Program-made: the position numbers and the translations under genes
Part shown: positions 1-53,150 of the stretch, in pieces
How positions within the stretch are numbered: position 1 is the first letter of the stretch
Layout of the letters: the number at the start of each line of letters is the position of its first letter
Notes under the pieces: generated by a model
Databases searched by the model: none
Told to the model about the DNA's origin: nothing
The model's input: only the letters and a program-made list of their open reading frames with translations
IMG/VR virus record: IMGVR_UViG_2537562195_000010
Source: a virus
Lineage: Duplodnaviria > Heunggongvirae > Uroviricota > Caudoviricetes
Length of the DNA: 53,150 bases
Direction: 5' to 3' (one strand)

Positions 1-1131
1 TCAAATGACCAGTTTTTTCCACTCTTTACCGCGTACATCGTTGTAAATATCGGTCATTTTTTGATTCGAATGACCCAGCAAAATTTGGGTATCAATTCCC
101 TGCTCCCTGAACAATCGCTCTGATAAAGATCTCTGCTCATGGAAAGAGGGTGGAGTGCCATTAGCGCGCCAGTTGTAATCCACAGAATCCCGGGCTTTTT
201 TAAATGCAACTGTCAACGTTGCTGGCTTAACCATCCCGCCGCGCTTAGCTGTCCCTTTAGCATGATGGTGGTGCAATAACCACGGACTAAGAACGCAATC
301 GCGACAGGATGACACTACATCATCCAGGGTGAGATTTAATTTATCGCAACGCAGAGCCAGAGGGATGGCAATCCGGGTTCCTGTTTTTTGCTGTTCGACA
401 TGAAGATAACCATCCCTGATATCCGAAAATTTCATTTTGCAAATATCTGAAAGGCGCTGGCCTGTCATCAGCGCCAGCAGCATACCACGTTGTAAAAAGT
501 AACCATCCTTTTCCGCTGCATTATAAATCATCATCCACTCATCAAAGGTCAGTCGTTGCCGTGATATCCGTACCTGTGGTTTTTTTGCCGATTCTGCAGG
601 GTTAAAGCCTGGCGAGACATCGCCCGTTTGCTGGGCCTCCCGGAAAACATCAATCAGTACTTTCCTGAAAATTTGTCCCATTCTGTTATGTCCTTTTGCC
701 TTGTAATCTTCCAGCACCGATACCACATCTTTTACGGTTATGGCATCTAATGGTCTGGTACCAAAACGTTCATCAAATACCCTGAGAGGGGATGCTTTCT
801 GTTTCAGTGTGTTGAGTTTGATCTCTCCGTTTTCATATCTTTCCTGTTGAATTTTTCGGTAACTATTCAGAAAAACAGAAACGGTTGATGAACCACCGGT
901 ATCACGAATAATTTTCTCCTGCAGAGTGAGCATTTGTTCCATTTGTTGCCTGGCAAGACGGCTGTTCGCTTCTGCTGCAATAGCTTCTGCCTGTTTCTGG
1001 TCAATACTGCCGAGCCCGTGATTTTTTCCTGTTATGGGATGCCTGTAACGCCAGTAAACTTTGTTATTTCTTTTGTCAAAATACGGAGATAATCCCGGAA
1101 CTTCAGTTTTATATTTTCGTGGGCGCGCCAT
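1..1131 (-). CDS. int: Tyrosine-type site-specific integrase (phage integrase)
   Basis: 376 aa ORF; stop codon at window positions 1-3; C-terminal catalytic-domain motifs typical of lambda-family integrases (R...HxxR...Y region, 'LLGHSNQKMTDIY'); overlaps the excisionase start by 23 nt as in lambdoid int-xis operons. Confidence 0.9.
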   Translation of the reverse strand: MARPRKYKTEVPGLSPYFDKRNNKVYWRYRHPITGKNHGLGSIDQKQAEAIAAEANSRLARQQMEQMLTLQEKIIRDTGGSSTVSVFLNSYRKIQQERYENGEIKLNTLKQKASPLRVFDERFGTRPLDAITVKDVVSVLEDYKAKGHNRMGQIFRKVLIDVFREAQQTGDVSPGFNPAESAKKPQVRISRQRLTFDEWMMIYNAAEKDGYFLQRGMLLALMTGQRLSDICKMKFSDIRDGYLHVEQQKTGTRIAIPLALRCDKLNLTLDDVVSSCRDCVLSPWLLHHHHAKGTAKRGGMVKPATLTVAFKKARDSVDYNWRANGTPPSFHEQRSLSERLFREQGIDTQILLGHSNQKMTDIYNDVRGKEWKKLVI

Positions 1132-1357
1132 CTTCCAGTATCCTCTTCAAAGCAGGGTGATCTGTGGCGATCACTTCCGGCTTGTTTACCATTCCGACAA
1201 AGCGAGCTCGAGGATCCACTCGCCAGTGTCTTCCAACTTTTTTGGGGAGAGGAAATATCATTCCGGCTTTAGCGTATTTACTTAACGTGCCCGGAGTCGG
1301 GACCGGGTCACTGAATTCCTCTTTTGCCCACTCAGTGAGAAGAATAAGTCTTGCCAT
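1109..1357 (-). CDS. xis: Excisionase (Xis-like DNA-binding protein)
   Basis: 82 aa ORF immediately upstream of and overlapping int; small basic protein 'MARLILLTEWAKEEF...' of the prophage excisionase type. Confidence 0.75.
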   Translation of the reverse strand: MARLILLTEWAKEEFSDPVPTPGTLSKYAKAGMIFPLPKKVGRHWRVDPRARFVGMVNKPEVIATDHPALKRILEDGAPTKI

Positions 1358-1421
1358 GAGAGTTGTTCGCTAATCATGGTCGCCGCCACTATAGCTTGCG
1401 GGCGACGACCGGGGTTGAACA

Positions 1422-3893
1422 TTAAAAATCAGCCTGACTCGGGAGCAGTTTTTGCCAGATGGCTGAAACGTATTTTGCCTGGTAACGCGCATCGTGCAGC
1501 GCGTTATGGCGTTCACCTTCGAATGGAATAGTCGTTCTTGCGTCGAAATCCATCACCAGTCCCAGAGCAACCATCGTTCTTACATCGCGATCATTGGTGT
1601 AACGCCACGGGCAGGGGATCTCCTGCCGTTCATATGAACGGCGTAAAATCACGTTGTCGAAAGTTGCACCGTTACCCCAGACCTGAACAAAAAATTCACC
1701 GGAGTTTTCGTCGATAAATTCCCGGAATTGCAGCAGTGCATCATCCAACGGGATTTCATCGGTCAGAATGGCGGATTGTGCTTCGCGTGACTGTTTCAGC
1801 CACCACTTAATGGTGTCCCGATCGATGACCCCGCCTGCGGTTTCCAGATCGATAGTTTTGCTGAATTCTGGCCCCATCTCTCCGGTTGCCGGATCAAAAA
1901 ACTTACCGGCTATAGCGTTTATTGGCGCATCAGGATTTTTTCCCATTGTTTCAAGGTCAATCATCAGATGGTGCCACAACCTGCTGGTGGATGTGATTTC
2001 ATGATGACCGTTCACTTTAATTAAGGGATTTGCTGTTTCGCCAGTTTTATTATCGCTGGCGTGATACTGATCGCTGACAGTGTTCTCCTTGTGCAGATGT
2101 TCAGTGCCTTCCATTTCCTCCGGATCATTTTCCTGAGCTTCAGCCTGATTCTCTTCATCGAATGTTTCCTGGTAGGTTGCGTTCCCCATCACCGCACCAC
2201 AGTCAGGACAGTTGCCGCCACCGGTCTGACCGCATGCGGTGCAAACTTTTTCCAGTTCCTGTTGCACTGCTGGTTCTGGTTGTTGTTCTTCTGGCCCGTT
2301 TTGTTGCGTATCCGGGCTGTTTTGTTCCGCTTCTGGCTCATTTTGTTTCTCGTTGGGCTGATTCTGGTCCTCAGCGTCGCGACTCTGGATCCCTTTCACC
2401 CATTTCGGATCATCCGGGTCGCTAATCCCTTCAACAAATTCACCACGTGATGCAGCAAGCAATTTATCGGCGTCAGGCTGGCTGATATTGGCTGCCTGCA
2501 TAATTTTGTTTACTTCGTCAGCGGTAACTTTTACCGGCTCTGGTTGTTCTGAATCTTCTGCGGTATCTGTATTTTGCTGTAAGCCCGTATATGTGCCATT
2601 TTTTCGGGCAAAATATTCTTCTTTTGAGATTTCGGTACCACCGGCAGCCAGCGCCTTGTCCAGGCCAGAAAGTTTGTTTGCCCTGCCGTATTTTTCCCCG
2701 TCCTTATCGGTAAAGACGAAATAAAACGGTCCTTCACGCTCTACAGATGGTTCAGCTTCCACCAGGATTTCATTTTTTTGAGAATTGGATTCCGCCGTCT
2801 CCACTGGATCAGTTTGTGCTGCTGACGACAGGATAGCATCAGCAGAGCTCTGGTCTGTTTCTTCATGTTCAAACACGCCCTTTGTCGTCAGGTATTCGCT
2901 GATGTATTTGTTCAGTGCAACGGGATCTTTGTGAATGTCGATCGGGCGCTCACGAACAAGGCCGAAAATAGTCTGACGGTCATAGCGAAGCGCATCAGGC
3001 TGTTTGCGCATTGATGCTGAGATACGCTTCCAGTCTTCGCGATCCTTGTCGATAACCTCATTTTTAGCCCAGCGATGGATGGTACCGTCAATGTTTCCTG
3101 CATCCACATCCCCGGGCCAGAGGGCGCAGGCCAGTTCTTTATCCAGTGTTTTCCATGTCTGCCTGTATTCGCGACGAATGGCTGTAGTGACAGGGTTGAT
3201 TTTTGCTGCTGAGTTTTCGGTGAGGTGCTGGTTAACTCTGGTGCGTGCGAGATCAACAACAGACGTATATTTTCCGGTTTTCTTGCGTTCACCTTCGCGA
3301 CGTTTTTTCCAGATGCGCATCTCTGCCTGAATTTCTGGCCATTTGGCACCAGGCTTACATTTATGCTTAACCCACCCGATGGCATGCAGTTTAATCTCCG
3401 GATACATGGCGTTAACTTCTGGCATTTTCATCAACGCTTCAACGATATGTCCGTTGAAGGTTGCCATGTCTTCCTGCAACAATTCCTGTGCGCTAATCAC
3501 CATATCAACGGTGATGTTTTCACATGTGTCGAACTTAACCATGACAGCGTTCTGTACTTCAGGGGACAGCTTGTCAAAAGTGACATTCATCGGATCTGAT
3601 TCAGTCTCAACCGGGACAAAGGAAGCAGACTCCTCATCCCAGCGGTTTTCCAGCATATATTCAGCATCCCAGGAGTCGAGGGCTGGGCGGGGTGTACCGG
3701 GTTTATCCTCACAGACAAGAAATTTATAAGCGCAGTCCTGAGCAGCCGGATAATGTTCAAGGAATTGCCAGTGAAATTTTGCGCGGGCGCGACGTTCATC
3801 ACCGGCTTCAATGGCTGTGGCCACAGCAACAGCGCCCTCGTTTTTTATTGCCTGTTCGTCAGGAATGGCGGCGCAAATAAATATTTTACTCAT
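1422..3893 (-). CDS. Phage exonuclease, large form, with C-terminal DnaQ-like 3'-5' exonuclease (DEDDh) domain
   Basis: 823 aa ORF; C-terminal region has 'DLETMG', 'GNGATFD' and 'HNALHDARY' motifs consistent with a DEDDh exonuclease; central Q/E/P-rich acidic low-complexity linker; position equals the exo/recE slot of lambdoid early-left operons. Confidence 0.7.
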   Translation of the reverse strand: MSKIFICAAIPDEQAIKNEGAVAVATAIEAGDERRARAKFHWQFLEHYPAAQDCAYKFLVCEDKPGTPRPALDSWDAEYMLENRWDEESASFVPVETESDPMNVTFDKLSPEVQNAVMVKFDTCENITVDMVISAQELLQEDMATFNGHIVEALMKMPEVNAMYPEIKLHAIGWVKHKCKPGAKWPEIQAEMRIWKKRREGERKKTGKYTSVVDLARTRVNQHLTENSAAKINPVTTAIRREYRQTWKTLDKELACALWPGDVDAGNIDGTIHRWAKNEVIDKDREDWKRISASMRKQPDALRYDRQTIFGLVRERPIDIHKDPVALNKYISEYLTTKGVFEHEETDQSSADAILSSAAQTDPVETAESNSQKNEILVEAEPSVEREGPFYFVFTDKDGEKYGRANKLSGLDKALAAGGTEISKEEYFARKNGTYTGLQQNTDTAEDSEQPEPVKVTADEVNKIMQAANISQPDADKLLAASRGEFVEGISDPDDPKWVKGIQSRDAEDQNQPNEKQNEPEAEQNSPDTQQNGPEEQQPEPAVQQELEKVCTACGQTGGGNCPDCGAVMGNATYQETFDEENQAEAQENDPEEMEGTEHLHKENTVSDQYHASDNKTGETANPLIKVNGHHEITSTSRLWHHLMIDLETMGKNPDAPINAIAGKFFDPATGEMGPEFSKTIDLETAGGVIDRDTIKWWLKQSREAQSAILTDEIPLDDALLQFREFIDENSGEFFVQVWGNGATFDNVILRRSYERQEIPCPWRYTNDRDVRTMVALGLVMDFDARTTIPFEGERHNALHDARYQAKYVSAIWQKLLPSQADF

Positions 3894-3988
3894 TGTGTTT
3901 AAACCTCATTACAGATTTCAGGGTGAACGAATCCCTGCCATTGCTGGCATTTTTAATCCGTTGGTATGGCGTTAATATGGCTGGCGGG

Positions 3989-4177
3989 TTATCCTGCCGG
4001 TGTTTCGTTATTCAGGTACAGCGATACTTTGTTTAACGGGAGACATTCACCGGAAATTTTTTGCTCGTCTCTTGCCTGATGGCAGGATTCTTTACTGGCA
4101 TAAATTCCGGTAATCACATTCTGTGGCTCACCTGTTATAAGAAAAACCGTCATCATCAGTGCAAACGCTGAACTCAC
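3989..4177 (-). CDS. Small hypothetical protein with hydrophobic N-terminus
   Basis: 62 aa; GTG start preceded by GGAGG at 6 nt spacing on the minus strand; GTGA start/stop overlap with the upstream 62-aa ORF suggests translational coupling. Confidence 0.4.
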   Translation of the reverse strand: MSSAFALMMTVFLITGEPQNVITGIYASKESCHQARDEQKISGECLPLNKVSLYLNNETPAG

Positions 4178-4362
4178 TGCTGCCCTCCGAAAATGCCAAG
4201 TTCAAGAAGGGCAATTCTGGAGAGTATGGAATTATCATTGAGAAGATAAGGCTCATATTTTCTCATCCTGATGGCGTCCTCAGTAAACTCCCGGTTACTG
4301 AGCAGAATACCAATATTAAAACACCCTTCAGACGTATTAACGTTTGGTAGTGACGTTTCCAT
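4174..4362 (-). CDS. Small hypothetical protein
   Basis: 62 aa; ATG preceded by GAGGA at ~7 nt on the minus strand; coupled to the downstream small ORF. Confidence 0.35.
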   Translation of the reverse strand: METSLPNVNTSEGCFNIGILLSNREFTEDAIRMRKYEPYLLNDNSILSRIALLELGIFGGQQ

Positions 4363-4899
4363 TATCGCGTCCTCAACAATGAATTTTGTGATGTGGTGCC
4401 TGGTGCCTCCAGGTGACGTTAACCAGTTAACAATTAACGCCGGATTGTTAGTTGATGTCTGTTACGCCAGTAAAAGACCGCTTGTTTTAACTGTTCCGCG
4501 TGCGCTTAGCCGCATTCACCGCATCACAAAATACACTTTAAAAATGGCGGATATCCATTTCCGCCGAATCACCAGAAAAGTGATAACAGAGGTTGTTGTG
4601 GCGGTGTTGTCACTCAGGCGCATGGTCAACCTGACAACCCGGTACATTTTCTGGAGCAATGGAGGAAGCCCCAGCCATACTTACCGCCGCGCCATTTCGC
4701 GGATTGCCACAACCGGAAGCGCACGATCGAATTAAATTTAACGACAAGCCTTATATTCTCGCCGTGCGCTTTCGTGTTATGCCCTGACTTTTCAGGGATA
4801 TGTTCTTTCAGCAAACTGTCAGTGCCGGATTCTTATCCGTGTCCGGCGCACGACCACACGTGACAGCGTGTTGGTCTCCATCATTAACCCGGAACCTCT

Positions 4900-5085
4900 A
4901 TGGAGGATAATATGCAAGTTGATATTATTAGCCCTGTAACTGATCCATATGCTTGCGCACATCAGGCTCTTCTGGCACTAATCAACGCCGGAAAAATTGA
5001 AAATTCCGCTATGTGCTTTGAAGAGTTGAAACAACTTGTGCGCTTGTATGAATATATTAAAAAACAATCACAAGATACGGCGTAA
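4900..5085 (+). CDS. Small hypothetical protein
   Basis: 61 aa ORF with strong RBS (GGAGG, 6 nt spacing) on the plus strand, embedded in an otherwise leftward operon. Confidence 0.4.
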   Translation: MEDNMQVDIISPVTDPYACAHQALLALINAGKIENSAMCFEELKQLVRLYEYIKKQSQDTA

Positions 5086-5165
5086 TATTTAAAATACTTT
5101 CTGTTATATGTGCCTGCTATAATGCTGGCCCATATTTCTAACCCCTCTATAAGAAAAACATATTA

Positions 5166-5579
5166 TTATGGCAATTTCTTCGGTAGCTCTTCAGAAAGCT
5201 GAGTTGTTTTAATTATGGTTTTTAAATAATCATCGCTTTCACATTTGAGTGATTCTATGGCAATCCAGATGCGGGCTTCGGTGCCTGCATTTGGTTCCAG
5301 TTGTTGTAGACGTTTTGCATCTTCCAGTAGTAAGGCGATAACGTGTTTCAGCTTCTCATCATTCGCTTGATTCTTATTTTCAGGCGAATGTTGTCCGCCG
5401 AATGGCCACTTTTCTTCGTACAGCCCGATAAAGGTTCGACGCACGTTACCGGATATATTATCGACGGTTTCTTTTTCTACGGTACTCAGGTCAAGAGTCG
5501 CCAGTTGAGAGCGAACTATATTCGCTGCCATTTCCTGGAATGGTACTGGTAAATCTTTAAATTCCATCGTCAACCTCAT
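5166..5579 (-). CDS. Hypothetical early-left protein (first gene downstream of the putative PL)
   Basis: 137 aa ORF on the repressor strand, ~320 nt downstream of the putative OL/PL; not Arg-rich, so not an obvious N-type antiterminator; no family recognised. Confidence 0.5.
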   Translation of the reverse strand: MRLTMEFKDLPVPFQEMAANIVRSQLATLDLSTVEKETVDNISGNVRRTFIGLYEEKWPFGGQHSPENKNQANDEKLKHVIALLLEDAKRLQQLEPNAGTEARIWIAIESLKCESDDYLKTIIKTTQLSEELPKKLP

Positions 5580-5913
5580 CAGTCAGTGTTTCTGGCTAAC
5601 CAGCGACGCGCGCCAGCTTCAGTTTTAAACGTTTTGCTTCTGGTATACGTCATCGCGGTAAACGTGCCGTCCAGGTTGGGGAATACTCCGCATACCAGAG
5701 ATTCGTTGTTGCCAAGATTGAGCGTATCCATGTTGACCTCATTTCCCCTTAACGCCGGGTCGCGGAACTAAAAACCTGCTGCGCTGTTATACAAAGTGTT
5801 CCCGCCGTCATGTTCATACGCCTCGGGCTGGCTACTTAACCCCTGACCACTGCCGGGTAACTCTAAGTATTGCCCTGCGTTCTGTGGGGCGGGGTGGGTT
5901 GGTATGAAATGAA

Positions 5914-5954
5914 GAATACCTGCGGGTATTCAAAAAGTAAATACCCACGGGTAA
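5914..5954. promoter_or_regulatory. Putative OL operator pair (two 16-bp palindromes AATACC-N4-GGTATT / AATACC-N4-GGTAAG)
   Basis: Seen directly: 5914-5929 'AATACCTGCGGGTATT' and 5939-5954 'AATACCCACGGGTAAG', just downstream of the repressor gene end, where a leftward promoter would sit. Confidence 0.45.
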
Positions 5955-5996
5955 GTTTTTTGGTGTATCTTGACTGGTGCTAGGTTGTTTGGTGGG

Positions 5997-6416
5997 CTAT
6001 GATGTGTTTCGTGCTTTCTTTTTGCTGATTTCTTCGTAGATCATATTGTAATATTGTTTTTTCTCTTCAAGAGTTTTTAATAAGTTATCCGCTTCGCTTT
6101 CTGGCAGTTCGTCCAAGAGATCTAAAAAAATACGTTGTCGTGGTGTTAGAACCCTTGTTTCATAATTGGAGGTTGTGTTCGTTGATGATGAAACGATACC
6201 ATCCATCCATCCCCGGGGTAACCCAAAGGATTCTTCGATAATCTCCACCATATCATCAGCGATCCGTTTTTTCCCTTTTTTCCCCTCTGGGTACAACATT
6301 CTTGATACATAAGAAGGCTCGCGGCCGATTTTTCTGGCCACGTTAACCGCTTTACCATCGCATTTCTCATCACGAATTTTGATGAGTTGCTGTCGTCTAA
6401 ATTCATATTTGTCCAT
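5997..6416 (-). CDS. Prophage repressor (CI-like HTH protein lacking an S24 peptidase domain)
   Basis: 139 aa; HTH-like segment 'VARKIGREPSYVSRML'; divergent from a Cro-like gene and flanked on both sides by related palindromic operators; no Ala-Gly/Ser-Lys autocleavage module recognisable. Confidence 0.7.
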   Translation of the reverse strand: MDKYEFRRQQLIKIRDEKCDGKAVNVARKIGREPSYVSRMLYPEGKKGKKRIADDMVEIIEESFGLPRGWMDGIVSSSTNTTSNYETRVLTPRQRIFLDLLDELPESEADNLLKTLEEKKQYYNMIYEEISKKKARNTS

Positions 6417-6434
6417 AGGTAAATAATAGAGGCG

Positions 6435-6491
6435 ATTACCGCAAGGTAAACAACCCAGGGGTATTGACTTTTGTTTACCTGTGGGTATTCT
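6435..6491. promoter_or_regulatory. Putative OR operators and PR promoter for the Cro-like gene
   Basis: Operator-like palindromes 6435-6450 'ATTACCGCAAGGTAAA' and 6475-6490 'TTTACCTGTGGGTATT' with the same half-site family as OL; -35 'TTGACT' at 6465-6470 overlapping the operators; Cro-like start at 6518. Confidence 0.45.
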
Positions 6492-6517
6492 TTTGTTGTG
6501 TTTACTAAGGAGTAGTT

Positions 6518-6799
6518 ATGGAAGAATTAAGAATATTTCTCAATTCTCTTTCGTCAGATGAACAGCGTATGTTTGCATGTGAGTGTGGTACTAGCATCGG
6601 TTATCTAAGAAAAGCATTGAGTAAAGGTCAAGTGTTAGGGGCATCGTTATGTGTCCTTATTGAGCGAGCCAGTAATGGTGAAGTTACACGTCAGCAACTA
6701 CGGCCTTTTGATTGGATGAACATTTGGCCCGAGCTGGAAGATACCCAAACGTTAACACAACCACTTTCCTGGAGCTTGATTCATGAAAATCAAGCATGA
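6518..6799 (+). CDS. Cro-like transcriptional regulator (YdaS-family HTH)
   Basis: 93 aa; '...GTSIGYLRKALSKG...LCVLIERASNGEVTRQQLRPFDW' matches the YdaS/Cro-like pattern (C..IERAT.G.V....LRPD.W); divergent from the repressor. Confidence 0.7.
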   Translation: MEELRIFLNSLSSDEQRMFACECGTSIGYLRKALSKGQVLGASLCVLIERASNGEVTRQQLRPFDWMNIWPELEDTQTLTQPLSWSLIHENQA

Positions 6800-7220
6800 A
6801 CACATCCGCATGGCAATGAATGCGTGGCTGCTTTATCCGAAGGTAGGGCGCAAAAAAATCGCTGATGATATAGCGACAGCATATTTTGAGCTTGAAATGA
6901 CTTATCCACCAATGCATGACACCTCTACGACAGAGGGTATTGGATTGAACATACAAAATATTTTTCGCTGGCTTGAAAAGGATACGCCTGATGCTGTTGA
7001 AAAAATTCAGGCACTAATTCCGGCTATCCTGACTGTTCTTCCGCGTGAACTGCGTTATCACCTCAGTATTTTTGACACTGTTGAGCGCCGTGCATTACTG
7101 GCGGCGCAGGAAGCGTTGAGCACGGCAATTGATGCACATGATGATGCAGTCCAGGCCGTTTACCGGAAAGCGTATTTCAGCGACAGCGGGTCATCCGGCG
7201 AGTCTGTTGTGGTGCATTGA
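6783..7220 (+). CDS. YdaT-like protein (possible CII-type regulator analogue)
   Basis: 145 aa ORF directly after the YdaS-like gene, the racR-ydaS-ydaT arrangement of Rac-type immunity regions; assignment by synteny and general resemblance only. Confidence 0.5.
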   Translation: MKIKHEHIRMAMNAWLLYPKVGRKKIADDIATAYFELEMTYPPMHDTSTTEGIGLNIQNIFRWLEKDTPDAVEKIQALIPAILTVLPRELRYHLSIFDTVERRALLAAQEALSTAIDAHDDAVQAVYRKAYFSDSGSSGESVVVH

Positions 7221-7306
7221 TATTTATGCCAGACCCCTGCTGATTCTGTTGATTGGGGAATCACAGAATATCACCAGAGGATGGTTCGTCACAAGATGAG
7301 GCAATT

Positions 7307-8317
7307 ATGGCCGCATTACCATACATGCAACTGTACATAGCTGATTACCTGGCTGACACCATGCATTTGTCCGCAGAGGAGCACGGCGCGTATTTGTTGT
7401 TGATGTTCAATTACTGGCAAACAGGGAAACCAATACCTAAAAACAGGCTGGCAAAAATTTCCCGTCTGACTAACGAGCGATGGGCTGATGTGGAACCATC
7501 CTTGCGGGAGTTTTTTTGCGATAACGGCGATGAATGGGTGCATCTTCGGATTGAGGAAGATCTGGCATCAGTCAGGGAAAAATTAACCAAAAAATCAGCC
7601 GCCGGAAAAGCATCTGTTCAGGCCAGAAGAAGCAGAAAGGAAGCATATGTTCAAACAAAACAAGAGAGAGATTTAACAGGCGTTCAAACAAATGTTGGTG
7701 TTGTGTTTGAACATGACGCAAACACAAAAGCAACTAATAAAGATACAGATCTAAAAGAATTAAACCCCACACATAACGTGCATGAACGCGAGAGTATTCC
7801 GACCGGTGAGTCGCATGGTGCGCCGTTGCAGACAGCCGAACCTGAATACCTGGACGGCCTGAGCGAACCGATCGGGAAATTTTCGATGACTACTGTCTGG
7901 CAGCCGTCGCCGGATTTTCGACAACGGGCAGCAGTGTGGGGTATGGCTCTGCCTGAGCCGGAATTTACACCTGCTGAGCTTGCCGCATTCCGGGATTACT
8001 GGATGGCGGAGGGGAAGGTTTTCACGCAGGTTCAGTGGGAGCAGAAATTTGCCCGCCACGTGCAGCACGTCAGGGCACAGGTAAAACCAGTCAGCAAGGG
8101 GGTAAGCCATGCAGCATCAGGTGGCACGGCATCACGGGCAGTTCAGGAAATCCGGGCAGCACGCGAACAGTGGGAACGTGACAACGGATTTATCAGCAAC
8201 GGAAACGGCCTGGAAGCTGTGGGAGCTTATGGGGGAGGTGTATTCGAACCGCTGGACTCAGAAGAACGGGGCCGCACCTTCGAAGCTCTGGATTGCCCAG
8301 ATTGGTGCGATGACTGA
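7307..8317 (+). CDS. Replication initiation protein (DUF1376 N-terminal domain plus DnaT-like C-terminal domain)
   Basis: ORF 7253..8317; likely start is the ATG at 7307 ('MAALPYMQLYIADYLADT...', RBS GAGG upstream). N-terminal 'YLLLMFNYWQTG' region is DUF1376-like; C-terminal half is DnaT/primosome-like; stop overlaps the next gene's start (ATGACTGA). Confidence 0.65.
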   Translation: MAALPYMQLYIADYLADTMHLSAEEHGAYLLLMFNYWQTGKPIPKNRLAKISRLTNERWADVEPSLREFFCDNGDEWVHLRIEEDLASVREKLTKKSAAGKASVQARRSRKEAYVQTKQERDLTGVQTNVGVVFEHDANTKATNKDTDLKELNPTHNVHERESIPTGESHGAPLQTAEPEYLDGLSEPIGKFSMTTVWQPSPDFRQRAAVWGMALPEPEFTPAELAAFRDYWMAEGKVFTQVQWEQKFARHVQHVRAQVKPVSKGVSHAASGGTASRAVQEIRAAREQWERDNGFISNGNGLEAVGAYGGGVFEPLDSEERGRTFEALDCPDWCDD

Positions 8318-8771
8318 ACAGCAAATCCGTCTGGTCTGCCGTCAGTGCATGGACCGCTGCCGGGCGGGTGAAACGTGGCCCCCGGACCTGGCTGAGTTTG
8401 TTGCGCTGATTTCGGAGAGTGGGGCAAATCCATTTGGTCTTACGGTGGATGCAGTGATGGAAGAGTACCGGCGCTGGCGCAATGAATCCTGGCGATACGA
8501 CGGGAGTGATAAATACCCGTGGCCACAGCCTGTGCTGTACCACATCTGCCTCGAAATGCGTACCAGAGGGATTGAGCGCCAGATGACGCAGGGTGAGTTA
8601 AAACGACTTGCGGAACGGCAACTGACGAAATGGGCAAAGCATGTTGGTAACGGGATGAGTGTTCCGCCAGTGCGACGACAACTGGAAGGGGCGAAACACC
8701 CGCAAGGGCCAACGCCAATTGAACGGCTGAAACAGGAATACGAACGCCGGAAGGCAGCTGGTTTTATTTGA
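8310..8771 (+). CDS. Lambda P-like replication protein (DnaB helicase loader)
   Basis: C-terminal region aligns by eye to lambda P ('WPPDLAEFVALI', 'YPWPQPVLYHICLEM', 'GELKRLAERQLTKWAKHV'). Start uncertain: 8310 (ATG overlapping the upstream stop), 8229 or 8109 are all in frame. Confidence 0.6.
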   Translation: MTEQQIRLVCRQCMDRCRAGETWPPDLAEFVALISESGANPFGLTVDAVMEEYRRWRNESWRYDGSDKYPWPQPVLYHICLEMRTRGIERQMTQGELKRLAERQLTKWAKHVGNGMSVPPVRRQLEGAKHPQGPTPIERLKQEYERRKAAGFI

Positions 8772-8786
8772 ATCTGGGAAACGATT

Positions 8787-9521
8787 TTGTCGGAGGAAAT
8801 TTTAATGGAAACCGTATTTGACGCACTGAAAGCACTGAAAAGAGCCTCTTCACAGGTAGTGGCGGCCCGCCTTGGAATCAGCCGTGAAGATGCGGTCAAC
8901 GAACTGTGGAAACTGAAGCGCCGTGGTGAAGCGGATAACAAGGGGTCGATGTGGTGGCTGACTCAGGCAGGTGAAAGTGAACCAGTGTCACCGGTACCGA
9001 AAGTGACAGCGCAAATGCTGACTGAGGCGATTGAACAACATGGCCCACAAACGGCAGATGAGCTGGCACTGATGTTCGGGATTACCTCCCGCCGGGCGAA
9101 TTCATCACTGGCCATGGCAATCAGCAAAGGGCGTCTGATTCGCGTGAATCAGGGCGGTAAATTTCGTTACTGCATACCGGGCGCTGATTTACCGGCAGAG
9201 CCGGAAGCTGCATCCGTAGCGGAAACAGATGGTAAAGCCTTTCCTCAGCCAGCAGGTGTTGCGTTACCAGTCCGGGAAACGACGACACAGGAAGAAATGA
9301 AAACAGAAATCGTGGAAGACATTGTGAAGTTACAGCCATCGGTCACCGAAACGAAAGCAGATGACCTGATTCTACCATCGCTGCATGTGGCTAACCGCGA
9401 GCTGCGCCGGGCAAAAGGTCAGGTTCAGAAGTGGGAGCGTGTCTGCGCCGCGCTGCGGGAGCTGAACAAGTGCCGGGATATTCTCCGGGATATTACCGCC
9501 ACCAGAGAACAGCAGCGGTGA
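8787..9521 (+). CDS. Hypothetical protein
   Basis: 244 aa ORF with good coding character; GTGA overlap with the next gene; no family recognised. Confidence 0.5.
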
Positions 9522-9835
9522 GTGGGTGGACGACGTGGTGCCGGGCTGAAATTCTGATACTCCGGCAGTGCGCGGGAACAATGAAGGTAAAAAGCATTGG
9601 CGCACTTATCGGACGAACTGAAGCGGCAGTGAGAACGAAGGCACGGGAGCTGGGCATCAGTATGATGTTACGTGGTGATTTTCACCCGTCGGCAAAATAT
9701 TCTCAGCGTGATATTGAGCTGGCGCGGCAACTGCATCAGAGAGGCATGCAAAGAAGGGAAATTGCCAGAAAATTAGGCATGCCGCTGCACATAGTGAATA
9801 ACTACGTTTATTTCGACAGGAGGGTTCAGGCGTGA
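9518..9835 (+). CDS. GcrA-like HTH DNA-binding protein
   Basis: GTG at 9518 overlaps the upstream stop (GTGA); '[16 protein letters not shown]...[22 protein letters not shown]' resembles the GcrA-type N-terminal HTH (W..E.L.L...G.S...IA..LG.T.NAV..K..RLG). Confidence 0.5.
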
Positions 9836-10137
9836 GGGTGAGAATTTATATCGCCGGTCCAATGACGGGATATGAAAATTTCAACCGCGAGGCATTTCAC
9901 AGAGCGGAAGAAGCACTTAAACGGGAAGGGCATACCGTTTTAAACCCGGCAGTACTTCCGGACGGGCTGACTCAGCCGCAGTACATGGATATTTGCATGG
10001 CAATGATTCGTTGTGTGGATGCGGTTTATATGCTGAATGGCTGGCAGCGGTCAGCGGGCGCTAAGGCAGAACTGGCACTGGCGGAGAAACTGGGACATGC
10101 GGTTATTTTCCAGGAGGCAACAAGTGAGCGAAATTAA
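9832..10137 (+). CDS. DUF4406 family protein (nucleoside 2-deoxyribosyltransferase-like fold)
   Basis: 101 aa; 'RIYIAGPMTGYENFNREAFHRAEEAL' N-terminus is characteristic of DUF4406; GTG start overlaps the upstream stop. Confidence 0.55.
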   Translation: MRVRIYIAGPMTGYENFNREAFHRAEEALKREGHTVLNPAVLPDGLTQPQYMDICMAMIRCVDAVYMLNGWQRSAGAKAELALAEKLGHAVIFQEATSERN

Positions 10138-10435
10138 AGAAATGCAGGTAGAACGTGATGAATATGGCTGCTGGACACATCCGGAGTATGAAAAGTTTTG
10201 CGCAGGTCGTGAATATATTTCCACCGAGGAATTTGACGCCTGGATGAAGGTAAATAATCTTCAGTGGACTATTTGCAGTATGGATGAAGATGATTTTAAT
10301 TCAGATGCAGATGACTCCGGTATTTCCGCCTGGGAACCGGAACGACCAGAGGGAGAAGGCTGGTTTATTGGCTCCATTCATGATACTGAAGATGGCCCGG
10401 TTTGTGTCTGGTTGCGAAACAAGGTAATGGCGTAG
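10124..10435 (+). CDS. Hypothetical acidic protein
   Basis: In-frame GTG at 10124 preceded by AGGAGG (6 nt spacing); the ORF-track start at 10037 lies inside the upstream gene and is probably an artefact. Confidence 0.45.
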   Translation: MSEIKEMQVERDEYGCWTHPEYEKFCAGREYISTEEFDAWMKVNNLQWTICSMDEDDFNSDADDSGISAWEPERPEGEGWFIGSIHDTEDGPVCVWLRNKVMA

Positions 10436-10762
10436 ATGAAAATAGAAAAAGCGAAAGTACAGCTCAGGATAATGCTTGCTGGTCCGGCTGCGAGTTATAT
10501 GACACATTCGCCAGCCATAAAAAAGGTCCTTGATGAACTGGAGGCCAAAGACAAGCGCATTGCAGAACTGGAGGCAAGGGAAGTCCAGTTACCGGTTGGT
10601 TATGAACTTCGCTATGGACACCCGATAAATGCTGATGAGCGCCATATTATGATACCTAAGGAAAATGGCAGCTGGCTTTATCTGGCTGACTTAGAACATG
10701 CACTACGTGTTGCTGGCATTCGCATCAAAGGAGAGCGATGTGGAAATAAAACCAGAAGATGA
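10436..10762 (+). CDS. Hypothetical protein
   Basis: 108 aa; ATG immediately follows the upstream stop (TAGATG). Confidence 0.5.
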   Translation: MKIEKAKVQLRIMLAGPAASYMTHSPAIKKVLDELEAKDKRIAELEAREVQLPVGYELRYGHPINADERHIMIPKENGSWLYLADLEHALRVAGIRIKGERCGNKTRR

Positions 10763-11096
10763 GTTAAGTAATATTGTTTTATTTCCGGTAAAAGAGGATG
10801 ACCCACGTAATCAGGTTAATTTTCTTTATGAGCCATCGGAAAGACCATACTGCCATCACGCCTCTGTCCGGGTTGACGAAAAAGAGCGTCAGGTCCGCTG
10901 TAAAATCTGCGGTTCAGTTGTGGAGCCGTTTGACTGGATGCTCTCTGTGGCGAAAAGAGAAACCAGACTGGCAGATGATGTAAAGCTATTGCGCCAGGAG
11001 GAACAGGAAAGGCGAAAAAATATAGAAAAGTTAATTCAGATTGAGCGTAACGCGAAAGCGCGGATACGCAGGGCGTCAAAATCCAGAACTGAATAA
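10740..11096 (+). CDS. Hypothetical protein with possible Cys4 zinc-ribbon
   Basis: GTG at 10740 with AGGAGA RBS; 'CHHASVRVDEKERQVRCKICGSVVEPFDW' has C..H...C..C spacing. Confidence 0.45.
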   Translation: MEIKPEDELSNIVLFPVKEDDPRNQVNFLYEPSERPYCHHASVRVDEKERQVRCKICGSVVEPFDWMLSVAKRETRLADDVKLLRQEEQERRKNIEKLIQIERNAKARIRRASKSRTE

Positions 11097-11191
11097 TTAA
11101 ATTCAGCACTGTTAAAAATTTAATCCTTAACCGGAGGGATTCCTGCACCCTCAGAACATAAGGAGACCGCCTGAAAGGGTGGTAATGAAAA

Positions 11192-11563
11192 ATGACTGAA
11201 TTAACCAAAGAGCAATTAATCAAGGAAGCCAAATTAAAAATAGCGGTTGCGAACTGTTACCCTAATTCAGAGATGGCCAGGGTAGAGGGAGAGCTATTCA
11301 AAATTGCACTGGCATCGCTGGAAGCAGAACCGATAGCGTGGGAATGCGGTGAAAACATAATCCTGTTTAACCCTGACACAGTTGAAGCATACGCAAAACG
11401 TGCGGAAATATCACCTAAACCACTATTCTCCGCGCCGCCAGCGCTGGTAGTGCCTGATAAGTTGCCGCGTGAATACAGAAACGGTTGGCCTCTTGCGTAT
11501 AGTGATTATGCTGAAGGCTGGAACGACTGCCGCGAAGCCATGCTTCAGGGAGATAAATCATGA
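11192..11563 (+). CDS. Hypothetical protein
   Basis: 123 aa ORF; ATGA overlap with the next gene. Confidence 0.5.
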   Translation: MTELTKEQLIKEAKLKIAVANCYPNSEMARVEGELFKIALASLEAEPIAWECGENIILFNPDTVEAYAKRAEISPKPLFSAPPALVVPDKLPREYRNGWPLAYSDYAEGWNDCREAMLQGDKS

Positions 11564-11913
11564 TTAATCGTATCAAGCTGGAGCACATCCTCGAATATGC
11601 CAGGCAGCAGAGGCATATTGGTCAGCATTGTAAAATTCCACCAGGAGATATGGTTGAAATCATGGAGATTGCCATGCGCAAGGCTGGCAATTCTCCGGTA
11701 ACTCCGGATGGTTGGATAAGCTGTAGTGAGCGAATGCCGCCAGTTGGTGTTGATGTACAACTGTTTGTGTCCTGCACGGGTGAACAGTTTACAGGTTTTA
11801 ACCTGGATAATACGGGTGACTTCCAGTATGCGCAGTGTTTCGGTGCGCCCATCGTGTGTGAAGCCACACACTGGATGCCGCTACCAGAACCGCCGAAGGA
11901 GGTGCGCCAATGA
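11560..11913 (+). CDS. DUF551 family phage protein
   Basis: C-terminal 'GWISCSERMPP...HWMPLPEPPKE' matches the DUF551 signature (W...E.LP ... WMPLPEPP). Confidence 0.6.
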   Translation: MINRIKLEHILEYARQQRHIGQHCKIPPGDMVEIMEIAMRKAGNSPVTPDGWISCSERMPPVGVDVQLFVSCTGEQFTGFNLDNTGDFQYAQCFGAPIVCEATHWMPLPEPPKEVRQ

Positions 11914-11993
11914 GCTGGCCTGAAGCCTTCTCAAATGTTGGTATTGCAATGGCGGTGGCGCTGGTTGTGTATTCGATTTGCCGCTGGGGATAA
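11910..11993 (+). CDS. Small hydrophobic peptide (27 aa), translationally coupled
   Basis: 'MSWPEAFSNVGIAMAVALVVYSICRWG'; ATG overlaps the DUF551 stop (ATGA); AAGGAGG 7 nt upstream; followed by a terminator. Below the 60-aa ORF-track threshold. Confidence 0.3.
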   Translation: MSWPEAFSNVGIAMAVALVVYSICRWG

Positions 11994-12006
11994 ATTGCTG
12001 AAAAAA

Positions 12007-12042
12007 GATCCCGACACACACATGAGTCGGGATCTTTGATTT
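12007..12042 (+). terminator. Rho-independent terminator
   Basis: Hairpin 'GATCCCGAC-(loop)-GTCGGGATC' followed by 'TTTGATTT'. Confidence 0.6.
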
Positions 12043-12117
12043 ATATATCCTACGAATCCGCCAGTAAGAGAGGGGGCGGACGGTTTATTCTAATACTGGA
12101 ATTATGTGGGGAAAAGT

Positions 12118-12417
12118 TTATAAGAAATCGGTTTCATAACTTTGTCCGCCATGATAAATACCTGCGATAAAGACTTTATTGCCATCAACGGCAAAAGCAA
12201 TAATCGTTCTGTGGCGGAAGTGAGTTACCCGCATTCCCTGTCGAATATCATCGCGTTTATTGCCCCGATGCGGGAATGTGGAAAACCCATCAAGATAATC
12301 AAGAAGTGCATTGGCATAATTGTCAGCAATGACGCTCCCTGCTTTCTCCGTTATATATCTGTGCAGGTTGATTATCTGCTGTTCGGCCTCAGGAGTAATG
12401 ATGACTTCATATGTCAT
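12118..12417 (-). CDS. ParE/RelE-superfamily toxin (type II TA toxin)
   Basis: 99 aa from 'MTYEVIITPEAEQQI...'; size, sequence character and position directly after a ParD-like gene fit ParE-family toxins. Confidence 0.7.
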   Translation of the reverse strand: MTYEVIITPEAEQQIINLHRYITEKAGSVIADNYANALLDYLDGFSTFPHRGNKRDDIRQGMRVTHFRHRTIIAFAVDGNKVFIAGIYHGGQSYETDFL

Positions 12418-12422
12418 GCAGA

Positions 12423-12680
12423 TTACTTCCCGGCTCGAATCGCGGCGCGAACCTGTGCAATGGAGCGTCCGTTGTTTGGGTTTTCGCGGATAGAATCGAG
12501 AGATGGGGCGGCTGAATGCGTTAACCACGCTTCGATTGCTTTATCGCGCTCATTCAGTGCGCGAAGCCCTTCACGAATGACCTCACTTTCTGAAGCATAG
12601 GCACCGGAAGCCACACGGGCGCGCACCATGTCAGCCATCTCGTTAGTTAATGTAACGCTGAATTGTTGGGTTGTACGCAT
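12423..12680 (-). CDS. ParD-like RHH antitoxin
   Basis: 85 aa from 'MRTTQQFSVTLTNEMADMVRARVASGAYASESEVIREGLRAL'; ribbon-helix-helix antitoxin pattern; 5-nt gap to the toxin gene. Confidence 0.7.
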   Translation of the reverse strand: MRTTQQFSVTLTNEMADMVRARVASGAYASESEVIREGLRALNERDKAIEAWLTHSAAPSLDSIRENPNNGRSIAQVRAAIRAGK

Positions 12681-12761
12681 GGTAAACCTCACGGAGTAGG
12701 ATAGAACACTATTCGATGATAGCACGCTTCCTGTTGACGACAACAGAAATCAGAGACAATA

Positions 12762-13094
12762 TTGCCGCACGCCAGCCTGAACAACTGGCACCTGCTGCGC
12801 CAGCAGAGACAACCGATGGCGCACGATACCAAATTACACAATTCGGATAACTCCGCCGCCCCTGCCAGCAGGCACGGGCGGCGTTCTCATGCATTCAAAT
12901 CTGACTGGTTCCAGCATGACCCATGCACTGAAGAACAGGCCGAATGGCTGATCCAGTGCTACCGCAGACGTGGTTACGAGTTTCAGAAAGATCTCAGCTT
13001 CGATCGTCGTCACTGGATAATCTCCGTCAGGCTCCCTTATTCCGAACGCCCACCGCGTCCGTCCCGCACATTCCAGCAGCGCATCTGGAGGTAA
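12762..13094 (+). CDS. Hypothetical protein (weak call)
   Basis: 110 aa ORF between the TA pair and the DUF968 gene; start codon uncertain (TTG at 12762 or ATG at 12816). Confidence 0.3.
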   Translation: MPHASLNNWHLLRQQRQPMAHDTKLHNSDNSAAPASRHGRRSHAFKSDWFQHDPCTEEQAEWLIQCYRRRGYEFQKDLSFDRRHWIISVRLPYSERPPRPSRTFQQRIWR

Positions 13095-13095
13095 C

Positions 13096-14145
13096 GTGCG
13101 GGTATTACTTCGACCTGTTCTGGTACCGGAACTCGGGATGGTGCTCCTTAAGCCGGGCCATGAATCAATGTCAGCATTCCATAACGGCAGAATATTGGTG
13201 GAGCCGGAACCGAAAAACATGCGTGGTCTGCCGTCCGGAGTCGTTCCTGCCGTTCGCCAGCCGCTGGCAGAGGATAAAACATTACTGCCATTTTTCAGCG
13301 ATGAGCGGGTTATTCGTGCTGCAGGTGGTGCAGGTGCACTGTCTGACTGGTTATTACGTCACGTGAAATCCTGTCAGTGGCCACACGGCGATTATCATCA
13401 CAGCGAAACCGTCATTCACCGTTACGGTACCGGCGCGATGGTGTTGTGCTGGCACTGTGACAACCAGCTGCGCGACCAGACATCAGAATCACTCGATCAA
13501 CTTGCTCAGCAGAATCTGGTTGCCTGGATGATTGACGTCATCCGTCACGCAATAAGCGGTACGCAGGAGAGGGAGTTATCGCTGGCCGAATTATCCTGGT
13601 GGGCGGCCTGCAATCAGGTGGTGGATGCACTACCTGAGGCAGTAGCGCGTTGTTCGCTGGGATTACCAGCGGAAAAAATCCGCTCCGTATACCGTGAGAG
13701 TGACATCGTACCGGGAGAACAGACAGCCATCAGCATACTGAAGCAGCGCACAAAAAATATTGCGCTGCCACTTCACGTCCACCAGCAACAAAATCCACCA
13801 CAGAAAAAAACGGTTGTCAGTATCGCCGTTGATCCGGAGTCTCCTGAATCGTTCATGAGGCGGCCTAAACGTCGCCGTTGGGTTAATGAGAAATACACGC
13901 GCTGGGTAAAGACACAGCCGTGTGCGTGTTGTGGTAAGCCAGCTGACGATCCGCATCACCTGATTGGTCATGGTCAGGGGGGAGTGGGAACAAAGGCCCA
14001 CGATATTTTCACGCTACCGTTGTGCCGGGAGCACCACAACGAACTTCATGCAGACCCGCTGAAGTTTGAGAAAAAGTACGGCTCTCAGATTGAGTTAATT
14101 TTTCGTTTTCTTGATCACGCCTTTGCGACTGGCGTGCTCGGGTAA
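13096..14145 (+). CDS. DUF968 domain protein (YdfU-like)
   Basis: 349 aa; GTG start with GGAGG at 5 nt; C-terminal 'CACCGKPADDPHHLIGHGQGGVGTKAHDIFTLPLCREHHNELH' zinc/His-rich motif typical of DUF968 proteins. Confidence 0.7.
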   Translation: MRVLLRPVLVPELGMVLLKPGHESMSAFHNGRILVEPEPKNMRGLPSGVVPAVRQPLAEDKTLLPFFSDERVIRAAGGAGALSDWLLRHVKSCQWPHGDYHHSETVIHRYGTGAMVLCWHCDNQLRDQTSESLDQLAQQNLVAWMIDVIRHAISGTQERELSLAELSWWAACNQVVDALPEAVARCSLGLPAEKIRSVYRESDIVPGEQTAISILKQRTKNIALPLHVHQQQNPPQKKTVVSIAVDPESPESFMRRPKRRRWVNEKYTRWVKTQPCACCGKPADDPHHLIGHGQGGVGTKAHDIFTLPLCREHHNELHADPLKFEKKYGSQIELIFRFLDHAFATGVLG

Positions 14146-14157
14146 AAGAGGTGACTG

Positions 14158-14520
14158 ATGCTCATAGAGTTGGTTTTACCTTACCCGCCGACGGTGAACA
14201 CTTACTGGCGACGCCGTGGCAGCACATATTTTGTATCAAAAGCCGGGGAGCGTTATCGCCGGGCAGTGGCGCTTATTGTTCGCCAGCAGCGACTGAAATT
14301 AAGCCTGTCCGGACGGCTGGCAATAAAAATTATTGCAGAGCCACCGGATAAGCGCCGCCGTGACCTGGACAATATTCTGAAAGCACCGCTGGATGCGCTG
14401 ACGCACGCGGGGTTGTTAATGGACGATGAGCAGTTTGATGAAATCAATATTGTACGTGGCAAGCCAGTATCTGGTGGACGGCTGGAGATAAGAATTACAG
14501 AGGTGGGTGTGCATGAATAA
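14158..14520 (+). CDS. rusA: Crossover junction endodeoxyribonuclease RusA (Holliday junction resolvase)
   Basis: 120 aa; 'PDKRRRDLDNILKAPLDALTHAGLLMDDEQ...GGRLEIRITE' matches the RusA catalytic region. Confidence 0.9.
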   Translation: MLIELVLPYPPTVNTYWRRRGSTYFVSKAGERYRRAVALIVRQQRLKLSLSGRLAIKIIAEPPDKRRRDLDNILKAPLDALTHAGLLMDDEQFDEINIVRGKPVSGGRLEIRITEVGVHE

Positions 14521-15178
14521 CCAGTATTTACAGTTTGTTCGTGAGCAACTCATGATTGCCACTGCGGATCTTAGTGGGTCGACAAAAGGCCAGCTGGAAG
14601 TCTGGCAGGAAAATGCCCTGTTCGATACAGGGCGTTGCAGACGCAAAAAAATTCGTTACCGCGATGAGGTAACCGGAAAAATGATCACGCGGGATAATCC
14701 CCCGATCCCGGGTAAACAATCACTGGCGAAAGGCTCATCAATTGCCCTGGTCAGTCCGGTTGAGTTTTCGACATCATCATGGCGACGCGCCGTTCTGTCT
14801 CTTGAAGAACATCATAAAGCCTGGCTGCTGTGGTGTTACAGCGGTAGCATTTGCTGGGAGCATCAGATCGCGATAACGCAGTGGGCGTGGACTGAATTTA
14901 ATGCTCAATCCGGTACCAGAAAAATTGCAGGAAAAACTCTGGTGCGCCTGAAGACGTTGATCTGGTTGGCGGCGCAGGCGGTAAAAGCTGAGCTTTTTGG
15001 TGGGGAAGGTTACGAATACCAGGAACTGGCGTTACTGGTGGGAGTAACAACCAAAAACTGGTCCAAGACATTTACTGGTCACTGGGTTGCAATGAAACAC
15101 ATTTTTCATCGGCTGGATAGTGAAGCTTTATTGTTGGTGGAGGGAACACGTTCAAAACAAAAGGCGGCATTTTCATAG
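14513..15178 (+). CDS. Late-gene antitermination protein Q
   Basis: 221 aa; phage antiterminator Q family by sequence character and position (after rusA, before the late promoter/terminator); ATG 14513 with GAGGTG RBS, overlapping the rusA stop. Confidence 0.8.
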   Translation: MNNQYLQFVREQLMIATADLSGSTKGQLEVWQENALFDTGRCRRKKIRYRDEVTGKMITRDNPPIPGKQSLAKGSSIALVSPVEFSTSSWRRAVLSLEEHHKAWLLWCYSGSICWEHQIAITQWAWTEFNAQSGTRKIAGKTLVRLKTLIWLAAQAVKAELFGGEGYEYQELALLVGVTTKNWSKTFTGHWVAMKHIFHRLDSEALLLVEGTRSKQKAAFS

Positions 15179-15185
15179 CAAAGTA

Positions 15186-15214
15186 TTGCAAAAGTAGATA
15201 AAAAGGCATATATT
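15186..15214 (+). promoter_or_regulatory. Putative late promoter PR' (TTGCAA-17-TATATT)
   Basis: Seen directly: -35 TTGCAA (15186-15191), 17-bp spacer, -10 TATATT (15209-15214), directly downstream of Q. Confidence 0.5.
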
Positions 15215-15264
15215 TCGTGTAAATCTGATATTTTGCCGTTATTATACGTGATGGCAAAGCCACT

Positions 15265-15290
15265 AAAACCCGTGACCGAGCGGGTTTTTT
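15265..15290 (+). terminator. tR'-like rho-independent terminator
   Basis: Hairpin 'AAAACCCG-TGACCGAG-CGGGTTTT' followed by T-run, ~50 nt downstream of the putative PR'. Confidence 0.6.
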
Positions 15291-15431
15291 ACCCCCCAAA
15301 AAATGGCATAGACATTAAACGTGATGACGATTGTGCCAATACTTTCTCCATCAATGACGCCCCTTGACTGCATGGAATCCAATTTGTTATGTAATGTGTG
15401 TTGATATTTTTGAGTTGTTAATGGTGTTACT

Positions 15432-16145
15432 ATGGATGACAGTGCTCTGCTCAGAAACTCTTCACTTTTTGTTGCTTATATGGGCTGTCTCGGATGGGGG
15501 AGCGCTTATTTCTATGGATGGGGTACTTCATTTTACTATGGCTTTCCATGGTGGGTTGTCGGGGCTGGTGTCGATGATGTAGCACGAAGTTTGTTTTATG
15601 CTGTGACAGTTATTGTTATATTCCTTATTGGATGGGGAGTTGGTATTGTTTTCTTTTTGGGCATAAAACAAAAGCGCAATATACAAAATTTGAGTTTTAT
15701 CCGGCTTTTTCTCGCGATATTGCTGCTTTTTATTCCACCTGTTCTGGAGTTTTCTGTAATTCATCAGCATGTTGAGCCAGATGTACTGATTTTCTGTGTT
15801 CTTGCTGCCTTTGCAATCACGCTTTTTGTCAGGTCTGGAAGAAGACTTGTTTCAGTCAAATGTTTTTCGGAAATGTCTGTTATTCGCCATCACCGAATTG
15901 AGTTCATGATGGCTGGGTTTATGATTTATTTCTGGGCATTCTCTCTTATTGCCGGTTGGTACAAACCACAGTTTAAGAGGGAATATCAGACGGTCCACTA
16001 TGAGAATGTATGGTATTACATTATTGCGCGCTATGATGATCGTCTGGTGTTATCGAAATCATACAGGAGTGGGGGTAAGAAATTCGTTATATTTAATAGC
16101 GGAAATATTAATGATTTTGAAATTAATACTGTCAGAGTACGTTAA
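15432..16145 (+). CDS. Hypothetical multi-pass membrane protein (AT-rich moron)
   Basis: 237 aa; at least four hydrophobic helices (e.g. 'LFYAVTVIVIFLIGWGVGIVFFLGI') plus a C-terminal soluble ~70 aa; markedly AT-rich relative to flanking phage genes; no clear RBS. Confidence 0.5.
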   Translation: MDDSALLRNSSLFVAYMGCLGWGSAYFYGWGTSFYYGFPWWVVGAGVDDVARSLFYAVTVIVIFLIGWGVGIVFFLGIKQKRNIQNLSFIRLFLAILLLFIPPVLEFSVIHQHVEPDVLIFCVLAAFAITLFVRSGRRLVSVKCFSEMSVIRHHRIEFMMAGFMIYFWAFSLIAGWYKPQFKREYQTVHYENVWYYIIARYDDRLVLSKSYRSGGKKFVIFNSGNINDFEINTVRVR

Positions 16146-16318
16146 AATTTCCTGAGTAATAAAGATTTTACTGCCCGGCATTGAGCGGCTTTTTTATGCC
16201 AGAAAAATGGTGCAGTACATAAAATGTGCAGGTGGTTATTAATACCGGTCTTTCAGCTTGCTGGCTTTTTTGACAAGAGTTATTGGTGTGTCACGTTAAC
16301 CGGAAAAGGGAAAAAGAC

Positions 16319-16516
16319 ATGCTGAAACAGCAGGATATGACAGAAACCGCCAGAGCAGTTTTTAATGAATTAAGTGCCACCGAACCGGCGACAGTCGGGG
16401 AGATTGCACAGAATACGTACCTTTCACGCGAACGCTGCCAGCTAATACTGACCCAGCTTGTTATGGCGGGTCTGGCAGACTATCAGTTTGGTTGTTACAG
16501 ACGCCTTCAGTCCTGA
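16319..16516 (+). CDS. Small putative DNA-binding protein (HTH-like)
   Basis: 66 aa from 'MLKQQDMTETARAVFNELSATEPATVGEIAQNTYLSRERCQLILTQL'; ends inside a terminator hairpin. Confidence 0.45.
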   Translation: MLKQQDMTETARAVFNELSATEPATVGEIAQNTYLSRERCQLILTQLVMAGLADYQFGCYRRLQS

Positions 16517-16528
16517 AGGCTTTTTTAT
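16503..16528 (+). terminator. Rho-independent terminator
   Basis: 'GCCTTCAG-TC-CTGAAGGC' stem followed by TTTTTTATTT. Confidence 0.5.
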
Positions 16529-16667
16529 TTGTGGTAAATGGGCGGCTGGTGGGTGTTAGGGGCACTCACCAGCCATCTGCTCATGCGTTGGGGTCACAAG
16601 CAAACCTCAGGCCCATCTGCTTTGCGCAAAAGCGGTATGAGCCTATCAGAGACAGGCTTAATGATCC

Positions 16668-17726
16668 ATGTTTAATACTGTAAAAATATCCAGTTGTGAG
16701 TTAATCAACGCCGACTGCCTGGAATTTATCCGGTCGTTACCCGAAAATTCTGTTGACCTGATAGTCACGGACCCGCCGTACTTTAAAGTGAAGCCTGAGG
16801 GCTGGGATAACCAGTGGACGGGTGATGAGGATTACCTGAAATGGCTGGACCAGTGTCTGGCGCAGTTCTGGCGGGTGCTGAAACCTGCCGGAAGTCTTTA
16901 CCTGTTCCGTGGCCATCGCCTGGCGTCTGACATTGAAATCATGATGCGTGAACGCTTCAGTGTGCTGAACCATATTATCTGGGCGAAGCCGTCCGGACGC
17001 TGGAACGGGTGCAACAAGGAAAGCCTGAGGGCGTATTTCCCCGCCACAGAGCGCATTCTGTTCGCGGAACACTATCAGGGGCCGTATCGCCCGAAAGATG
17101 ATGGCTATGAGGCGAAGGGCAGGGCACTGAAACAGCATGTGATGGCTCCGCTGATTGCTTACTTTCGTGATGCGCGTGCTGCCCTGGGGATAACGGCAAA
17201 ACAGATAGTGGATGCCACAGGAAAGAAAAACATGGTGTCGCACTGGTTCAGTGCCAGTCAGTGGCAGCTACCGAACGAAAGCGATTATCTGAAATTACAG
17301 GCGCTGTTTGCCCGGGTGGCAGAAGAGAAGCATCAGCGGGGTGAACTGGAAAAGCCCCACCACCAGCTGCTGGAGACGTATACTTCACTGAACCGGCAGT
17401 ATGCGGAACTGCAGAGTGAATATAAGCATCTGCGGCGGTATTTTGGCGTGACGGCGCAGGTGCCGTACACGGATGTGTGGACGCATAAACCGGTGCAGTA
17501 CTATCCCGGGAAACATCCGTGCGAAAAACCGGCAGAAATGCTGCAGCAGATAATCAGTGCGAGCAGTCGTCCGGGTGACCTGGTTGCAGATTTCTTCATG
17601 GGGTCGGGTTCGACAGTCAAAGCCGCGATGGCGCTGGGGCGTCGTGCAACTGGCGTTGAGCTGGAGACTGAACGTTTTGAGCAGACGGTCAGGGAAGTAC
17701 AGGATTTAGTCAGTCAGAATGGATGA
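16668..17726 (+). CDS. DNA methyltransferase (beta-class N6-adenine/N4-cytosine, DPPY motif)
   Basis: 352 aa; motif IV 'DLIVTDPPY' near the N-terminus and motif I 'DFFMGSGST' near the C-terminus (beta-class order); no adjacent restriction endonuclease, so likely an orphan phage methylase. Confidence 0.85.
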   Translation: MFNTVKISSCELINADCLEFIRSLPENSVDLIVTDPPYFKVKPEGWDNQWTGDEDYLKWLDQCLAQFWRVLKPAGSLYLFRGHRLASDIEIMMRERFSVLNHIIWAKPSGRWNGCNKESLRAYFPATERILFAEHYQGPYRPKDDGYEAKGRALKQHVMAPLIAYFRDARAALGITAKQIVDATGKKNMVSHWFSASQWQLPNESDYLKLQALFARVAEEKHQRGELEKPHHQLLETYTSLNRQYAELQSEYKHLRRYFGVTAQVPYTDVWTHKPVQYYPGKHPCEKPAEMLQQIISASSRPGDLVADFFMGSGSTVKAAMALGRRATGVELETERFEQTVREVQDLVSQNG

Positions 17727-17766
17727 TATTGCAGGATTAGTTACGTACCGTTATTATCATGCGCCC

Positions 17767-17842
17767 GGCCCTTTAGCTCAGTGGTGAGAGCGAGCGACTC
17801 ATAATCGCCAGGTCGCTGGTTCAAATCCAGCAAGGGCCACCA
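17767..17842 (+). tRNA. tRNA with CAU anticodon (Met or lysidine-modified Ile2)
   Basis: Hand-folded cloverleaf: acceptor GGCCCTT/AAGGGCC, D-arm GCTC...GAGC, anticodon loop CTCATAA, T-arm GCTGG-TTCAAAT-CCAGC, encoded CCA. Confidence 0.85.
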
Positions 17843-17850
17843 TATCCATA

Positions 17851-17927
17851 CCGCCATTAGCTCATCGGGATAGAGCGCCAGCCTTCGAAGCTGGCTGCGC
17901 GGGGTTCGAGTCCTCGATGGCGGTCCA
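17851..17927 (+). tRNA. tRNA-Arg (anticodon UCG)
   Basis: Hand-folded cloverleaf: acceptor CCGCCAT/ATGGCGG, anticodon stem CCAGC/GCTGG with loop CTTCGAA, T-loop TTCGAGT, encoded CCA. Confidence 0.85.
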
Positions 17928-18205
17928 TTATCAGCATTATGCGTTGTTGGTTCTGATGAGTGAATCATTGTCTTTTGAGCAACAGGCTATCATATAAGAT
18001 AGCCTCAGACTTCCTTGTTTATTCTCGCCGGATGCTTCGTAGATATTTGCAGGCATCTGTATGCAGGGGTATTATTGCGGCATATATCATCCGGAAAAAT
18101 AAAAACTACATGCTGATCCGGAGATGATAGTTACAAGTCCTCCCGGATCCCGCATATTTACTATATTTTATAGATAATTGTTCTTGTTAATATGGAGATG
18201 GATAA

Positions 18206-18634
18206 ATGTATTGCCGTGCTGTACCGGTTCTTGTTTTGATATTAGCCAGTCTGACAACTGGCTGCACAAAAGATGTATCGACAAATAATTATGATGCTTC
18301 TCTGTATCACTCAGATAAATTAATAAAGTCACAAAATTTGAGCTCATCGGAACGTAGCCCTGATGCCAGTGAAGAAATCCGGCAGTATGCCATTCAGGTC
18401 AGGAAAGCCATAGAAGAACAGTTAAAGGATGCGAGTAAGTATTCAGGAAAAGAGTGTTCACTGAGAATGTATATGGCCCCGAATGGTCTTCTGCTACAGG
18501 TTAAAAGAGAAAGCGGTGATCCCGATTTATGTCGTGAAGCGATGAATGCAGTAAAGAATGCTGATATACCATCACCACCGTCTTCAGGAGTATATAAAGC
18601 ATTTAGAAATGGCGTGCTGGATTTTAAACTCTGA
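18206..18634 (+). CDS. Lipoprotein with TolA C-terminal (domain III)-like domain
   Basis: 142 aa; signal peptide with lipobox-like 'LTTGC'; C-terminal 'YAIQVRKAIEEQLKDASKYSGKECSLRMYMAPNGLLLQVKRESGDPDLCREAMNAVKNADIPSPPSSGVYKAFRNGVLDFKL' closely parallels the E. coli TolA C-terminus as I recall it (...GDPALC...KIPKPPSQAVYEVFKNAPLDFKP); AT-rich moron. Confidence 0.7.
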   Translation: MYCRAVPVLVLILASLTTGCTKDVSTNNYDASLYHSDKLIKSQNLSSSERSPDASEEIRQYAIQVRKAIEEQLKDASKYSGKECSLRMYMAPNGLLLQVKRESGDPDLCREAMNAVKNADIPSPPSSGVYKAFRNGVLDFKL

Positions 18635-18700
18635 CAGGGGGGAGAAGATTTTCTCCTGTCCTGATGATTTTGGGGCGCTGGAAAGATATTGTGCTGTGAA

Positions 18701-18950
18701 GTGTTAAATCCCTCACAATTCAGTAAGTTGACAGTTGCCTGTCAGACTGAGCATTTGTTAAAAAAATTTCGCATGGTGAATCCCCCTGTGCGGAGGGGCG
18801 ACTGGTGAACGGTATGATCTCTTTGATGATCGTAAGCGAGAATACGCGGGTTTGGTGTCACCGGGCTGAACTCACCGGGAGGCACCCGGCACCATGCTCA
18901 TGGTGATACAGAAATGCGGCTTCAGCCCCTCTCCGGAGGGGCTTTCTTAT
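18701..18950 (+). repeat. Structured repeat unit A (family of five; possible sRNA gene or promoter-terminator cassette)
   Basis: Contains the conserved blocks 'GTTAAATCCCTCACA', 'TTGTTAAAAAAA', hairpin 'GGTGAATCCCCCTGTGCGGAGGGGC', hairpin 'CACCGGGAGGCACCCGGCACC' and terminator 'GCCCCTC-TCCG-GAGGGGC-TTTCTT' (18925-18948). Confidence 0.7.
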
Positions 18951-19110
18951 GGACAAAAAAAGCCCGCGCTGGGAGACGCGGGCGGCAAGGAATAAACAAT
19001 AAAACGTGAAGTAATACTTCAACTGGCGAATAATACCCGACAGTAATCACTCTGCGCAATAGCGTGGCCTTTTTCGAATTGCGGGCTGTAGTCTCCCTTC
19101 TGCTGGGTGT

Positions 19111-19266
19111 CCTGGTTGCAGATTTCTTCATGGGGTAGGGTTCGGCAGTTAAAGCAGCGATGGCGCTGGGGCGTCGTGCAACTGGCGTTGAGCTGGATAC
19201 CGGGCGTTTTGAACAGACTGCGCAGGAAATCAGGGATGTATTTAGCGGGAGCGGTTTGCAGAAGTA
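19111..19266 (+). pseudogene. Remnant of a DNA methyltransferase 3' end (duplicate of the C-terminus of the 16668..17726 gene)
   Basis: Near-identical to 17578-17726 ('CCTGGTTGCAGATTTCTTCATGGGG...GGCGTCGTGCAACTGGCGTTGAGCTGGA...') but with an in-frame TAG ('FFMG*') and no upstream gene body. Confidence 0.6.
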
Positions 19267-19330
19267 ATCTCCCAAAATGCCATTTTTGGAATATACTGGT
19301 ATTAAGTCTTTTTGCTAAGGTTAATTCAAA

Positions 19331-20056
19331 ATGGATGTTGCCTGCTCTGTGGTCCTGATTCGCTATCCGATAGATATTTTTCTTGAAAAAGAAAAAGTTT
19401 CACTCGATGCCGGAAGTGTTATGCTTGTTGCCAGAAATATAAGAGGGCTTTTCTGTGCTTATGCCGACAGAGTGAAAATGGCAGATATAAGTAACAGCGT
19501 CGTCAATCAGTATCTGGAAAGGGAGTGTGAACTGACGGAGTATACACCGACAAAAATTCCTCTTTATTTGATGTCTGATATTTACAATACGGAACTGGCG
19601 GAGGCTTTAATAACCCAGCATAGTGAATCCAGTGATACTTTGAAGGATTTCTCTGTTATAACCGCATTTTCATGTATCTCCTTATTTGCAACAGACAGAC
19701 GTCTGCCATTATTTTTGTCCGGTGCTGTAAATAATATCAGCTGTAAAGTAAGGGCTATAATTCAGACCGACATATCGGCAGGCTGGATGCTTGGTGTGAT
19801 TGCATTACAATTGCATATGAGCGAAAGCTTGTTGAAGCGAAAACTTAAGGATGAAGGTTATAGCTTTAGTCGGTTGTTGCTGGAGGAGCGAATGCGTGTT
19901 GCTGTTAATCTTGTATGTTTCCAGCGAGAGTGTGGACAAGCGATAGCGGAAAAATGTGGTTACTCAAGTAAGTCCTACTTCATTTCTGTATTTCACCAGT
20001 ATTATGGTGCACCACCTGAGAGCTATGCATATTTGCAGAAAGCAGACGTTATCTGA
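19331..20056 (+). CDS. AraC/XylS-family transcriptional regulator (prophage-encoded)
   Basis: 241 aa; C-terminal double-HTH region '...LHMSESLLKRKLKDEGYSFSRLLLEERMRVAVNLV...IAEKCGYSSKSYFISVFHQYYGAPP' typical of AraC-type regulators; AT-rich island. Confidence 0.75.
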   Translation: MDVACSVVLIRYPIDIFLEKEKVSLDAGSVMLVARNIRGLFCAYADRVKMADISNSVVNQYLERECELTEYTPTKIPLYLMSDIYNTELAEALITQHSESSDTLKDFSVITAFSCISLFATDRRLPLFLSGAVNNISCKVRAIIQTDISAGWMLGVIALQLHMSESLLKRKLKDEGYSFSRLLLEERMRVAVNLVCFQRECGQAIAEKCGYSSKSYFISVFHQYYGAPPESYAYLQKADVI

Positions 20057-20144
20057 TGTTTTTCATCAGGCATATATTGATTGACTGTATTAGATATAGT
20101 CTGAATGTGTTCAGCATAAAAAGTTATAATCATTTGGTGTTTGC

Positions 20145-20423
20145 GTGAATATTGATGAGAAAATCAGATGTAGCCAACTGTTACAGCGTATTGAAGCCGT
20201 CAATGTGGAACGAACAAAGGTCTTCAGTCGTCTGACAGTTTTATTTTGTACCCCTGATCGACGTTCAGGTCAGGAGATGGTTCTTCTGGATGTAGATGCA
20301 CTTCGGAACGTCTGTGAGGAGTTCACCGCGGCTAATTCGGAGTTACTGAGTCTTGTTCAGGAGTACAACAGAATTGCAGGTAGTAACGGTTTTGATGAAA
20401 TCAAAATTATATCCCGTGGATAA
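20145..20423 (+). CDS. Hypothetical protein downstream of the AraC-family regulator
   Basis: 92 aa ORF with GTG start; AT-rich; no family recognised. Confidence 0.4.
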   Translation: MNIDEKIRCSQLLQRIEAVNVERTKVFSRLTVLFCTPDRRSGQEMVLLDVDALRNVCEEFTAANSELLSLVQEYNRIAGSNGFDEIKIISRG

Positions 20424-20671
20424 AACATATCCTGTATATTTATGTTGTTACATACAGGCGCTTTTAGTATCTGCCGCACGGCAGTTGTACTTCAGAATAA
20501 GATGCTTTTGTGACTGGTGGTGTTGTATCTGGGGTTAGCCAGGAGGCAGGTTCAGAGAGTCCGGTGGTAATTATGTGTATGCAGTGGTTGTTGCTGTACC
20601 GTGGGCAAGTTCTGGAACTGGCTTCGTCCATTGTAGATGATTGTTAGCTGGATATCAGTTACCTCATGGAA

Positions 20672-20907
20672 ATGTTAAATGACTCACAATTCGGTTGATG
20701 GGCTATTGTCTGATCGATGGAAGTCTTGTAAAAACGAGCCAGCATAGTGAATCCCCCTGTGCGGAGGGGCGTCTGACATGGTCTCCATAGCGATGGTCAC
20801 AATACGCAGATTCAGTAGTCAGGCTGAATCTACCGGGAGGCACCCGGCACTATGCTGCTTATGGTGTATACATAGCGATCGGCCCCTCTCCGGAGGGGCT
20901 TTTTTTG
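20672..20907 (+). repeat. Structured repeat unit B
   Basis: Same conserved blocks as unit A ('GTTAAATGACTCACA', 'AGTGAATCCCCCTGTGCGGAGGGGC', 'TACCGGGAGGCACCCGGCAC', terminator 'GGCCCCTCTCCGGAGGGGCTTTTTTT'). Confidence 0.7.
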
Positions 20908-20929
20908 TGCGGGAAAAGGCTGTGTTGTT

Positions 20930-21175
20930 AAGTGTTAAATTCCTCACAGTTCAGATGGTTGATGCTTGCCTGTCTGAGGGGGAGTTGTTAAAAAAGTTCT
21001 GCATGGTGAATCCCCCTGTGCGGAGGGGCGACTGGTATGATTTGCATCTTTTCTGTTGTAGGCAATGCAAACGCGGGTTCAGGGACACCAGACTGGACTC
21101 ACCGGGAGGCACCCGGCACCATGTTCATGATGATACAGATACGCAGTGTCAGCCCCTCTCCTGAGGGGCTTTTTT
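20930..21175 (+). repeat. Structured repeat unit C
   Basis: Same conserved blocks; terminator 'AGCCCCTCTCCTGAGGGGCTTTTTT' at 21151-21175; variable central segment. Confidence 0.7.
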
Positions 21176-21202
21176 ATGCAGGAAAAACGCTGTGTTGTGA
21201 AA

Positions 21203-21436
21203 TGTTAAATTCCTCACAGTTCAGATGGTTGATGCTTGCCTGTCTTACGGGGAGTTGTTAAAAAAGTTCTGCATGGTGAATCCCCCTGAGCGGAGGGGCA
21301 TATCAGCGCAGGTGTTTCTACTCTATCCTTTCTGTGCGGGTTCAGGTGCTGATACTGAACTCACCGGGAGGCACCCGGCATCATGCATATGGTTAACAGA
21401 CAAGTAGCGAAGCCCCTCTCCGGAGGGGCTTTTTTA
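21203..21436 (+). repeat. Structured repeat unit D
   Basis: Same conserved blocks; terminator at 21411-21436. Confidence 0.7.
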
Positions 21437-21462
21437 TGCAGGGAAAAGGCTGTGTTGTGAAA

Positions 21463-21690
21463 TGTTAAATTCCTCACAATTCATGAGGTTGATGATTGTC
21501 TGATTGATGAGGAGTTTGTTAAAAAAAACGGGCATGGTGAATCCCCCTGTGCGGAGGGGTGATATCGTATCATTTCCTGTGTGGCCGACTGATATCACGG
21601 ACATTTGTTCACCGGGAGGCACCCGGCACCATGCAGTATACAGAGATTAGGCATACATCCAGGCTCCTCATCGCAGGAGCCTTTTTACAT
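21463..21690 (+). repeat. Structured repeat unit E
   Basis: Same conserved 5' blocks; central segment forms its own inverted repeat ('GTGATATCG...CGACTGATATCAC'); different terminator hairpin 'GGCTCCT-CATCGC-AGGAGCC-TTTTTA'. Confidence 0.65.
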
Positions 21691-21918
21691 GTAAAAAAAA
21701 CCGCTCCTGGGAAGAGCGGTTGGCAAGGAAGCAAGGAATAAATAACAAAACGTGAAGTAATTTATTCAGCACCCTAATAATACCTTAGAGTAATCACCTT
21801 GCGCAACTGTAAGGGCGTATTTCTTTTTTGCGGGCTGTTTTTCTGTGTGACTTTTGTGTTTCCGGAGGTCAGCCCGTGCCTTCTCTGACTCAGAACATTA
21901 TCCCGGCCGGGAGGATTC

Positions 21919-23883
21919 ATGGCATTTAAACACTACGATGTGGTCAGGGCGGCATCGCCGTCAGACCTTGCTGAACGACTGACACAAAAACTGAAGGAGG
22001 GCTGGCAGCCATTTGGCAGTCCGGTGGCCATCACGCCTTATACCCTGATGCAGGCCATTGCGGCGGAAGGTGATGTCACCACACCAGTGGCGGTGACCGG
22101 TAATGAGGGTAAGGCGGTGGCTGTCAGTGCCACCAGCGACCCGGAGTATTACTTTGTTGTGGTTCTGGCAGGGCAGTCAAATGGCATGTCGTATGGTGAA
22201 GGTCTTCCGCTGCCGGAGACATATGACCGTCCGGAGCCGCGCATTAAGCAGCTGGCGCGCCGCAGTACGGTGACACCGGGCGGTGCAGCATGCAAATATA
22301 ACGACATCATTCCGGCGGACCATTGTCTGCATGATGTGCAGGACATGAGCCGCCTTAACCATCCGAAAGCGGACCTGTCAAAGGGGCAGTACGGAACCGT
22401 GGGGCAGGGGCTGCATATTGCCAAAAAATTGCTGCCGTTTATACCGGCGAATGCGGGCATTCTGCTGGTTCCGTGCTGTCGTGGTGGTTCAGCGTTCACC
22501 ACCGGAGCTGATGGCACATACAGTGACGCGAGTGGTGCCTCGGAGAATTCAACCCGCTGGGGTGTTGACAAGCCGCTGTACAAGGACCTTATCGGTCGAA
22601 CAAAAGCAGCACTGAAGAAGAACCCGAAAAATGTGCTGTTTGCCGTGGTGTGGATGCAGGGGGAATTTGATTTTGGCGGTACGCCGGTAAATCACGCAGC
22701 ACAGTTTGGTGCGCTGGTTGATAAATTCCGTGCAGACCTGACGGATATGGCCGGTCAGTGCGTTGGTGGCTCTGCTGGCGGTGTTCCCTGGATATGTGGA
22801 GATACGACGTATTTCTGGAAGCAGAAGAACGAATCCACGTACCAGACGGTGTACGGCAGCTATAAAAACAAAACGGAAAAGAATATCCATTTCGTACCGT
22901 TCATGACGGATGAGAACGGGGTGAATGTGCCGACGAACAAACCGGAAGAAGACCCGGACATTCCGGGTATCGGGTATTACGGTTCGAAATGGCGTGACAG
23001 CTCAGCCACCTGGACGTCACAGGACAGGGCGAGCCATTTCAGCACCTGGGCACGCCGGGGGATTATTTCCGACCGTCTGGCAACGGCGATTCTGGTGCAC
23101 GCCGGGAGAACCGCTGAATTCATTACCGGAAAACAGCCTGATATGGTGAGGCCCACCGTACCTTCCGGTGAAGGTCCGGAGAGAGAGGCGGAAGCCCCGG
23201 CCAGTAAGCGTACCCTGATGAGTCTGCTGGCATCCGGCGAAGACCTGGCATCACAGGGCTGGCGCTATTATCACAAACCGGCGGGCGGAGACAGTGTTAA
23301 CAAAAACATTGCTGAAGCGGTGGTCAGTGATGCGGGGGCTACGGGAGGTAAGGCTCTGCAACTGAACAAACCGGAAAACCACATCTGGTTTCTGGAGCAT
23401 GATGCAGCCGGACAGGGGGCGGAGTTACTGAAGAAGGGCGGACGTGTGAGCGTACGGTTTAAGTTGCCGGGTTCACTGGTGCCGAATCAGTTTGCCCTGG
23501 GCATTTACTGGCAGTTGTCGTCCCTGCCGGAGGGGGTGACGCTGTCAGGAGAAGGTAACGATATGCTGATGTCCTTCTTTCTGCAGACGGATACGACGAA
23601 CCTGAACGCGATGCATCACAGGAAGCCGAATGCGAAGCTGGATACATTCGGGGTCTTTGATAACGGATGGCACACGCTGGCTTTTGAGTTTGCCGGAAAC
23701 AACAGCATTCAGGTGACACCAGTACTGGATGAGAAACGGGGAGCGGCGTTCACACTGGTGAAGTCACCGGCATCGGGGGTGGCGGACAAACTGCAACTGA
23801 CCGATATATCAAAATCGGCGACGTATACGCTGCTGATTGACAGCATTGCGGTGGAAGTGAACAGCACAGACACTGCGGCATGA
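21919..23883 (+). CDS. nanS: NanS-p-like sialate O-acetylesterase (DUF1737 N-terminus plus SASA/DUF303 esterase domain)
   Basis: 654 aa; N-terminal 'MAFKHYDVVRAASPSDLAERLTQKLKEGW' and esterase region 'VVVLAGQSNGMSYGEG...AVVWMQGEFD' match the NanS-p family encoded downstream of stx in Shiga-toxin phages. Confidence 0.8.
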   Translation: MAFKHYDVVRAASPSDLAERLTQKLKEGWQPFGSPVAITPYTLMQAIAAEGDVTTPVAVTGNEGKAVAVSATSDPEYYFVVVLAGQSNGMSYGEGLPLPETYDRPEPRIKQLARRSTVTPGGAACKYNDIIPADHCLHDVQDMSRLNHPKADLSKGQYGTVGQGLHIAKKLLPFIPANAGILLVPCCRGGSAFTTGADGTYSDASGASENSTRWGVDKPLYKDLIGRTKAALKKNPKNVLFAVVWMQGEFDFGGTPVNHAAQFGALVDKFRADLTDMAGQCVGGSAGGVPWICGDTTYFWKQKNESTYQTVYGSYKNKTEKNIHFVPFMTDENGVNVPTNKPEEDPDIPGIGYYGSKWRDSSATWTSQDRASHFSTWARRGIISDRLATAILVHAGRTAEFITGKQPDMVRPTVPSGEGPEREAEAPASKRTLMSLLASGEDLASQGWRYYHKPAGGDSVNKNIAEAVVSDAGATGGKALQLNKPENHIWFLEHDAAGQGAELLKKGGRVSVRFKLPGSLVPNQFALGIYWQLSSLPEGVTLSGEGNDMLMSFFLQTDTTNLNAMHHRKPNAKLDTFGVFDNGWHTLAFEFAGNNSIQVTPVLDEKRGAAFTLVKSPASGVADKLQLTDISKSATYTLLIDSIAVEVNSTDTAA

Positions 23884-24017
23884 TAAAAAAAGCCGCCAGC
23901 TACCGGAATGGACTGGCGGTGGTAATACCCATGGAGAAATATAAAGGAACGATACTTTCGTGCTCTGTTTTTTTAAATGAAAACAGTTCTTATTGTCAAC
24001 AATAACGGAAAGAAATT

Positions 24018-24197
24018 ATGACATTTCTGAACCAGTTAATGCTGTACTTCTGTACGGTGGTCTGTGTGCTGTATCTCCTTTCGGGTGGATACCGGGCCAT
24101 GCGTGACTTCTGGCGCAGACAGATTGACAAAAGGGCCGCTGAGAAAATCAGCGCCAGTCAGTCAGCCGGAAGCAAACCCGAAGAGCCGCTCGTTTAG
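24018..24197 (+). CDS. Small putative membrane protein (59 aa)
   Basis: 'MTFLNQLMLYFCTVVCVLYLLSGGYRAMRDFWRRQ...'; one TM helix then a basic tail; weak RBS; below the ORF-track size threshold. Confidence 0.3.
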   Translation: MTFLNQLMLYFCTVVCVLYLLSGGYRAMRDFWRRQIDKRAAEKISASQSAGSKPEEPLV

Positions 24198-24237
24198 CGG
24201 CAACTTTCTTAATCACACCTTTCGACGAGAAAATCCC

Positions 24238-24483
24238 ATGTCAGAAATTACATCCCTGGTCACTGCTGAAGCAGTGAAGGACGTCCTGCGCTCTGAAGAA
24301 GTCCTGAGCGCACTGAAACAGAAACTTCGCCATAACCTGGAAGCGCGTCTTGATGCAGAAGTGGATGCCATTCTGGATGAACTGCTGGGCGCACCGGCAG
24401 CTCCGGAGCCGGAAGGCATCGCGGGAGAGGGGAGTGCTTCAGATAGCGGTGACCCCACACCTGACAGCGACATGATGATGTAA
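24238..24483 (+). CDS. Hypothetical acidic protein
   Basis: 81 aa from '[16 protein letters not shown]...'; the ORF-track start at 24064 is probably too far upstream. Confidence 0.4.
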
Positions 24484-24560
24484 GCATGCGTCAGGGACCA
24501 TCGGTGTGTGCCGGTGGTCTTTTTTATTGTTGTGAGCTTCCGGATTGCGGGAGGCGGGGT

Positions 24561-24776
24561 ATGTACCAGATGGAAAAAATCACAACAGGTGTGTCATACA
24601 CCACGTCAGCGGTGGGAACGGGCTACTGGTTCCTGCAGTTGCTGGACAAAGTCTCCCCGTCTCAGTGGGCGGCAATAGGCGTGCTGGGGAGTCTGCTGTT
24701 TGGGCTGCTGACATATCTGACGAACCTGTATTTCAAAATTAAAGAAGACCGGCGTAAGGCGGCGCGGGGAGAGTAG
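24561..24776 (+). CDS. Pinholin (phage 21 S-type class II holin, dual start)
   Basis: 71 aa '[71 protein letters not shown]'; two TM helices and a Met1/Met4 dual-start motif characteristic of S21. Confidence 0.85.
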
Positions 24777-24779
24777 ACG

Positions 24780-25571
24780 ATGAATAAACAATACGAACTG
24801 GTTGTTAAAGGGATAAATATTTACCCGGATAAGATTACTGTTACTGTGGCGCTGGAAACTGGTGGGTATACGTCACTGTTGTTGCCAAATGTGGTGATTG
24901 ATCTTGATCGTGTTGAAGGTGCCCCGCTGGAGTTTTACGAAGCTGAGGCGAAAAAGAAGGCGAAGCAGTTTTTCATGGATATTGCTGCCGGGTTATGTGA
25001 AGGGAACGAACCGTTGCCGGAAAAGCGCCTCTGTTCAGAAGAGCGGTATACCATACAAATTAACAATGCATATAACACGATACAGTCAGAAAAAGATGAT
25101 ATCGAATCACGCATTGAAAAACTGGAGAACAGCGTCGTTGAACTGAATAAAAAACTGTCGGTGCAGATCCCTTCCGAAGGTGAAAAAAAACGCCGTGATG
25201 AGCAGTTCGCGGCGTTTTACGATTATTGCCGGAAAGTGATGAGCAGAAATCTCGCAGAGTGTTTCCGTATTCAAAAAAACAGAGAGCGCTCTGCAAATAG
25301 TGAGATTCTGGATAATTTTTTAAAGGGGACGCATCTCGCCAGTGATTGTTTCATTGCTCATTCTTTTGGTGGCTTTCATGAGGCCATCAAACATGATGTT
25401 GAGAGAAGTCCAGGTATCCTCTGTTCCATTCCCGTAAGCATCGAAATAGACACAAATACGATAACCGGTGAACTCGTTACCGCCGGAGTCGGTATATTCC
25501 GTCATGAGGGGAACGATGCCAAAGGTTCCTTTACAAAAATCGGGCCGTTCTTTCTGAAGGTAGAGCGATAG
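24780..25571 (+). CDS. Hypothetical protein inserted between holin and endolysin (coiled-coil centre)
   Basis: 263 aa ORF starting 3 nt after the pinholin stop with a GGGGAGAG RBS; central predicted coiled coil; last ~250 nt overlap a convergent minus-strand ORF in the complementary register, so the true 3' end is uncertain. Confidence 0.45.
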   Translation: MNKQYELVVKGINIYPDKITVTVALETGGYTSLLLPNVVIDLDRVEGAPLEFYEAEAKKKAKQFFMDIAAGLCEGNEPLPEKRLCSEERYTIQINNAYNTIQSEKDDIESRIEKLENSVVELNKKLSVQIPSEGEKKRRDEQFAAFYDYCRKVMSRNLAECFRIQKNRERSANSEILDNFLKGTHLASDCFIAHSFGGFHEAIKHDVERSPGILCSIPVSIEIDTNTITGELVTAGVGIFRHEGNDAKGSFTKIGPFFLKVER

Positions 25572-25952
25572 TTTGTTAAGTACCCATCCGACAGCTCGCT
25601 CATTTTGGTTTATTTTCGTATCGCGAAACAAAAATTCGAAGCGGCCAGATGACGCATGGGTGCAACCAAATACCGGGGCGTATTCATCAACCTTTGGTGT
25701 TCCTGAAAACATGCAGTCCGTGCTCTCGAATGCAGATGAATTGCTGTTGATCCACTTAACAAAAGAAAAAAAGGTCTGAATCGCTTGTCTGTCTGAATAT
25801 TCAACAAAATCCTCAAGGTGTGTCTCGATCAGTTCCGGGTGTTTACGAAAGTCATAATATTGACCGGGACGATATTTATGAGTGGTTGTTTTATCCCATG
25901 GTTGTGCTCTGCGTCCCTGTAAACGGAGGTCTGCCGCTGGATAGATAAGCAT
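25320..25952 (-). CDS. Hypothetical protein, antisense to late transcription
   Basis: 211 aa from 'MLIYPAADLRL...'; AGGAGA RBS 6 nt upstream of the ATG on the minus strand; E. coli-like codon choice; no family recognised. Confidence 0.5.
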   Translation of the reverse strand: MLIYPAADLRLQGRRAQPWDKTTTHKYRPGQYYDFRKHPELIETHLEDFVEYSDRQAIQTFFSFVKWINSNSSAFESTDCMFSGTPKVDEYAPVFGCTHASSGRFEFLFRDTKINQNERAVGWVLNKLSLYLQKERPDFCKGTFGIVPLMTEYTDSGGNEFTGYRICVYFDAYGNGTEDTWTSLNIMFDGLMKATKRMSNETITGEMRPL

Positions 25953-26082
25953 AAGTAATCTCCTGGTGGAATGTAATCCACGATCATCCGGGGAAATTAA
26001 GAACCCGCCAGTGCCCACCACTGGTGGGGTGAAGGCTTAACATATCCAGGGATTCGGAACCGATAAATCCTGATAAATATCC

Positions 26083-26616
26083 ATGAACACCAAAATCAAA
26101 TACGGCCTGTCGGCTGCCGTTCTGGCGCTGATTGCCGCAGGGGCGCCTGCGCCTGATATTCTCGACCAGTTTCTGGATGAAAAAGAAGGTAACCACACCA
26201 CGGCATACCGTGATGGTGCGGGTATCTGGACCATTTGTCGTGGTGCCACCAGGGTGGATGGCAAACCTGTCGTCCCGGGCATGAAGTTGTCGAAGAAAAA
26301 ATGCGACCAGGTTAACGCCATTGAGCGTGATAAGGCGCTGGCATGGGTGGAGAAAAACATCAAAGTGCCACTGACTGAACCCCAGAAAGCGGGTATTGCG
26401 TCATTCTGTCCTTACAACATTGGCCCCGGTAAGTGTTTCAGCTCAACGTTTTACCGGAAACTGAACGCCGGAGACCGTAAAGGCGCATGTGCTGAAATTC
26501 GTCGCTGGATATATGACGGTGGTCAGGACTGCCGTATTCGTTCAAACAACTGTTACGGTCAGGTATCCCGTCGTGACCAGGAGAGCGCGCTGGCGTGCTG
26601 GGGAATCGACAGATAA
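26083..26616 (+). CDS. SAR endolysin (phage lysozyme, R21-like)
   Basis: 177 aa; G/A-rich weakly hydrophobic N-terminal SAR segment 'GLSAAVLALIAAGAPAP'; lysozyme catalytic region 'DEKEGNHTTAYRDGAGIWTICRGAT'; pairs with the pinholin. Confidence 0.85.
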   Translation: MNTKIKYGLSAAVLALIAAGAPAPDILDQFLDEKEGNHTTAYRDGAGIWTICRGATRVDGKPVVPGMKLSKKKCDQVNAIERDKALAWVEKNIKVPLTEPQKAGIASFCPYNIGPGKCFSSTFYRKLNAGDRKGACAEIRRWIYDGGQDCRIRSNNCYGQVSRRDQESALACWGIDR

Positions 26617-26889
26617 GCAGAATATTTTGCTGAAAAATGATGTTGGCCAACGCGGGCGGATAACACGAAATCCTGCGAACTGGCAAAACCTAAGTGAATA
26701 AAGTCAGGAACATTGTTTCACGCAGAGGCACCGTAATGGTGCCTTTGTCATTTCTGCGCTTCGCACAAGCGTAAATAAACCAAAGAACCTTTCAGGATGA
26801 GCCCTGGTGGATAACCGGCAGTGGTCTGGTTAACCCTCTTTGGGCTGGTTATTCCTGTGCGCAGGGTTCATTACTAAAAGGAATCAACC

Positions 26890-27585
26890 ATGAAAGAGAT
26901 GATTTCTGTCGATCATGAAATATCCATGAGTAGTCTGGATTTTCTGAATAACATTATTAATCCAGCCCGGGCAGAAGCCGGAGAAGTCCCTCATGAACCG
27001 CGTAAGTTTCTTGCAAAAATTGAGGATGAACTTGAGCTTGATGGAACCGGAAAAAAATTCCGGTTAAACAATAACCAGACAAGAACGGCATACTATGATC
27101 TGGATTTTGACCAGATGATGCTCGTTGGCATGAGGGAGTCAAAGGCCGTTCGTCGTTCTGTGCTGGCAAGACTCAAAGCGATGCATGGTATTCAGATCCC
27201 CCGGACTTTACCTGAGGCGTTGCGATTTGCGGCAAAACTGGCAGAACAGAAAGCAGTGCTGGAAAATCAACTGGCAATAGCAGCGCCGAAGGCTGAATTT
27301 GTTGATAACTATGTTGAAGCATCTGGTCTGATGGGATTCCGGGAAGTTGCTAAGTTACTCGGTATCAAAGAAACCGATTTCCGGCTGTTTTTGTTGGAGA
27401 ACGGAATAATGTATCGCCTCGCTGGAAAAATGACGCCTTACTCGCATCACCTGGATGCGGGGCGGTTTAGCGTGAAAACGGGCGAGGCGGGCAATGGTCA
27501 TGCTTTTACGCAGGTTAAATTCACCCCAAAAGGTGTTCAGTGGATTGCTGGTCTGCTTGCTGCATGGAGAGCTACCGCAGCATGA
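26890..27585 (+). CDS. Antirepressor (KilA-C domain protein)
   Basis: 231 aa; C-terminal region '...FVDNYVEASGLMGFREVAKLLGIKETDFRLFLLENGIMYR...' is the KilA-C/Ant pattern; located in the lysis cassette as in Shiga-toxin phages. Confidence 0.7.
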   Translation: MKEMISVDHEISMSSLDFLNNIINPARAEAGEVPHEPRKFLAKIEDELELDGTGKKFRLNNNQTRTAYYDLDFDQMMLVGMRESKAVRRSVLARLKAMHGIQIPRTLPEALRFAAKLAEQKAVLENQLAIAAPKAEFVDNYVEASGLMGFREVAKLLGIKETDFRLFLLENGIMYRLAGKMTPYSHHLDAGRFSVKTGEAGNGHAFTQVKFTPKGVQWIAGLLAAWRATAA

Positions 27586-27679
27586 AGATGATAAAAATGG
27601 ACTGGAAATTTTTGCTGGTCTGGCTGATTCCGTTTTTATGGGTGGTTGCCCGGTTAATTACTGCTATTAAGGGGTAAAG

Positions 27680-27811
27680 ATGTCAGACAAACTCATAACG
27701 CTGGCGAAGGGCCTTTGTGTAATCGTCGGTATTTCATTTTCACTAATGCTGGTTGTTCTTTTTCTTTCCATAACCTGGATGGCGTTGACTTCGGCAGGGC
27801 TGGTGGGGTGA
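27680..27811 (+). CDS. Small hydrophobic peptide (43 aa)
   Basis: '[43 protein letters not shown]'; AAGGGG RBS; stop overlaps the candidate GTG start of Rz. Confidence 0.3.
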
Positions 27812-27822
27812 GCATAAACCGA

Positions 27823-28281
27823 ATGCTTTCCGCGTTTACCGTTATTCTGCTGGTGGTCTGTGGTGCGCTTAGTCTGGGGCTGAATCATTACCGCGATAAC
27901 GCCATCACCTACAAAGCGCAGCGCGATAAAAAAGCCAGAGAGCTGGAGCTGGCAAACGCAACCATTACTGATATGCAGGTGCGCCAGCGCGATGTTGCTG
28001 CGCTCGATGCAAAATACTCGAGGGAATTAGCCGATGCGAGAGCTGAAAATGAAACTCTGCGTGCTGATGTTGCCGCTGGTCGTAAGCGCCTGCGGATCAA
28101 CGCCACCTGCTCCGGTACCGTGCGTGAAGCCACCGGCACCTCCGGCGTGGGCAATGATGCCGCCGTCGAGCTCTCTCCGGTTGCTGGACGAAACGTTCTC
28201 GGTATCAGAGACGGAATCATCAGCGACCAGGCTGCATTGAGAATGCTTCAGGAATATATCCGCACTCAGTGTATTAACTAG
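27823..28281 (+). CDS. Rz i-spanin
   Basis: 152 aa from '[36 protein letters not shown]...'; N-terminal TM anchor plus coiled-coil periplasmic domain; alternative GTG start at 27808. Confidence 0.8.
28034..28240 (+). CDS. Rz1 o-spanin (lipoprotein embedded in the +1 frame of Rz)
   Basis: '[39 protein letters not shown]...': lipobox VSAC and Pro-rich mature part; fully nested in Rz. Confidence 0.7.
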
Positions 28282-28304
28282 TATTTTTGTTATCCGGAGA
28301 ATGC

Positions 28305-28529
28305 ATGAAGAAATTACTGGTAACCGTAAAGCCTTTTCAGGGAACAATTCCGTTCCGTATTTTGCAGCGTGGTCGTGTTCTTGTTGAAGGTTCGTTCAGT
28401 GGTAAATGTACGCAATTACACTCCCGGACCTTTCAGGTGAATGCCACGAATGAAGAGCTAACCGTTGAGTGTACGATGAATGCCGCTAAATGCCGTATGG
28501 TATCGGCTGCATTACAGCCAGTGTGTTGA
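28305..28529 (+). CDS. Hypothetical protein
   Basis: 74 aa from 'MKKLLVTVKPFQG...'; GGAGA RBS at 6 nt. Confidence 0.4.
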   Translation: MKKLLVTVKPFQGTIPFRILQRGRVLVEGSFSGKCTQLHSRTFQVNATNEELTVECTMNAAKCRMVSAALQPVC

Positions 28530-28867
28530 GCGACCTTATTATCCATGCGCGGTATTGTCGCCGTATTCCCGTATTAACAGAGACCGCAGCCCGACAGGGA
28601 GACTCCTCTGCGCGAGTGTGCGGGGATAATCAAAAACGATACACACCGGGGTTTACCGCGTTAACGGAGCGCGGCGTTGTCCCCTCATGGTCGCTGGTCC
28701 GGTGCGATGGTGGAAGAAACCGGACGATGTGTTACCTCGCAAGACCTGTTATGTCATGTGTCTGATTTGTGATTTAAGTCGGATAATTGTCGTTGCCATT
28801 AAGCAGAGGATTGATGGCCGACAGGGTGGCATTGTTAGAATAAGACTTATTCTTATCTGTGCCGGGA

Positions 28868-29200
28868 ATGAAAATGAAAAGAAATCTTCCGTTAATTATT
28901 TTGTTGTCTTCTCTGGTTATGGGCTGTACGCAACATAAAACAGATATGCCCCGACAGTTGGTTAAGGCATTACCACAATATCCGGCCTATGCAGCGGCAA
29001 ATTATATAAAGGGACGGGTTGATGTGAAGTTTGATATTGGTGCTGATGGTACTGTCACCCGAATTGAGTTTATCCGTTCAGAGCCGCACCATCTGTTTGA
29101 TGAGCAGGTTGTAAAGGCGATGGCAAAATGGCGATTTGAGAAGGACAGGCCGCGTAAAGGCGTGAAGAAAACGTTTATCTTTAGTCCTTCTGCACCCTGA
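28868..29200 (+). CDS. Lipoprotein with TonB C-terminal domain
   Basis: 'MKMKRNLPLIILLSSLVMGC' lipoprotein signal (lipobox LVMGC) followed by 'LPQYPAYAAANYIKGRVDVKFDIGADGTVTRIEFIRSEPHHLFDEQVVKAMAKWRFE', the TonB_C signature (YP..A......G.V.V.F.I..DG.V....I..S.....FD..A..A...WRF); start could also be GTG 28859 or ATG 28874. Confidence 0.7.
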   Translation: MKMKRNLPLIILLSSLVMGCTQHKTDMPRQLVKALPQYPAYAAANYIKGRVDVKFDIGADGTVTRIEFIRSEPHHLFDEQVVKAMAKWRFEKDRPRKGVKKTFIFSPSAP

Positions 29201-29331
29201 TTATTTCATCAGAAATTAATTATCACTCTGTTGTTATTCTGTACATCCCGGCTGGGTAAGTCTTGTTCCGCCGGGTATGAAGATGAAATATTGTTGGAGG
29301 ACAGTGGGTACCTGCTCCTGTAACCGAACGT

Positions 29332-29532
29332 TCATTTCTCGTTATTTGTCATGCTGGCCGGACGCAGATGCGTTGCATCTGTTGCCAGCCTTCTCCTGCA
29401 GGCTTCAATAACCCACGCTGAAAAGTTACCGGACCCTTTATGCTCAAGGGCGATGTTGATCTGTTCAATCATGTGATTGGGGAAACGGATATTGCGGGTT
29501 GTGGTTCTGCGGGTCCGGTTTTTCGATGACAT
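29332..29532 (-). CDS. Ribbon-helix-helix-like small DNA-binding protein
   Basis: 66 aa from 'MSSKNRTRRTTTRNIRFPNHMIEQINIALEHKGSGNFSAWVIEACRRRL'; beta-strand plus two helices pattern; AAGGAAA RBS on the minus strand. Confidence 0.45.
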   Translation of the reverse strand: MSSKNRTRRTTTRNIRFPNHMIEQINIALEHKGSGNFSAWVIEACRRRLATDATHLRPASMTNNEK

Positions 29533-29573
29533 ATTTATTTCCTTTACTGATTGCCATATGACGGGGATTTTAC

Positions 29574-29939
29574 ATGGCTCAGCTTCGTACACTCCAGAGC
29601 AGAATCAAAACACTGAATACCCGACGGGTGAATATTCTGAAGGGTGAACAGCGTCGTGTCAGTGGCAGTGCACGTGTTTCCCTCAAGCGTCATATCTGGC
29701 TCAGGGACGCCGGGCAGTGCTGTCTCTGTGGTCGTGTGGTTGACCTCTGTGACAGTGAACTCGATCACCGAATTGCACTTCAGTTCGGTGGTGGTAATGA
29801 GGAGACGAATCTCTGGACGCTCTGTACCGAATGCCATCGACAAAAGTCTGCTCGTGAAGCGGCGGGTGGTATGCCGGACCCGACGCTGCCGGAGGTGTCC
29901 GGAGGTAGTGACAGAGCGGACGACATCATCGGACTGTAA
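29574..29939 (+). CDS. HNH endonuclease (terminase-associated)
   Basis: 121 aa; 'CCLCGRVVDLCDSELDHRIALQFGGGNEETNLWTLCTECHRQK' HNH/zinc-finger motif; directly upstream of the terminase genes. Confidence 0.8.
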   Translation: MAQLRTLQSRIKTLNTRRVNILKGEQRRVSGSARVSLKRHIWLRDAGQCCLCGRVVDLCDSELDHRIALQFGGGNEETNLWTLCTECHRQKSAREAAGGMPDPTLPEVSGGSDRADDIIGL

Positions 29940-30030
29940 CCCGACCCGGGGGGGTATCATCCGGCGTAAAAAACGATCGCTTTGGACACCGCGCCCCCTC
30001 TCACGCAGAGAAAAAATTCCCGTTTCAGGG

Positions 30031-30155
30031 CAGTTAACATGTTAACTGGCTGTCCGGGCATTTTTGCGGTTTTTATCTTTATTATTCAGTTTGTTGCGTG
30101 GAAAAAATGTTAACAGGCTTTTTCAGCAAATGTTAACCAGGCAGCAGTTAACATT
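30031..30155. promoter_or_regulatory. Cluster of GTTAAC-centred inverted repeats (candidate terminase recognition sites or operator)
   Basis: Seen directly: 18-bp perfect palindrome 'CAGTTAACATGTTAACTG' (30031-30048), 'AATGTTAACAGG' (~30106-30117) and 'CAAATGTTAACC...GTTAACATTTG' inverted pair (30128-30156), ending 6 nt before the terS ORF. Confidence 0.4.
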
Positions 30156-30161
30156 TGCGGC

Positions 30162-30791
30162 ATGAGACGCCGGGAAAAATGGCTGAACCATACCCGGCTG
30201 AGTGCGTTCTGGACCCGGGAGGAGGCTGTGCTGACAACGCAAAAACGAAAATTTGCGCTGGCGCTCATGTCCGGGAAAAACAAAACAGCGTCAGCCATTG
30301 CCGCCGGTTATTCGGCGAAGACAGCCAGGGTTAAAGGCTCGCAGCTGGCAAAAGATCCGGAGGTGCTTGCGTTTATAGCCCGTAAACAGTGCGAGACGGT
30401 GGAGGTGGATGAGGTTCCTGTTTACCGGCAGAAAAAATCAGAGCAGGAGGATAAACCCCGTCGCCGTGAGGCGGCTGCAATACCACAGCCGGACGAAACA
30501 AATCCGGAGATGCCACCGCCCGTGGTGATATCTCCTGGTATTGAGTATATGGAGGACGGTCTTCCCGATCCGGTGAAAGCGATGGGGCGTCTTCTGGTGG
30601 AGAACATTAATACCGACCCCAGGCTGGCGCTGGATGCGGCTTATAAGCTGGCGCAGTTCACGCACCACAAAAAAGGGGATGCCGGTAAAAAATCGGCAAA
30701 AGGTGACGCGGCGAAAAAAGCGGCTAACCGTTTTGCGGTGCCACCACCACCCCGACTGGTGGTGAATAATGATAATGAGGGCAACGGATGA
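30162..30791 (+). CDS. Terminase small subunit
   Basis: 209 aa; N-terminal HTH-like 'LTTQKRKFALALMSGKNKTASAIAAGYSAKTARVKGSQLAKDPEV'; directly upstream of and overlapping terL; alternative GTG start at 30228 with GGGAGGAGG RBS. Confidence 0.75.
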   Translation: MRRREKWLNHTRLSAFWTREEAVLTTQKRKFALALMSGKNKTASAIAAGYSAKTARVKGSQLAKDPEVLAFIARKQCETVEVDEVPVYRQKKSEQEDKPRRREAAAIPQPDETNPEMPPPVVISPGIEYMEDGLPDPVKAMGRLLVENINTDPRLALDAAYKLAQFTHHKKGDAGKKSAKGDAAKKAANRFAVPPPPRLVVNNDNEGNG

Positions 30792-32449
30792 TACCAGTGT
30801 GGAGCACGGCCTGCCCGGACTGGGCAGAGCGCCTGAAAAAGGGGCTGTCGATTATTCCGGCCCCGATTTATTCGGATCAGGCTGCACATGCACTGGCGAT
30901 TTTTAAACAACTGCGGATTGTGGATGCACCGGGCAGCCCGACGTTCGGGGAGTCCTGCGCACAGTGGGTGTTTGACCTGGTGGCGGCCCTGTTTGGCTCC
31001 TACGATGCGCAGACCGGTGTACGCCATATCAAGGAAGTTTTTATCCTTATCCCCAAGAAAAACAGCAAGTCCACGCTGGCTGCCGGGATCATGATGACGG
31101 CGCTGTTACTGAACTGGCGGCAGGCGGCGGGCTACACCATTCTGGCCCCGACCGTGGAGGTGGCGGCTAACGCCTTTAATCCTGCGCGGGATATGGTACG
31201 ACGGGACGATGATCTGGATGACCTCTGCCAGGTGCAGACACATATCCGGACCATCACCCACAGGGTGACGGACACCACCCTTAAGGTGGTGGCTGCCGAT
31301 CCGAATACGGTATCCGGTATCAAGTCCGTGGGGACGCTGATTGATGAACTGTGGTTATTTGGCAAGCAGTACAAAGCGGAGGACATGTTACGTGAAGCCA
31401 TAGGCGGCCTTGCCTCCCGCCCGGAAGGGTTTGTGGTGTATACGACCACCCAGTCGAATGAGCCGCCAGCCGGGGTGTTCAGACAGAAACTGCAGTACGC
31501 CCGGGATGTCCGTGACGGCAAAATTCATGATCCGCACTTTCTGCCGGTGATATTTGAGCATCCGCCGGAGATGGTGGAGCGCGGTGAGCACCTGCTGATG
31601 GAAAACCTCGCCATGGTCAATCCGAATCTCGGTTATTCGGTGGATGAGGCTTTTCTGTACCGGGAGTACCGTAAAGCCCGGGAGGCTGGTGAGGAAGCAT
31701 TTCGTGGCTTCATGTCAAAACATGCCAATGTGGAAATTGGTCTTGCCCTGCGTTCTGACCGCTGGACGGGTGCGGATTTCTGGGAGCAGCAGGGCAGGCG
31801 CGTCAGCCTGGACGATATCCTGCAGCGCGCTGATGTGGTGACGGTGGGGATTGACGGCGGGGGCCTGGATGATCTGCTGGGAATGTACGTGATTGGCCGT
31901 GACAGGGAAACCCGCGAATGGCTGGGCTGGGGCCATGCCTGGGCGCATGAAACCGCGGTGGTCAGACGGAAGAGTGAGGCATCCCGGTTTCAGGATTTTG
32001 TGGCCTGTGGAGATATGACGATTGTCCGTCGGGTCGGGGATGACACGGCGGAAGTGGCGGAGTATGTGCGTCGTATTCATGAGGCTGAGTTACTGGAGCA
32101 TATCGGTATTGACCCGTCAGGTGTGGGGCAGATTCTGGATTCACTGGCGGAAGCCGGGATCCCCGACGGAATTGTTGTGGGGATAAGCCAGGGCTGGAAG
32201 CTGGGCGGGGCCATAAAAACCACCGAGCGCAAACTGGCTGAGGGAGTGCTGGTGCATGGTGGTCAGCCACTGATGGCCTGGTGCGTTGGCAATGCCCGGG
32301 TGGAGCCGAAAGGTAACGCCATCCTTATTACCAAACAGGCCAGCGGACGGGGGAAAATTGACCCGCTGATGGCGCTCTTCAATGCGGTATCCCTGATGTC
32401 CCTGAATCCGGAGCCGAAAAAGAAAGAATATGCGGTTTTTTTCATATAA
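30788..32449 (+). CDS. Terminase large subunit
   Basis: 553 aa; ATPase region and C-terminal nuclease-like region (e.g. 'VTVGIDGGGLDDLLGMYVIGRD') typical of HK97-type large terminases. Confidence 0.9.
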   Translation: MIPVWSTACPDWAERLKKGLSIIPAPIYSDQAAHALAIFKQLRIVDAPGSPTFGESCAQWVFDLVAALFGSYDAQTGVRHIKEVFILIPKKNSKSTLAAGIMMTALLLNWRQAAGYTILAPTVEVAANAFNPARDMVRRDDDLDDLCQVQTHIRTITHRVTDTTLKVVAADPNTVSGIKSVGTLIDELWLFGKQYKAEDMLREAIGGLASRPEGFVVYTTTQSNEPPAGVFRQKLQYARDVRDGKIHDPHFLPVIFEHPPEMVERGEHLLMENLAMVNPNLGYSVDEAFLYREYRKAREAGEEAFRGFMSKHANVEIGLALRSDRWTGADFWEQQGRRVSLDDILQRADVVTVGIDGGGLDDLLGMYVIGRDRETREWLGWGHAWAHETAVVRRKSEASRFQDFVACGDMTIVRRVGDDTAEVAEYVRRIHEAELLEHIGIDPSGVGQILDSLAEAGIPDGIVVGISQGWKLGGAIKTTERKLAEGVLVHGGQPLMAWCVGNARVEPKGNAILITKQASGRGKIDPLMALFNAVSLMSLNPEPKKKEYAVFFI

Positions 32450-32512
32450 CCCTGTTCACCCTGTAACCATCATGGACCGCTGCGGCGGTTTTTTTATTTT
32501 CAGGAGGCTGAT

Positions 32513-34450
32513 GTGACTCTTAAACGGGCCTGCTCCCTGCTGACGGTGAAATCCTTCAGTGAGGATGAGCGGGTGATCACCGGGATTGCGTCAACGCCTT
32601 CTCCGGATCGGGATGGTGACATCCTGGAGCCGGAGGGCGCGGAGTTTGGCAGTGCGATCCCGTTTCTCTGGCAGCATGACCATTCCCGCCCGGTGGGGCA
32701 GTGTACGGTGCGCCGCGTCAGCGAAGGGCTGGAAATCACGGCAACACTGGCGAAGCCCGTGCCGGATATGCCATCGCAACTGGCTGCCAGGCTGGATGAG
32801 GCCTGGGCGGCCATTAAGACCGGGCTGGTCAGGGGGCTGTCCGTGGGCTTCCGTCCTCATGAATACACCTTTCTGGACGGAGGCGGACTGCATTTTCTGC
32901 GCTGGGAGCTGATGGAGGTGTCTGCCGTCACCGTGCCCGCGAATGCGGAATGCACCATCCGGACCATTAAATCTTACGACCGCCAGTTTTCTGCCGCGTC
33001 CGGCAACCGGAAACCGGTGGTGAAAATCGCATCTTCTGCCGGCGCTGCGGCACAGTCAACAACCGTTTTTCATAAGGAAAAGACCATAATGAATATTGGC
33101 GAACAGATTAAAAGTTTTGAAAACAAGCGTGCAGCACTGGCAGCCTCCCTTGAGGAGGTCATGACCAAAGCCGCAGAGGAAGGGCGAACGCTGGATGTGG
33201 AGGAGGAAGAGCATTACGACAACACCGCAGCGGAAATACGTCAGGTGGATGCGCACCTGAAGCGCCTGCGTGAACTGGAAGCCGGTAAGGCCGCCACGGC
33301 GCAGCCGGTGAAACAGGCCGGTAACGGGAATGTGGCCGCGGTGGCTTCTGCGCCGGTGATCCGTGTGGAGCAGAAACTGGATAAGGGGATTGGTTTCGCA
33401 CGTTTTGCCAAATCGCTGGCTGCGGCTAAAGGTGTCCGCTCTGAAGCCCTGGAAGTGGCCCGTCGTCAGTATCCGGATGACAGTCGTCTGCATCATGTCC
33501 TGAAATCGGCAGTGGGCGCGGGGACCACCACGGATCCGCAGTGGGCAGGCAGCCTGTCTGAATATCAGGAATACGCACAGGACTTTATTGATTACCTGCG
33601 TCCTCAGACCATTATCGGGCGATTTGGTCAGGGCGGGATCCCTGCACTTCGTCAGGTGCCGTTCAATATCCGTGTGCACGCCCAGGTGTCGGGCGGTGCT
33701 GCCGGCTGGGTGGGGGAGGGTAAGGCAAAACCCCTGACGAAGTTTGATTTTGAATCCATCACCTTCAGTCATGCGAAGGTGTCGGCCATTGCGGTACTGA
33801 CGGAAGAATTGATCCGTTTTTCCAGTCCGGCTGCTGATGCACTGGTCCGTAATGCGCTGGCGGAAGCGGTGGTGGCGCGTCTGGATACAGACTTTGTGGA
33901 CCCGAAAAAAGCGGCGGTGGCAGATGTCTCCCCGGCGTCCATCACCCATGATGTGAAGGGCACGGCCTCAAGCGGTAACCCGGATGCGGATGCAGAGGCG
34001 GCGTTTGGACAGTTTGTTGCAGCAAACCTGCAGCCCACCGGTGCGGTCTGGCTGATGTCCAGCACCAATGCTCTGGCGCTGTCCATGCGTAAAAATGCGC
34101 TGGGTCAGAAAGAATACCCGGACATGACCCTGCTGGGTGGCTCCTTCCAGGGGCTGCCGGTGATTGTCTCCCAGTACGTGGGTGACCAACTGGTGCTGGT
34201 GAATGCCCCGGATATTTATCTGGCGGATGACGGCGGCGTGGCAGTGGATATGTCCCGCGAGGCATCACTGGAAATGCAGTCTGAGCCGACCGGCGACAGT
34301 ACCACGCCGTCGCCGGTGGAGCTGGTTTCCATGTTCCAGACAGGCAGCGTGGCCATCCGTGCGGAGCGCTGGATCAACTGGCGTCGTCGCCGTACCGCGG
34401 CGGTGGCGGTGATCACCGGAGTGAACTATGGCAGTGCGTCCGGCGGCTGA
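32513..34450 (+). CDS. Prohead protease fused to HK97-fold major capsid protein
   Basis: 645 aa; GTG start with AGGAGG RBS; N-terminal ~170 aa HK97 prohead-protease-like, central coiled-coil delta/scaffold-like segment, C-terminal HK97-type capsid region. Confidence 0.85.
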   Translation: MTLKRACSLLTVKSFSEDERVITGIASTPSPDRDGDILEPEGAEFGSAIPFLWQHDHSRPVGQCTVRRVSEGLEITATLAKPVPDMPSQLAARLDEAWAAIKTGLVRGLSVGFRPHEYTFLDGGGLHFLRWELMEVSAVTVPANAECTIRTIKSYDRQFSAASGNRKPVVKIASSAGAAAQSTTVFHKEKTIMNIGEQIKSFENKRAALAASLEEVMTKAAEEGRTLDVEEEEHYDNTAAEIRQVDAHLKRLRELEAGKAATAQPVKQAGNGNVAAVASAPVIRVEQKLDKGIGFARFAKSLAAAKGVRSEALEVARRQYPDDSRLHHVLKSAVGAGTTTDPQWAGSLSEYQEYAQDFIDYLRPQTIIGRFGQGGIPALRQVPFNIRVHAQVSGGAAGWVGEGKAKPLTKFDFESITFSHAKVSAIAVLTEELIRFSSPAADALVRNALAEAVVARLDTDFVDPKKAAVADVSPASITHDVKGTASSGNPDADAEAAFGQFVAANLQPTGAVWLMSSTNALALSMRKNALGQKEYPDMTLLGGSFQGLPVIVSQYVGDQLVLVNAPDIYLADDGGVAVDMSREASLEMQSEPTGDSTTPSPVELVSMFQTGSVAIRAERWINWRRRRTAAVAVITGVNYGSASGG

Positions 34451-34494
34451 GTCTGATAAGGAGGACGGGAGGCGTGTGCCTCCCGTAACAGGTT

Positions 34495-34716
34495 ATGGCA
34501 AAGATCCGATATCTGCAGGGCACGCATGATGCCCGGGCCGGGGATATCCGTGATGTGGCACAGCCGTGTGCGGAGGTGCTGGTTCGCCTGGGAAAGGCGG
34601 AGTACATCACGGTGCGACGTCCGGCAGGTCAGAAAAAGAAACGTGATGCGGAGCATGGCGAATGTGGAACCTTTTACGGCGAACCCGAAAAAACCAGAAA
34701 TCAGGACGTGACGTAA
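34495..34716 (+). CDS. Small hypothetical protein (weak call)
   Basis: 73 aa ORF 'MAKIRYLQGTHDARAGDIRDVAQPCAEVLVRLGKAEYITVRR...' between capsid and portal; weak RBS. Confidence 0.3.
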   Translation: MAKIRYLQGTHDARAGDIRDVAQPCAEVLVRLGKAEYITVRRPAGQKKKRDAEHGECGTFYGEPEKTRNQDVT

Positions 34717-45191: not shown

Positions 45192-45215
45192 GGGGCGCGG
45201 TTGCGCCCCTTTTTT
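45192..45215 (+). terminator. Rho-independent terminator after the porin moron
   Basis: 'GGGGCGC-GGTT-GCGCCCC' followed by TTTTTT, 12 nt upstream of the L start. Confidence 0.6.
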
Positions 45216-45227
45216 ATGGGCGGATAT

Positions 45228-45926
45228 ATGCAGGATATTCACGAAGAAAGCCTGAACGAGTCGGTTAAGTCAGAGCAGTCACCGCGGGTGGTGCTCTGGG
45301 AAATCGACCTGACGGTGCAGGGCGGTGAGCGGTATTTTTTCTGCAATGAGCTGAATGAAAAAGGGGGGCCGGTGACCTGGCAGGGGCGTGAATATCAGGC
45401 GTACCCGATTGAGGGCAGCGGCTTTGAGATGAACGGAAAGGGCAGCAGTGCCCGCCCGTCGCTGACGGTGTCCAATCTGTTTGGCCTTGTCACCGGGATG
45501 GCGGAGGATTTGCAGAGCCTGGTGGGTGCCACGGTGGTCCGCCGCCGGGTGTATGCGCGTTTTCTGGATGCGGTGAACTTTGTGGCAGGCAATCCTGAGG
45601 CAGACCCGGAGCAGGAGCTGACGGACCGCTGGGTGGTGGAGCAGATGTCAGCGCTGACGACCATGACGGCCTCGTTTGTGCTGGCGACACCGACGGAGAC
45701 GGACGGTGCGCTGTTTCCCGGTCGCATCATGCTGGCGAACACCTGTATGTGGGATTACCGGGGCGATGAATGCGGGTATAACGGTCCGGCAGTGGCGGAT
45801 GAGTTCGACAACCCCACCACGGATATCCGGAAGGACAGATGCAGTAAATGCATGCGCGGGTGTGAGATGCGCGGCATGGTGGCTAATTTCGGCGGTTTCC
45901 TTTCCATTAATAAACTTTCGCAGTAA
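45228..45926 (+). CDS. Minor tail protein L
   Basis: 232 aa from 'MQDIHEESLNESVKSEQSPRVVLWEIDLT...GGFLSINKLSQ', matching lambda gpL by eye; the ORF-track start at 45186 lies inside the terminator. Confidence 0.9.
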   Translation: MQDIHEESLNESVKSEQSPRVVLWEIDLTVQGGERYFFCNELNEKGGPVTWQGREYQAYPIEGSGFEMNGKGSSARPSLTVSNLFGLVTGMAEDLQSLVGATVVRRRVYARFLDAVNFVAGNPEADPEQELTDRWVVEQMSALTTMTASFVLATPTETDGALFPGRIMLANTCMWDYRGDECGYNGPAVADEFDNPTTDIRKDRCSKCMRGCEMRGMVANFGGFLSINKLSQ

Positions 45927-45936
45927 ATCCCGTTTT

Positions 45937-46682
45937 ATGACACAGACTGAATCAGCGATTCTGGCGCATGCCCGGCGGTGTGCGCCAGCGGAGTCGTGCG
46001 GCTTCGTGATAAGCACCCCGGAGGGCGAACGGTACCAGCCCTGCGTGAATATCTCTGCAGAGCCGGAGGCGTATTTTCGTATTGCACCGGAAGACTGGCT
46101 GCAGGCACAGATGCAGGGGGAGGAGTTGTGGCGCTGGTCCACAGTCATCCCGGTGGTCTGCCCTGGCTGAGCGAGGCGGACCGGCGGCTGCAGATAAAGA
46201 GTGCCCTGCCCTGGTGGCTGGTCTGTCGGGGTGAAATTCACCGGTTCCGCTGTGTGCCGCACCTGACCGGACGGCGCTTTGAACACGGTGTGACGGACTG
46301 TTACACCCTGTTCCGGGATGCATACCATCTGGCGGGGATAACGCTGCCGGATTTTCATCGCGAGGATGACTGGTGGCGCAACGGCCAGAACCTGTACCTG
46401 GACAATATGGAGGCCACTGGCTTTTGCCGGGTGTCCCTGTCCTCTGCACAGGCAGGCGATATCCTGCTGTGCTGCTTTGGTTCATCGGTGCCGAATCATG
46501 CCGCCATTTACTGTGGCAACGGTGAGCTGCTTCACCATATACCTGAACAACTGAGTAAACGGGAGAGGTATTCTGAAAAATGGCAACGACGAACGCATTC
46601 TGTCTGGCGTCACCGCCACTGGTCCGCATCTGCCTTCACGGGGATTTACAACGATTTGGTCGCCGCATCAGTCTGTATGTGA
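45937..46682 (+). pseudogene. Tail assembly protein K (JAB/MPN plus NlpC/P60), apparently frameshifted
   Basis: N-terminal part 'MTQTESAILAHARRCAPAESCGFVISTPEGERY...' is in one frame and stops at 46170; the JAMM motif 'VALVHSHPGGLPWLSEAD' and NlpC/P60 part continue in another frame to 46682; the switch maps to a G5 run at 46116-46120. Confidence 0.65.
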
Positions 46683-47224
46683 ACACGGCAGCGGAGGCCA
46701 TCCGTGCCCTGTCGCAGCAGGTGCCGGGATTCCGCTGTCAGATGAACGAAGGCTGGTACCAGATACGTATTGCCGGTGAGGATACCGCGCCGGACCAGAT
46801 ATCGCCCCGACTGCATGAGCCACTGAACCCGGGGGATGTCATTCATCTGGTTCCCCGGGCAGAAGGTGCCAAAAGTGGCGGAGTGTTTCAGGCCGTGCTT
46901 GGCGTTGCGCTGGTTGCGGCAGCTATCTGGATGCCGGGTATCGGTATTGCAGCCAGCAACATCATGTTTTCCATGGGCTCTGCAATGGCACTGGGTGGTG
47001 TGGCCCAGATGCTGGCCCCGAAGGCAAAGACGCCGGAGTACAAAAGCACGGATAACGGCAGACAGAACACGTATTTTTCGTCACTGGACAACATGATTGC
47101 TCAGGGGAATCCGGTGCCGGTGCCTTACGGTGAAATGCTGGTTGGTTCACGACGGATATCCCAGGACATCAGCACCCGTGATGAGGGCGGTGACGGGAAA
47201 GTGGTGGTTATCGGGCGGGGATGA
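46580..47224 (+). CDS. Tail assembly protein I
   Basis: 214 aa; 'ARICLHGDLQRFGRRISLYVNTAAEAIRALSQQVPGFR...KNTYFSSLDNMIAQGNPVPVPYGEM' matches lambda gpI by eye; overlaps the K 3' end as in lambda. Confidence 0.85.
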   Translation: MATTNAFCLASPPLVRICLHGDLQRFGRRISLYVNTAAEAIRALSQQVPGFRCQMNEGWYQIRIAGEDTAPDQISPRLHEPLNPGDVIHLVPRAEGAKSGGVFQAVLGVALVAAAIWMPGIGIAASNIMFSMGSAMALGGVAQMLAPKAKTPEYKSTDNGRQNTYFSSLDNMIAQGNPVPVPYGEMLVGSRRISQDISTRDEGGDGKVVVIGRG

Positions 47225-48060
47225 AAAAAAATCCCGCAGTGTTCGGCGCCTGCGGGAAGAGATACGAAGATTAACTTTAAGGAATTTTTCATTATTCTGG
47301 CAGATGAACTGTAACGCAGCGTGATTATGAGCACTACAGTCAGTGTGCGGAAATGTGAATAAACTCAGAATTTTTATTCACCGGAAGAGGATTGCCGGAT
47401 ATCGGTGGCAGAGGACAGAAGGCATCATGCCGGGTTCAGGGGATAAAAAAATCCCGCAGAACTCCGTGCTGCGGGAAGAGAACGATGTTGACTAACCTGT
47501 TGGCGTTTTATTTTTATTGACCCGCAGAAACTGTAACCTGCCGGAATGCACTCTGCCACGGAGAATGACGGAAAATGTGAAGAAAATCAGAGTTTTTATT
47601 TATCCCGTGCATTCGTCTCTGGCGACAGAGTGGCGTCAGTAATGTCCGTGATACTGAGGGGGGAATTAAAAAATCTCCCGTAATACACCTGGATATTGAC
47701 GGGAGAAACGAATAGTCACCTTAAGGAGTAGTTTTGATTATTGCCTGTAATCAGCGGGCGAATTGTAACGTATGGTGATTATGAGTGCCACAGGTAATTT
47801 GCAGAAATGTGAATAAATTCAGAATTTTTATTCACAGGAAGGGGCTGCGGGATATTGGTGGCAGAGGACAGAAAATATCAGGCCGGGTTTAAGGGATAAA
47901 AAAATCCCGCAGAGTTAGCGGAGCTGCGGGAAATAAACGATGAAGATTAACGTTATGGAGTTATTTTTCAGGCATCAAAAAAGTAACGCAGCGTCATTAT
48001 TGCGGCTACAGGCAATTTGCAGAAATGTGAAGAATTTCAGAAATTTTATTCCGTCATGAC
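47224..48060. repeat. Four tandem ~225-bp repeat units in the I-J intergenic region
   Basis: Each unit has an A-run plus GC hairpin ('AAAAAAATCCCGCAG-N8-10-CTGCGGGAA', a minus-strand terminator-like structure; 47224-47256, 47444-47477, 47664-47705, 47898-47932), a conserved 'GTAACGCAGCGT(G/C)ATTAT' block and an AT-rich inverted repeat 'GTGAATAAA-N9-TTTATTCAC'. Confidence 0.75.
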
Positions 48061-48061
48061 A

Positions 48062-48091
48062 CAGGCACCCTCCGGGGTGCCTGTTGTTTTT
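48062..48091 (+). terminator. Rho-independent terminator just upstream of J
   Basis: 'CAGGCACCC-TCCG-GGGTGCCTG' followed by TTGTTTTT. Confidence 0.5.
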
Positions 48092-48134
48092 GGGCATAAA
48101 CAGATTCAGACATCAGACAGGAGAGGGGGACAGA

Positions 48135-51100
48135 GTGGGTAAAGGGGGCGGCAAGGGGCACACACCGCGTGAGGCGAAGGACAATCTCAAATCCACGCAG
48201 ATGATGAGCGTGATTGATGCCATCGGTGAGGGACCGGTGGAAGGCCCGGTGAAGGGACTGCAGAGTATTCTGGTGAACAAAACCCCGCTGACGGACACGG
48301 ACGGTAATCCCGTGATACACGGTGTGACCGCCGTCTGGCGTGCCGGGGAGCAGGAGCAGACACCGCCGGAAGGCTTTGAGTCCTCCGGGGCGGAAACCGC
48401 ACTGGGTGTGGAGGTGACGAAGGCAAAGCCGGTGACGCGCACCATCACGTCAGCGAACATTGACCGTCTGCGGGTCACCTTCGGGGTGCAGTCACTGGTG
48501 GAGACCAGCTCAAAGGGTGACCGTAATCCCTCTTCTGTCCGGCTGCTGATTCAGCTTGAGCGTAACGGTAACTGGGGGACGGAGAAGGATGTCACCATTA
48601 ACGGCAAGACCACCTCGCAGTACCTGACGTCGGTGATTCTGAATAATCTCCCTGAGCGCCCCTTTAACATCCGGATGGTCAGGGTGACGGCGGACAGTAC
48701 CACGGACCAGCTGCAGAACAGAACGCTGTGGTCGTCATACACCGAAATCATCGATGTGAAACAGTGCTACCCGAACACGGCCATTGTGGGGCTGCAGGTG
48801 GATGCGGAGCAGTTCGGTGGCCAGCAGATGGTGGTGAACTACCATATCCGCGGCCGCATCATTTAGGTGCCGTCAAACTATGACCCGGAAAAACGCACCT
48901 ACAGCGGTATCTGGGACGGGAGTCTGAAACCGGCATACAGCAATAACCCGGCCTGGTGCCTGTGGGACATGCTGACCCACCCGCGCTACGGCATGGGAAA
49001 ACGCCTGGGGGCGGCGGATGTGGACAAGTGGGCACTGTATGCCATCGGGCAGTACTGTGACCAGACGGTCCCGGATGGTTTCGGGGGCACAGAGCCGCGG
49101 ATGACTTTCAATGCGTACCTGTCACAGCAGCGTAAGGTCTGGGATGTCCTGGGGGATTTCTGCTCGGCGATGCGCTGTATGCCGGTATGGAACGGCCAGA
49201 CGCTGACGTTCGTTCAGGACCGTCCGTCGGATGTGGTGTGGCCGTACACCAACAGCGATGTGGTGGTGGATGATAACGGCGTGGGGTTCCGCTACAGCTT
49301 CAGTGCCCTGAAGGACCGGCACACGGCGGTGGAGGTGAATTACACCGACCCGCAGAACGGCTGGCAGACTTCCACGGAACTGGTGGAAGACCCGGACGCC
49401 ATCCTGCGCTACGGGCGCAACCTGCTGAAGATGGACGCGTTCGGCTGTACCAGCCGCGGTCAGGCTCACCGTGCCGGACTGTGGGTGATAAAGACCGAAC
49501 TGCTGGAAACGCAGACGGTGGATTTCACGCTCGGGTCTCAGGGGCTGCGGCACACGCCCGGTGACATCATTGAAATCTGTGATAACGACTATGCCGGGAC
49601 CCTGACCGGCGGACGCATCCTGTCCATCGATGCCGCCAGCCGCACACTGACGCTGGACCGTGAGGTGACACTGCCGGAGACAGGTACATCGACGGTGAAC
49701 CTGATTAACGGCAGCGGTAAGCCGGTGCGCGTGGACATCACTGCACACCCCGCCCCTGACCGGATACAGGTCAGCATTCTGCCTGATGGCGTGGCGACAT
49801 ACGGTGTGTGGGGACTCTCCCTGCCGTCACTGCGTCGTCGCCTGTTCCGCTGTGTTTCCATCCGGGAAAACACGGACGGCACCTTTGCCATCACGGCGGT
49901 GCAGCATGTGCCGGAAAAAGAAGCCATTGTGGATAACGGGGCCCGCTTTGAGCCGATGTCCGGCTCACTGAACAGCGTCATCCCGCCGGCAGTGCAGCAC
50001 CTCACGGTGGAGGTGAGTGCCTCAGACGGCCAGTATCTGGCGCTGGCGAAATGGGACACGCCGCGGGTGGTGAAGGGCGTGCGCTTCAGTCTGCGCCTGA
50101 CCAGTGGCAGTGGTGAGAACAGTCGCCTGGTGACCAGCGCCATCACGGCGGACACGGAGTACCGTTTCAGTGGCCTGCCGCTCGGGGAATACACCCTGAC
50201 GGTCAGGGCGATAAACAGCTACGGCCAGCGGGGCGAACCTGCCACCACCACATTCCGGATTAATGCACCGGCGGCACCGGCCAGCATTGAACTGACGCCG
50301 GGCTATTTTCAGATAACGGCAGTACCGGTGCTGGCAGTGTATGACCCGACGGTACAGTATGAATTCTGGTTCTCAGAAAAACGCATCACGGACACGGCAC
50401 AGGTGGAAACCTCTGCCCGTTATCTGGGTACCGGCAGCCAGTGGAGCGTCTCCGGCCCGCACATTAAGCCGGGGAAGGATTTCTGGTTTTATGTGCGCAG
50501 CGTCAACCTGGTGGGGAAATCTGCGTTTGTGGAGGCCAGCGGGCAGGCCAGCAATGATGGTGAAGGGTATCTGGAAATTTTCCGTGGGCTGATAGATGAG
50601 GCGCTGCTGGGGAAGGCACTGAAAGAGCGTATTGATGCGTCAGCCCTGCGTACTGAGGTCACGCAACTGGAAGAAGACATCCGCCAGCGACTGGAGACGG
50701 ATGTTGCGGAAGTGACCCGAAAAATCGGGGAGGCGGAAAACAGCCTCACGCAGCTGGTTGCGAAAAAGAATGAGGACCAGACGCTGGCCATCGCGCAGGT
50801 GAGTCAGCAGGTGGACCGGGTGAGCAGTGAAATCACACAGACCGTCAGCCAGAGCACGGAGGAAAACGCCAGGCAGATAGCGCAGGTCCGCCAGTACGTG
50901 GATGACAAAGGGAGTGAAATCACCTCGACCACGGATAAAAAGCTGGAAGACCAGAGCGCCACCATACAGCAGATACAGCGGGTGCAGACAGACACAAATA
51001 ACGACCTGGCTGCACTGTACATGCTGAAGGTGCAGAAAACAAAAAACGGCATTCCGTATGTTGCCGGTATTGGTGCGGGGATTGAGGATGCTGATGGCCA

Positions 51101-51821
51101 GCCCCTGAGCAATATACTGCTGCAGGCGGACCGTATCGCGATGATTAACCCGGAGAACGGCAACACCACGCCGCTGTTTGTGGCGCAGGGGAATCAGCTG
51201 TTTATGAACGACGTGTTCCTGAAGCGACTGTTTGCAGTGAGCATCACCTCGTCCGGCAATCCCCCGACGTTCTCCCTGACGCCGGAGGGCAGGCTGACGG
51301 CCCGCAATGCGGACATCAGCGGACATATCAGTGCGAACTCGGGCACGCTGAATAATGTCGTGATAGCGGAGAACTGCACGATAAATGGCACGCTGAAAGC
51401 GGAGAACATTATTGGTGATCTTGTGAAATGTGCCGGGGTGGCTTTTCCGGTGGATGGTAGTTACCTTGCGAACGGTACACGAACGCTGACGGTGTATGAC
51501 GATCACAGCTTTGACCGGCAGATTATAATCCCGCCGATAATCTATGTCGGGTCAAAACAGGAATCCCGCACCAGTAATGACATCTGGACAGAGTGCTTCC
51601 TGCATGTTGATCAGAATGGACGCCGGATTTATTCAGGCAGGTCAGTGGAAGAGCCGGGAATTTTCAGCGGGATCATCGATATGCCAGCTGGCGGTGGTCA
51701 TATCACCCTGAGTTTTACCGTGAGCTCACGGCGTCAGAATAACAGTTGGGGCAGTTCACGAATCAGTAACCTTCAGGCGATAGTGGTGAAGAAAAACAGC
51801 GCGGGGATCAGCATCCGCTGA
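48135..51821 (+). pseudogene. Tail tip / host-specificity protein J with an in-frame amber (TAG) codon
   Basis: GTG start at 48135 ('VGKGGGKGHTPREAKDNLKSTQ...'); single reading frame from 48135 to 51821 interrupted only by TAG at 48864-48866 ('RGRII*VPSNYDP'; lambda J has Gln at the equivalent position as I recall); C-terminal receptor-binding region intact. Confidence 0.8.
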
Positions 51822-52019
51822 ACATCGCGCCCCGGGATTGCCGGAAGGAGACAAAAACCGTACAGTATGCGCGGGTGCCTTTGGCTGATGGCCGGAGGGA
51901 ACACCTGAAGGCCGGATGTGAAAAGGCCCCGGACAAAACATTCATGTTTAACCCGAGGCCTGACCATTCATCCTAAGCAAGTGAAAGGTTAGCGCCTCTC
52001 CGTAAAAGGAGCAAGCGTT

Positions 52020-52160
52020 ATGTCGCAAAAACCGTTAAAAACCACCGTGATTTGTATCACGGTAGTGCTCATTATCTGGATCACCCACAGTTCACTGTGC
52101 GAGTTCCGGTTCCGGATAGCGGGCGCGGAGATTGCGGCGTTCTTACAGTGTAAGCGGTAA
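52020..52160 (+). CDS. hok: Hok/Gef-family type I toxin
   Basis: 46 aa 'MSQKPLKTTVICITVVLIIWITHSSLCEFRFRIAGAEIAAFLQCKR'; TM helix plus 'SLCE(I/F)R.R....E(I/V)AAF' Hok signature; AAGGAG RBS; structured GC-rich 5' and 3' flanks as in hok/sok loci. Not in the ORF track (<60 aa). Confidence 0.7.
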   Translation: MSQKPLKTTVICITVVLIIWITHSSLCEFRFRIAGAEIAAFLQCKR

Positions 52161-52260
52161 GAAACCGTGGCGGGGGAGTGTACCTTCCCCGCCGACCGGT
52201 TGCTGAGGGTGATCAGCCGGATGGCACCTTTTTAACATCAATAAATCACAAATTTTACCG

Positions 52261-52290
52261 CAGGCCGGGAAACCGGTCCTGCGGTTTTTT
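52261..52290 (+). terminator. Rho-independent terminator after the hok-like gene
   Basis: 'CCGCAGGCCGGG-AAA-CCGGTCCTGCGG' followed by TTTTTTT. Confidence 0.5.
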
Positions 52291-52304
52291 TATGGAGGAA
52301 ATCC

Positions 52305-53150
52305 ATGGCAGTCAGAATATCGGGTGTGCTGAAGGACGGGGCCGGTAAGCCGGTACCGGGATGCACGATAGAGCTGAAAGCGCGCCGCACAACGGAGACG
52401 GTGATTGTCACCACGGTGGCGTATGGTCAGCCGGGGGAAACCGGCAGTTACAGTATGGATGTTGAGCCGGGGTTGTACCGGGTGACGCTGAACACGGAAG
52501 GGTACGCGCCGTCATATGTGGGTGACATTCTGGTGAAGGCTGACTCAGCACCGGGAACGCTGAATAAATTTCTGATGGACCTGGAGGACGCACAGTATTA
52601 CCCGAAAGCCCTTGCAGAGCTGGAAGCGGTGGCCGCGGAAATCCTGAAACGTGCGGAAGCGTCAGCGGCGAGTGCAGAGGAAGCGAAGAAACGGGCAGAG
52701 AATGCGCGGGGACCGAAGGGGGATAAGGGAGACACGGGGCCACAGGGTATTCCCGGGCCAAAAGGCGATACCGGCGAGCGGGGGCCAAAGGGTGAGCGTG
52801 GTGAGGCAGGCCCACAGGGGGTACAGGGGCCGCGGGGTGAAAACGGCCCCGTGGGACCGCAAGGAGTGCCGGGTATTCAGGGGCCTGCTGGTCCTGCGGG
52901 CCCGCGAGGTGAAACCGGAGCCAGAGGCGAAAAAGGAGAGCCGGGAGATCCCGGAGGACCTCCGGGACCAAAAGGTGACACTGGCCCCAGAGGGGAGCCG
53001 GGGCCTCAGGGCCCGGCAGGTCCGAGGGGACCTGCCGGAGAGAGAGGGCCGCAAGGATTGCAGGGTGTGGCAGGGGAGAGAGGCGATACAGGTCCGGCTG
53101 GTCCACAGGGTATACCTGGACCTCCGGGACCAACAGGTAGCGTCGGTCCT
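52305..53150 (+). CDS. Side tail fibre protein (Stf-like) with collagen-like Gly-X-Y repeats; 3' end outside window
   Basis: ATG at 52305 with GGAGG RBS; '[28 protein letters not shown]...' parallels the lambda Stf N-terminus; from ~52720 a long (G-X-Y)n run '[37 protein letters not shown]...'; open to the window end, which is why it is absent from the ORF track. Confidence 0.8.

Follow-up and report, generated by a model that had tools for sequence, protein, structure and literature searches.

An unusual one-plus-four layout of STnc100-family small-RNA genes in the late region of an Escherichia coli lambdoid prophage

The window, the whole stretch of viral DNA analysed here (IMGVR_UViG_2537562195_000010; 53,150 nucleotides), carries the late region of an E. 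coli lambdoid prophage. Its genes follow the order Q (PF06323), methylase, tRNAs, TolA-like gene, unit A, AraC island, units B–E, SASA esterase, and holin. Units A–E are five repeats located on the plus strand in the same orientation, on the strand and at the coordinates given in the first-pass annotation (Table 1). A core 19-mer (CACCGGGAGGCACCCGGCA) is present in five plus-strand copies at one mismatch or fewer, as compared with 0.00 copies expected from 100 shuffles. The features described earlier as common to the units are all present, namely the GTTAAAT..C.CACA block, the TTG(C/T)CT...TGT(T)AAAAA segment, the 5' hairpin, the CCGGG-AGGCA-CCCGG hairpin, and the GC-rich terminator.

Table 1 Positions of the units, their parts, and associated features in the window.
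Feature	Position	Strand	Basis or remark
Sixth, divergent copy of the structured domain	4389–4524	-	nhmmer domain profile, E = 3.6e-6, profile positions 2–112
GTTAAAT..C.CACA block	A 18703–18717; B 20674–20688; C 20934–20948; D 21204–21218; E 21464–21478	+	
Unit A, complete STnc100-family sRNA gene	18701–18950	+	Rfam RF02076, 172.4 bits, model 1–206/206
Unit A promoter	-35 TTGCCT 18735–18740; extended -10 TGT-TAAAAA 18756–18764	+	
Unit A predicted RNA	18771–18948	+	178 nt
Unit A RNA segments	5' domain 18771–18798; variable insert 18799–18872; core 18873–18897; linker 18898–18924; terminator 18925–18948		
Convergent partner 1, small-RNA-like gene	18955–19059	-	Sequence reading, terminator scan
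Partner 1 parts	-35 TTGCGC 19059–19054; -10 TATTAT 19035–19030; predicted RNA ~19023 to 18955; terminator stem 18983–18962		
AraC-family regulator island	19293–20578	+	Clean indel relative to L055/L013 (blastn junctions)
Unit B	20672–20907	+	Rfam, 119.5 bits
Unit B promoter	-35 TTGTCT 20706–20711; -10 TAAAAA 20729–20734	+	TG directly adjacent
Unit B predicted RNA	20742–20907	+	166 nt
Unit B RNA segments	variable insert 20770–20830; core 20831–20855; linker 20856–20881; terminator 20882–20907		
Unit C	20930–21176	+	Rfam, 140.8 bits
Unit C promoter	-35 TTGCCT 20966–20971; TGT-TAAAAA 20986–20994	+	
Unit C predicted RNA	21001–21176	+	176 nt
Unit C RNA segments	variable insert 21029–21099; core 21100–21124; linker 21125–21151; terminator 21152–21176		
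Unit D	21203–21436	+	Rfam, 140.1 bits
Unit D promoter	-35 TTGCCT 21236–21241; TGT-TAAAAA 21256–21264	+	
Unit D predicted RNA	21271–21436	+	166 nt
Unit D RNA segments	variable insert 21299–21361; core 21362–21386; linker 21387–21411; terminator 21412–21436		
Unit E	21463–21690	+	Rfam, 141.3 bits; directly upstream of DUF1737/SASA esterase gene
Unit E promoter	-35 TTGTCT 21496–21501; TGT-TAAAAA 21517–21525	+	
Unit E predicted RNA	21532–21687	+	156 nt
Unit E RNA segments	variable insert 21560–21609; core 21610–21634; linker 21635–21662; terminator 21663–21687		
Convergent partner 2, paralog of partner 1	21693–21806	-	
Partner 2 parts	-35 TTGCGC 21806–21801; -10 TATTAT 21782–21777; predicted RNA ~21770 to 21693; terminator stem 21721–21699		

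An Rfam search, suggested in the first-pass annotation, identifies all five units as full-length matches to STnc100 (RF02076; 119–172 bits, model positions 1–206 of 206), whose gathering score is 47 bits. The search found no homology to any other Rfam family. The five repeats are copies of an already catalogued small-RNA gene of prophages, whose family, Rfam STnc100, has EcOnc27/sRNA103 and PasD among its relatives. The earlier proposal of a small-RNA family with a constant scaffold and variable parts is supported, and the finding is a rediscovery of a known family, not a new class. The layout of one copy plus a tandem array of four is unusual. STnc100 is among the most frequently annotated sRNAs in bacterial genomes. 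In EDL933, 11 copies are transcribed according to RNA-seq, one of them confirmed by Northern blot, and the copies are dispersed at about one per prophage. STnc100 adjoins Shiga toxin genes, and variants of the Stx2-phage copy have recently been linked to the prediction of HUS. Overexpression of sRNA103 raises fimZ, but no STnc100-type RNA has so far an established function or a validated direct target.

The family spans prophages of Enterobacteriaceae, Erwiniaceae, and Yersiniaceae, and our alignment comprises 103 homologs (<90% identity) from at least 25 Enterobacterales genera. Its members lie just upstream of the lysis genes, in many phages between cargo and lysis genes; the units occupy the same place between Q/cargo and lysis genes. 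Most phages carry a single copy. Tandem arrays, with members that diverge in linker and arm tips, make up ~12% of the occurrences, and those in Pantoea, Superficieibacter, and uncultured phages are positioned directly upstream of holin-lysozyme-Rz. The reported STnc100 copies are dispersed, whereas four are in tandem here, and a literature search retrieved no description of tandem arrays of this family.

Each unit contains a promoter-like element of the sigma-70 type, with a -35 element TTGCCT or TTGTCT, a spacer of 17–18 bp, and a -10 element TAAAAA. TGT precedes the -10 element in units A, C, D, and E. Unit B is the weakest promoter match of the five, because TG directly adjoins TAAAAA. The RNA is predicted to start at the G of GCAUGGUG. 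In every unit, this position coincides with the published 5' end of PasD2 (NC_011601:741157), the G of GCATGGTGAATCC, which is preceded by TTGACT-18-TAAAAA-7. Across 221 non-redundant homologs, a TAnnnT signal is present at -10 to -5 from the domain start, and RpoD binding at STnc100 promoters has been reported by ChIP-exo in Salmonella LT2 (PMC10794520). The -10 element of the units lacks the usual final T. A generic sigma-70 scan detected no plus-strand promoter within the units, so the promoter call rests on the mapped 5' end of PasD2 and the family-wide -10 signal.

A strong intrinsic terminator closes every unit; 15 terminator-like sites were found as compared with 3.0 expected. The earlier assignment of a promoter-like element and a terminator to each unit is supported. 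Across the family, 65% of 240 occurrences have a terminator downstream of the domain (median distance, 40.5 nt), as compared with 14% of random windows, and about one third of the occurrences have no detectable terminator. The length of EcOnc27 predicted from the equivalent start site is ~173 nt, shorter than the Northern bands of ~235/247 nt, suggesting that longer isoforms, either started upstream or processed, may exist.

The units have a common architecture, composed of a five-helix junction of 105–128 nt, a largely unpaired linker of 25–28 nt, and a Rho-independent terminator. The junction consists of a closing helix P1, a bulged hairpin H1, P2 and P4 with variable tips, and the hairpin P5 (CCGGG-AGGCA-CCCGG). 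RNAalifold recovers P1, H1, P2, P4, and P5 from an unfitted MAFFT alignment of the 103 homologs. Compensatory changes occur at 13 of the 24 pairs, and paired cells amount to 97.5%, as compared with 41–47% when the partners are slid. The covariation score is 0.344 as compared with 0.04–0.08, a value reached by none of 500 shuffles. Covariation analysis, another check proposed in the first-pass annotation, thus strongly supports the five-helix junction. P5 never varies in the alignment, but this invariance is an artefact, because the P5 18-mer served as the search pattern for homologs. Covariation favours a bulged H1 (CCCCC/GG-A-GGG) over the pairing in the Rfam model, and the first ~29 positions of that model probably correspond to promoter DNA, as they lie upstream of the mapped 5' end of PasD2. 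The units otherwise share with STnc100 the prophage location, the closing helix, the hairpins, and the terminator.

Individual folds agree with the family architecture. Unconstrained MFE folds of units B, C, D, and E adopt it, with a G-U pair in P1 of unit D; for unit A, the fold with the closing helix enforced has an energy of -73.0 kcal/mol, as compared with -73.9 kcal/mol for the MFE. The whole transcripts fold at z scores of -2.1 to -3.5. Relative to the other units, unit B carries compensatory changes in P1 (GCAUAGUG/CACUAUGC) and P4 (AGAUUCAG/CUGAAUCU). The invariant junction and loop nucleotides are GUGAAUCC, the H1 loop U-R-W-G-C with a conserved bulge, and the AGGCA pentaloop. The part conserved in distant homologs is exactly the domain, excluding the linker. 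The H1 loop (GUGC) could in principle form a kissing interaction with the P5 loop (GCAC), but this was set aside on inspection: the pairing comprises 4 nt only, is absent from PasD, and is not restored by compensation in copies with another H1 loop (GUGU in Sakai, GAGC in unit D). Nor was a tRNA-like junction retained, since ARAGORN calls only the two real tRNAs and no further support was found.

The first-pass annotation described a central segment of ~60–70 nt that differs in every unit, is self-complementary, and may serve in targeting. The central inserts (50–74 nt) are indeed unrelated, with a between-unit identity of 57% as compared with 53 ± 4.6% for shuffles. However, an insert folded alone is no more stable than dinucleotide shuffles (z, -1.2 to +0.8), and only the bases of the enclosing helices P2 and P4 have covariation support. 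The linker between the core and the terminator is a second variable segment (64% identity, as compared with 56 ± 5.5% for shuffles). In PasD2, the predicted seed UGUGAG sits in the linker just upstream of the terminator; in EcOnc27, the Hfq CRAC peak covers the last hairpin, the linker, and the terminator. The central stem-loop is therefore not supported as the targeting element.

EcOnc27/sRNA103 is an Hfq-bound sRNA of EHEC O157 (Sp5/933W), encoded 3' of stx2B and found in O157 Sakai. It has been detected as an Hfq-CRAC peak and a Northern band, and its 247-nt form is destabilised without hfq. The 3' half of unit E is orthologous to EcOnc27/sRNA103, and its linker matches the reverse-complemented Northern probe at 31 of 34 positions (at most 9 for the other units). 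The promoter and 5' domain of unit A are nearly identical to those of the Sakai copy. EcOnc27 also resembles the units in position, 3' of a cargo gene, 5' of an esterase gene, and convergent with a minus-strand sRNA. The two loci differ in the central insert, in the minus-strand partner, which is not AsxR here, and in the cargo, stx2 there and TolA-like and AraC-like genes here; moreover, Sakai has a single copy.

PasD1 and PasD2 of EPEC E2348/69 are Hfq-dependent RNAs with RIL-seq targets and Northern signals (Pearl Mizrahi 2021; Zhu, Shabalina and Storz 2026 preprint). The latter work already proposes a common ancestry of PasD and STnc100 and finds the PasD copies distant from one another, not in tandem. 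PasD2 is the closest relative with mapped interactions. PasD has in common with the units the 5' end GCAUGGUGAAUCC, the promoter geometry, the closing helix, the linker-plus-terminator layout and, as in unit E, a position upstream of a SASA esterase gene. In contrast, P5 is degenerate and H1 is different in PasD, PasD2 matches the domain profile weakly (E = 1.3e-5), and the seed (TGTGAG) is absent from the five unit transcripts. Judged by BLAST-level similarity to PasD1/2 and by the seed upstream of the terminator, the units are not PasD, although they are related to it.

Pairs of sRNAs termed dyads, AgvB/EcOnc06 and AsxR/EcOnc27, occupy the moron site of lambdoid prophages (Tree 2014). Similarly, opposite each of units A and E lies a convergent small-RNA-like gene on the minus strand that has a promoter and a terminator of its own, and both pairs are located between the late promoter and the lysis genes; units B–D have no partner. 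The duplication of the sequence after units A and E, noted in the first-pass annotation, is confirmed (18985–19015 and 21731–21761, 94%; 19018–19059 and 21765–21806, 76%). Partner 1 is identical at 49 of 52 positions to the EPEC RIL-seq sRNA candidate E2348C_1409.E2348C_1408.IGR. Partner 2 is positioned as AsxR is opposite EcOnc27 in Sakai and matches no Rfam family at threshold. AgvB and AsxR are recognised by a match to RF02702/RF02703 or by a conserved ~42-nt 3' region (...GTATCTCATGC.ATTGCCCGAACCCA.TCGGGC). Segments of 141–146 nt containing the partners do not match RF02702/RF02703 even at E ≤ 10, and the published AgvB/AsxR sequences are unrelated. An identity of the partners with AgvB, AsxR, or Esr41 was therefore rejected; they lie outside the AgvB and AsxR families.

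The short PR' transcripts (lambda 6S RNA, StxS) and the HK022 put RNAs are likewise structured RNAs made by phages close to a promoter, with a terminator behind them, in regions under the control of antitermination. However, the units are located 3.5–6.3 kb downstream of Q, which ends at 15178. A separate PR'-like promoter site (15186–15214) and a hairpin with a T-run (about 15264–15290) directly follow Q, so the units were rejected by position as a PR' promoter with a 6S-like transcript.

The sixth copy of the domain, which the first-pass annotation had missed, is located ~30 nt upstream of a 62-aa ORF (4362–4174) in the leftward early operon. No terminator was detected downstream of it, and it is absent from the Rfam output at the gathering score. 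Its leader position suggested a put-like antiterminator RNA, which was rejected, since the domain profile (nhmmer --max, E ≤ 10) has no match in the HK022 genome.

Tandem sibling sRNAs are known, such as OmrA/OmrB, PrrF1/2, Listeria LhrC1–4, and Vibrio Qrr, in which the conserved part is usually the seed. Like these, the units are adjacent paralogs with their own promoters and terminators and with conserved and divergent segments; unlike in these, it is the scaffold that is conserved, variation being found in the linker and arm tips, and the genes are phage-borne. We consider it likely that each unit is an independent STnc100-family sRNA gene of the prophage late region, and that the five encode sibling RNAs that bind Hfq and base-pair in trans. 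By analogy with the homologs, the units would be transcribed in the lysogen from their own promoters into discrete RNAs of ~156–178 nt, Hfq would bind through the linker and terminator region, and the RNAs would act in trans by base pairing. Specificity may be set by the linker, the site of the PasD seed, and possibly also by the P2/P4 tips, in which case the array would supply five siblings with different target sets. In the lysogen, the unit terminators would also prevent transcription that comes from the cargo genes upstream from entering the esterase and lysis genes, and Q-modified polymerase would read through them in lytic growth. The array itself may have originated by duplication and recombination among the units.

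Several points run counter to the sRNA reading. Base-pairing sRNAs do not usually need a structure as elaborate as a five-helix junction with invariant loops that is conserved in at least 25 genera, and the sixth copy is an mRNA leader without a terminator. In addition, the PasD seed is missing, the -10 element is imperfect (the promoter of unit B being weaker still), and the Northern bands of EcOnc27 exceed the predicted length. It is possible, albeit unlikely, that the junction is the functional entity, which binds a protein or the transcription or decay machinery or shields the 5' end, base pairing being secondary and the variable P2/P4 arms being tolerated insertion points or specificity determinants. 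The covariation, the restriction of conservation to the domain, the domain start always at the predicted +1, and the occurrences without a terminator, the sixth copy among them, fit this explanation. A related proposal, which we regard as similarly doubtful, is that the ~105–130 nt junction is an autonomous RNA module, one that, for example, serves as a ligand for a protein of the host or the phage or governs RNA fate from the 5' end. Phages would then attach the module either to a linker and terminator, yielding sRNAs, or to mRNAs, as in the sixth copy; the hypervariable arms would have diversified to determine specificity, and a tandem array would amount to a repertoire of such variants. However, PasD has lost part of P5 and is still an Hfq-dependent sRNA with many RIL-seq partners, the invariance of P5 arises from the search, no homology links the junction to the put RNAs or other Rfam families, and no protein partner is known.

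It is improbable that the units are mainly cis-acting stacked transcription stops, which would insulate the esterase and lysis genes from TolA-like/AraC-like cargo transcription in the lysogen and yield short RNAs as by-products. Four strong terminators are stacked just before these genes, family members take such a position in many phages, and the terminators of the convergent partners make the site bidirectional. However, a terminator alone leaves the covarying structure of 105–128 nt and the promoter at a fixed distance unexplained, the homologs are abundant Hfq-bound RNAs, and a single copy suffices in most phages.

The units flank the cargo genes, and the first-pass annotation proposed that they had captured the AraC cargo. 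The island contains an AraC-like ORF (19331–20056; Pfam HTH_18/HTH_AraC) and a 92-aa ORF (20145–20423). In the related loci L055 and L013, exactly the island is absent, leaving the junction GGAAT^GCAG. The island borders are in unique sequence, at a distance of ~340 bp from unit A and ~95 bp from unit B. Because these junctions lie outside the units, there is no support for cargo capture by the units, which were rejected as island junctions. Unit copy number varies among otherwise near-identical loci (1+4, 1+3, and 1+2; unit C is absent from the 1+3 locus L070), Sakai EcOnc27 is mosaic, its 5' part resembling unit A and its 3' part unit E, and a methyltransferase 3' remnant (19107–19268) marks past recombination. 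Copy-number variation and mosaicism between conserved blocks are consistent with homologous recombination among the units. That the units are themselves mobile or recombinogenic repeats, MITE-like elements or cassettes for cargo capture and exchange, is very unlikely and, for the AraC island, largely refuted. The first-pass annotation had named a match to an IS/MITE family as evidence against its proposal; the units have neither terminal inverted repeats nor target-site duplications, no inverted repeats other than the terminators were found, no mobile-element annotation underlies the match, and orientation and genomic position are fixed, so an IS or MITE identity was rejected.

Mechanical ORFs cross parts of the array (e.g., 20778–21164, 128 aa; 21225–21407), but every unit has at least one stop in each of the six frames, no ORF is common to the five, the units differ by indels whose lengths are not multiples of three, and variation follows base-pairing rather than codon patterns; coding potential was therefore rejected, the earlier non-coding claim stands, and there is hardly any chance that the units encode small proteins.

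To what is known of this family, the present analysis adds a start site consistent with the PasD data, a covariation-supported five-helix model, a range over the prophages of three bacterial families, and a share of tandem arrays of about one in eight occurrences. Should the siblings differ in their targets, a single prophage could rewire several pathways of its host simultaneously; should the junction be the active part instead, STnc100, EcOnc27, and PasD would have to be reinterpreted.

The five units lie where the first-pass annotation placed them, all on the plus strand. Allowing a single mismatch, five copies of the core 19-mer CACCGGGAGGCACCCGGCA are found (chance expectation 0.00). The region has 15 terminator-like sites versus 3.0 expected, and each unit ends with one. 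No open frame runs through any unit, in agreement with the earlier view that the units are non-coding, and the sequence 3' of units A and E is duplicated, as had also been noted. An Rfam scan of the whole window gives five full-length matches to RF02076 (STnc100), with bit scores of 172, 141, 141, 140, and 119.5 against a gathering score of 47. Therefore, the units belong to a catalogued family, and the proposal that they are a family of small RNAs holds; the family is already known. EcOnc27 (sRNA103), an Hfq-crosslinked and Northern-verified sRNA located 3' of stx2B in O157, overlaps STnc100. Eleven STnc100 copies are transcribed in EDL933, one of them verified by Northern blot, and a 2026 preprint (Zhu, Shabalina and Storz) proposes common ancestry and structure for the EPEC RIL-seq sRNAs PasD1 and PasD2 and STnc100. 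Unit E and the reverse-complemented EcOnc27 Northern probe agree at 31 of 34 positions, the other units at nine or fewer, and the promoter and 5' domain of the Sakai EcOnc27 copy are nearly identical to those of unit A. The units are members of the known STnc100 family, which includes EcOnc27/sRNA103 and to which PasD is related.

Promoter geometry is common to PasD2 and units A-E. The published PasD2 (NC_011601:741157-741328, 172 nt) has its 5' end at the G of GCATGGTGAATCC, and the upstream sequence reads TTGACT-18-TAAAAA-7. In the units, a -35 element TTGCCT or TTGTCT is separated by 17-18 bp from the -10 element TAAAAA, which is preceded by TGT in units A, C, D, and E and followed, after 6-8 bp, by the G of GCATGGTG. 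Among 221 non-redundant homologs, a TAnnnT signal is found at -10 to -5 relative to the domain start. With a predicted start at GCAUGGUG, the RNAs would be 156-178 nt long. From 5' to 3', they would comprise an 8-bp closing helix (P1), a bulged hairpin (H1), two arms with variable tips (P2 and P4), the invariant CCGGG-AGGCA-CCCGG hairpin (P5), a linker of 25-28 nt, and the terminator. Unconstrained minimum-energy folds of units B-E give this single architecture, and unit A is less than 1 kcal/mol away from it. The gene architecture of the units is shown here.

Positions of the units, their predicted RNAs, the convergent partners, and the divergent domain copy
Feature	Span	Predicted RNA	Strand	Upstream CTCACA	Linker	Remarks
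Unit A	18701-18950	18771-18948	+	18712	18898-18924	
Unit B	20672-20907	20742-20907	+	20683	20856-20881	
Unit C	20930-21176	21001-21176	+	20943	21125-21151	
Unit D	21203-21436	21271-21436	+	21213	21387-21411	
Unit E	21463-21690	21532-21687	+	21473		
Partner 1	18955-19059		-			small-RNA-like gene, TTGCGC-18-TATTAT promoter and own terminator
Partner 2	21693-21806		-			paralog of partner 1, TTGCGC-18-TATTAT promoter and own terminator
Sixth, divergent domain copy	4524-4389		-			domain profile, E=3.6e-6 over full length

Viral contigs and one genome per species were searched for the invariant 18-mer to gather homologs, copies were located with a profile built from the five units, and 103 domains with <90% identity were aligned with MAFFT. 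On this unfitted alignment, RNAalifold predicts P1, the bulged H1, the bases of P2 and P4, and P5, with compensatory changes at 13 of the 24 pairs. Paired cells amount to 97.5%, versus 41-47% with the partners shifted by 1-3 columns; the covariation score, 0.344 versus 0.04-0.08, is reached by 0 of 500 shuffles. The invariance of P5 in the alignment is a consequence of the search, which used the P5 sequence as its pattern. In the window itself, compensatory changes are seen in P1 and P4 of unit B. The whole transcripts fold better than shuffles (z -2.1 to -3.5).

Identity between the units is 97% in the 5' domain, 94% in the core, 83% in the terminator, and 75% in the upstream region, and falls to 64% in the linker (shuffles 56 +/- 5.5%) and 57% in the central insert (shuffles 53 +/- 4.6%). 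The insert identity is near the shuffle level, indicating that the central inserts are unrelated between units. The insert had been described as variable and self-complementary; the variability stands, but the self-folding is no better than that of shuffles (z -1.2 to +0.8). The results do not support the central loop as a targeting element. In PasD, the predicted seed UGUGAG, complementary to the target motif CUCACA, lies in the linker directly 5' of the terminator, and the Hfq CRAC peak of EcOnc27 covers P5, the 3' strand of P1, the linker, and the terminator. Therefore, the better-supported candidate for target contact is not the central stem-loop but the linker, a segment that likewise varies from unit to unit. 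The PasD seed UGUGAG is absent from all five units. Most likely, the units are five sibling sRNAs that would each be transcribed independently, bind Hfq, and act in trans, with terminators that would also insulate the lysis genes; from the homologs, we infer that they are expressed, bind Hfq, and pair with targets.

The upstream block of every unit contains CTCACA, the motif found in PasD targets by RIL-seq (seed UGUGAG). It is ~53-59 nt 5' of the predicted start and would therefore be transcribed only as part of longer isoforms (EcOnc27 migrates at ~235/247 nt) or when transcription continues from the preceding unit. In units A-D, the linkers start with AUGGUG, AUGAUG, or AUGGUU, a repeat of the closing helix 5' strand that is missing from unit E, and this start could pair with the closing helix 3' strand to form an alternative hairpin. 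In addition, the AraC-like ORF (19615-19630) and the 5' end of unit B (20739-20754) share a 16-nt identity, CCAGCATAGTGAATCC, on the same strand. The closing-helix 3' strand of unit B plus two bases (CACUAUGCUG) is therefore complementary to the AraC-like mRNA, which may be due to chance.

The window represents a lambdoid prophage of E. coli and shares 99.9% identity with several STEC genomes; at least 80% of 18600-21900 is present in 79 of 5,426 complete genomes. E. coli 2013C-4282 (NZ_CP027579), with an identity of 99.9%, carries the locus. Genes for a DUF968 protein, RusA, Q (PF06323), and a membrane protein are followed by a DNA methylase gene, tRNA-Ile(CAU), and tRNA-Arg, then by a TolA-C-domain lipoprotein gene, unit A opposite minus-strand partner 1, a methylase 3' remnant, the AraC-family gene, a 92-aa ORF, units B-E with unit E opposite partner 2, and genes for a DUF1737/SASA esterase, holin, and lysozyme. 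The tRNA at 17767-17842, with a CAT anticodon, is called tRNA-Met by ARAGORN; PGAP and the Sakai annotation of its ortholog give tRNA-Ile (ileZ-type), then tRNA-Arg(TCG), as in Stx phages. The convergent partners share conserved UUACUUCACGUUUU.UUGUUUAUUCCUUGC, and their placement opposite units A and E matches the 'dyad' arrangement known from at least eight Sakai prophages. Neither matches an Rfam family, and the published sequences of AgvB, AsxR, and Esr41 differ from theirs, ruling out these identities. Partner 1 is identical at 49 of 52 positions to the EPEC RIL-seq candidate sRNA E2348C_1409.E2348C_1408.IGR.

The units had also been proposed as possible recombination substrates that captured the AraC cargo. 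Two related loci (L055 and L013) are collinear with the window over 17001-19292 and resume directly at 20579, indicating a clean indel for the AraC island (19293-20578). The indel junction, GGAAT^GCAG, is in unique sequence outside the units, ~340 bp 3' of unit A and ~95 bp 5' of unit B. The units do not form the island junctions, and capture of the island by the units is not supported. Recombination among the units themselves fits their varying number in loci that are otherwise similar (1+4 in the window, L012, L017, L058, and L064; 1+3 in L070; 1+2 in L013 and L055) and the mosaicism of EcOnc27, which combines A-like and E-like parts. Between partner 1 and the AraC island, 19107-19268 is a remnant of the DNA methyltransferase gene 3' end at 17557-17726 (PGAP pseudogene). 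This remnant suggests that recombination joined two cassettes of the type 'methylase 3' end - cargo - sRNA dyad' that came from different phages. PR' is not among the units, since a separate PR'-like promoter (TTGCAA-17-TATATT), followed by a hairpin and T-run (AAACCCGTGACCGAGCGGGTTTTTT), lies directly 3' of Q at about 15186-15290; its predicted ~70-nt transcript resembles the PR'/tR' short RNA (StxS-type) of Stx phages.

EDL933 has one STnc100 copy per prophage, deposited Stx phages mostly carry a single copy, and the preprint describes PasA and PasD copies as distant from one another, not tandem. Loci retrieved with a single-copy pattern, from one genome for each species, comprise 88 singletons, 6 doublets, 3 triplets, and 3 quadruplets (median spacing 252 bp); adjacent copies occur in 71 viral contigs. 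In Pantoea, Superficieibacter, and uncultured phages, holin-lysozyme-Rz follows the arrays directly and in the same orientation. The family is present in at least 25 genera of Enterobacterales, and in 65% of 240 non-redundant occurrences the domain has a terminator 3' of it, at a median distance of 40.5 nt, versus 14% of random windows. Our literature search found no description of STnc100-family tandem arrays; this arrangement, together with the refined five-helix model, adds modestly to what is known of the family. Several domain copies (L125, L111, and L146), a four-copy array among them, are on the 400-kb plasmid pAPP145_2 of Pantoea sp. App145, not on a chromosome, and upstream of this array lies a gene for a DUF1133 protein.

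In the sixth, divergent domain copy of the window, GGUGAAU is retained. Compensatory changes are present in H1 and P5: H1 has the same UAAGC loop and bulged A but its stem differs (GCGGC/GC-A-CGC), and P5 reads CCUGG-AGGCA-CCAGG. Rfam does not report it at the gathering score. No terminator was found downstream, and the leftward early operon has a 62-aa ORF that starts ~30 nt 3' of the copy, which together suggest that the STnc100 domain can serve as an mRNA 5' module. The junction itself may therefore have a function.

Follow-up and report, generated by a model that had tools for sequence, protein, structure and literature searches.

The stretch of DNA analysed here, called the window throughout (53,150 nucleotides, IMG/VR virus record IMGVR_UViG_2537562195_000010), contains a lambdoid prophage adjoining ompW, and across 12.4 kb the window is 99.5% identical to E. 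coli 2013C-4282 (NZ_CP027579). A short piece of a DNA methyltransferase gene, hereafter the stub, lies in the cargo region of the late operon, with Q on one side and the lysis genes on the other. Two gene arrangements meet at its left edge, A to the left and B to the right, and these letters are used below for the arrangements, for the phages that carry them and for the two methylase alleles. The features of the region are the following.

14507-15178: Q; two small open reading frames come next, before the resident methylase
16668-17726, plus strand: resident intact DNA methyltransferase gene, allele A, 352 codons (Pfam PF01555, N6_N4_Mtase)
17767-17927, plus strand: two tRNA genes, one with a CAT anticodon and one Arg-TCG (ARAGORN, Rfam tRNA, RefSeq)
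18206-18634, plus strand: gene for a TolA C-terminal-domain protein of 142 aa, A-type cargo (Pfam PF06519, TolA, E = 3.9e-23)
18742-18954, plus strand: STnc100-family sRNA gene, the single A-type copy (Rfam RF02076, 172 bits, full length)
18955-19104, plus strand: truncated pre-nanS spacer, its first ~150 nt, left of the joint
19103-19105, no strand: recombination joint between the pre-nanS spacer and methylase nt 906 (three-way alignment)
19105-19267, plus strand: methylase stub (pseudogene), codons 303-355 and stop codon of allele B (translation, SMBL comparison, PGAP)
19293-20580, plus strand: AraC island, 1288 bp, GC 0.41 (presence or absence among joint carriers)
19331-20056, plus strand: gene for an AraC-type regulator (Pfam HTH_18/HTH_AraC)
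20145-20423: open reading frame of 92 aa in the AraC island, with no Pfam match
20713-21692, plus strand: four tandem STnc100-family sRNA genes, B-type block (Rfam RF02076, 119-141 bits each)
21693-21918, plus strand: full-length pre-nanS spacer, B-type block (alignments; collinear with SMBL)
21919-23883, plus strand: nanS-p-type SASA carbohydrate esterase gene (Pfam DUF1737, SASA and DUF6645; 'SASA family carbohydrate esterase' in RefSeq)

The product of the resident methylase matches PF01555 over residues 29-340 (E = 1.4e-42) and is named DNA-methyltransferase in a near-identical RefSeq record. The tRNA with the CAT anticodon is a tRNA-Ile in RefSeq, and both tRNAs are part of the A-type block; together with the tolA-like gene they are also found in A-type prophages that are free of the stub, for example EC2. 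The tRNA genes number two here, and likewise only two in the A-type relatives with tolA, while the related Stx and UTI89 prophages examined have a third, tRNA-Arg(TCT). The TolA-like protein has an N-terminal signal or lipobox-like sequence (LTTGC), and its gene occupies the slot that stx has in Stx phages; it is speculation that such a phage-borne TolA-III decoy could influence the entry of colicins or filamentous phages.

Full-length STnc100-family genes are present five times in the window (119-172 bits), once after tolA and four times in tandem, the tandem array having a period of about 260-270 nt (repeat families D1-D4). STnc100 and its relative PasD have been described as prophage sRNAs associated with esterase genes (bioRxiv 10.64898/2026.05.13.724894). 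At the start of each pre-nanS spacer the minus strand shows a strong GC hairpin followed by a T-run (18962-18983 and 21699-21721), and since these hairpins come directly after a plus-strand STnc100 terminator, the two sites are back-to-back and terminator-like.

Results

The stub comprises the last 53 codons and the stop codon of an N6/N4 DNA-methyltransferase gene (163 nt, 19105-19267). A preliminary description of this DNA had reported a nearly identical repeat, about 155 bp long and starting at 19111, of the 3' end of the resident methylase. The repeat is real, and the similarity begins already at 19105. It is neither short nor of low identity, as the alignment of the window with itself is far beyond chance (BLAST, 17573-17686 vs 19105-19218, 91.2% over 114 nt, E = 6e-40). 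A local alignment of 19105-19245 with 17573-17713 has 123 of 143 positions identical (86%), with a score of 99 vs 11.7 +/- 2.2 for shuffled sequences, and a repeat search of the window pairs the resident 3' end with the stub at 84% over 141 nt. However, 'nearly identical' is too strong, as the tail diverges: the first ~110 nt of the stub are near the resident gene, whereas the final ~50 nt differ, as does the C-terminus of the product (GSGLQK-stop vs SQNG-stop). The in-frame TAG that had been described is indeed present, at 19136-19138, where it replaces Ser313 in the numbering of the intact allele, and the frame terminates at TAA 19265-19267. The absence of a gene body stands as well, with no methylase sequence and no start upstream of 19105. 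Three substitutions in the stub, 19137 A, 19145 G and 19150 T, are absent from every intact allele found.

A functional methylase of the PF01555 type has the full domain with its catalytic DPPY/F region and an uninterrupted frame with a start codon. In the intact proteins residues 29-340 make up the Pfam domain; the stub has lost 85% of it, together with the DPPY motif, which in the resident gene is found around codon 35. What it retains is only the C-terminal FxGxG region, in a frame that has no N-terminus and is broken by the TAG. With so much of the domain missing and a stop codon present, the stub has no function of its own. The same diagnosis at the same coordinates has been reached by PGAP, which labels the sequence 'DNA methyltransferase; internal stop; incomplete; missing N-terminus', the corresponding PGAP/RefSeq pseudogenes being C6996_RS26980 (NZ_CP027579.1) and JFX52_RS28340 (NZ_CP075697.1), equivalent to window 19106-19267. 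Whereas that annotation is silent on the origin of the fragment, the genome comparisons presented here identify its probable intact source allele and the joint.

An intact gene of the kind from which the stub could derive is present in E. coli SMBL, a goat isolate (NZ_CP061914). Its methylase measures 1068 bp (355 codons) and has the same AraC-type gene 63 nt downstream, in a B-type arrangement without the tRNAs and without tolA. The match between the two begins at nt 906 of the SMBL gene, which is window 19105, and the fragment therefore corresponds to codons 303-355 and the stop codon of allele B. From 19105 to 21043 the window is collinear with SMBL at 97.9% identity, and the similarity goes onward through nanS-p at 95%; between 19157 and 19316, which covers the stub tail and the spacer to the AraC gene, there are 0 differences. 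While 24 of 61 aligned positions in the tail, in addition to indels, differ from the resident gene, 0 of 70 differ from SMBL. The stub had been taken for an orphaned duplicate of the resident gene, but with a tail that is 100% identical to the SMBL allele it is the remnant of a different allele, B, and not a copy of its neighbour. The distance from the AraC gene to nanS-p is 1333 nt in SMBL vs 1862 nt in the window; from this distance SMBL has approximately two STnc100 units fewer, and the copy number of these genes varies among relatives.

SMBL is the sole intact B-type among 5426 complete E. coli genomes. A protein search with the 54-aa B tail, in which the matches are only short fragments at contig edges, revealed the intact B-type in at least five further genomes (draft contigs), with the methylase body, intact Ser and Thr codons and AraC downstream: five of the matches lead into intact-type sequence and then AraC, and one (P0009) into a converted stub that is treated below. 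Of the 89 complete genomes with the B tail, none has an intact B-type allele that is not accompanied by AraC. A search of the GTDB representative genomes for an intact allele with the stub-specific variants (pattern GGTTCGGCAGTTAAAGCAGCGATGG) gave 0 matches; the 11 matches of the same pattern in IMG/VR are all stubs with the same joint, none of them an intact allele. Since no intact allele was found to have 19137 A, 19145 G and 19150 T, the variants in the first 52 nt of the stub would reflect either decay or an unsampled allele as the source.

The sequence immediately left of the stub is the beginning of a pre-nanS spacer. Homology of 18960-19110 to 21700-21870 had been proposed, and the two regions do align (18956-19089 vs 21693-21838, score 56 vs 9.7 +/- 1.5 for shuffles), though just at 72% and with gaps. 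In ~900 E. coli genomes the spacer that precedes nanS-p is ~94% identical to the truncated one, 18955-19104, and there runs on from CTTCTGCC directly to ATTGTCCTG and then into nanS-p. I composed a synthetic A-type query from tolA, STnc100, the truncated spacer with its normal continuation, and the beginning of nanS-p; at least 18 complete genomes match this query without interruption, at ~92%. The A-type EC2 has the order Q, small open reading frame, methylase, tRNA, tRNA, tolA, 526 nt, nanS-p, and is 95.7% identical to window 16185-18973. Judging from these alignments, both arrangements that meet at 19104/19105 exist on their own elsewhere. With each block found alone in other genomes, the proposal that a tRNA, TolA-like and STnc100 block has been joined in mosaic fashion to a block of AraC gene, STnc100 array and nanS-p is borne out.

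The joint itself was defined by a three-way alignment of the window with an uninterrupted pre-nanS spacer and the intact methylase of SMBL, in which collinearity breaks exactly at 19104/19105. At this place the intact spacer reads CTCTTCTGCC followed by ATTGTCCTGTAAC, the intact methylase B reads GCAGTCGTCC followed by GGGTGACCTGGTT, and most carriers of the joint read CCCTTCTGCC followed by GGGTG(T/G)CCTGGTT, so that the end of the pre-nanS part, CTTCTGC(C), meets the GGGTG of methylase nt 906. At position 19104 most relatives have C; the T of the window is a later substitution. At the crossover the parental sequences have the 2-nt CC alone in common, with a patchy 6/10 similarity just past it. 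Homology ends abruptly inside an intact gene (methylase nt 906), extended parental homology is absent at the joint, and both flanking arrangements are uninterrupted elsewhere (at least 18 genomes of the A-type; SMBL and 5 draft contigs of the B-type). Because the interior of a spacer meets the interior of a methylase with only CC in common, the joint is one of illegitimate recombination at the level of microhomology, and not of recombination from repeat to repeat. The earlier suggestion that repeated modules recombined does not account for the joint; homologous exchange through the stub belongs to a later stage. That the methylase 3' end and the pre-nanS spacer are each present twice is the product of the event, not its substrate.

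As a side observation, position 19110, five positions inside the joint, occurs in three states: the window and most other carriers have T, the AraC-less type described below has G, and the draft genome L028 and all intact alleles have A. The T makes the local sequence, TGTCCTG, the same as the pre-nanS sequence lost at the joint.

In 88 of the 5426 complete E. coli genomes the joint is present, 79 times with the AraC gene and 9 times without, the 88 carriers being inferred from full-length BLAST coverage across the joint and not from one-by-one inspection. Of the IMG/VR contigs with the stub-specific variants, 11 of 11 show both this joint, unchanged, and the TAG, and the same joint is seen in L003, L010 and L028, so that it is identical in every carrier inspected. 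Because the same joint recurs in 88 genomes and 11 IMG/VR contigs, these data point to a single origin. The listed carriers are mostly Shiga-toxin-producing E. coli and isolates from cattle and food. The deposited phage genomes in INPHARED gave only generic STnc100 and pre-nanS matches and no instance of the joint.

Nine complete genomes, STEC2018-607 among them, have the same joint and stub without window 19293-20580. In this AraC-less type the stop codon of the stub and a 25 nt spacer are followed directly by the sequence of window 20581 onward. The island has clean ends, with a 2-nt AT ambiguity, and a GC content of 0.41 vs 0.50-0.55 in its surroundings, and the sequence to its right is confined to the 89 genomes with the B tail. 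Because nine joint carriers are without the 1288-bp island, the stub and the island are separable, and the island is not tied to the joint as had been assumed. At the equivalent place an O157:H7 prophage encodes an AraC-type protein with 58% amino acid identity to that of the window, and the prophage AraC/XylS regulators PatE, PsrA and PsrB are known in O157:H7 (PMC10877973). A crude consensus scan detected no plus-strand sigma-70-like site in 18076-19331, from tolA to the AraC gene, which is a weak negative.

Within the stub, the window differs from SMBL at 6 positions in 19105-19156 and at none in 19157-19316, whereas it differs from the AraC-less type at 2 positions in 19105-19180 and at 8 in 19181-19292, and these opposite patterns are significant (Fisher p = 0.007). 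Because the differences from SMBL and from the AraC-less type fall in opposite parts, the window stub is a recombinant itself, with a crossover in 19157-19179. Its left part, TAG included, is common to the AraC-less hybrids, and its right part and the AraC island are SMBL-like. Either an SMBL-like phage brought the island into an older AraC-less hybrid, with the stub as the left homology arm, or, alternatively, the AraC-less forms took their right part from another phage.

The draft genome L028 (GCA_000647455.1) has the same joint, then sequence identical to the window resident gene from 19105 through 19213, and then the B tail. The TAG is absent there, and an open reading frame of 67 aa (P0009) extends from the pre-nanS spacer into the methylase tail (L028:1386-1589). 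On this pattern the L028 stub looks like a case of gene conversion by a resident-type methylase. In the AraC-less lineage the stub and the resident methylase of the same genome share two variants, GCTAYAGGC (STEC2018-607, L003:5075-5100 vs L003:3540-3570), and at this site the window has GCAACTGGC in both its copies. This hints that in each lineage the two repeats have evolved in concert. The 114-nt direct repeats could also recombine with each other, by which 1532 bp would be deleted and an intact methylase rebuilt beside the AraC gene.

Discussion

The stub is very probably a non-functional 3' remnant of methylase allele B that stems from one illegitimate, microhomology-level recombination of two lambdoid genomes. 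With the anatomy of the locus, both parental arrangements, the sequence of the joint and its shared descent at hand, I infer the direction and order of events as follows. The cargo regions between Q and the lysis genes of two related phage genomes would have been misaligned by ~1.5 kb. Parent A would have had methylase-A, two tRNAs, the tolA-like gene, STnc100, the pre-nanS spacer and nanS-p, and parent B methylase-B followed by the STnc100 array, the pre-nanS spacer and nanS-p, with the AraC-type gene probably already present after methylase-B at the original event. Breaks inside the pre-nanS spacer of A and at nt 906 of the methylase of B would have been joined across CC, giving a product in which the two cargo blocks follow one another, separated by a 163-nt methylase tail, and since then the stub would have served only as a patch of homology. 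The recombination could have occurred in trans between co-resident phages, or as a deletion in cis between tandem prophages, and the data fit both routes. Records of the type 'Stx2 ... PPompW' of ~90 kb (LC567818, LC567820, LC567824, LC567834 and LC567841) have two query matches each, as if two lambdoid prophages stood in tandem at ompW, in whose neighbourhood the present prophage also lies; they are a lead for the cis-deletion.

Two observations speak against this explanation, namely that no exact donor for its first 52 nt occurs in the GTDB representatives or IMG/VR, and that the intact B-type is uncommon, with a single case among 5426 complete genomes. The intact B-type could itself be a secondary product, of a deletion between 17573-17686 and 19105-19218. 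The events would then have run in reverse: the hybrid would be older, the form with intact methylase-B and AraC would have arisen from it when homologous recombination of the direct repeats removed the DNA between them, and the stub would come from an older, unsampled donor. I consider this unlikely, even though SMBL is resident-type up to 19156 and stub-type from 19157, as expected of a crossover in 19157-19197, its methylase differs from the window resident at only 2 of 383 positions over 17283-17665, hybrids relate to the intact B-type as 88 to 1 in complete genomes, and L028 shows exchange of sequence between the two repeats. However, the Z570 allele is as near to the window resident gene across 17283-17665 as SMBL, so the similarity of SMBL is non-specific, and the Q region of SMBL is different. 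Moreover, as the B tail has a methylase C-terminus that is homologous and in frame, an intact B gene must have existed regardless, and the reverse direction, if right, would leave the identity of the stub unchanged.

A local duplication, in which the stub was copied from the resident 3' end by replication slippage or segmental duplication and then diverged, would explain the 91% identity of its first 114 nt to the resident gene and the stretch 19157-19197, which is identical to the resident copy. It is nevertheless hardly credible, as the resident gene is not the best match along the entire stub: the final ~70 nt of the stub and the spacer after them are unlike the resident (24/61 and indels) and 100% identical to SMBL, with which the stub remains collinear for 1.9 kb downstream. 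Insertion of the 1532-bp block 17573-19104 or of the AraC island by a transposase or integrase, the repeat being a long target duplication, deserves equally little credence. The clean ends of the island, its GC content of 0.41 and its presence/absence polymorphism are what such a cassette might show, but neither block has inverted repeats beside it, 16668-21919 contains no transposase or integrase open reading frame, and the content of 17573-19104 is the normal A-type gene order. A 'target duplication' of 114-160 nt with unlike tails, in place of the short duplication of a transposon, IS or integron, fits no known transposition mechanism. It is only a little less improbable that the stub was kept by selection as a promoter, a 5' leader or a small open reading frame for the AraC-type gene. 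The spacing and sequence from stub to AraC are perfectly conserved between the window and SMBL, and L028 has its 67-aa open reading frame across the joint; yet nine genomes retain the stub without AraC, the consensus scan of 18076-19331 detected no plus-strand sigma-70-like site, and the stop codon and stub-specific substitutions are consistent with decay.

Lambdoid mosaicism is characterised by rare non-homologous joints, later homologous reshuffling, and low-GC cargo genes in the late operon. Its mosaic joints and 'morons' are reportedly due to illegitimate recombination that is then followed by selection. The present case is alike in that homology ends abruptly in a gene or spacer, that the flanking modules are found separately, and that low-GC cargo (AraC-type, TolA-like) occupies the part of the late operon from Q to the lysis genes. 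There is no essential difference, except that here both parents and later derivatives can be read in public genomes. The stub is an ordinary scar of illegitimate recombination in phage mosaicism, already annotated as a pseudogene.

The backbone and position are also those of the cargo site of Stx-converting phages (Q, methylase, tRNAs, stxAB, nanS-p), and the resident methylase, the tRNAs, the pre-nanS spacer and nanS-p are 84-94% identical to their counterparts in Stx1 and Stx2 phages. Unlike in those phages there is no stx here; the slot holds the TolA-like gene, STnc100 sRNAs and the AraC-type regulator, and it is doubled. Homology-facilitated illegitimate recombination is said to have been described for DNA uptake in transformation, and resembles the present joint in that one side can anchor in near-identical methylase or Q sequence while the other joins at 2 nt. 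However, it is a mechanism of transformation, and for recombination between phages it may serve as a formal analogy only.

Because nearly every lambdoid prophage in polylysogenic E. coli has a ~95%-identical methylase gene, the stub might act as a portable homology arm, by which cargo, i.e. the AraC-type regulator and the STnc100 array, is swapped or deleted by RecA or Red with co-resident prophages. I regard this as a possible but rather doubtful reading. If true, the crossover in 19157-19179 of the window, the AraC-less variants and the converted stub of L028 would be traces of such traffic. In handling these genomes some caution is advisable, as a direct repeat of 114 nt can give rise to deletions or assembly breaks.

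Conclusion

The stub is of little importance in itself and opens no new question. It does provide a clean, documented case of cargo stacking, in which one non-homologous joint placed two alternative blocks in series, with homologous reshuffling after. It may be of modest use for tracking the prophage cargo of Shiga-toxin-producing E. coli, such as AraC-type regulators like Psr and PatE, sRNAs of the STnc100/PasD family and TolA-like proteins.

Follow-up and report, generated by a model that had tools for sequence, protein, structure and literature searches.

Contents of the lysis interval and extent of the insert

The window analyzed here, a 53,150-nucleotide stretch of DNA from a virus of the Caudoviricetes (IMGVR_UViG_2537562195_000010), raises the question of what occupies the space between the holin and endolysin genes of its lysis cassette and whether the two convergent open reading frames (ORFs) found there form a system. 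A preliminary description, which was made from the sequence alone, regarded this space as a 1.3-kb two-gene insert that splits a pinholin-endolysin pair, and it assigned neither protein to a family. The flanking genes, which serve as context outside the insert, are as described: the plus-strand gene at 24561..24776 encodes an S21-type class II holin (Pfam PF04971 Phage_holin_2_1, E=2.9e-33; 'class II holin family protein' in RefSeq), and the plus-strand gene at 26083..26616 encodes an endolysin, a phage lysozyme with a hydrophobic G/A-rich N-terminus (PF00959, E=5.5e-27; 'lysozyme' in RefSeq). The sequence also confirmed that a plus-strand ORF of 263 amino acids (24780..25571) begins 3 nt past the holin stop codon and that its 3' end overlaps that of a minus-strand ORF, which we refer to as ORF210, by 252 bp (25320-25571), close to the ~250 bp given earlier.

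The view that the holin and endolysin genes are normally adjacent did not hold. The gene order essQ-ydfR-rrrQ in the Qin prophage of K-12 places a YdfR/DUF1327 gene between the holin and the lysozyme, and ydfR N-terminal DNA is present in 3162 of 5426 complete E. coli genomes, so the interval is the home of a usual, very common ydfR-family late gene. The plus-strand ORF belongs to this family: residues 1-96 match DUF1327 (Pfam PF07041, E=7.5e-34, 116.3 bits, gathering cut-off 25), residues ~100-164 form a coiled-coil segment, and the ORF is 38% identical to K-12 YdfR and, over residues 106-167, 68% identical to a 185-aa protein of SS17. Like YdfR of Qin, the protein has a DUF1327 N-terminus and occupies the slot between an essQ-type holin and an rrrQ-type lysozyme; it differs from Qin YdfR in its extra coiled-coil segment and in the loss of its native C-terminal domain, which the insertion removed. 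One study describes YdfR residues 1-72 as a binding partner of the catalytic half of RNase E that also co-purifies with RNA (PMC13232886), a finding that applies to the window allele only by analogy.

Homology along the plus-strand ORF breaks off within the gene. All related ydfR-family genes lose homology at 25272, after codon 164, and the PHROG profiles phrog_2091 and phrog_1085 cover residues 1-168/171 and extend no further. An intact allele of 287 aa, which is the same over its first 163 residues except for a few substitutions, is present at a related locus (L003, strain OkiPb01694), and PGAP calls the window-type allele a pseudogene ('incomplete... missing C-terminus'). Codons 1-164 (24780..25272) therefore represent the native part of a gene that is not full length. 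The remaining codons, 165-263 (25273..25571), if translated at all, would be read antisense to ORF210 and its terminator and do not constitute a conserved coding region, and homologues of this tail were found only at loci with the same insert. As judged from these comparisons, the plus-strand ORF is a truncated resident gene fused to 99 read-through codons and not a partner gene of ORF210.

Alignment with related prophages placed the breakpoints at 25272|25273 on the left and at about 26072 on the right. This comparison of the junction, which the preliminary description had proposed, supports foreign DNA between holin and endolysin that is present in some relatives and absent from others; the foreign DNA, however, spans only ~800 bp and holds one gene rather than two. 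Positions 25277-26006 are carried by 132 of 5426 E. coli genomes, and the flanks are widespread. The same slot is filled otherwise at four loci (L003, L004, L006 and L201), and a fifth (L005) carries the same insert behind another upstream gene that does not contain DUF1327. Among 24 loci, the insert shows 6 substitutions while the flanks differ by 2.5-5%, and because the insert is almost invariant, a selection test on the overlap lacks power. Neither junction bears flanking direct or inverted repeats that would be signatures of transposition. The segment is AT-rich, as noted previously (G+C 0.44-0.45 versus 0.53-0.54 in the flanks), but the insert (0.45) has this property in common with the ydfR-like part of the resident gene (0.438), and low G+C is no marker of the inserted DNA.

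ORF210 and its protein family

ORF210 (25320..25952, minus strand) encodes a protein of 210 aa (24.3 kDa, pI 5.8) with no hydrophobic segment. The strong ribosome-binding site attributed to it is the Shine-Dalgarno sequence AGGAG (25960..25964, minus strand), 7 nt upstream of the ATG, and homologues carry AAGGA or AGGAG at the matching position. These homologues are of equal length and 53-65% identical, and the family comprises 251 clusters at 50% and 776 at 90% identity, with members in hundreds of non-phage genomes as well. Eight residues are near-invariant (R15, E47, D48, E76, D79, R104, R110 and N115), and the AF2 model has a pLDDT of 94.2 and a pTM of 0.91. Conservation and the predicted fold together indicate that ORF210 is a real protein-coding gene and a member of an undescribed protein family, which agrees with the earlier impression of an uncharacterized, well-formed gene antisense to late transcription.

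The statement that no family could be recognized stands for ORF210 in the libraries used and fails for the plus-strand ORF. Searches of Pfam, PHROGs, PADLOC and NCBIfam with ORF210 and 81 relatives returned nothing for ORF210. The profile search that had been suggested gave DUF1327 in Pfam for the plus-strand ORF and no match to either ORF in PADLOC-DB v2, where the 81 relatives yielded just three isolated matches at E~0.008. A sequence-profile search of the PDB with ORF210 gave chance matches only (E~1), no close structural relative was found, and literature searches turned up nothing relevant on the gene or on a described conserved moron promoter. We also considered a function based on genomic neighbours, such as recA-recX and ligT-cinA in Nitrospira and groEL in two lineages, and rejected it because these did not recur in 20 further loci; no conserved neighbours of the homologues were found, and small ORFs upstream of environmental homologues are unrelated to one another. 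In a scan of the genome collection, an alignment of mixed ORF210 sequences retrieved 15 loci and an enteric alignment retrieved none.

Within prophages, each homologue is a lone gene that runs opposite to the late genes. One adjoins the holin in a P22-like Salmonella prophage, one lies near sodC in a prophage remnant, more than 14 prophages carry one between tail genes I and J, and a Pseudomonas tail module contains another. Environmental bacteria supply most of the family, as chromosomal genes that lie outside mobile elements. Because the homologues stand alone, and occur in tail modules and non-phage chromosomes, their distribution does not indicate a lysis-specific or two-component (toxin-antitoxin) role, such as the lysis-timing regulator or toxin/antitoxin-like pair envisaged earlier.

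Predicted expression signals around ORF210

A terminator scan and the breakpoint alignment identified an intrinsic-terminator-like hairpin downstream of ORF210 (25273..25294, minus strand; GCAGAG-CGCU-CUCUGU followed by seven T), which consists of a 6-bp G+C-rich stem and a T run, lies 26 nt past the ORF210 stop codon, and ends with its last T exactly at the left breakpoint. Its predicted fold is weak (-8.2 kcal/mol) and not better than those of shuffled sequences. Upstream of the gene, covariation revealed a conserved 5'-leader hairpin (26006..26026, minus strand; CACCAGUG, a GUGGG loop and CACUGGCG). Across 23 cassette variants, 86% of cells were paired and both sides had changed at six of the eight pairs; the observed value was reached by none of 500 shuffles, and controls in which the positions were slid gave 22-40%. 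The single-sequence fold of the hairpin was not significant and no better than shuffled. The 15-bp palindrome reported upstream of the minus-strand gene, CCCACCA-C-TGGTGGG, is present but lies at 26014-26028, to the right of the ~26000-26020 quoted, and overlaps the leader hairpin in another pairing register. It is part of an 80-bp segment found in thousands of prophages, some with other cargo and some with no cargo.

Farther upstream, a conserved promoter-like motif (26039..26075, minus strand; TATCAGGAT-N19-GGATATGTT) abuts the endolysin start codon and contains a -10-like TATGTT at 26039-26044. The motif, which can be written TATCAGGAT-N19-GGRTATGTT, is 87 nt upstream of the ORF210 start codon and is unique in the window, where 0.01 chance matches are expected. 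Every motif-bearing ORF210 locus has it once, upstream and on the same strand, including those of the tail-module homologues at 53% identity; the Salmonella and Pseudomonas homologues are without it. In IMG/VR, at least 120 loci carry the motif with many different cargo genes. A strict sigma-70 scan of 24400-26700 called no promoter, and the -35 element of the motif is poor; likewise, sigma-70 and terminator scans of the homologue loci gave no consistent calls, and an Rfam 15 search of the interval 24400-26700 gave nothing at E values up to 1. By eye, the spacing or sequence of the motif did not fit a LexA box, a CII site (TTGC-N6-TTGC), or sigma-54, sigma-32 or sigma-E promoters. The 80-bp cassette occurs in 2208 of 5426 E. 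coli genomes, and part of its conservation could reflect a role on the late strand, such as in the 5' region of the endolysin gene.

Origin and meaning of the locus

Morons, a concept of Juhala and Hendrix for lambdoid phages, include bor of lambda, which encodes an outer-membrane lipoprotein that confers serum resistance. We consider it highly probable that an ~800-bp moron with a single gene replaced the 3' third of a ydfR-like gene, in an orientation opposed to late transcription. The architecture is that of a textbook moron, which is an ordinary kind of prophage add-on, and not a new two-gene system: the DNA is present in some close relatives and absent from others at the same position, and the gene has its own terminator downstream, albeit one with weak folding energy. 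The moron would extend over ~25273-26075 on the minus strand as a complete expression unit composed of promoter-like element, structured leader, ribosome-binding site, ORF210 and terminator. Its arrival would have cost the ydfR-like gene its native C-terminal domain together with the stop codon, so that the frame continues across the terminator and along the antisense strand of ORF210 for 99 further codons; both the 263-aa ORF and the complementary overlap would have arisen in this way. What resembles a designed antisense pair would thus be an insertion scar.

By analogy with lambda bor, a promoter of its own may drive ORF210 in the lysogen, and convergent Q-antiterminated late transcription may silence the gene during lytic growth. 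The product is predicted to be a soluble, acidic 24-kDa alpha/beta protein, possibly an enzyme or ligand-binding factor that works in the cytoplasm to the lysogen's benefit, with stress tolerance or exclusion of other phages as the likeliest forms of that benefit. Both bor and ORF210 are single accessory genes that have their own promoter-like region and terminator, are sporadic among close phages, adjoin lysis genes, are oriented against late transcription, and differ in composition from neighbouring late genes. In contrast to the Bor lipoprotein, the ORF210 protein is predicted to be soluble and cytoplasmic, and the ORF210 insertion, unlike that of bor, did not fall between genes but cost a resident gene its 3' end.

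Other explanations of the overlap are harder to reconcile with these observations. If the 263-aa and 210-aa proteins, or their overlapping mRNAs, acted together as a toxin-antitoxin-like, abortive-infection or lysis-timing unit, the convergent arrangement, the placement of the plus-strand ORF for late expression, and the potential for pairing between the late mRNA and the ORF210 mRNA would be explained. However, the overlapping part of the plus-strand ORF is non-homologous read-through, ORF210 homologues are always solitary and without a ydfR partner, L005 has the insert behind a different gene, and PADLOC gave no matches. Moreover, four homologues were checked for the antisense frame of ORF210. 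In three of them it stays open for 79-83 codons with no convergent ORF reading into it, which indicates that the overlap is a by-product of insertion, and in the remaining one (P0002) three stops close it. This explanation is already largely refuted, and we regard it as very improbable. A type II toxin-antitoxin pair was rejected because the ORFs are convergent, the homologues are solitary, and neither a toxin nor an antitoxin domain is present. Still more remote is the proposal, implicit in GenBank phage records such as LC567825, that the 263-aa ORF is the true gene and the minus-strand ORF a chance shadow. The former is the longest ORF, has late-gene orientation, and appears as a 'hypothetical protein' in Stx phage records and one RefSeq genome, but its tail has no homologues beyond loci with the same insert, and the ORF210 family is full length in unrelated genomic contexts with a confidently modelled fold. 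As far as analysis of sequences and models goes, this proposal is refuted.

It is also conceivable, although unlikely, that an antisense RNA is the important product and ORF210 a passenger. Transcription from the conserved promoter near R would run into the ydfR-holin region or cross the S-R interval, and the transcript would pair with late lysis mRNA and thereby damp leaky lysis in lysogens or exclude related superinfecting phages. The breadth of the cassette fits this idea, as do cargo-free prophages, where the cassette takes up the space between ydfR and R and leads directly into the antisense strand of ydfR. A precedent is STnc6030 of Salmonella prophage BTP1, an RNA antisense within late genes that mediates superinfection exclusion (PMC7067206). 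STnc6030, like the proposed transcript of the ORF210 unit, is made in lysogens and is antisense to late genes of its own prophage. It encodes no protein, however, and the late genes it overlaps are those for injection and the tailspike, whereas the ORF210 unit encodes a conserved protein and ends before conserved late coding regions. Against an RNA as the main product, ORF210 is strongly conserved as a protein, including in non-phage genomes, its terminator would stop transcription ahead of the conserved ydfR part and the holin, and no Rfam family matches the region.

Returning to the single-gene moron, we entertain as a tentative, rather doubtful extension that ORF210 is one cargo of an undescribed portable moron expression cassette in lambdoid prophages and founds a new widespread family. 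Such a cassette would combine the conserved promoter-like motif, the covarying 5' hairpin and often a conserved SD-ATG-GCT-GAT start, would use at least three cargo-exchange slots in enterobacterial late operons (beside endolysin R, tail gene J and a tail L-like gene), and would drive at least 15 unrelated, almost all uncharacterized small proteins in lysogens. The shared promoter and leader suggest common regulation, and exchange in cassette form, for many of the small antisense morons found in late operons. If so, the cassette would be a handle for new lysogen-expressed functions such as phage exclusion, and its cargos, if expressed in lysogens, would be candidate determinants of superinfection exclusion, stress responses or virulence in Shiga-toxigenic E. 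coli.

The findings on ORF210 do not bear on any long-standing open question. They add an undescribed family, with hundreds of clusters and a confident model, to the accessory repertoire of Stx-type prophages, and they affect annotation: the RefSeq records inspected omit the conserved ORF210, and GenBank Stx-phage records give the chimeric 263-aa ORF instead. Unlike defence cargo such as Kiwa, ORF210 and its relatives have no PADLOC match beyond the three isolated ones. The homologues lie in the same late-region hotspots of prophages as Kiwa and sodC, in slots that are used by many unrelated cargo genes, and KwaA/KwaB of Kiwa are located ~3 kb from one homologue (P0003) in the Q-holin interval of a P22-like prophage.

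A replaced ydfR 3' end between the holin and endolysin genes

The window is the late region of an Escherichia coli Stx-type lambdoid prophage. By megablast, 24400-26700 matches a 99.9% identical segment in several STEC chromosomes, where a SASA/NanS-type esterase gene adjoins it, as does stx2 in one chromosome. An ORF check recovered exactly the layout of the preliminary description: a holin gene (24561-24776, plus strand; Pfam Phage_holin_2_1, E=2.9e-33), a lysozyme (endolysin) gene (26083-26616, plus strand; Phage_lysozyme, E=5.5e-27) and, between them, a 263-aa plus-strand ORF (24780-25571) that starts 3 nt past the holin stop and a 210-aa minus-strand ORF, ORF210 (25320-25952), with AGGAG 7 nt 5' of its ATG. 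The 3' ends of the two ORFs overlap by 252 bp, also as described. The G+C content of the interval is 0.44-0.45, as compared with 0.53-0.54 in the holin and lysozyme genes.

The preliminary description took adjacency of the pinholin and endolysin genes to be the norm. However, the K-12 Qin prophage has a ydfR-family gene at the same place (essQ-ydfR-rrrQ), and DNA of the N-terminal region of the plus-strand ORF occurs in 3162 of 5426 complete E. coli genomes, usually labelled 'YdfR family protein' or 'DUF1327 domain-containing protein'; the premise is therefore wrong for these prophages, which routinely carry such a gene between the pair. The plus-strand ORF itself is this resident gene and does not belong to the insert. 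Its residues 1-96 match DUF1327 (Pfam, E=7.5e-34), residues 1-168/171 match two PHROG families (183 and 296 positions), and its N-terminus is 38% identical to K-12 YdfR. In strain OkiPb01694, the ydfR-family ORF runs into a different 123-residue C-terminal domain to give an intact 287-aa protein and stops 37 nt short of the lysozyme gene. In the window, that domain and its stop codon are absent and the frame stays open for a further 99 codons, up to the stop at 25571, a loss that fits the PGAP label on this allele, 'incomplete... missing C-terminus'. The truncated protein retains the DUF1327 and coiled-coil parts and may still function, because K-12 YdfR is only 103 aa long. The only functional information that we found on the family is a 2026 study in which residues 1-72 of K-12 YdfR bind the catalytic N-terminal half of RNase E and YdfR co-purifies with RNA (PMC13232886).

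Searched against E. coli genomes, 25029-26082 falls into three zones: 25029-25276 and 26007-26082 each match many prophages, and the stretch between 25276 and 26007 is found in 132 genomes only. When four alternative forms of the junction were aligned with the window, the left breakpoint fell at 25272|25273, the sequence being 99% identical to OkiPb01694 as far as ...CCGTATTC. Homology is back at about 26073 (ATATCCATG...), measured against OkiPb01694 and the SS17 arrangement, which places the replaced segment at about 25273-26072. The insert has no flanking direct or inverted repeats, so nothing points to transposition, and it probably arrived by recombination between mosaic phages. Across 24 carrying loci, the insert shows only six substitutions and a few single-base indels, as compared with differences of 2.5-5% in the flanks, and at one locus (L005) it also sits behind another upstream gene that lacks DUF1327; the insert has therefore spread recently among diverged prophages.

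ORF210 as a probable single-gene moron

Sequence comparison shows that ORF210 is a real gene. Full-length homologues of 210-219 aa (65, 64, 54 and 53% identity) came up in a word-indexed search, and their alignment contains 80 invariant columns and conserves the start at ATG 25952 and not at the upstream GTG. A profile search of 1.84 billion representatives returned 251 clusters at E<=1e-3 (183 at E<=1e-10), nearly all of 200-215 aa. A second indexed search yielded 776 clusters at 90% identity, all 'hypothetical', from Nitrospira, Vicinamibacterales, Tepidisphaeraceae and other bacteria, and genome scans added Pseudomonas, Symbiopectobacterium, Myxococcota, Acidobacteriota, Verrucomicrobia and Leptospirales. 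Near-invariant residues are R15, P18, Y32, F35, P39, I42, L46, E47, D48, F49, F61, N69, S73, E76, D79, R104, R110, N115, G163 and G174; the acidic and basic ones among them suggest a site of catalysis or ligand binding. The protein (24.3 kDa, pI 5.8) has no hydrophobic segment and is presumably cytoplasmic. Together with 81 diverse relatives, it had no match in Pfam, PHROG, PADLOC or NCBIfam models or among PDB sequences; ORF210 represents a new protein family, for which there is a confident model and no known relative. It is also a missed gene, unannotated in the inspected RefSeq records and displaced by the 263-aa ORF in GenBank Stx-phage records. Annotation of the locus is inconsistent across four RefSeq/GenBank records (L001, L002, L005 and L023), all without ORF210: PGAP versions have a truncated DUF1327 pseudogene with an empty minus strand, a spurious 95-aa plus-strand ORF arising from a 1-bp deletion or a 161-aa read-through ORF, and GenBank phage records have the 263-aa chimera.

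ORF210 appears to behave as a moron, a self-contained accessory gene unit. In prophages, its relatives invariably occur as lone genes, encoded on the opposite strand from the late genes around them: directly beside the holin gene of a P22-like Salmonella prophage (homologue P0003) that also has Kiwa (KwaA/KwaB) nearby, close to sodC in a remnant Salmonella prophage, flanked by the lambda-like tail genes I and J in more than 14 prophages, and within tail modules of Symbiopectobacterium and Pseudomonas. Company of this kind in prophage hotspots (Kiwa, sodC) suggests a benefit to the lysogen, and nothing in the present analysis ties ORF210 to lysis. A terminator-like hairpin followed by T7 lies 26 nt past the ORF210 stop, and its T run ends exactly at the left junction. 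The Kiwa pair, identified by KwaA and KwaB Pfam matches (L011, 11618-13257), occupies the Q-to-holin interval at a distance of about 3 kb from P0003. In environmental bacteria, family members are chromosomal and solitary; the Nitrospira members (L015, L016, L019) lie between recA-recX-alaS and ligT-cinA, and those of two other lineages (L017, L020) adjoin groEL or groES-groEL-dnaJ-grpE. Neither the recA-recX/ligT-cinA nor the groEL neighbourhood recurred in 20 other loci, and both were set aside as clues to function.

A recurrent upstream cassette

Alignment of the regions upstream of ORF210 homologues revealed a common motif, TATCAGGAT-N19-GG(A/G)TATGTT, located in the window at 26075-26039 (minus strand), 87 nt 5' of the ORF210 ATG and 7 nt from the endolysin ATG. 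No other copy occurs in the 53 kb (0.01 matches expected by chance). The E. coli ORF210 loci and the I-J homologues of 53% identity each carry the motif a single time, 5' of the gene and in the same orientation; it is absent from the Salmonella and Pseudomonas homologues. Among the matches listed from a scan of IMG/VR (at least 120 loci, including L083-L200), the motif occupies three settings and points away from the late gene in each: 7 nt from the endolysin start, about 45 nt from the tail J start and about 55 nt from a tail L-like start. An ORF begins 55-90 nt beyond the motif in every setting, and the cargo of these matches comprises at least 15 unrelated families of 68-268 aa. A Pfam search with ten cargo representatives found DUF6602 once and, below threshold, CxxCxxCC once, and nothing else. 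The 80-bp segment 26003-26082 occurs at 4800 places in 2208 of 5426 E. coli genomes; it lies 5' of a different 86-aa minus-strand gene in strains 12867 and CFT073, and in some prophages it merely fills the ydfR-R intergenic space, with no cargo.

A hairpin 3' of TATGTT is common to the cassettes (26006-26026 in the window). Its 8-bp helix is paired in 86% of cells across 23 variants, with changes on both sides in six of eight pairs and none of 500 shuffles reaching the observed value (slid controls, 22-40% pairing), the structure having been read from the same related sequences used in the test. The 15-nt palindrome previously noted upstream of ORF210 is present, at 26014-26028; it overlaps this helix in a different register, however, and belongs to the shared cassette rather than to ORF210 specifically. 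The motif and covarying hairpin were also seen in E. coli loci L006, L201 and L202. A conserved GAGGG-ATG-GCT-GAT-(T/A)AC-CTC follows the hairpin in many cassettes of the tail slots (leaders of L112, L128, L136, L137, L142, L149, L155, L164 and L198). In some loci it is an in-frame cargo start (MADNL.../MADVL...), and elsewhere it is an upstream ORF of 5-9 codons that closes at or near the cargo start codon; the latter may reflect translational coupling or the remnant of an ancestral gene start. A strict sigma-70 scan did not call the motif, which has a poor -35 element, single-sequence folds of the window were not significant, and no Rfam family matched the element. The cassette recurs and marks cargo slots in lambdoid late operons; we infer that the whole element may be a portable moron promoter and leader.

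Alternative readings and proposed expression of the locus

The analysis shows how the unit is built, that it replaced the 3' end of ydfR, and that ORF210 and its cassette are conserved. In the lysogen, the cassette would drive ORF210 expression, and the terminator would end the ORF210 transcript before it could extend, as antisense RNA, over the holin gene and the conserved part of ydfR. After induction, Q-modified plus-strand late transcription would override the terminator and collide with or pair against ORF210 transcription, leading to shut-off. The proposed shut-off follows the logic known for lambda bor.

The tail of the plus-strand ORF is antisense frame 0 of ORF210. Three of the four homologue genes checked also leave this frame open over 79-83 codons from the 3' end, and none of them has a convergent ORF running into it; three stops close the frame in the fourth (P0002). 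Given six stops per 210 codons in the frame, an open run of 83 codons is not unusual (estimate ~0.09), and the overlap of the two ORFs is a scar of insertion, not design. The proposal of a two-gene module, acting as a toxin-antitoxin pair, abortive-infection system or lysis timer, is contradicted by this scar, by a plus-strand ORF that is a resident gene with a read-through tail, by borders (about 25273-26072) that enclose one gene only, by a minus-strand ORF that is a real gene in its own right, and by relatives of ORF210 that stand alone in moron-like fashion. The object had been mis-delimited as a two-gene system; it is most probably a moron, an ordinary kind of object with undescribed cargo, and nothing categorically new. 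That the 263-aa ORF is the true gene and ORF210 its shadow is refuted by the ORF210 homologues. Action of the antisense transcript at the RNA level is a less likely alternative: cassettes without cargo and the precedent of STnc6030 (PMC7067206) argue for it, but such a role leaves the protein-level conservation of ORF210 unexplained. The cassette and the cargo family merit experiment.

Other features of the late region were also observed. A perfect 12-nt inverted repeat, TTCATGGATATT / AATATCCATGAA (24972-24983 and 26076-26087), has one arm across the endolysin start codon and the other within the DUF1327 coding region, and probably arose by chance (estimate ~0.07 for the region). A 231-aa phage antirepressor gene (26890-27585, plus strand) lies between the endolysin gene and an Rz-type lysis gene, a second break in the lysis cassette that is common to related prophages. 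RefSeq annotates small ORFs of DUF1378 and DUF826 in the esterase-to-holin interval (23884-24560). According to a 2026 preprint (10.64898/2026.05.13.724894), two prophage sRNA genes, pasA and pasC, are located in the stretch from the sialic acid esterase gene to the holin gene. Five plus-strand copies of the STnc100 sRNA family (Rfam RF02076, 119-172 bits), one at 18742-18954 and four head-to-tail at 20713-21692, follow two tRNA genes (17767-17924, plus strand) just 5' of them, all within the Q-to-esterase interval that is the site of stx genes in related prophages; a copy number of five seems unusual.

Follow-up and report, generated by a model that had tools for sequence, protein, structure and literature searches.

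A predicted lipoprotein with a TonB-type C-terminal domain, encoded between the lysis and terminase genes of a lambdoid prophage

What might a prophage gain from carrying a gene for a lipoprotein that is little more than the C-terminal domain of TonB? TonB-dependent transporters are the gates for iron, vitamin B12, many phages, colicins and microcins, and siderophore-conjugated antibiotics enter through them too. A natural, lipid-anchored TonB docking domain would interfere with all TonB-dependent gates at once, from inside the outer membrane. Such a gene lies in the 53,150-nucleotide stretch of viral DNA analysed here as a whole (the window), and it is very common, often standing beside iss/bor. 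The gene itself is not new, since it is already annotated in public records: RefSeq calls the product a TonB family protein, and it falls into PHROG 1267, which is mislabelled as an Rz-like spanin. The literature that we searched yielded no functional study or description of the lipoprotein (hereafter, the TonB-C lipoprotein).

Architecture of the TonB-C lipoprotein

The open reading frame listed for this locus runs from a GTG at 28859 to a stop codon at 29198–29200, and ATG 28868 is a second in-frame start upstream of ATG 28874, where RefSeq begins the protein. We place the coding sequence at 28874–29200 (+ strand) on the basis of the open reading frame listing, the RefSeq entry WP_000828070.1 and the dN/dS ratio, which gives a product of 108 amino acids (MKRNL...). 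The DNA under that RefSeq coding sequence, in an E. coli genome, is identical to the window over 28600–29450. Between the two E. coli alleles of the gene, subtype A and subtype B (phage 21-type), dN/dS is 0.12; the gene is therefore under purifying selection.

The N terminus reads M-KR-N-LPLIILLSSLVMG-C18, a signal peptide and lipobox (MKRNLPLIILLSSLVMG-C18; 28874–28927, + strand, read from the sequence) that closes on the motif LVMGC, with the codon of Cys18 at 28925–28927 and threonine at the +2 position. A lipobox of the PROSITE PS51257 type comprises a basic n-region, a hydrophobic h-region and the pattern [LIVMFWSTAG](2)-[LIVMFYSTAGCQ]-[AGS]-C, with the cysteine at positions 15–35. By eye, MKRNLPLIILLSSLVMGC satisfies this pattern, and lipidation is predicted. 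Cys18 is invariant, in 13 of 13 family members in a first set and in all 36 of a larger alignment, which upholds the lipoprotein call made in the first-pass annotation of this DNA. The +2 residue is T, S, A, V or G in each of these 36 sequences, and aspartate in none. In E. coli, lipoproteins without aspartate at +2 are sorted by the Lol system to the outer membrane; Thr at +2 thus implies this route, and from its sequence the TonB-C lipoprotein would be an outer-membrane protein.

Only seven residues, again read from the sequence, separate Cys18 from the TonB-type domain, and both the membrane anchor of TonB, through which it couples to ExbB/ExbD, and its proline-rich spacer are missing. The mature lipoprotein is a seven-residue tether followed by one complete TonB-type C-terminal domain (residues 26–105; 28949–29188, + strand), the latter delimited by Pfam TonB_C, TIGR01352, BLASTP, an AlphaFold2 (AF2) model and Foldseek. 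The match to Pfam TonB_C (PF03544) has E = 5.3e-15 and scores 56.1 bits against a cutoff of 24.6, and that to TIGR01352 (tonB_Cterm) scores 56.5 bits against 27.1; residues 153–230 of E. coli TonB are 40% identical to the window lipoprotein (BLASTP, E = 3e-21), and TonB C-terminal domains in the PDB are matched by sequence at E of about 1e-16. These searches bear out the domain that the first-pass annotation had assigned by reading the translation. Scanned against Pfam at E up to 1, the lipoprotein matches TonB_C and TonB_2 alone. Full-length TonB is another matter: the TonB equivalog models (NCBIfam PRK10819) give 49–73 bits against cutoffs of 265–448, with only about 80 C-terminal positions aligned.

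Structure prediction, which the first-pass annotation had named as a check, agrees with the profiles. An AF2 model built from the 36-sequence alignment reaches a pLDDT of 86 overall and at least 90 across the TonB-type domain, and supersedes a single-sequence model with a pLDDT of 56. Foldseek superposes it on the TonB domains of 1u07, 2gsk_B and 2grx_C at an r.m.s. deviation of 1.1–1.2 Å with target TM-scores of 0.88–0.91: 1u07_A is matched at E = 2e-8 and 1.2 Å, and 2gsk_B (TonB on BtuB) and 2grx_C (TonB on FhuA) at 1.1 Å. The modelled fold is that of the TonB C-terminal α/β domain, a three-stranded sheet with a free edge strand. The YP motif is retained as P-Q-Y-P-A, the C-terminal edge strand VKKTFIFS is equivalent to β3 of TonB, and TonB residues F180, G186, F202, W213, P220 and F230 are kept. 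We regard this identity and architecture as near certain.

The family also has invariant residues of its own that are unlike TonB, among them Asn43 and a tyrosine at the position of R166. In the window lipoprotein, Q160 of TonB is replaced by leucine and R166 by this invariant tyrosine (BLASTP and the 36-sequence alignment). We take Q160 and R166 to be implicated in TonB's contacts with the TonB box and the cork; because both are replaced, the ligand of the lipoprotein may be something other than a canonical TonB box.

Genome setting and family

The host element is a lambdoid, Stx-phage-like prophage without stx. As the first-pass annotation had it, the gene follows the lysis cassette, in which a lysozyme gene (26083–26616) is followed by that of the i-spanin Rz (27823–28281, + strand; Pfam Phage_lysis, 1.2e-39) with the o-spanin gene Rz1 embedded in it (28034–28240; Pfam Rz1, 9.2e-20), a true spanin pair directly upstream of the TonB-C gene. 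On its 3′ side come HNH, terS and terL, from 29574 onward. Between these flanks, over 28282–29573, Rfam gave no match, and the TonB-C lipoprotein matched no PADLOC model at E up to 0.01.

This slot between lysis and terminase genes is shared by independent prophages. Rz lies within 1.6 kb upstream of the gene in 66 of 74 E. coli loci, and the gene occupies the same slot in phage 21, in a Klebsiella phage and in a Serratia prophage (L093); in a further locus, L179, the order is DUF2514 spanin, TonB_C, HNH, terminase. Altogether the prophage members represent at least four lineages, in Escherichia, Klebsiella, Serratia and one further host. The gene neighbours bor/iss both in phage 21 and in E. 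coli ATCC 25922, and other envelope morons around it include ompC-like porins and a lipoprotein with domain III of TolA. We class the TonB-C gene as a putative lysogenic-conversion ("moron") gene.

Its product is one of a family of short TonB_C lipoproteins that spans the Enterobacterales. Relatives outside E. coli, found by a genome scan with a seven-sequence alignment, include chromosomal members in Serratia, Raoultella, Klebsiella, Erwinia and Pantoea, some of them core-chromosomal, as in the ycgN–dsbB interval of Serratia and in Raoultella; no transporter or siderophore genes stand beside the chromosomal members in the loci examined. Gene contexts in these other genera were read from called genes, tblastn with hallmark proteins having given one phage context, and a scan of IMG/VR, which returned near-identical E. 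coli copies only, was used for synteny. The short lipoproteins form a clade separate from TonB. We considered that a phage had made the gene by truncating tonB and ruled this out, the lipoproteins being a distinct short family with chromosomal copies and a clade of their own.

Within E. coli, classical phage 21 (subtype B) and Stx1a phages are among the carriers. The subtype A region is present in 414 and the subtype B gene in 1,221 of 5,426 complete genomes, so that about 30% of complete E. coli genomes hold one of the two.

Regulation and possible function

Our leading reading, which we put forward tentatively, is that the TonB-C lipoprotein is an outer-membrane-tethered competitor of TonB at TonB boxes that damps TonB-dependent import. 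The short tether would keep the TonB-type domain on the periplasmic side of the outer membrane, where its edge strand would bind the TonB-box segments of TonB-dependent transporters by β-strand addition; the TonB boxes of incoming group-B colicins might be bound too. Because a lipoprotein that is not coupled to ExbB–ExbD cannot pull, it would, we propose, compete with TonB, and this competition would damp or gate TonB-dependent import. For the lysogen the gain would be tolerance to TonB-dependent phages (of the T1 and φ80 types) and bacteriocins, and the price some loss of siderophore and B12 uptake. The modelled fold, the one with which TonB docks on BtuB and FhuA, favours such a role and makes it plausible. 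A periplasmic TonB domain made in vivo reportedly inhibits transport by FecA and FhuA, to go by the title of Howard et al. 2001. Irreversible adsorption of T1 requires TonB, and phage T5 makes Llp, a lipoprotein of the outer membrane's inner leaflet that closes FhuA from the periplasm.

A block of the phage's own receptor in the style of Cor and Llp was considered and rejected. The receptor-binding C terminus of the J protein belongs to the lambda-J type, being 48% identical to that of lambda, with no φ80, N15 or T1 records among the matches listed for it, and phage 21, a carrier of subtype B, uses LamB as its receptor; any exclusion would therefore be aimed at other phages.

The regulation of the family bears on this reading from two sides. 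Most members outside E. coli have what their upstream sequences present as a canonical Fur box over the promoter: of 18 non-redundant family loci, 11 have a match of at least 12/14 to TGATAATnATTATCA within 120 nt upstream, a level that 0.2% of control windows reach. At L179 the box is overlapped by a promoter-like TTGAGT-18-TATTAT, and a terminator-like hairpin lies about 400 nt downstream of the gene, past another small open reading frame. Fur control of the family appears to point to iron/Ton physiology, and the relatives in Klebsiella, Serratia and Raoultella are likely members of the regulon. Chromosomal members under Fur would be made when TonB-dependent uptake is most needed, which may suit a helper or tuner no less than, and perhaps more than, a competitor.

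The canonical Fur box is lost from the E. coli phage copies, which lie in late-operon orientation. In the window, a perfect 8-1-8 palindrome, AGAATAAGaCTTATTCT (28837–28853, no strand assigned), sits 21–37 nt upstream of the start codon at 28874 and, in an alignment of upstream regions, lines up with the Fur box seen in other family members. It is conserved in subtype A loci and is one of two perfect 8-1-8 palindromes in the window. Scored as a Fur box it reaches 9/14 in the core and 13/19 overall, which is the background level of the null distribution, and no site of 12/14 or better occurs anywhere in the 53 kb. We accordingly rejected Fur control of the window copy; the Fur signal is solid at the family level only. 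No sigma-70-like promoter on the + strand and no intrinsic terminator was found flanking the window copy. As it has neither a canonical Fur box nor a recognizable sigma-70 promoter, this copy may be made only together with the late genes. Late-only synthesis may count against the competitor reading, as exclusion would then be of less obvious value.

The same Fur boxes also argue for a different role, that of an accessory which assists or tunes TonB-dependent uptake of iron, is induced by iron starvation and docks on transporters or organizes them, either by holding TonB boxes ready or by shielding idle receptors without blocking loaded ones. A prophage copy would then improve or modulate iron acquisition, not exclude competitors. 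We consider this unlikely. The boxes stand upstream of most family members, the core-chromosomal copies of Serratia (ycgN–dsbB) and Raoultella included, and both the TonB-like fold and the invariants unlike TonB (Tyr at the R166 position, Asn43) are in keeping with it; the loss of the box from the E. coli phage copies and the lack of transporter or siderophore neighbours in the chromosomal loci examined speak against it. Nor do we know of any way in which a TonB domain without a connection to ExbBD could energize transport.

The TonB-type domain could also serve in the periplasm as a generic binding module, joining the outer membrane with peptidoglycan or with proteins abundant in that membrane, and the product would then be an envelope tether or peptidoglycan-binding lipoprotein that changes envelope robustness or vesiculation, with Ton-dependent import not its target. 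TonB C-terminal domains reportedly associate with peptidoglycan, OmpA and Lpp, and the adjoining envelope morons (bor/iss, the porins and the TolA-III lipoprotein) would suit such a role. TonB-like proteins with structural roles exist, as in the SjdR paper. We nevertheless think this role distinctly unlikely, as the control of the family by Fur is a specific pointer to iron/Ton physiology and the domain, on a tether of seven residues, would stay at the membrane face, away from the peptidoglycan layer.

The first-pass annotation had gone further, joining the TonB-C lipoprotein and the TolA-III lipoprotein into a paired Ton/Tol unit. Its second component is where it was said to be, about 10 kb upstream: a gene at 18206–18634 (+ strand; PHROG 5772, function unknown) whose translation has an LTTGC lipobox and matches the C-terminal domain of TolA (Pfam, 3.9e-23), in the slot that stx occupies in Stx phages. 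A coordinated two-part decoy, blocking import by way of Ton and of Tol alike, would account for the presence in one prophage of two lipoproteins that each carry the C-terminal domain of an energy transducer. It would also be in line with the 6 of 10 informative IMG/VR loci in which TonB-C comes after the TolA allele of the window type, and with the spacing of about 9–10 kb between the two genes in at least eight complete genomes. We judge it very unlikely, and the pairing dissolves outside the lineage of the window: none of 15 TonB-C-bearing phage genomes has a TolA-like gene (and the one phage that has the TolA-like gene is without TonB-C), TonB-C follows at none of 37 loci with the commoner TolA-like allele, a TolA-like gene is present at only about 5–6 of 32 TonB-C loci, and the full 11-kb arrangement occurs in just 12 of 5,426 complete genomes. 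The IMG/VR flank of 10 kb falls just short of the TolA-like gene in the arrangement of the window, and co-occurrence was therefore read from shorter arrangements and shared contig names. The co-occurrence that had been suggested is thus real within the window lineage, and most loci carry one gene alone. The two genes occupy different moron slots, and a single shared prophage lineage accounts for the association, which is linkage, not obligate; a functional partnership of the two lipoproteins may be entertained as putative.

O-spanins are short lipoproteins, rich in proline, whose genes lie in or next to that of the i-spanin; u-spanins are lipoproteins whose C terminus holds a transmembrane segment. 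The TonB-C lipoprotein was rejected as a spanin on its globular TonB_C domain, which ends ...FIFSPSAP with no hydrophobic C terminus, and on the Rz/Rz1 genes upstream. A lysis function, spanin-like or spanin-accessory, as the PHROG 1267 label implies (match at E = 2e-42, category lysis) and as the place of the gene in several phages might suggest (directly 3′ of the spanin genes and in late-operon orientation), is almost certainly not the answer, for the window already has a complete Rz/Rz1 pair, the sequence has neither a u-spanin transmembrane segment nor an Rz1-like proline-rich region, the chromosomal relatives lie far from lysis genes and have Fur boxes, and lambda-like phages have bor/iss, a moron known to be unconnected with lysis, in this slot too.

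Significance and nearest known systems

A wider proposal, which we consider possible but doubtful, is that the short TonB_C lipoproteins are unrecognized outer-membrane-tethered "anti-TonB" gatekeepers, under Fur control in many Enterobacterales, which lambdoid phages have captured repeatedly and set behind the lysis genes, and whose regulation was rewired. The host members would then occupy TonB boxes and set the level of TonB-dependent traffic, and lysogens would be broadly tolerant to TonB-dependent phages, colicins and microcins. A modifier of iron uptake and of sensitivity to phages and bacteriocins would then be present in some 30% of the E. coli sequenced, phage 21 lysogens and many Stx1 strains among them.

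By position, the closest parallels are Bor and Iss, outer-membrane lipoprotein morons that lambda-type phages likewise encode between the spanin genes and cos/terminase. Their sequence and domain are unrelated, bor lies on the opposite strand, and they have been tied to serum resistance and not to Ton. The TolA-III lipoprotein resembles the TonB-C lipoprotein in design, being a prophage moron product that joins a lipobox to the C-terminal domain of an inner-membrane energy transducer, but its domain is of another family, its gene sits in the stx position and its distribution is largely non-overlapping. TonB itself shares 40% identity, the fold, the YP motif and the β3 edge strand with the lipoprotein; TonB hangs from the inner membrane, whereas the lipoprotein would hang from the outer one, has neither anchor nor spacer, scores below all equivalog cutoffs and belongs to a separate clade.

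For the proposed action the nearest models are Llp of T5 and Cor of φ80, N15 and HK022, small phage lipoproteins that sit in the outer membrane's inner leaflet and inactivate the TonB-dependent transporter FhuA from its periplasmic face, the side on which the TonB-C lipoprotein would also act. They have no sequence relationship to the TonB-C lipoprotein, which in Pfam matches TonB_C and TonB_2 only, and they block the phage's own receptor, whereas the predicted target here is the TonB box that the transporters share. Also comparable are the fragments of Howard et al. 2001, which, as the title of that paper describes them, are likewise periplasmic and consist of the TonB C-terminal region uncoupled from ExbBD; those were engineered, soluble and taken from TonB, whereas the prophage lipoprotein is natural, predicted to be lipid-anchored, diverged from TonB and kept under purifying selection.

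A TonB-type docking domain on a predicted lipid anchor

The first-pass annotation placed a lipoprotein with a TonB C-terminal domain after the lysis cassette of this prophage, and the ORF listing, Pfam, TIGR01352 and an invariant cysteine bear it out. The listed ORF runs from GTG 28859 to a stop at 29198–29200 (+), and RefSeq places the start codon at ATG 28874, giving a 108-aa product (WP_000828070.1, 'TonB family protein'); this start comes from Escherichia coli strain 2012C-4502, in which window 28600–29450 is identical. The N terminus, MKRNLPLIILLSSLVMG-C18-TQHK, is a lipoprotein signal. Residue +2 governs the sorting of E. coli lipoproteins between inner and outer membrane, with Asp acting as the Lol-avoidance signal. 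Cys18 is invariant among 36 family members and none has Asp at +2, so the mature protein is predicted to reside in the outer membrane, anchored in its inner leaflet.

A complete TonB-type C-terminal domain starts 7 residues past Cys18. It is matched by Pfam TonB_C (E = 5.3e-15) and exceeds the TIGR01352 cutoff, aligns without gaps to residues 153–230 of E. coli TonB (40% identity) and matches solved TonB C-terminal domains at E values of about 1e-16. Structure prediction, which the first-pass annotation had also proposed, yields the TonB fold: the AF2 model, calculated from a 36-sequence alignment, reaches a pLDDT of 90 or more throughout the domain and superposes at 1.1–1.2 Å on TonB structures, both free (1u07) and docked to BtuB (2gsk_B) or FhuA (2grx_C). 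The structural core is conserved, and the edge strand VKKTFIFS corresponds to IVVNILFK, which TonB uses for pairing with TonB boxes. Every part linking TonB to ExbB–ExbD is missing, and across the family TonB Q160 is replaced by Leu and R166 by an invariant Tyr; we take these two TonB residues to be implicated in TonB-box and cork contacts. The protein is an outer-membrane-type lipoprotein in which a very short tether carries a TonB docking domain.

With a dN/dS of 0.12 between the window-type allele (subtype A) and the phage 21-type allele (subtype B), the protein is maintained by selection. A strong antisense σ70-like promoter match lies within the coding sequence (29028–29001 (−), TTCACA-16-TATAAT, 11/12), and promoter-like sites across the region overall are no more frequent than in shuffled sequence.

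The surrounding late region

The prophage is lambdoid and Stx-phage-like without stx. Q, a DNA methylase gene and two tRNAs are followed by the gene for a TolA-domain-III lipoprotein (18206–18634 (+), lipobox LTTGC, Pfam TolA 3.9e-23; PHROG 5772, function unknown), which holds the usual stx slot of Stx phages. Five STnc100 sRNA copies and an AraC-type regulator gene, a SASA esterase, holin, lysozyme and antirepressor come next, then Rz with embedded Rz1, a small ORF, the TonB-C gene, a convergent DUF3950 (YlcI/YnfO) gene, HNH, terS, terL and the head and tail genes through J. This order upholds both earlier statements of location: lysozyme and Rz/Rz1 precede the TonB-C gene, and the TolA-III-like lipoprotein lies 10 kb upstream.

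The STnc100 copies (18742–18954, 20713–20908, 20972–21181, 21243–21439 and 21503–21692, all (+); 120–172 bits, gathering score 47) lie on either side of the TolA-like gene and the AraC-family gene, four of them as a near-tandem array; the regulator gene (19331–20056 (+), Pfam HTH_18 and HTH_AraC) sits between the TolA-like gene and that array. A full-length OmpC-like porin gene (43854–45017 (+), Pfam Porin_1 5e-143, PHROG 410) is inserted among the tail genes, with gpM and gpL as its neighbours. Porin genes related to it adjoin the TolA-like gene at two other loci (L063 and L065), and in the prophage of ATCC 25922 they lie close to Q, so the late regions of such prophages gather several envelope-modifying genes. 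The tail-tip gene J contains an in-frame TAG at 48864–48866 (+) (…RGRII*VPSNYDP…), where lambda J has Gln; gpJ in the closest genomes (99.8% identity, 501 nt) is annotated without a pseudogene note, and the source prophage may be tail-defective or the sequence in error. Upstream of the TonB-C gene, a non-coding stretch of ~170 nt (28550–28720 (+)) is conserved in phage 21 (L002, 3690–3860) between differing neighbours, bor in phage 21 and a small PHROG 2571 fragment ORF in the window; Rfam has no match within it.

Distribution and Fur boxes

The TonB-C gene also occurs in Stx1a-converting phages and in phages JLK-2012 and Lys8385Vzw. Classical phage 21 carries subtype B, 71% identical, annotated 'TonB C-terminal domain protein' and adjoining bor. 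Among 5,426 complete E. coli genomes, 414 contain the subtype-A region and 1,221 the subtype-B gene, including ATCC 25922, in which iss is its neighbour. Six database variants of subtype B (P0010, P0012, P0013, P0018, P0019 and P0021) are divergent or extended past residue 90 or so, in the manner of a frameshift at the C-terminal strand; some prophages may carry truly decaying copies, or contigs assembled from metagenomes or read archives may be in error.

An exhaustive profile-free search recovered many short (about 110–130 aa) single-domain relatives with lipoboxes, and by profile search the family is restricted to the Enterobacterales (Escherichia, Klebsiella, Raoultella, Citrobacter, Serratia, Erwinia and Gibbsiella). 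Neighbour-joining places these lipoproteins in a single clade that stands well apart from the C-terminal domain of E. coli TonB, and we therefore reject recent truncation of tonB as the origin of the phage gene. Prophage copies always occupy the lysis–terminase junction (E. coli subtypes A and B, a Klebsiella phage, the L179 prophage with DUF2514 spanin, TonB_C, HNH, terminase and portal, and the Serratia prophage L093 with lysozyme, TonB_C, terS and portal). Other copies, chromosomal or in islands, have no relation to phages: between ycgN and dsbB in Serratia, near lacZ and lacI in Raoultella, between ahpC and a GST gene at one locus, and in an integrase-associated island of K. aerogenes.

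We scored the 120–200 nt upstream of each member against the Fur consensus. Fur boxes (TGATAATnATTATCA) with at least 12 of 14 matches lie 27–66 nt before the start codon at 11 of 18 non-redundant loci (L179/L180, L084/L185, L087, L088, L089, L091/L187, L093, L095, L096, L097 and L181), three with a perfect match, against 0.2% of control windows drawn from those loci; iron regulation is therefore predicted for the whole family. Boxes are present at chromosomal copies and also in two prophages, L179 and L093, the first with a promoter-like TTGAGT-18-TATTAT overlapping its box. In E. coli phage copies, which have late-operon orientation, the predicted Fur control is lost. The upstream regions can be aligned, and the homologous window position is a perfect 8-1-8 palindrome, AGAATAAGaCTTATTCT (28837–28853), that matches the Fur core at a background level of 9/14; phage 21 retains the left half alone. 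No canonical Fur box was found anywhere in the window, nor any σ70-like promoter before its TonB-C gene.

Possible roles and relation to known systems

We tentatively favour, at somewhat under an even chance, a role as competitor or gatekeeper of TonB. Tethered on the periplasmic side of the outer membrane, the domain could come within reach of TonB boxes on nearby transporters or on group-B colicins in transit; it would occupy these boxes without transmitting force, and would therefore compete with TonB. There are precedents: the Llp protein of T5, an inner-leaflet lipoprotein, closes FhuA from the periplasm, a periplasmic TonB domain is reported to inhibit FecA and FhuA transport, and irreversible adsorption of T1 needs TonB. 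The Fur boxes tie the family to Ton and iron physiology, not to lysis or generic envelope structure. Three points count against a simple TonB mimic: the replacement of Q160 and R166; the paradox, for chromosomal members, of a Fur-induced inhibitor of iron uptake; and the phage's own receptor, which is not Ton-dependent (J is of lambda type, and phage 21 uses LamB), so that any exclusion would target other phages and toxins.

That the lipoprotein helps or tunes uptake is unlikely, if still worth weighing. A tether to envelope or peptidoglycan is improbable, given where the Fur boxes point.

Doubtful to a slightly greater degree is an obligate Ton/Tol pair, the decoy strategy put forward in the first-pass annotation: both lipoproteins are real, but they do not form a unit. 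The TolA-like gene is present in none of 15 deposited phage genomes with TonB-C, and the single deposited phage that has it lacks TonB-C. Among IMG/VR loci covering the post-spanin region, TonB-C follows the window-type TolA allele (at least 94% identity) in 6 of 10 and the commoner 66–70% allele in 0 of 37. Conversely, of 32 TonB-C loci that extend 7 kb or more upstream, 5 contain the TolA-like gene, and contig identity adds one more. The whole 11-kb arrangement occurs in 12 of the 5,426 genomes; 895 have a TolA-like match, mostly to a different allele (80–90% DNA identity) that lies, in IMG/VR loci, ~1.5 kb upstream of a lysis cassette. Linkage is confined to one prophage lineage, as expected of two independent morons brought together there by chance.

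A lysis role is scarcely credible, and the PHROG 1267 label 'Rz-like spanin' is wrong, because the window has a true Rz/Rz1 pair, the protein is globular without a C-terminal membrane segment, its relatives occur far from any lysis gene and the family's Fur boxes point elsewhere.

The gene is already annotated; no functional work was found in the literature searched, and the protein is absent from PADLOC. Although a member of the TonB_C domain family, it is not a TonB, lacking anchor and spacer and falling far under the equivalog cutoffs; nor is it a spanin, Llp or Cor. What appears undescribed is the functional entity, a lipid-anchored, stand-alone TonB docking domain whose family is linked to Fur and which temperate phages have repeatedly captured at a single slot. 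Assigning the domain was routine; the gene's prevalence, the signal of Fur boxes and direct testability are the reasons for an experiment on this protein, which we rate as belonging with those prophage morons whose lipoprotein products act on receptor systems of the outer membrane.

Follow-up and report, generated by a model that had tools for sequence, protein, structure and literature searches.

The small terminase proteins (TerS) with solved structures form ring oligomers, roughly 8- to 11-mers. Among members of the Terminase_2 family, the G1P proteins of phages SPP1 and SF6 bind reiterated boxes; SPP1, with its pacL and pacR boxes, packages its DNA by the headful mode and has imprecise chromosome ends. 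The TerS of HK97, the best-studied HNH-cos phage, is gp1; it uses a single 15-bp site at +15..+29 that includes an A-tract, and the DNA is threaded through the central tunnel of the protein (PMC11331095). The Stx1 phage Lys8385Vzw was induced by Zhang et al. and its virion DNA was sequenced and analyzed with PhageTerm, which gave cos packaging with 3' cohesive ends of the sequence CGCCCCCCCT (PMC7946995). This 10-nt cohesive end is the only published datum that we found for the phage group studied here. Our literature search gave no description of a recognition array as reported below in this phage group or TerS family, and nothing relevant on GTTAAC in connection with terminase or cos, or on Pam5.

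We analyzed a window of 53,150 bp, which represents a lambdoid prophage of the BP-4795/2851/1717 Stx-phage type (93-98% identity over the cos-terS region). Over the same region E. coli 2012C-4502 is 100% identical to the window. The region occurs in 1287 of the 5426 complete E. coli genomes, a single genome having as many as 8 copies. The local order is lysis genes, a TonB-like gene, a YlcI/YnfO gene on the minus strand (DUF3950, 29332-29532), HNH, the repeats, terS, terL, a protease-capsid fusion and portal; the prophage also contains a Q gene and a DNA methyltransferase gene (16668-17726). As in HNH-dependent 3'-cos modules, the HNH endonuclease gene is located immediately 5' of terS-terL. 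According to PGAP and the family alignment, terS starts at GTG 30228 (first codons GTG CTG ACA), preceded by the SD sequence GGAGGAGG at 30219-30226, and not at ATG 30162. Thus, the non-coding interval spans 29940-30227. The original prediction had placed a cluster of GTTAAC palindromes between the HNH endonuclease and terS, and this is where the array lies (HNH ending at 29939, terS starting at 30228). From sequence comparison we propose that the five AAATGTTAAC-type elements (30031-30158) probably form a cosB-like array by which an HNH-dependent cos packaging system with 3' overhangs recognizes its DNA. The features of the locus are as follows.

29574-29939, plus strand: HNH endonuclease gene (HK97 gp74-type packaging accessory nuclease; PF01844, E = 6e-7; PGAP 'HNH endonuclease').
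29948-29954, plus strand: run of seven G (G7), about 35-45 nt left of the cut.
29984-30022, plus strand: near-invariant cos core GGACACCGCGCCCCCTCTCACGCAGAGAAAAAATTCCCG, holding the cut site and an A6 tract (30011-30016).
29990-29999, plus strand: inferred 10-nt 3' cohesive end CGCGCCCCCT, by homology to Lys8385Vzw; virion left end +1 = 30000.
30031-30048, no strand: sites 1 and 2, perfect 18-bp palindrome CAGTTAACATGTTAACTG made of two divergent ATGTTAAC sharing AT.
30049-30101, plus strand: T-tract-rich spacer with T runs at 30061, 30070, 30078 and 30090.
30102-30114, plus strand: site 3, AAAAAATGTTAAC, with the ATGTTAAC octamer itself at 30107-30114.
30126-30137, plus strand: site 4, GCAAATGTTAAC, left arm of a convergent inverted pair.
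30147-30158, minus strand: site 5, GTTAACATTTGC, right arm of the inverted pair.
30228-30791, plus strand: terS (Terminase_2, N-terminal HTH; PF03592, E = 1.6e-8; phrog_641, E = 1e-68; PGAP start).
30788-32449, plus strand: terL, with ATPase and nuclease domains (PF03354, PF20441).

The octamer ATGTTAAC is present five times in the window, with 1.55 copies expected, and all five copies fall inside 122 bp (30033-30154); outside the cluster the 53,150 bp contain none. By a rough Poisson estimate, the probability of such a cluster at any place in the window is about 2e-12. The hexamer GTTAAC occurs 14 times in the whole window versus about 9 expected, which, the cluster aside, is not unusual. The 18-bp perfect palindrome, the fully complementary inverted pair (12-nt arms, 100% complementarity, 9-nt gap) and the third copy of the octamer that had been described for this locus were all recovered, at 30031-30048, 30126-30137/30147-30158 and 30107-30114, respectively. 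An 18-bp palindrome arose in 20 of 100 shuffles, and the window has a second one at 1625-1642. The palindrome is unremarkable alone; it is the cluster together with its conservation that makes the feature real.

Sites 1 and 2 are divergent and sites 4 and 5 convergent, and with inter-site spacings of 8, 68, 23 and 15 bp in mixed orientation there is no simple helical phasing. Such orientations would suit an oligomer whose HTH domains act independently on flexible tethers more than they would a fixed dimer. Sites 1 and 5 share an 11-mer (GCAGTTAACAT), and sites 2 and 3 share the 16-mer AAxATGTTAACxGGCT (88%); these shared flanks indicate that the array grew by local duplication. The T-tracts of the spacer at 30049-30101 may bend the DNA. 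An IHF site comparable to I1 of lambda cosB was considered and rejected, since the best matches to the IHF consensus WATCAANNNNTTR carry 2 mismatches and there is no good site at the array. An RNA element or terminator was also rejected (no Rfam match at E <= 1, fold z-score of -1.4, no plus-strand terminator). Elsewhere in the window, GACGTTAACCAGTTAACAATTAACG at 4415-4440 in the early region contains three TTAAC with 8-bp spacing, three AAATGTTAAA are located at 20670, 21200 and 21460 (within 20670-21469), and the GTTAAC copies at 6342 and 6751 lie inside ORFs taken as repressor and cro-like genes.

The position of the cut is known from a close relative. The GenBank record of Lys8385Vzw (MT225100) ends with ...GGACACCGCCCCCCCT and starts with CTCACGCAGAG... 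(CTCACGCAGAGAAAAAATTCCCGTTTCAGGGCAGTTAACATGTTAACTGG...). Its identity to the window amounts to 97.9% right of the cut and to 95% on the left, and all five sites are present. As the cut was mapped by PhageTerm in this 95-98% identical phage, the cut in the window is placed at 29990-29999 and the repeats at +32 to +155. Counted from virion +1 by homology, the sites occupy +32..49, +108..115, +131..138 and +148..155, and terS starts at +229. Thus, with the cut as mapped in the relative, all repeats fall into the first 160 bp of the packaged chromosome, to the terS side of the cut, where HK97 TerS also binds. Mapping of the genome ends had been suggested as a check on the packaging-signal reading, and the mapped ends of Lys8385Vzw agree with it: they match window 29999/30000, directly beside the repeats. 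Defined 3' cohesive ends between the HNH gene and terS are therefore established through the 95-98% identical relative, not through this prophage itself. A total of 94 phage records was surveyed, almost all of them in prophage order, and MT225100 is the sole record arranged by its termini; the prophage ordering of nearly all 94 ruled out end-mapping directly from public phage records.

Over 49 unique sequences the cos core shows almost no variation, and satellites, described below, differ from it at one position. The invariant block bearing the A6 tract extends over +1..+23, with the tract itself at +12..+17. All lineages examined, satellites and HK97 included, keep a run of 7-8 G to the left of the cut, while the sequence between G-run and core diverges; the G-run is possibly a cosQ-like or nuclease-positioning element. 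The cohesive end is polymorphic. It reads CGCGCCCCCT in the window, CGCCCCCCCT in Lys8385Vzw and Salmonella phage SP-016 and CGCGCCCACT in three satellites (L139-L141), with L138 and L001 among the equivalents compared. Mixed cohesive ends could affect cyclisation after cross-packaging.

The likely reader of the array is encoded directly downstream. TerS of the window (WP_000958387) belongs to Terminase_2, with a PF03592 match above the curated cut-off, and its N-terminal HTH matches the SF6/SPP1 G1P-like profile of this family. The TerS-family profile also matches the small terminases of Pam5 and PaP3 (7joq) and the DNA-binding domain of SF6 (4zc3, 2cmp) in the PDB, weakly (E = 0.006-0.06) and over the N-terminal roughly 55 residues. 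TerS of the window and TerS of SP-016 are 49% identical, with most of the matching positions in the N-terminal ~60 residues. TerS would thus be the protein that binds the GTTAAC repeats. Between HK97 gp1 and TerS of the window no sequence similarity was detected. Because the two proteins are without sequence similarity, a transfer of the HK97 TerS mechanism by homology was rejected. At the HK97 left end (L134 1-50), the TerS site at +15..+29 (CTAACCCGATTTTTT) and its left flank TTTAAC (+8..+13) contain TAAC words, and GTTGAC stands just before the terS ATG. With TerS proteins unrelated in sequence, this echo of the GTTAAC theme may be a coincidence.

Conservation searches were seeded on the cut-site core GGACACCGCSCCCCCTCTCA and not on GTTAAC, and yielded 9 genome loci and 120 viral loci. 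These loci show two architectures. In the five-site type, the E. coli Stx-like lineage, GTTAAC is found at +49, +57, +125, +148 and +163 from the core start. The one- or two-site type comprises SP-016 and relatives from Citrobacter, Enterobacter, Atlantibacter and Buttiauxella, and has a palindrome GT(A/T/C)AAC-RT-GTTAAC at +49..+62 from the core start that spans the terS start codon (...GGAGGGTGTAAACATGTTAACAGCG = M-L-T-A). The palindrome of the window at 30031-30048 is homologous to this palindrome over the terS start codon. Among 49 unique five-site sequences the blocks AGTTAACATGTTAACTG, AAAAAATGTTAAC, AAATGTTAAC and GTTAACATT are invariant and the spacers variable. In phages and satellites, sites 4 and 5 are always 15 bp apart and sites 1 and 2 always 8 bp, and the long spacer between sites 2 and 3 is constant in length to 1-3 bp but divergent in sequence. 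Site 3, AAAAAATGTTAAC, is unchanged in every sequence examined except satellite L139 (GTTACC).

The two architectures also differ left of the cut. GT[ACT]AAC is present at a fixed place (-34..-29) in 49 of 52 unique one- or two-site sequences (e.g. L001 2519-2524) versus none of 51 five-site sequences; the window reads GTAAAA at ~29966-29971. Thus, the five-site lineage seems to have swapped the left-hand site for three extra right-hand ones, and the comparison suggests that recognition sites were originally located on both sides of the cut. The ATG within the palindrome opens a hydrophobic ORF of 24 codons, MLTGCPGIFAVFIFIIQFVAWKKC (30039-30113). Frameshifts or truncations disrupt this ORF in several phage variants, and in satellites it ends after 4 codons; therefore it is not a conserved gene, the small-protein reading was rejected, and coding constraint cannot explain the conservation of the sites.

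The searches also gave observations on other prophages and on genome records. In PPompW-type prophages (L143 1146-2604), ISEc20 of the IS110 family abuts the cos region at about window position 29951. These prophages, with the order Q, tRNAs, IS, cos, terS and without lysis genes and HNH, are probably defective. Many complete E. coli chromosome records (e.g. NZ_CP107178.1, NZ_CP124392.1, NZ_OX030701.1) end about 890 bp past the query start. As the match ends about 890 bp into the query, those records start exactly at the terL start codon of the prophage, which looks like an assembly-rotation artefact of a tool orienting sequences on terL.

About 50 of the 5426 complete E. coli genomes, strain 042 among them, contain a diverged copy of the region without terminase genes, with 81% identity to window 29983-30156. 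In strain CH427 (L004 7962-17400) the copy forms the right end of an island of roughly 9.4 kb located between cspD/yljB and clpS, and the same element is present in strain 042. The island encodes an integrase, an HTH regulator, YlcI/YnfO, an Icd-like protein, a RepA helicase and a protease-capsid fusion; terS, terL, HNH, portal and tail genes are all absent. In further islands the copy adjoins phoQ (with type I restriction-modification cargo) or yejO. These satellites (L004, L139 9001-9254, L141, L142) are PICI-like and differ in chromosomal site and cargo. All of them retain the G-run, the core and the five sites, with site 3 mutated to GTTACC in L139. When the window is compared with each satellite, none of the 38 octamer positions differs, against 33-36 of the 101 other positions in 30020-30158, which for satellites without a site difference corresponds to Fisher p-values of 1e-6 to 5e-6 for site against non-site differences. 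The single apparent site difference in L065 and in L142 is an alignment artefact; the GTTACC change of L139 is real. The homology of phage and satellite stops immediately past site 5, so that the array is located at the extreme end of the satellites and no gene lies 3' of it. The satellite capsid gene was considered as a link to this type of helper and rejected, as it shows no similarity to the capsid-protease gene of the window. An intact non-coding element, retained at the end of islands that rely on the terminase of a helper, fits the expected appearance of a packaging signal. Judging from these sequences, PICI-like islands have probably copied the phage packaging signal so as to be packaged. 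In the PICI papers searched we found no description of islands carrying a 3'-overhang, HNH-type cos with the full GTTAAC array.

The motif extends beyond the core-seeded loci. An alignment of TerS retrieved 80 further viral loci, and 24 lineages with less than 80% identity at the TerS N-terminus were compared. Over these lineages the same order recurs: G-run, GACCGC...CCC core, A/T tract, GTTAA(C/A/G) motifs and a terS start encoding M(A)LT. GTTAA/TTAAC occurs 57 times in 3,119 bp (the 130 bp up to the LT codons) versus 119 times in 71,775 bp elsewhere, an 11-fold enrichment (binomial p = 1e-34). TTA encodes the Leu of LT in 17 of 24 lineages, genomes of 58-62% GC included, versus 25 of 251 other Leu codons of the same genes (p = 9e-11); in part this could stem from a general bias towards A/T-rich codons close to the start. 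In the enterobacterial one- or two-site group, codons 2-3 invariably read TTA ACA, with synonymous variation in the adjacent codons. Where the start is without TTAAC, as in L190, L210 and the window (GTG CTG ACA), extra upstream copies are present. In L049, 4 of 4 AAAGTTAAA of 14 kb fall within 243 bp right of the core, and distant lineages carry GTTAAA or GTTAAG variants. We tentatively hypothesize, with somewhat less than even confidence, that GTTAA(C) might be a recognition word common to a very broad phage family with an HNH-dependent 3' cos and a Terminase_2 TerS, in hosts of about 36% to 64% GC. In most lineages this word would be written into the terS start, with Met-(Ala)-Leu-Thr encoded as ATG-(GCN)-TTA-ACN, so that the first codons of terS would also act as its DNA-binding site. 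In the E. coli Stx lineage the two roles would have been uncoupled by duplication of the word into the five-copy non-coding array, and the left site lost.

As in a cosB, a short motif is reiterated beside the cut on the terS side, which by analogy with lambda would be the end packaged first, and the five octamers are under strong purifying selection in non-coding contexts. We infer that TerS binds this array, that the sites are needed in packaging and that the DNA is bent or wrapped. Binding by TerS is indirectly supported by its HTH and by the joint occurrence of motif and TerS family over the lineages; a need for the sites in cis has strong indirect support from terminase-less satellites, which retain the full array and lose homology past site 5. 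In the proposed mechanism, the HTH domains of an oligomeric Terminase_2 TerS, similar to G1P of SF6/SPP1, would bind the AAATGTTAAC elements right of the cut, and the T-tract spacer may aid a bend or wrap of the DNA around the TerS ring. Bound TerS would position TerL and HNH at CGCGCCCCCT (29990-29999) and mark the DNA for packaging. TerL and HNH would then cut the concatemeric phage DNA with a 10-nt 3' stagger. The repeat side of the cut would become the new left chromosome end, where the complex would remain and start translocation. Satellites bearing the same G-run, cut site and five repeats would be packaged by the terminase of the helper.

It is rather unlikely, in our view, that the repeats are a packaging element bound by a factor other than TerS, such as TerL, HNH or a DNA-bending host nucleoid protein, with TerS reading the A-tract block by the cut as HK97 gp1 does. 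Such an arrangement would have precedents in the A-tract within the HK97 TerS site (PMC11331095), to which the invariant A6 block at +1..+23 of the window can be compared, and in lambda cosB, which also needs the host factor IHF between its R sites (PMC6092414). However, HK97 gp1 is unrelated in sequence to TerS of the window, whose SF6/PaP3-type N-terminal HTH suits short reiterated sites, and the IHF consensus is matched only with 2 mismatches. Moreover, the recurrence of GTTAA motifs over hosts of 36-64% GC favours a phage-encoded reader travelling with the motif. Adenine methylation is the explanation that we consider least probable of all. Clustered Dam sites gate cleavage at P1 pac, and the repeats could be sensing sites of that kind if an adenine methyltransferase of phage or host acted on GTTAAC. 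This hexamer is known as a target of methyltransferases and of restriction (HpaI), and the prophage carries a DNA methyltransferase gene at 16668-17726; but the distant GTTAAA and GTTAAG variants would not share one methylase target, and the frequency of GTTAAC outside the cluster is unremarkable.

That the repeats are non-functional scars, left when the 5' end of an ancestral terS (ATG-TTA-AC...) was duplicated or recombined as a new terS start arose about 190 bp downstream, is very unlikely. The homology of the palindrome to the terS start of relatives and the flanks shared by sites 1/5 (11-mer) and sites 2/3 (16-mer) fit an origin by duplication, but such an origin leaves the retention unexplained: between phage and satellite no site position has changed while about 34% of the positions between the sites differ, satellites without terS retain the sites, and the ORF of the palindrome ATG is broken in several variants. 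Still less probable are operators for a transcription factor of packaging or late genes, for example the YlcI/YnfO (DUF3950) protein encoded next to them. This reading could draw on the location of palindromic sites ahead of an operon, on DUF3950 genes both at 29332-29532 and in satellite L004, and on a weak minus-strand promoter-like match made by the motifs themselves. Against the operator stand the expression of lambdoid late genes by read-through from pR' under Q, for which the prophage has a gene, the absence of a plus-strand promoter-like site or terminator in 29300-30500 and the SP-016-type phages, which have the palindrome with no YlcI/DUF3950 annotation in roughly 2.5 kb upstream. The satellites are hard to reconcile with it because no gene follows the array at their extreme end. 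The original prediction had left open whether the repeats are a cosB/pac-like array or an operator. The former is favoured by repeats at +32 to +155 from the mapped cut, invariant sites, retention in satellites and the recurrence of GTTAA in distant relatives, while the latter loses ground with no plus-strand promoter or terminator and no gene past the array in satellites. A cosB-like array is a classical kind of element; for this phage group and TerS family we found no earlier description of one. The GTTAA word in the terS start across the family and the acquisition of the complete array by PICI-like islands might be new to specialists.

Such prophages, present in roughly one in four complete E. 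coli genomes, include many Stx1- and Stx2-converting phages, and the packaging signal decides which DNA, toxin genes and satellites included, leaves the cell in virions. The proposed anatomy gives the group a concrete cos of about 210 bp in total, consisting of G-run, cut site and five AAATGTTAAC sites. It could serve as a minimal cos cassette for transduction vectors and as a sequence handle to find satellites exploiting such phages. A shared recognition word, if true, would let one satellite cos be read by many helpers.

Cos-type satellites such as SaPIbov5 with its HNH-cos phages, P4 and EcCICFT073 are likewise terminase-less and bear a copy of the helper's cos; SaPIbov5 encodes a capsid-protein homologue, and so does one island here. 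The E. coli PICIs described so far rely on lambda-type cosN and Rpp (PMC6739421, PMC9026076), whereas the islands reported here carry a 3'-overhang, HNH-type cos with the complete GTTAAC array. Lambda cosB (R3-I1-R2-R1), which is bound by gpNu1, resembles the array of the window: in it, too, a short motif is repeated in mixed orientation over a span of about 125-150 bp that lies immediately right of the cut and before terS. Lambda cosB is placed alike between cosN and Nu1, and is also copied by satellites for packaging (PMC6092414). In contrast, lambda has 12-nt 5' overhangs, no HNH protein and an Nu1 of another TerS family, while the window has 3' ends and HNH. Lambda cosB needs an IHF site, for which the window has no good match, and the motif here is AAATGTTAAC, which in most relatives overlaps the terS start codon, unlike in lambda. 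HK97 shares with the window the order HNH-terS-terL, 10-nt 3' overhangs and terS within tens of bp of the left end; both also have an A/T tract directly right of the cut and, about 45 nt to its left, a G-run. However, HK97 has a TerS without similarity and a single 15-bp site, whereas the window combines a reiterated 8-10-bp motif with an HTH-bearing Terminase_2 TerS; the array would thus be a natural counterpart to HK97, whose TerS reads one site. The pac of SPP1/SF6, with pacL/pacR boxes bound by G1P, is read by a TerS of the same Pfam family, Terminase_2 with N-terminal HTH. Its reiterated boxes flank the cleavage site, and the one- and two-site relatives described here have GTNAAC on both sides of the cut. 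The boxes themselves are unrelated, and SPP1 is a headful (pac) phage with imprecise ends, whereas the system of the window is of the cos type, with defined 3' cohesive ends and an HNH helper.

What the first reader, a model, noticed from the sequence alone, without database searches (positions are those of the whole stretch)
46100..46140. Apparent +1 frameshift inside tail assembly gene K at a G5 run
The N-terminal part of K ends at a stop at 46170 in one frame, while the JAMM motif (HSHPGG...SEAD) and NlpC/P60 part continue in a different frame. The junction maps to 'CAGGGGGAGG' (G-run 46116-46120). With the J amber codon this points to a decaying tail module, although homopolymer sequencing error is equally possible.
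Basis: partly seen in the sequence, partly recalled or inferred. Interest (0 to 1): 0.5.

Follow-up and report, generated by a model that had tools for sequence, protein, structure and literature searches.

The report
Two-base insertion breaks prophage gene K
A lambda-like prophage of E. coli carries a two-base insertion, seen in no other public sequence searched, that splits its tail-assembly gene K into two reading frames: an ordinary gene-killing mutation or a sequence error, and not a slip in the nearby run of five G as first proposed.

Summary
The frame break is real in the sequence. K starts at ATG 45937, stops at TGA 46168-46170, and its HSHPGG...SEAD motif and NlpC/P60 domain continue in another frame to 46682.

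Six intact homologues read CAGGGGGAG-ATT-GTG, and the window reads CAGGGGGAG-GAG-TTG-TG. The G5 run (46116-46120) is unchanged. The lesion is two extra G at 46123 and 46125, so one A has become GAG, a net gain of 2 nt. The downstream frame is therefore -1 (equivalently +2), not +1.

Removing the two G gives a 247-aa protein that exists letter for letter in public E. coli records. The lesion is absent from 5,426 complete E. coli genomes and from three large contig collections.

The J amber (C>T at 48864) is likewise absent from those genomes. All other late genes compared are intact. Over about 27 kb (portal repeat array aside) these two lesions are the only positions where the window differs from both nearest relatives. 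About 39 kb compared with close relatives shows only one other indel, at an A run (25766) where the window has the common length.

Best reading: a recent inactivating mutation in a tail-defective but otherwise fresh prophage (about 0.6). A non-homopolymer sequence error is about 0.3. Programmed recoding is very unlikely. Interest is low.

The parts
45937..46170 (+). K, upstream part (frame A): 62 native residues (MTQTES...QMQGE), then 15 out-of-frame residues and TGA at 46168-46170
   Evidence: Pfam Prok-JAB profile positions 3-59, E = 8e-08. 100% identical to intact K up to residue 62.
46116..46120 (+). It is unchanged relative to all intact homologues and is not the lesion.
   Evidence: CAGGGGGAG is invariant in all 7 aligned sequences.
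46123..46125 (+). The lesion: GAG where intact K genes have a single A (first base of the Ile63 codon ATT). This equals two extra G, at 46123 and 46125, a net gain of 2 nt.
   Evidence: Intact genes are 744 nt and the window gene is 746 nt. Deleting the two G restores a 247-aa ORF.
46125..46682 (+). K, downstream part (frame B, -1 relative to frame A): VALVHSHPGGLPWLSEAD (rest of the JAMM motif) and the NlpC/P60 domain, ending at the native stop
   Evidence: Pfam NLPC_P60 E = 5.4e-14 and Prok-JAB profile positions 70-113. 99-100% identical to intact K.
46580..47224 (+). Tail assembly gene I. It is intact and overlaps the 3' end of K by 103 nt, as in relatives.
   Evidence: Pfam Lambda_tail_I. 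100% identical to strain 4.
45228..45926 (+). Minor tail gene L, intact, immediately upstream of K
   Evidence: Pfam Phage_tail_L, E = 2.4e-92. 100% identical to strain 4.
48864..48866 (+). Amber codon in J (CAG>TAG, Q244*). This is the second inactivating lesion absent from all complete E. coli genomes searched.
   Evidence: No complete E. coli genome carries it; the best match is 90/91.

Best explanation
The window is a lambda-like prophage of E. coli; in its closest relatives the prophage sits beside ompW. Its tail-assembly gene K, which encodes a Prok-JAB/JAMM domain fused to an NlpC/P60 peptidase domain, carries a small complex mutation: one A has been replaced by GAG at 46123-46125, a net gain of 2 nt. 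The site lies 3-5 nt downstream of an unchanged G5 run.

Translation from the K start leaves the native frame after residue 62 and stops 15 codons later. The JAMM metal-binding motif (HxH...S..D) and the whole peptidase domain are then out of frame, so no functional K is made. Lambda gpK is required for tail assembly. Together with the amber codon in J, the prophage should therefore be unable to make infectious tails, while its head, lysis and other tail genes are still intact.

The lesion appears in no other public sequence searched and the flanks are identical to intact relatives, so the event is very recent.

Shown here: the position and nature of the lesion, its absence elsewhere, the splitting of the domain, and the intactness of the neighbouring genes. 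Inferred: that the two bases are really present in the DNA rather than an assembly error, and that K function is lost.
For: - Position of the lesion: alignment to six intact K genes places two extra G at 46123 and 46125, with the G5 run invariant.
- Gene length: intact genes are 744 nt and the window gene is 746 nt.
- Repair test: deleting the two G gives a 247-aa protein found letter for letter in public E. coli records (6 contigs; cluster of 1,456 members).
- Effect on the protein: the break splits the Prok-JAB domain.
- Absence elsewhere: the 26-nt junction is absent from viral, genome and metagenome contig collections. In 5,426 complete E. coli genomes the best matches (864 places in 600 genomes) reach only 97.4% over a 76-nt junction query, which is the two-base gap.
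- Sequence quality: window 4700-13100 against strain EH41 gives 8,401 nt with 0 gaps. The late region from 18485 against strain 4 shows one other indel, at the A run at 25766, where the window has the length found in 127 genomes.
- Private changes: over 22100-48900, outside the portal repeat array, the window differs from both nearest relatives only at the K lesion and the J amber.
- Role of K: gpK is required for tail assembly and was not detected in the virion (PMC12617516, PMC10721106).
Against: - No reads are available, and no independent sequence carries the lesion, so an assembly or consensus error cannot be excluded.
- Two insertions two bases apart in a purine-rich stretch next to a G run is a pattern that long-read consensus errors can produce (from my own knowledge, not tested here).
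- A close relative (strain 05-3629) has its portal gene annotated as 'frameshifted'. Isolated frameshifts therefore do occur in assemblies of this prophage family, whether real or artefactual.
- Loss of K function is inferred from the sequence, not measured.
Confidence: 0.6

Rival explanations
1. Sequencing, assembly or consensus error: the real DNA reads GAGATT, K is intact, and the two extra G were introduced when the sequence was produced.
For: - The lesion is found in no other sequence searched, and the fragment products are not on record.
- Removing exactly these two bases recreates a protein known letter for letter.
- The site is purine-rich and next to a G5 run.
- A relative's assembly also carries an isolated frameshift, in the portal gene.
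Against: - It is not a homopolymer length error in the G5 run, which is intact.
- About 39 kb compared with close relatives shows only one other indel, at the A run at 25766, and there the window has the common length. The error rate of this sequence therefore looks very low.
- A second, independent error (C>T) would also have to create the J amber. Only about 3.5% of random coding substitutions here give a stop codon.
Confidence: 0.3
2. Leaky or programmed recoding. A ribosome reading GGG (46117-46119) slips -1 on the G5 run onto GGG (46116-46118). It then continues in frame B and makes a 248-aa K in which Glu-Ile becomes Gly-Gly-Val. Enough K is made for tail assembly.
For: - The G5 run lies upstream of the frame A stop, and a -1 shift is the one needed.
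- tRNA-Gly can re-pair perfectly after the slip.
- The predicted product is a continuous ORF with both domains.
- K was not found in virions, so small amounts might be enough (the last step is inference).
Against: - The two-frame arrangement is found in no relative; all six homologues aligned encode K as one ORF with the same G5 run.
- There is no canonical X XXY YYZ heptamer in frame.
- The downstream RNA folds no better than shuffled sequence (z = -1.3).
- The product would alter residues just before the HxH motif.
- At best this would be unselected background slippage.
Confidence: 0.04
3. Non-random loss of the tail tip. The K and J lesions were selected for, or introduced deliberately, for example in a laboratory or attenuated derivative, because they abolish infectious particle formation.
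For: - Over about 27 kb, outside the portal repeat array, the only two changes that set the window apart from both nearest relatives knock out tail-tip genes.
- A random substitution has only about a 3% chance of being a nonsense change in this region.
Against: - This is a calculation made after the fact on two events.
- Six further differences from both relatives lie in the mosaic J tract (49776-50336). If these are point mutations, one nonsense change in seven is unremarkable.
- No known benefit to a lysogen follows from losing tail genes while keeping lysis genes (inference).
- Nothing in the window indicates engineering.
Confidence: 0.06

Closest known systems
Intact K gene of the ompW-site lambdoid prophage of E. 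coli strain 4 (NZ_CP045209.1, WP_228400209.1, 'C40 family peptidase')
   Same: Same gene order: H, M, porin gene, L, K, I, 0.9-kb spacer, J, hok, tail fibre. 12.75 kb is 99.74% identical. The 6.2 kb upstream of the lesion is 100% identical.
   Different: Strain 4 has a continuous 744-nt K and an intact J. The window has two extra G in K and Q244* in J. Strain 4 also has its own D196E change, which the window and other homologues lack.
Bacteriophage lambda gpK (tail tip assembly protein; JAMM/MPN plus NlpC/P60 domains)
   Same: Same position between L and I, with a K/I overlap. Same two Pfam domains, and the same HSHPGG...SEAD motif. gpK is required for tail assembly and was not detected in the virion.
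   Different: The window copy is interrupted inside the JAMM domain, so neither frame encodes a complete protein.
Programmed -1 frameshift in the lambda tail chaperone genes G/GT
   Same: It is a -1 frame relation between two overlapping tail-gene ORFs, with a G-rich run nearby.
   Different: The G/GT shift is conserved across phages at a slippery heptamer (from my own knowledge). Here the two-frame arrangement is found only in this sequence, and all six relatives aligned encode one ORF.

Membership tests
Lambda gpK-like tail assembly protein (Prok-JAB + NlpC/P60) | N-terminal Prok-JAB/JAMM domain with the HxH-x7-S-xx-D motif | tested here: met
   The domain is present but split across frames. 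Profile positions 3-59 are in frame A and 70-113, with HSHPGGLPWLSEAD, are in frame B.
Lambda gpK-like tail assembly protein (Prok-JAB + NlpC/P60) | C-terminal NlpC/P60 peptidase domain | tested here: met
   PF00877, E = 5.4e-14, full profile 1-105, in frame B.
Lambda gpK-like tail assembly protein (Prok-JAB + NlpC/P60) | Position between L and I, with the 3' end overlapping the start of I | tested here: met
   L is at 45228-45926, K at 45937-46682 and I at 46580-47224.
Lambda gpK-like tail assembly protein (Prok-JAB + NlpC/P60) | One continuous ORF encoding both domains | tested here: not met
   Frame A stops at 46170. The gene is 746 nt against 744 nt, and reading it straight through in frame A meets 6 stop codons.
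Genuine pseudogene (real inactivating mutation) | Disruption relative to intact orthologues | tested here: met
Genuine pseudogene (real inactivating mutation) | Lesion confirmed by reads or by an independent sequence | tested here: not met
   No other sequence carries it. Reads cannot be examined with these tools.
Programmed ribosomal frameshift | The two-frame arrangement is conserved in relatives | tested here: not met
   All six intact homologues aligned encode one ORF. No complete E. coli genome matches the 76-nt junction without the two-base gap.
Programmed ribosomal frameshift | Slippery heptamer plus a downstream stimulatory structure | tested here: not met
   There is no X XXY YYZ heptamer in frame at CAG GGG GAG. 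The downstream fold has z = -1.3.
Homopolymer-length sequencing error | Length change within a homopolymer run | tested here: not met
   The G5 run is identical in the window and in all intact homologues. The extra bases flank an A, 3-5 nt downstream.

The most novel reading that the evidence does not exclude
The K insertion and the J amber are not independent accidents. They are the only two changes, over about 27 kb outside the portal repeat array, that set this prophage apart from both nearest relatives, and both remove tail-tip functions. This could reflect selection for, or deliberate creation of, a prophage that still lyses and packages DNA but cannot make infectious tails. Residual K might still be supplied by -1 slippage on the adjacent G5 run.
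Probability: 0.06. Interest if true: 0.4.

Novelty: already known. Interest (0 to 1): 0.1.

Why it matters
It matters little beyond annotation. K should be annotated as a frameshifted pseudogene, or the sequence corrected. The prophage should be scored as probably unable to form infectious particles even though it looks complete.

The lesion is a 2-nt complex insertion beside the G run, not inside it, and the frame relation is -1/+2. 'Homopolymer error' is therefore the wrong default explanation, and the site can be checked with a single PCR amplicon.

Tried and rejected
- **Exact protein look-ups.** The 77-aa N-terminal product and two possible C-terminal products (234 aa from GTG 45978, 184 aa from GTG 46128) were searched in the 153-billion-gene index and the 15-billion-protein collection. 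None is on record. This is a weak test, because gene callers may choose other starts or mark the gene as a pseudogene.
- **Junction searches.** Exact 26-nt junction scans of viral, genome and metagenome contigs gave 0 hits.
- **Dcm deamination as the cause of the J amber.** The context is cattCaggtg, not CCWGG, so this was rejected.
- **A template for the inserted bases.** No nearby direct or inverted copy of GGGAGGAGTTGTG exists. Three loose matches in the window are no more than chance expects.
- **A frameshift-stimulating RNA structure downstream of the G5 run.** None was found (z = -1.3).
- **The J mosaic tract (48900-50400).** I tested whether it exists exactly elsewhere, which would have shown that its differences come from recombination. 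The best match is 98.9%, so this is unresolved.
- **Identity of the I-J spacer repeats.** AgvB has an Rfam family and gave no hit at E <= 1. The Pas sRNAs lie near the Q, esterase and holin genes, not here.

Full report
**What the window is.** The 53-kb window is a lambda-like prophage. It runs from an integrase gene (1-1131, minus strand) through early, lysis, head and tail genes to the start of a tail-fibre gene. Its closest relatives among 5,426 complete E. coli genomes are prophages integrated beside ompW in strain 4 (NZ_CP045209.1) and strain 05-3629. The tail region has the same gene order as in strain 4: tape measure H, M, a porin gene, L, K, I, a 0.9-kb spacer, J, hok and tail fibre. 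It is 99.74% identical over 12.75 kb.

**Checking the observation.** The frame break exists.
- K starts at ATG 45937, and this frame ends at TGA 46168-46170.
- A second ORF, 45978-46682, contains HSHPGGLPWLSEAD and the NlpC/P60 domain.
- Pfam finds Prok-JAB profile positions 3-59 in the first frame. Positions 70-113 and a complete NlpC/P60 domain are in the second frame. The intact strain 4 protein has both domains in one chain.

**Where the lesion really is.** Every K match listed in E. coli genomes and phages spans about 752 nt of the record against 754 nt of the query. Six intact K genes were aligned, including the about 93% identical VT1-Sakai copy. All read CAGGGGGAG-ATT-GTG-GCG, and the window reads CAGGGGGAG-GAG-TTG-TGG-CG.
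- The G5 run is invariant.
- BLAST places two single-base gaps at 46123 and 46125. The first base of the Ile63 codon (A) has in effect become GAG, a net gain of 2 nt.
- Frame A starts at a position equal to 1 mod 3 and frame B at 0 mod 3. The downstream frame is therefore -1 (or +2) relative to the start, not +1.
- Deleting the two G restores a 744-nt ORF. Its 247-aa product exists letter for letter in public E. coli records.
- The only other K difference from strain 4, D196E, is peculiar to strain 4.

**Is the lesion found elsewhere?** It was not found in any collection searched.
- The 26-nt junction is absent from the viral, genome-representative and metagenome contig collections.
- In the complete E. 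coli genomes, the best matches to a 76-nt query across the junction (864 places in 600 genomes) reach only 97.4%, which is the two-base gap.
- Three candidate fragment proteins are not on record.
- The J amber (CAG>TAG at 48864, Q244*) is likewise absent; the best match is 90/91.

**State of the rest of the prophage.** Every strain 4 gene with a counterpart in the window was compared.
- All late genes are intact except K and J. The other gap is in a small hypothetical ORF at the A run at 25766.
- H, M, the porin gene, L and I are 100% identical to strain 4.
- The portal gene is a continuous 807-codon ORF. It is one 162-nt in-frame repeat unit shorter than in strain 4.
- At the A run at 25766 the window has A7, the length found in 127 genomes. 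Strain 4, with A6, is the odd one out.
- The early region 4700-13100 matches strain EH41 over 8,401 nt with 23 mismatches and no gaps.
- A three-way comparison over 22100-52690 (window, strain 4, 05-3629) gives a clear result. Outside the portal repeat array (36212-36281) and a mosaic tract in J (49776-50336), the window differs from both relatives only at 46123, 46125 and 48864.

**Interpretation.** The best reading is a recent, real, complex 2-nt insertion that inactivates K.
- The break removes the metal-binding half of the JAMM domain and the whole peptidase domain from the reading frame.
- gpK is required for lambda tail assembly, although it was not detected in the virion (PMC12617516, PMC10721106).
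- With the J amber, the prophage should be unable to build a tail tip. It keeps intact lysis, head and other tail genes. 'Decay' therefore amounts to two very recent hits rather than an eroded module.
- The untranslated stretch of about 410 nt before the start of I could also reduce I and J expression through polarity. This is inference only.

**The main rival: a sequence error.**
- For: no other sequence carries the lesion, and the site is purine-rich next to a G run. A relative's assembly also has an isolated frameshift, in its portal gene.
- Against: this is not a homopolymer-length change. About 39 kb compared with close relatives shows only one other indel, at 25766, where the window has the common length. 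The J amber would need a second, different kind of error, and only about 3.5% of random coding substitutions here give a stop.
- I put real mutation at about 0.6 and artefact at about 0.3.

**Other readings.**
- A -1 slip of tRNA-Gly on the G5 run would in principle restore frame B and give a 248-aa K. But no relative has the two-frame arrangement, there is no canonical slippery heptamer, and the downstream RNA is unremarkable (z = -1.3). Programmed recoding is rejected. Background leakiness cannot be excluded.
- It is mildly odd that, outside the portal repeats and the J mosaic tract, the only changes setting the window apart from both relatives are gene-killing. This is a calculation made after the fact on two events. 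It weakens further if the six J-tract differences are point mutations rather than recombination, which is unresolved.

**Verdict.** This is an ordinary inactivating lesion, or an error, in a well-known gene. Interest is low.

Noticed in passing
window 47225-48134 (between I and J): A 910-nt stretch with no long ORF, made of four degenerate repeats of about 220-230 nt. The clearest copies end, on the minus strand, in a terminator-like hairpin (cccgcag...ctgcggg) followed by a T run, which suggests a tandem array of minus-strand small RNA genes. It is unannotated in RefSeq relatives and matches no Rfam family at gathering score; the only hits are weak ones such as GcvB on the minus strand (E = 0.69). 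Stx phages carry a single copy of about 250 nt at the same place.
   Followed up: partly
window 43854-45017 (+): An intact 387-aa OmpC-type porin gene (Pfam Porin_1, E = 5e-143) lies inside the tail operon between M and L. It is flanked by non-coding DNA and is identical to the 'porin OmpC' WP_000738904.1 annotated in strains 4 and 05-3629. This is a moron in an unusual position.
   Followed up: partly
window 48864-48866: The J amber is CAG>TAG (Q244*). It is absent from all complete E. coli genomes searched and is not at a Dcm CCWGG site. J also has a tract (49776-50336) with six differences from both nearest relatives, and the surrounding 48900-50400 has no exact match anywhere searched (best 98.9%).
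   Followed up: partly
window 36189-36616 (portal gene 34662-37085): There is an in-frame 162-nt tandem repeat array inside the portal gene. The window gene has 807 codons against 861 in strain 4, one unit fewer. The same gene is annotated 'frameshifted' in strain 05-3629.
   Followed up: partly
window 17767-17924 and 18742-21692: Two tRNA genes are followed by five copies of the prophage small RNA STnc100 (RF02076, 119-172 bits) within 3 kb, downstream of Q and a DNA methyltransferase gene.
   Followed up: no
window 4700-13100 versus the rest: The prophage is a mosaic. The immunity and replication region matches strain EH41 (99.73%, no gaps), while the late genes match strain 4. Strain 4 has a different immunity region.
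   Followed up: partly
window 25766: The A7 run in the window is A6 in strain 4. A7 is the state found in 127 genomes, so strain 4 is the deviant. The RefSeq 'hypothetical protein' called there in strain 4 may depend on that one-base difference.
   Followed up: yes
window 52020-52160 (+): A Hok/Gef-family toxin gene lies between J and the tail-fibre gene and is 100% identical to strain 4. Rfam reported no Sok RNA at gathering score.
   Followed up: no
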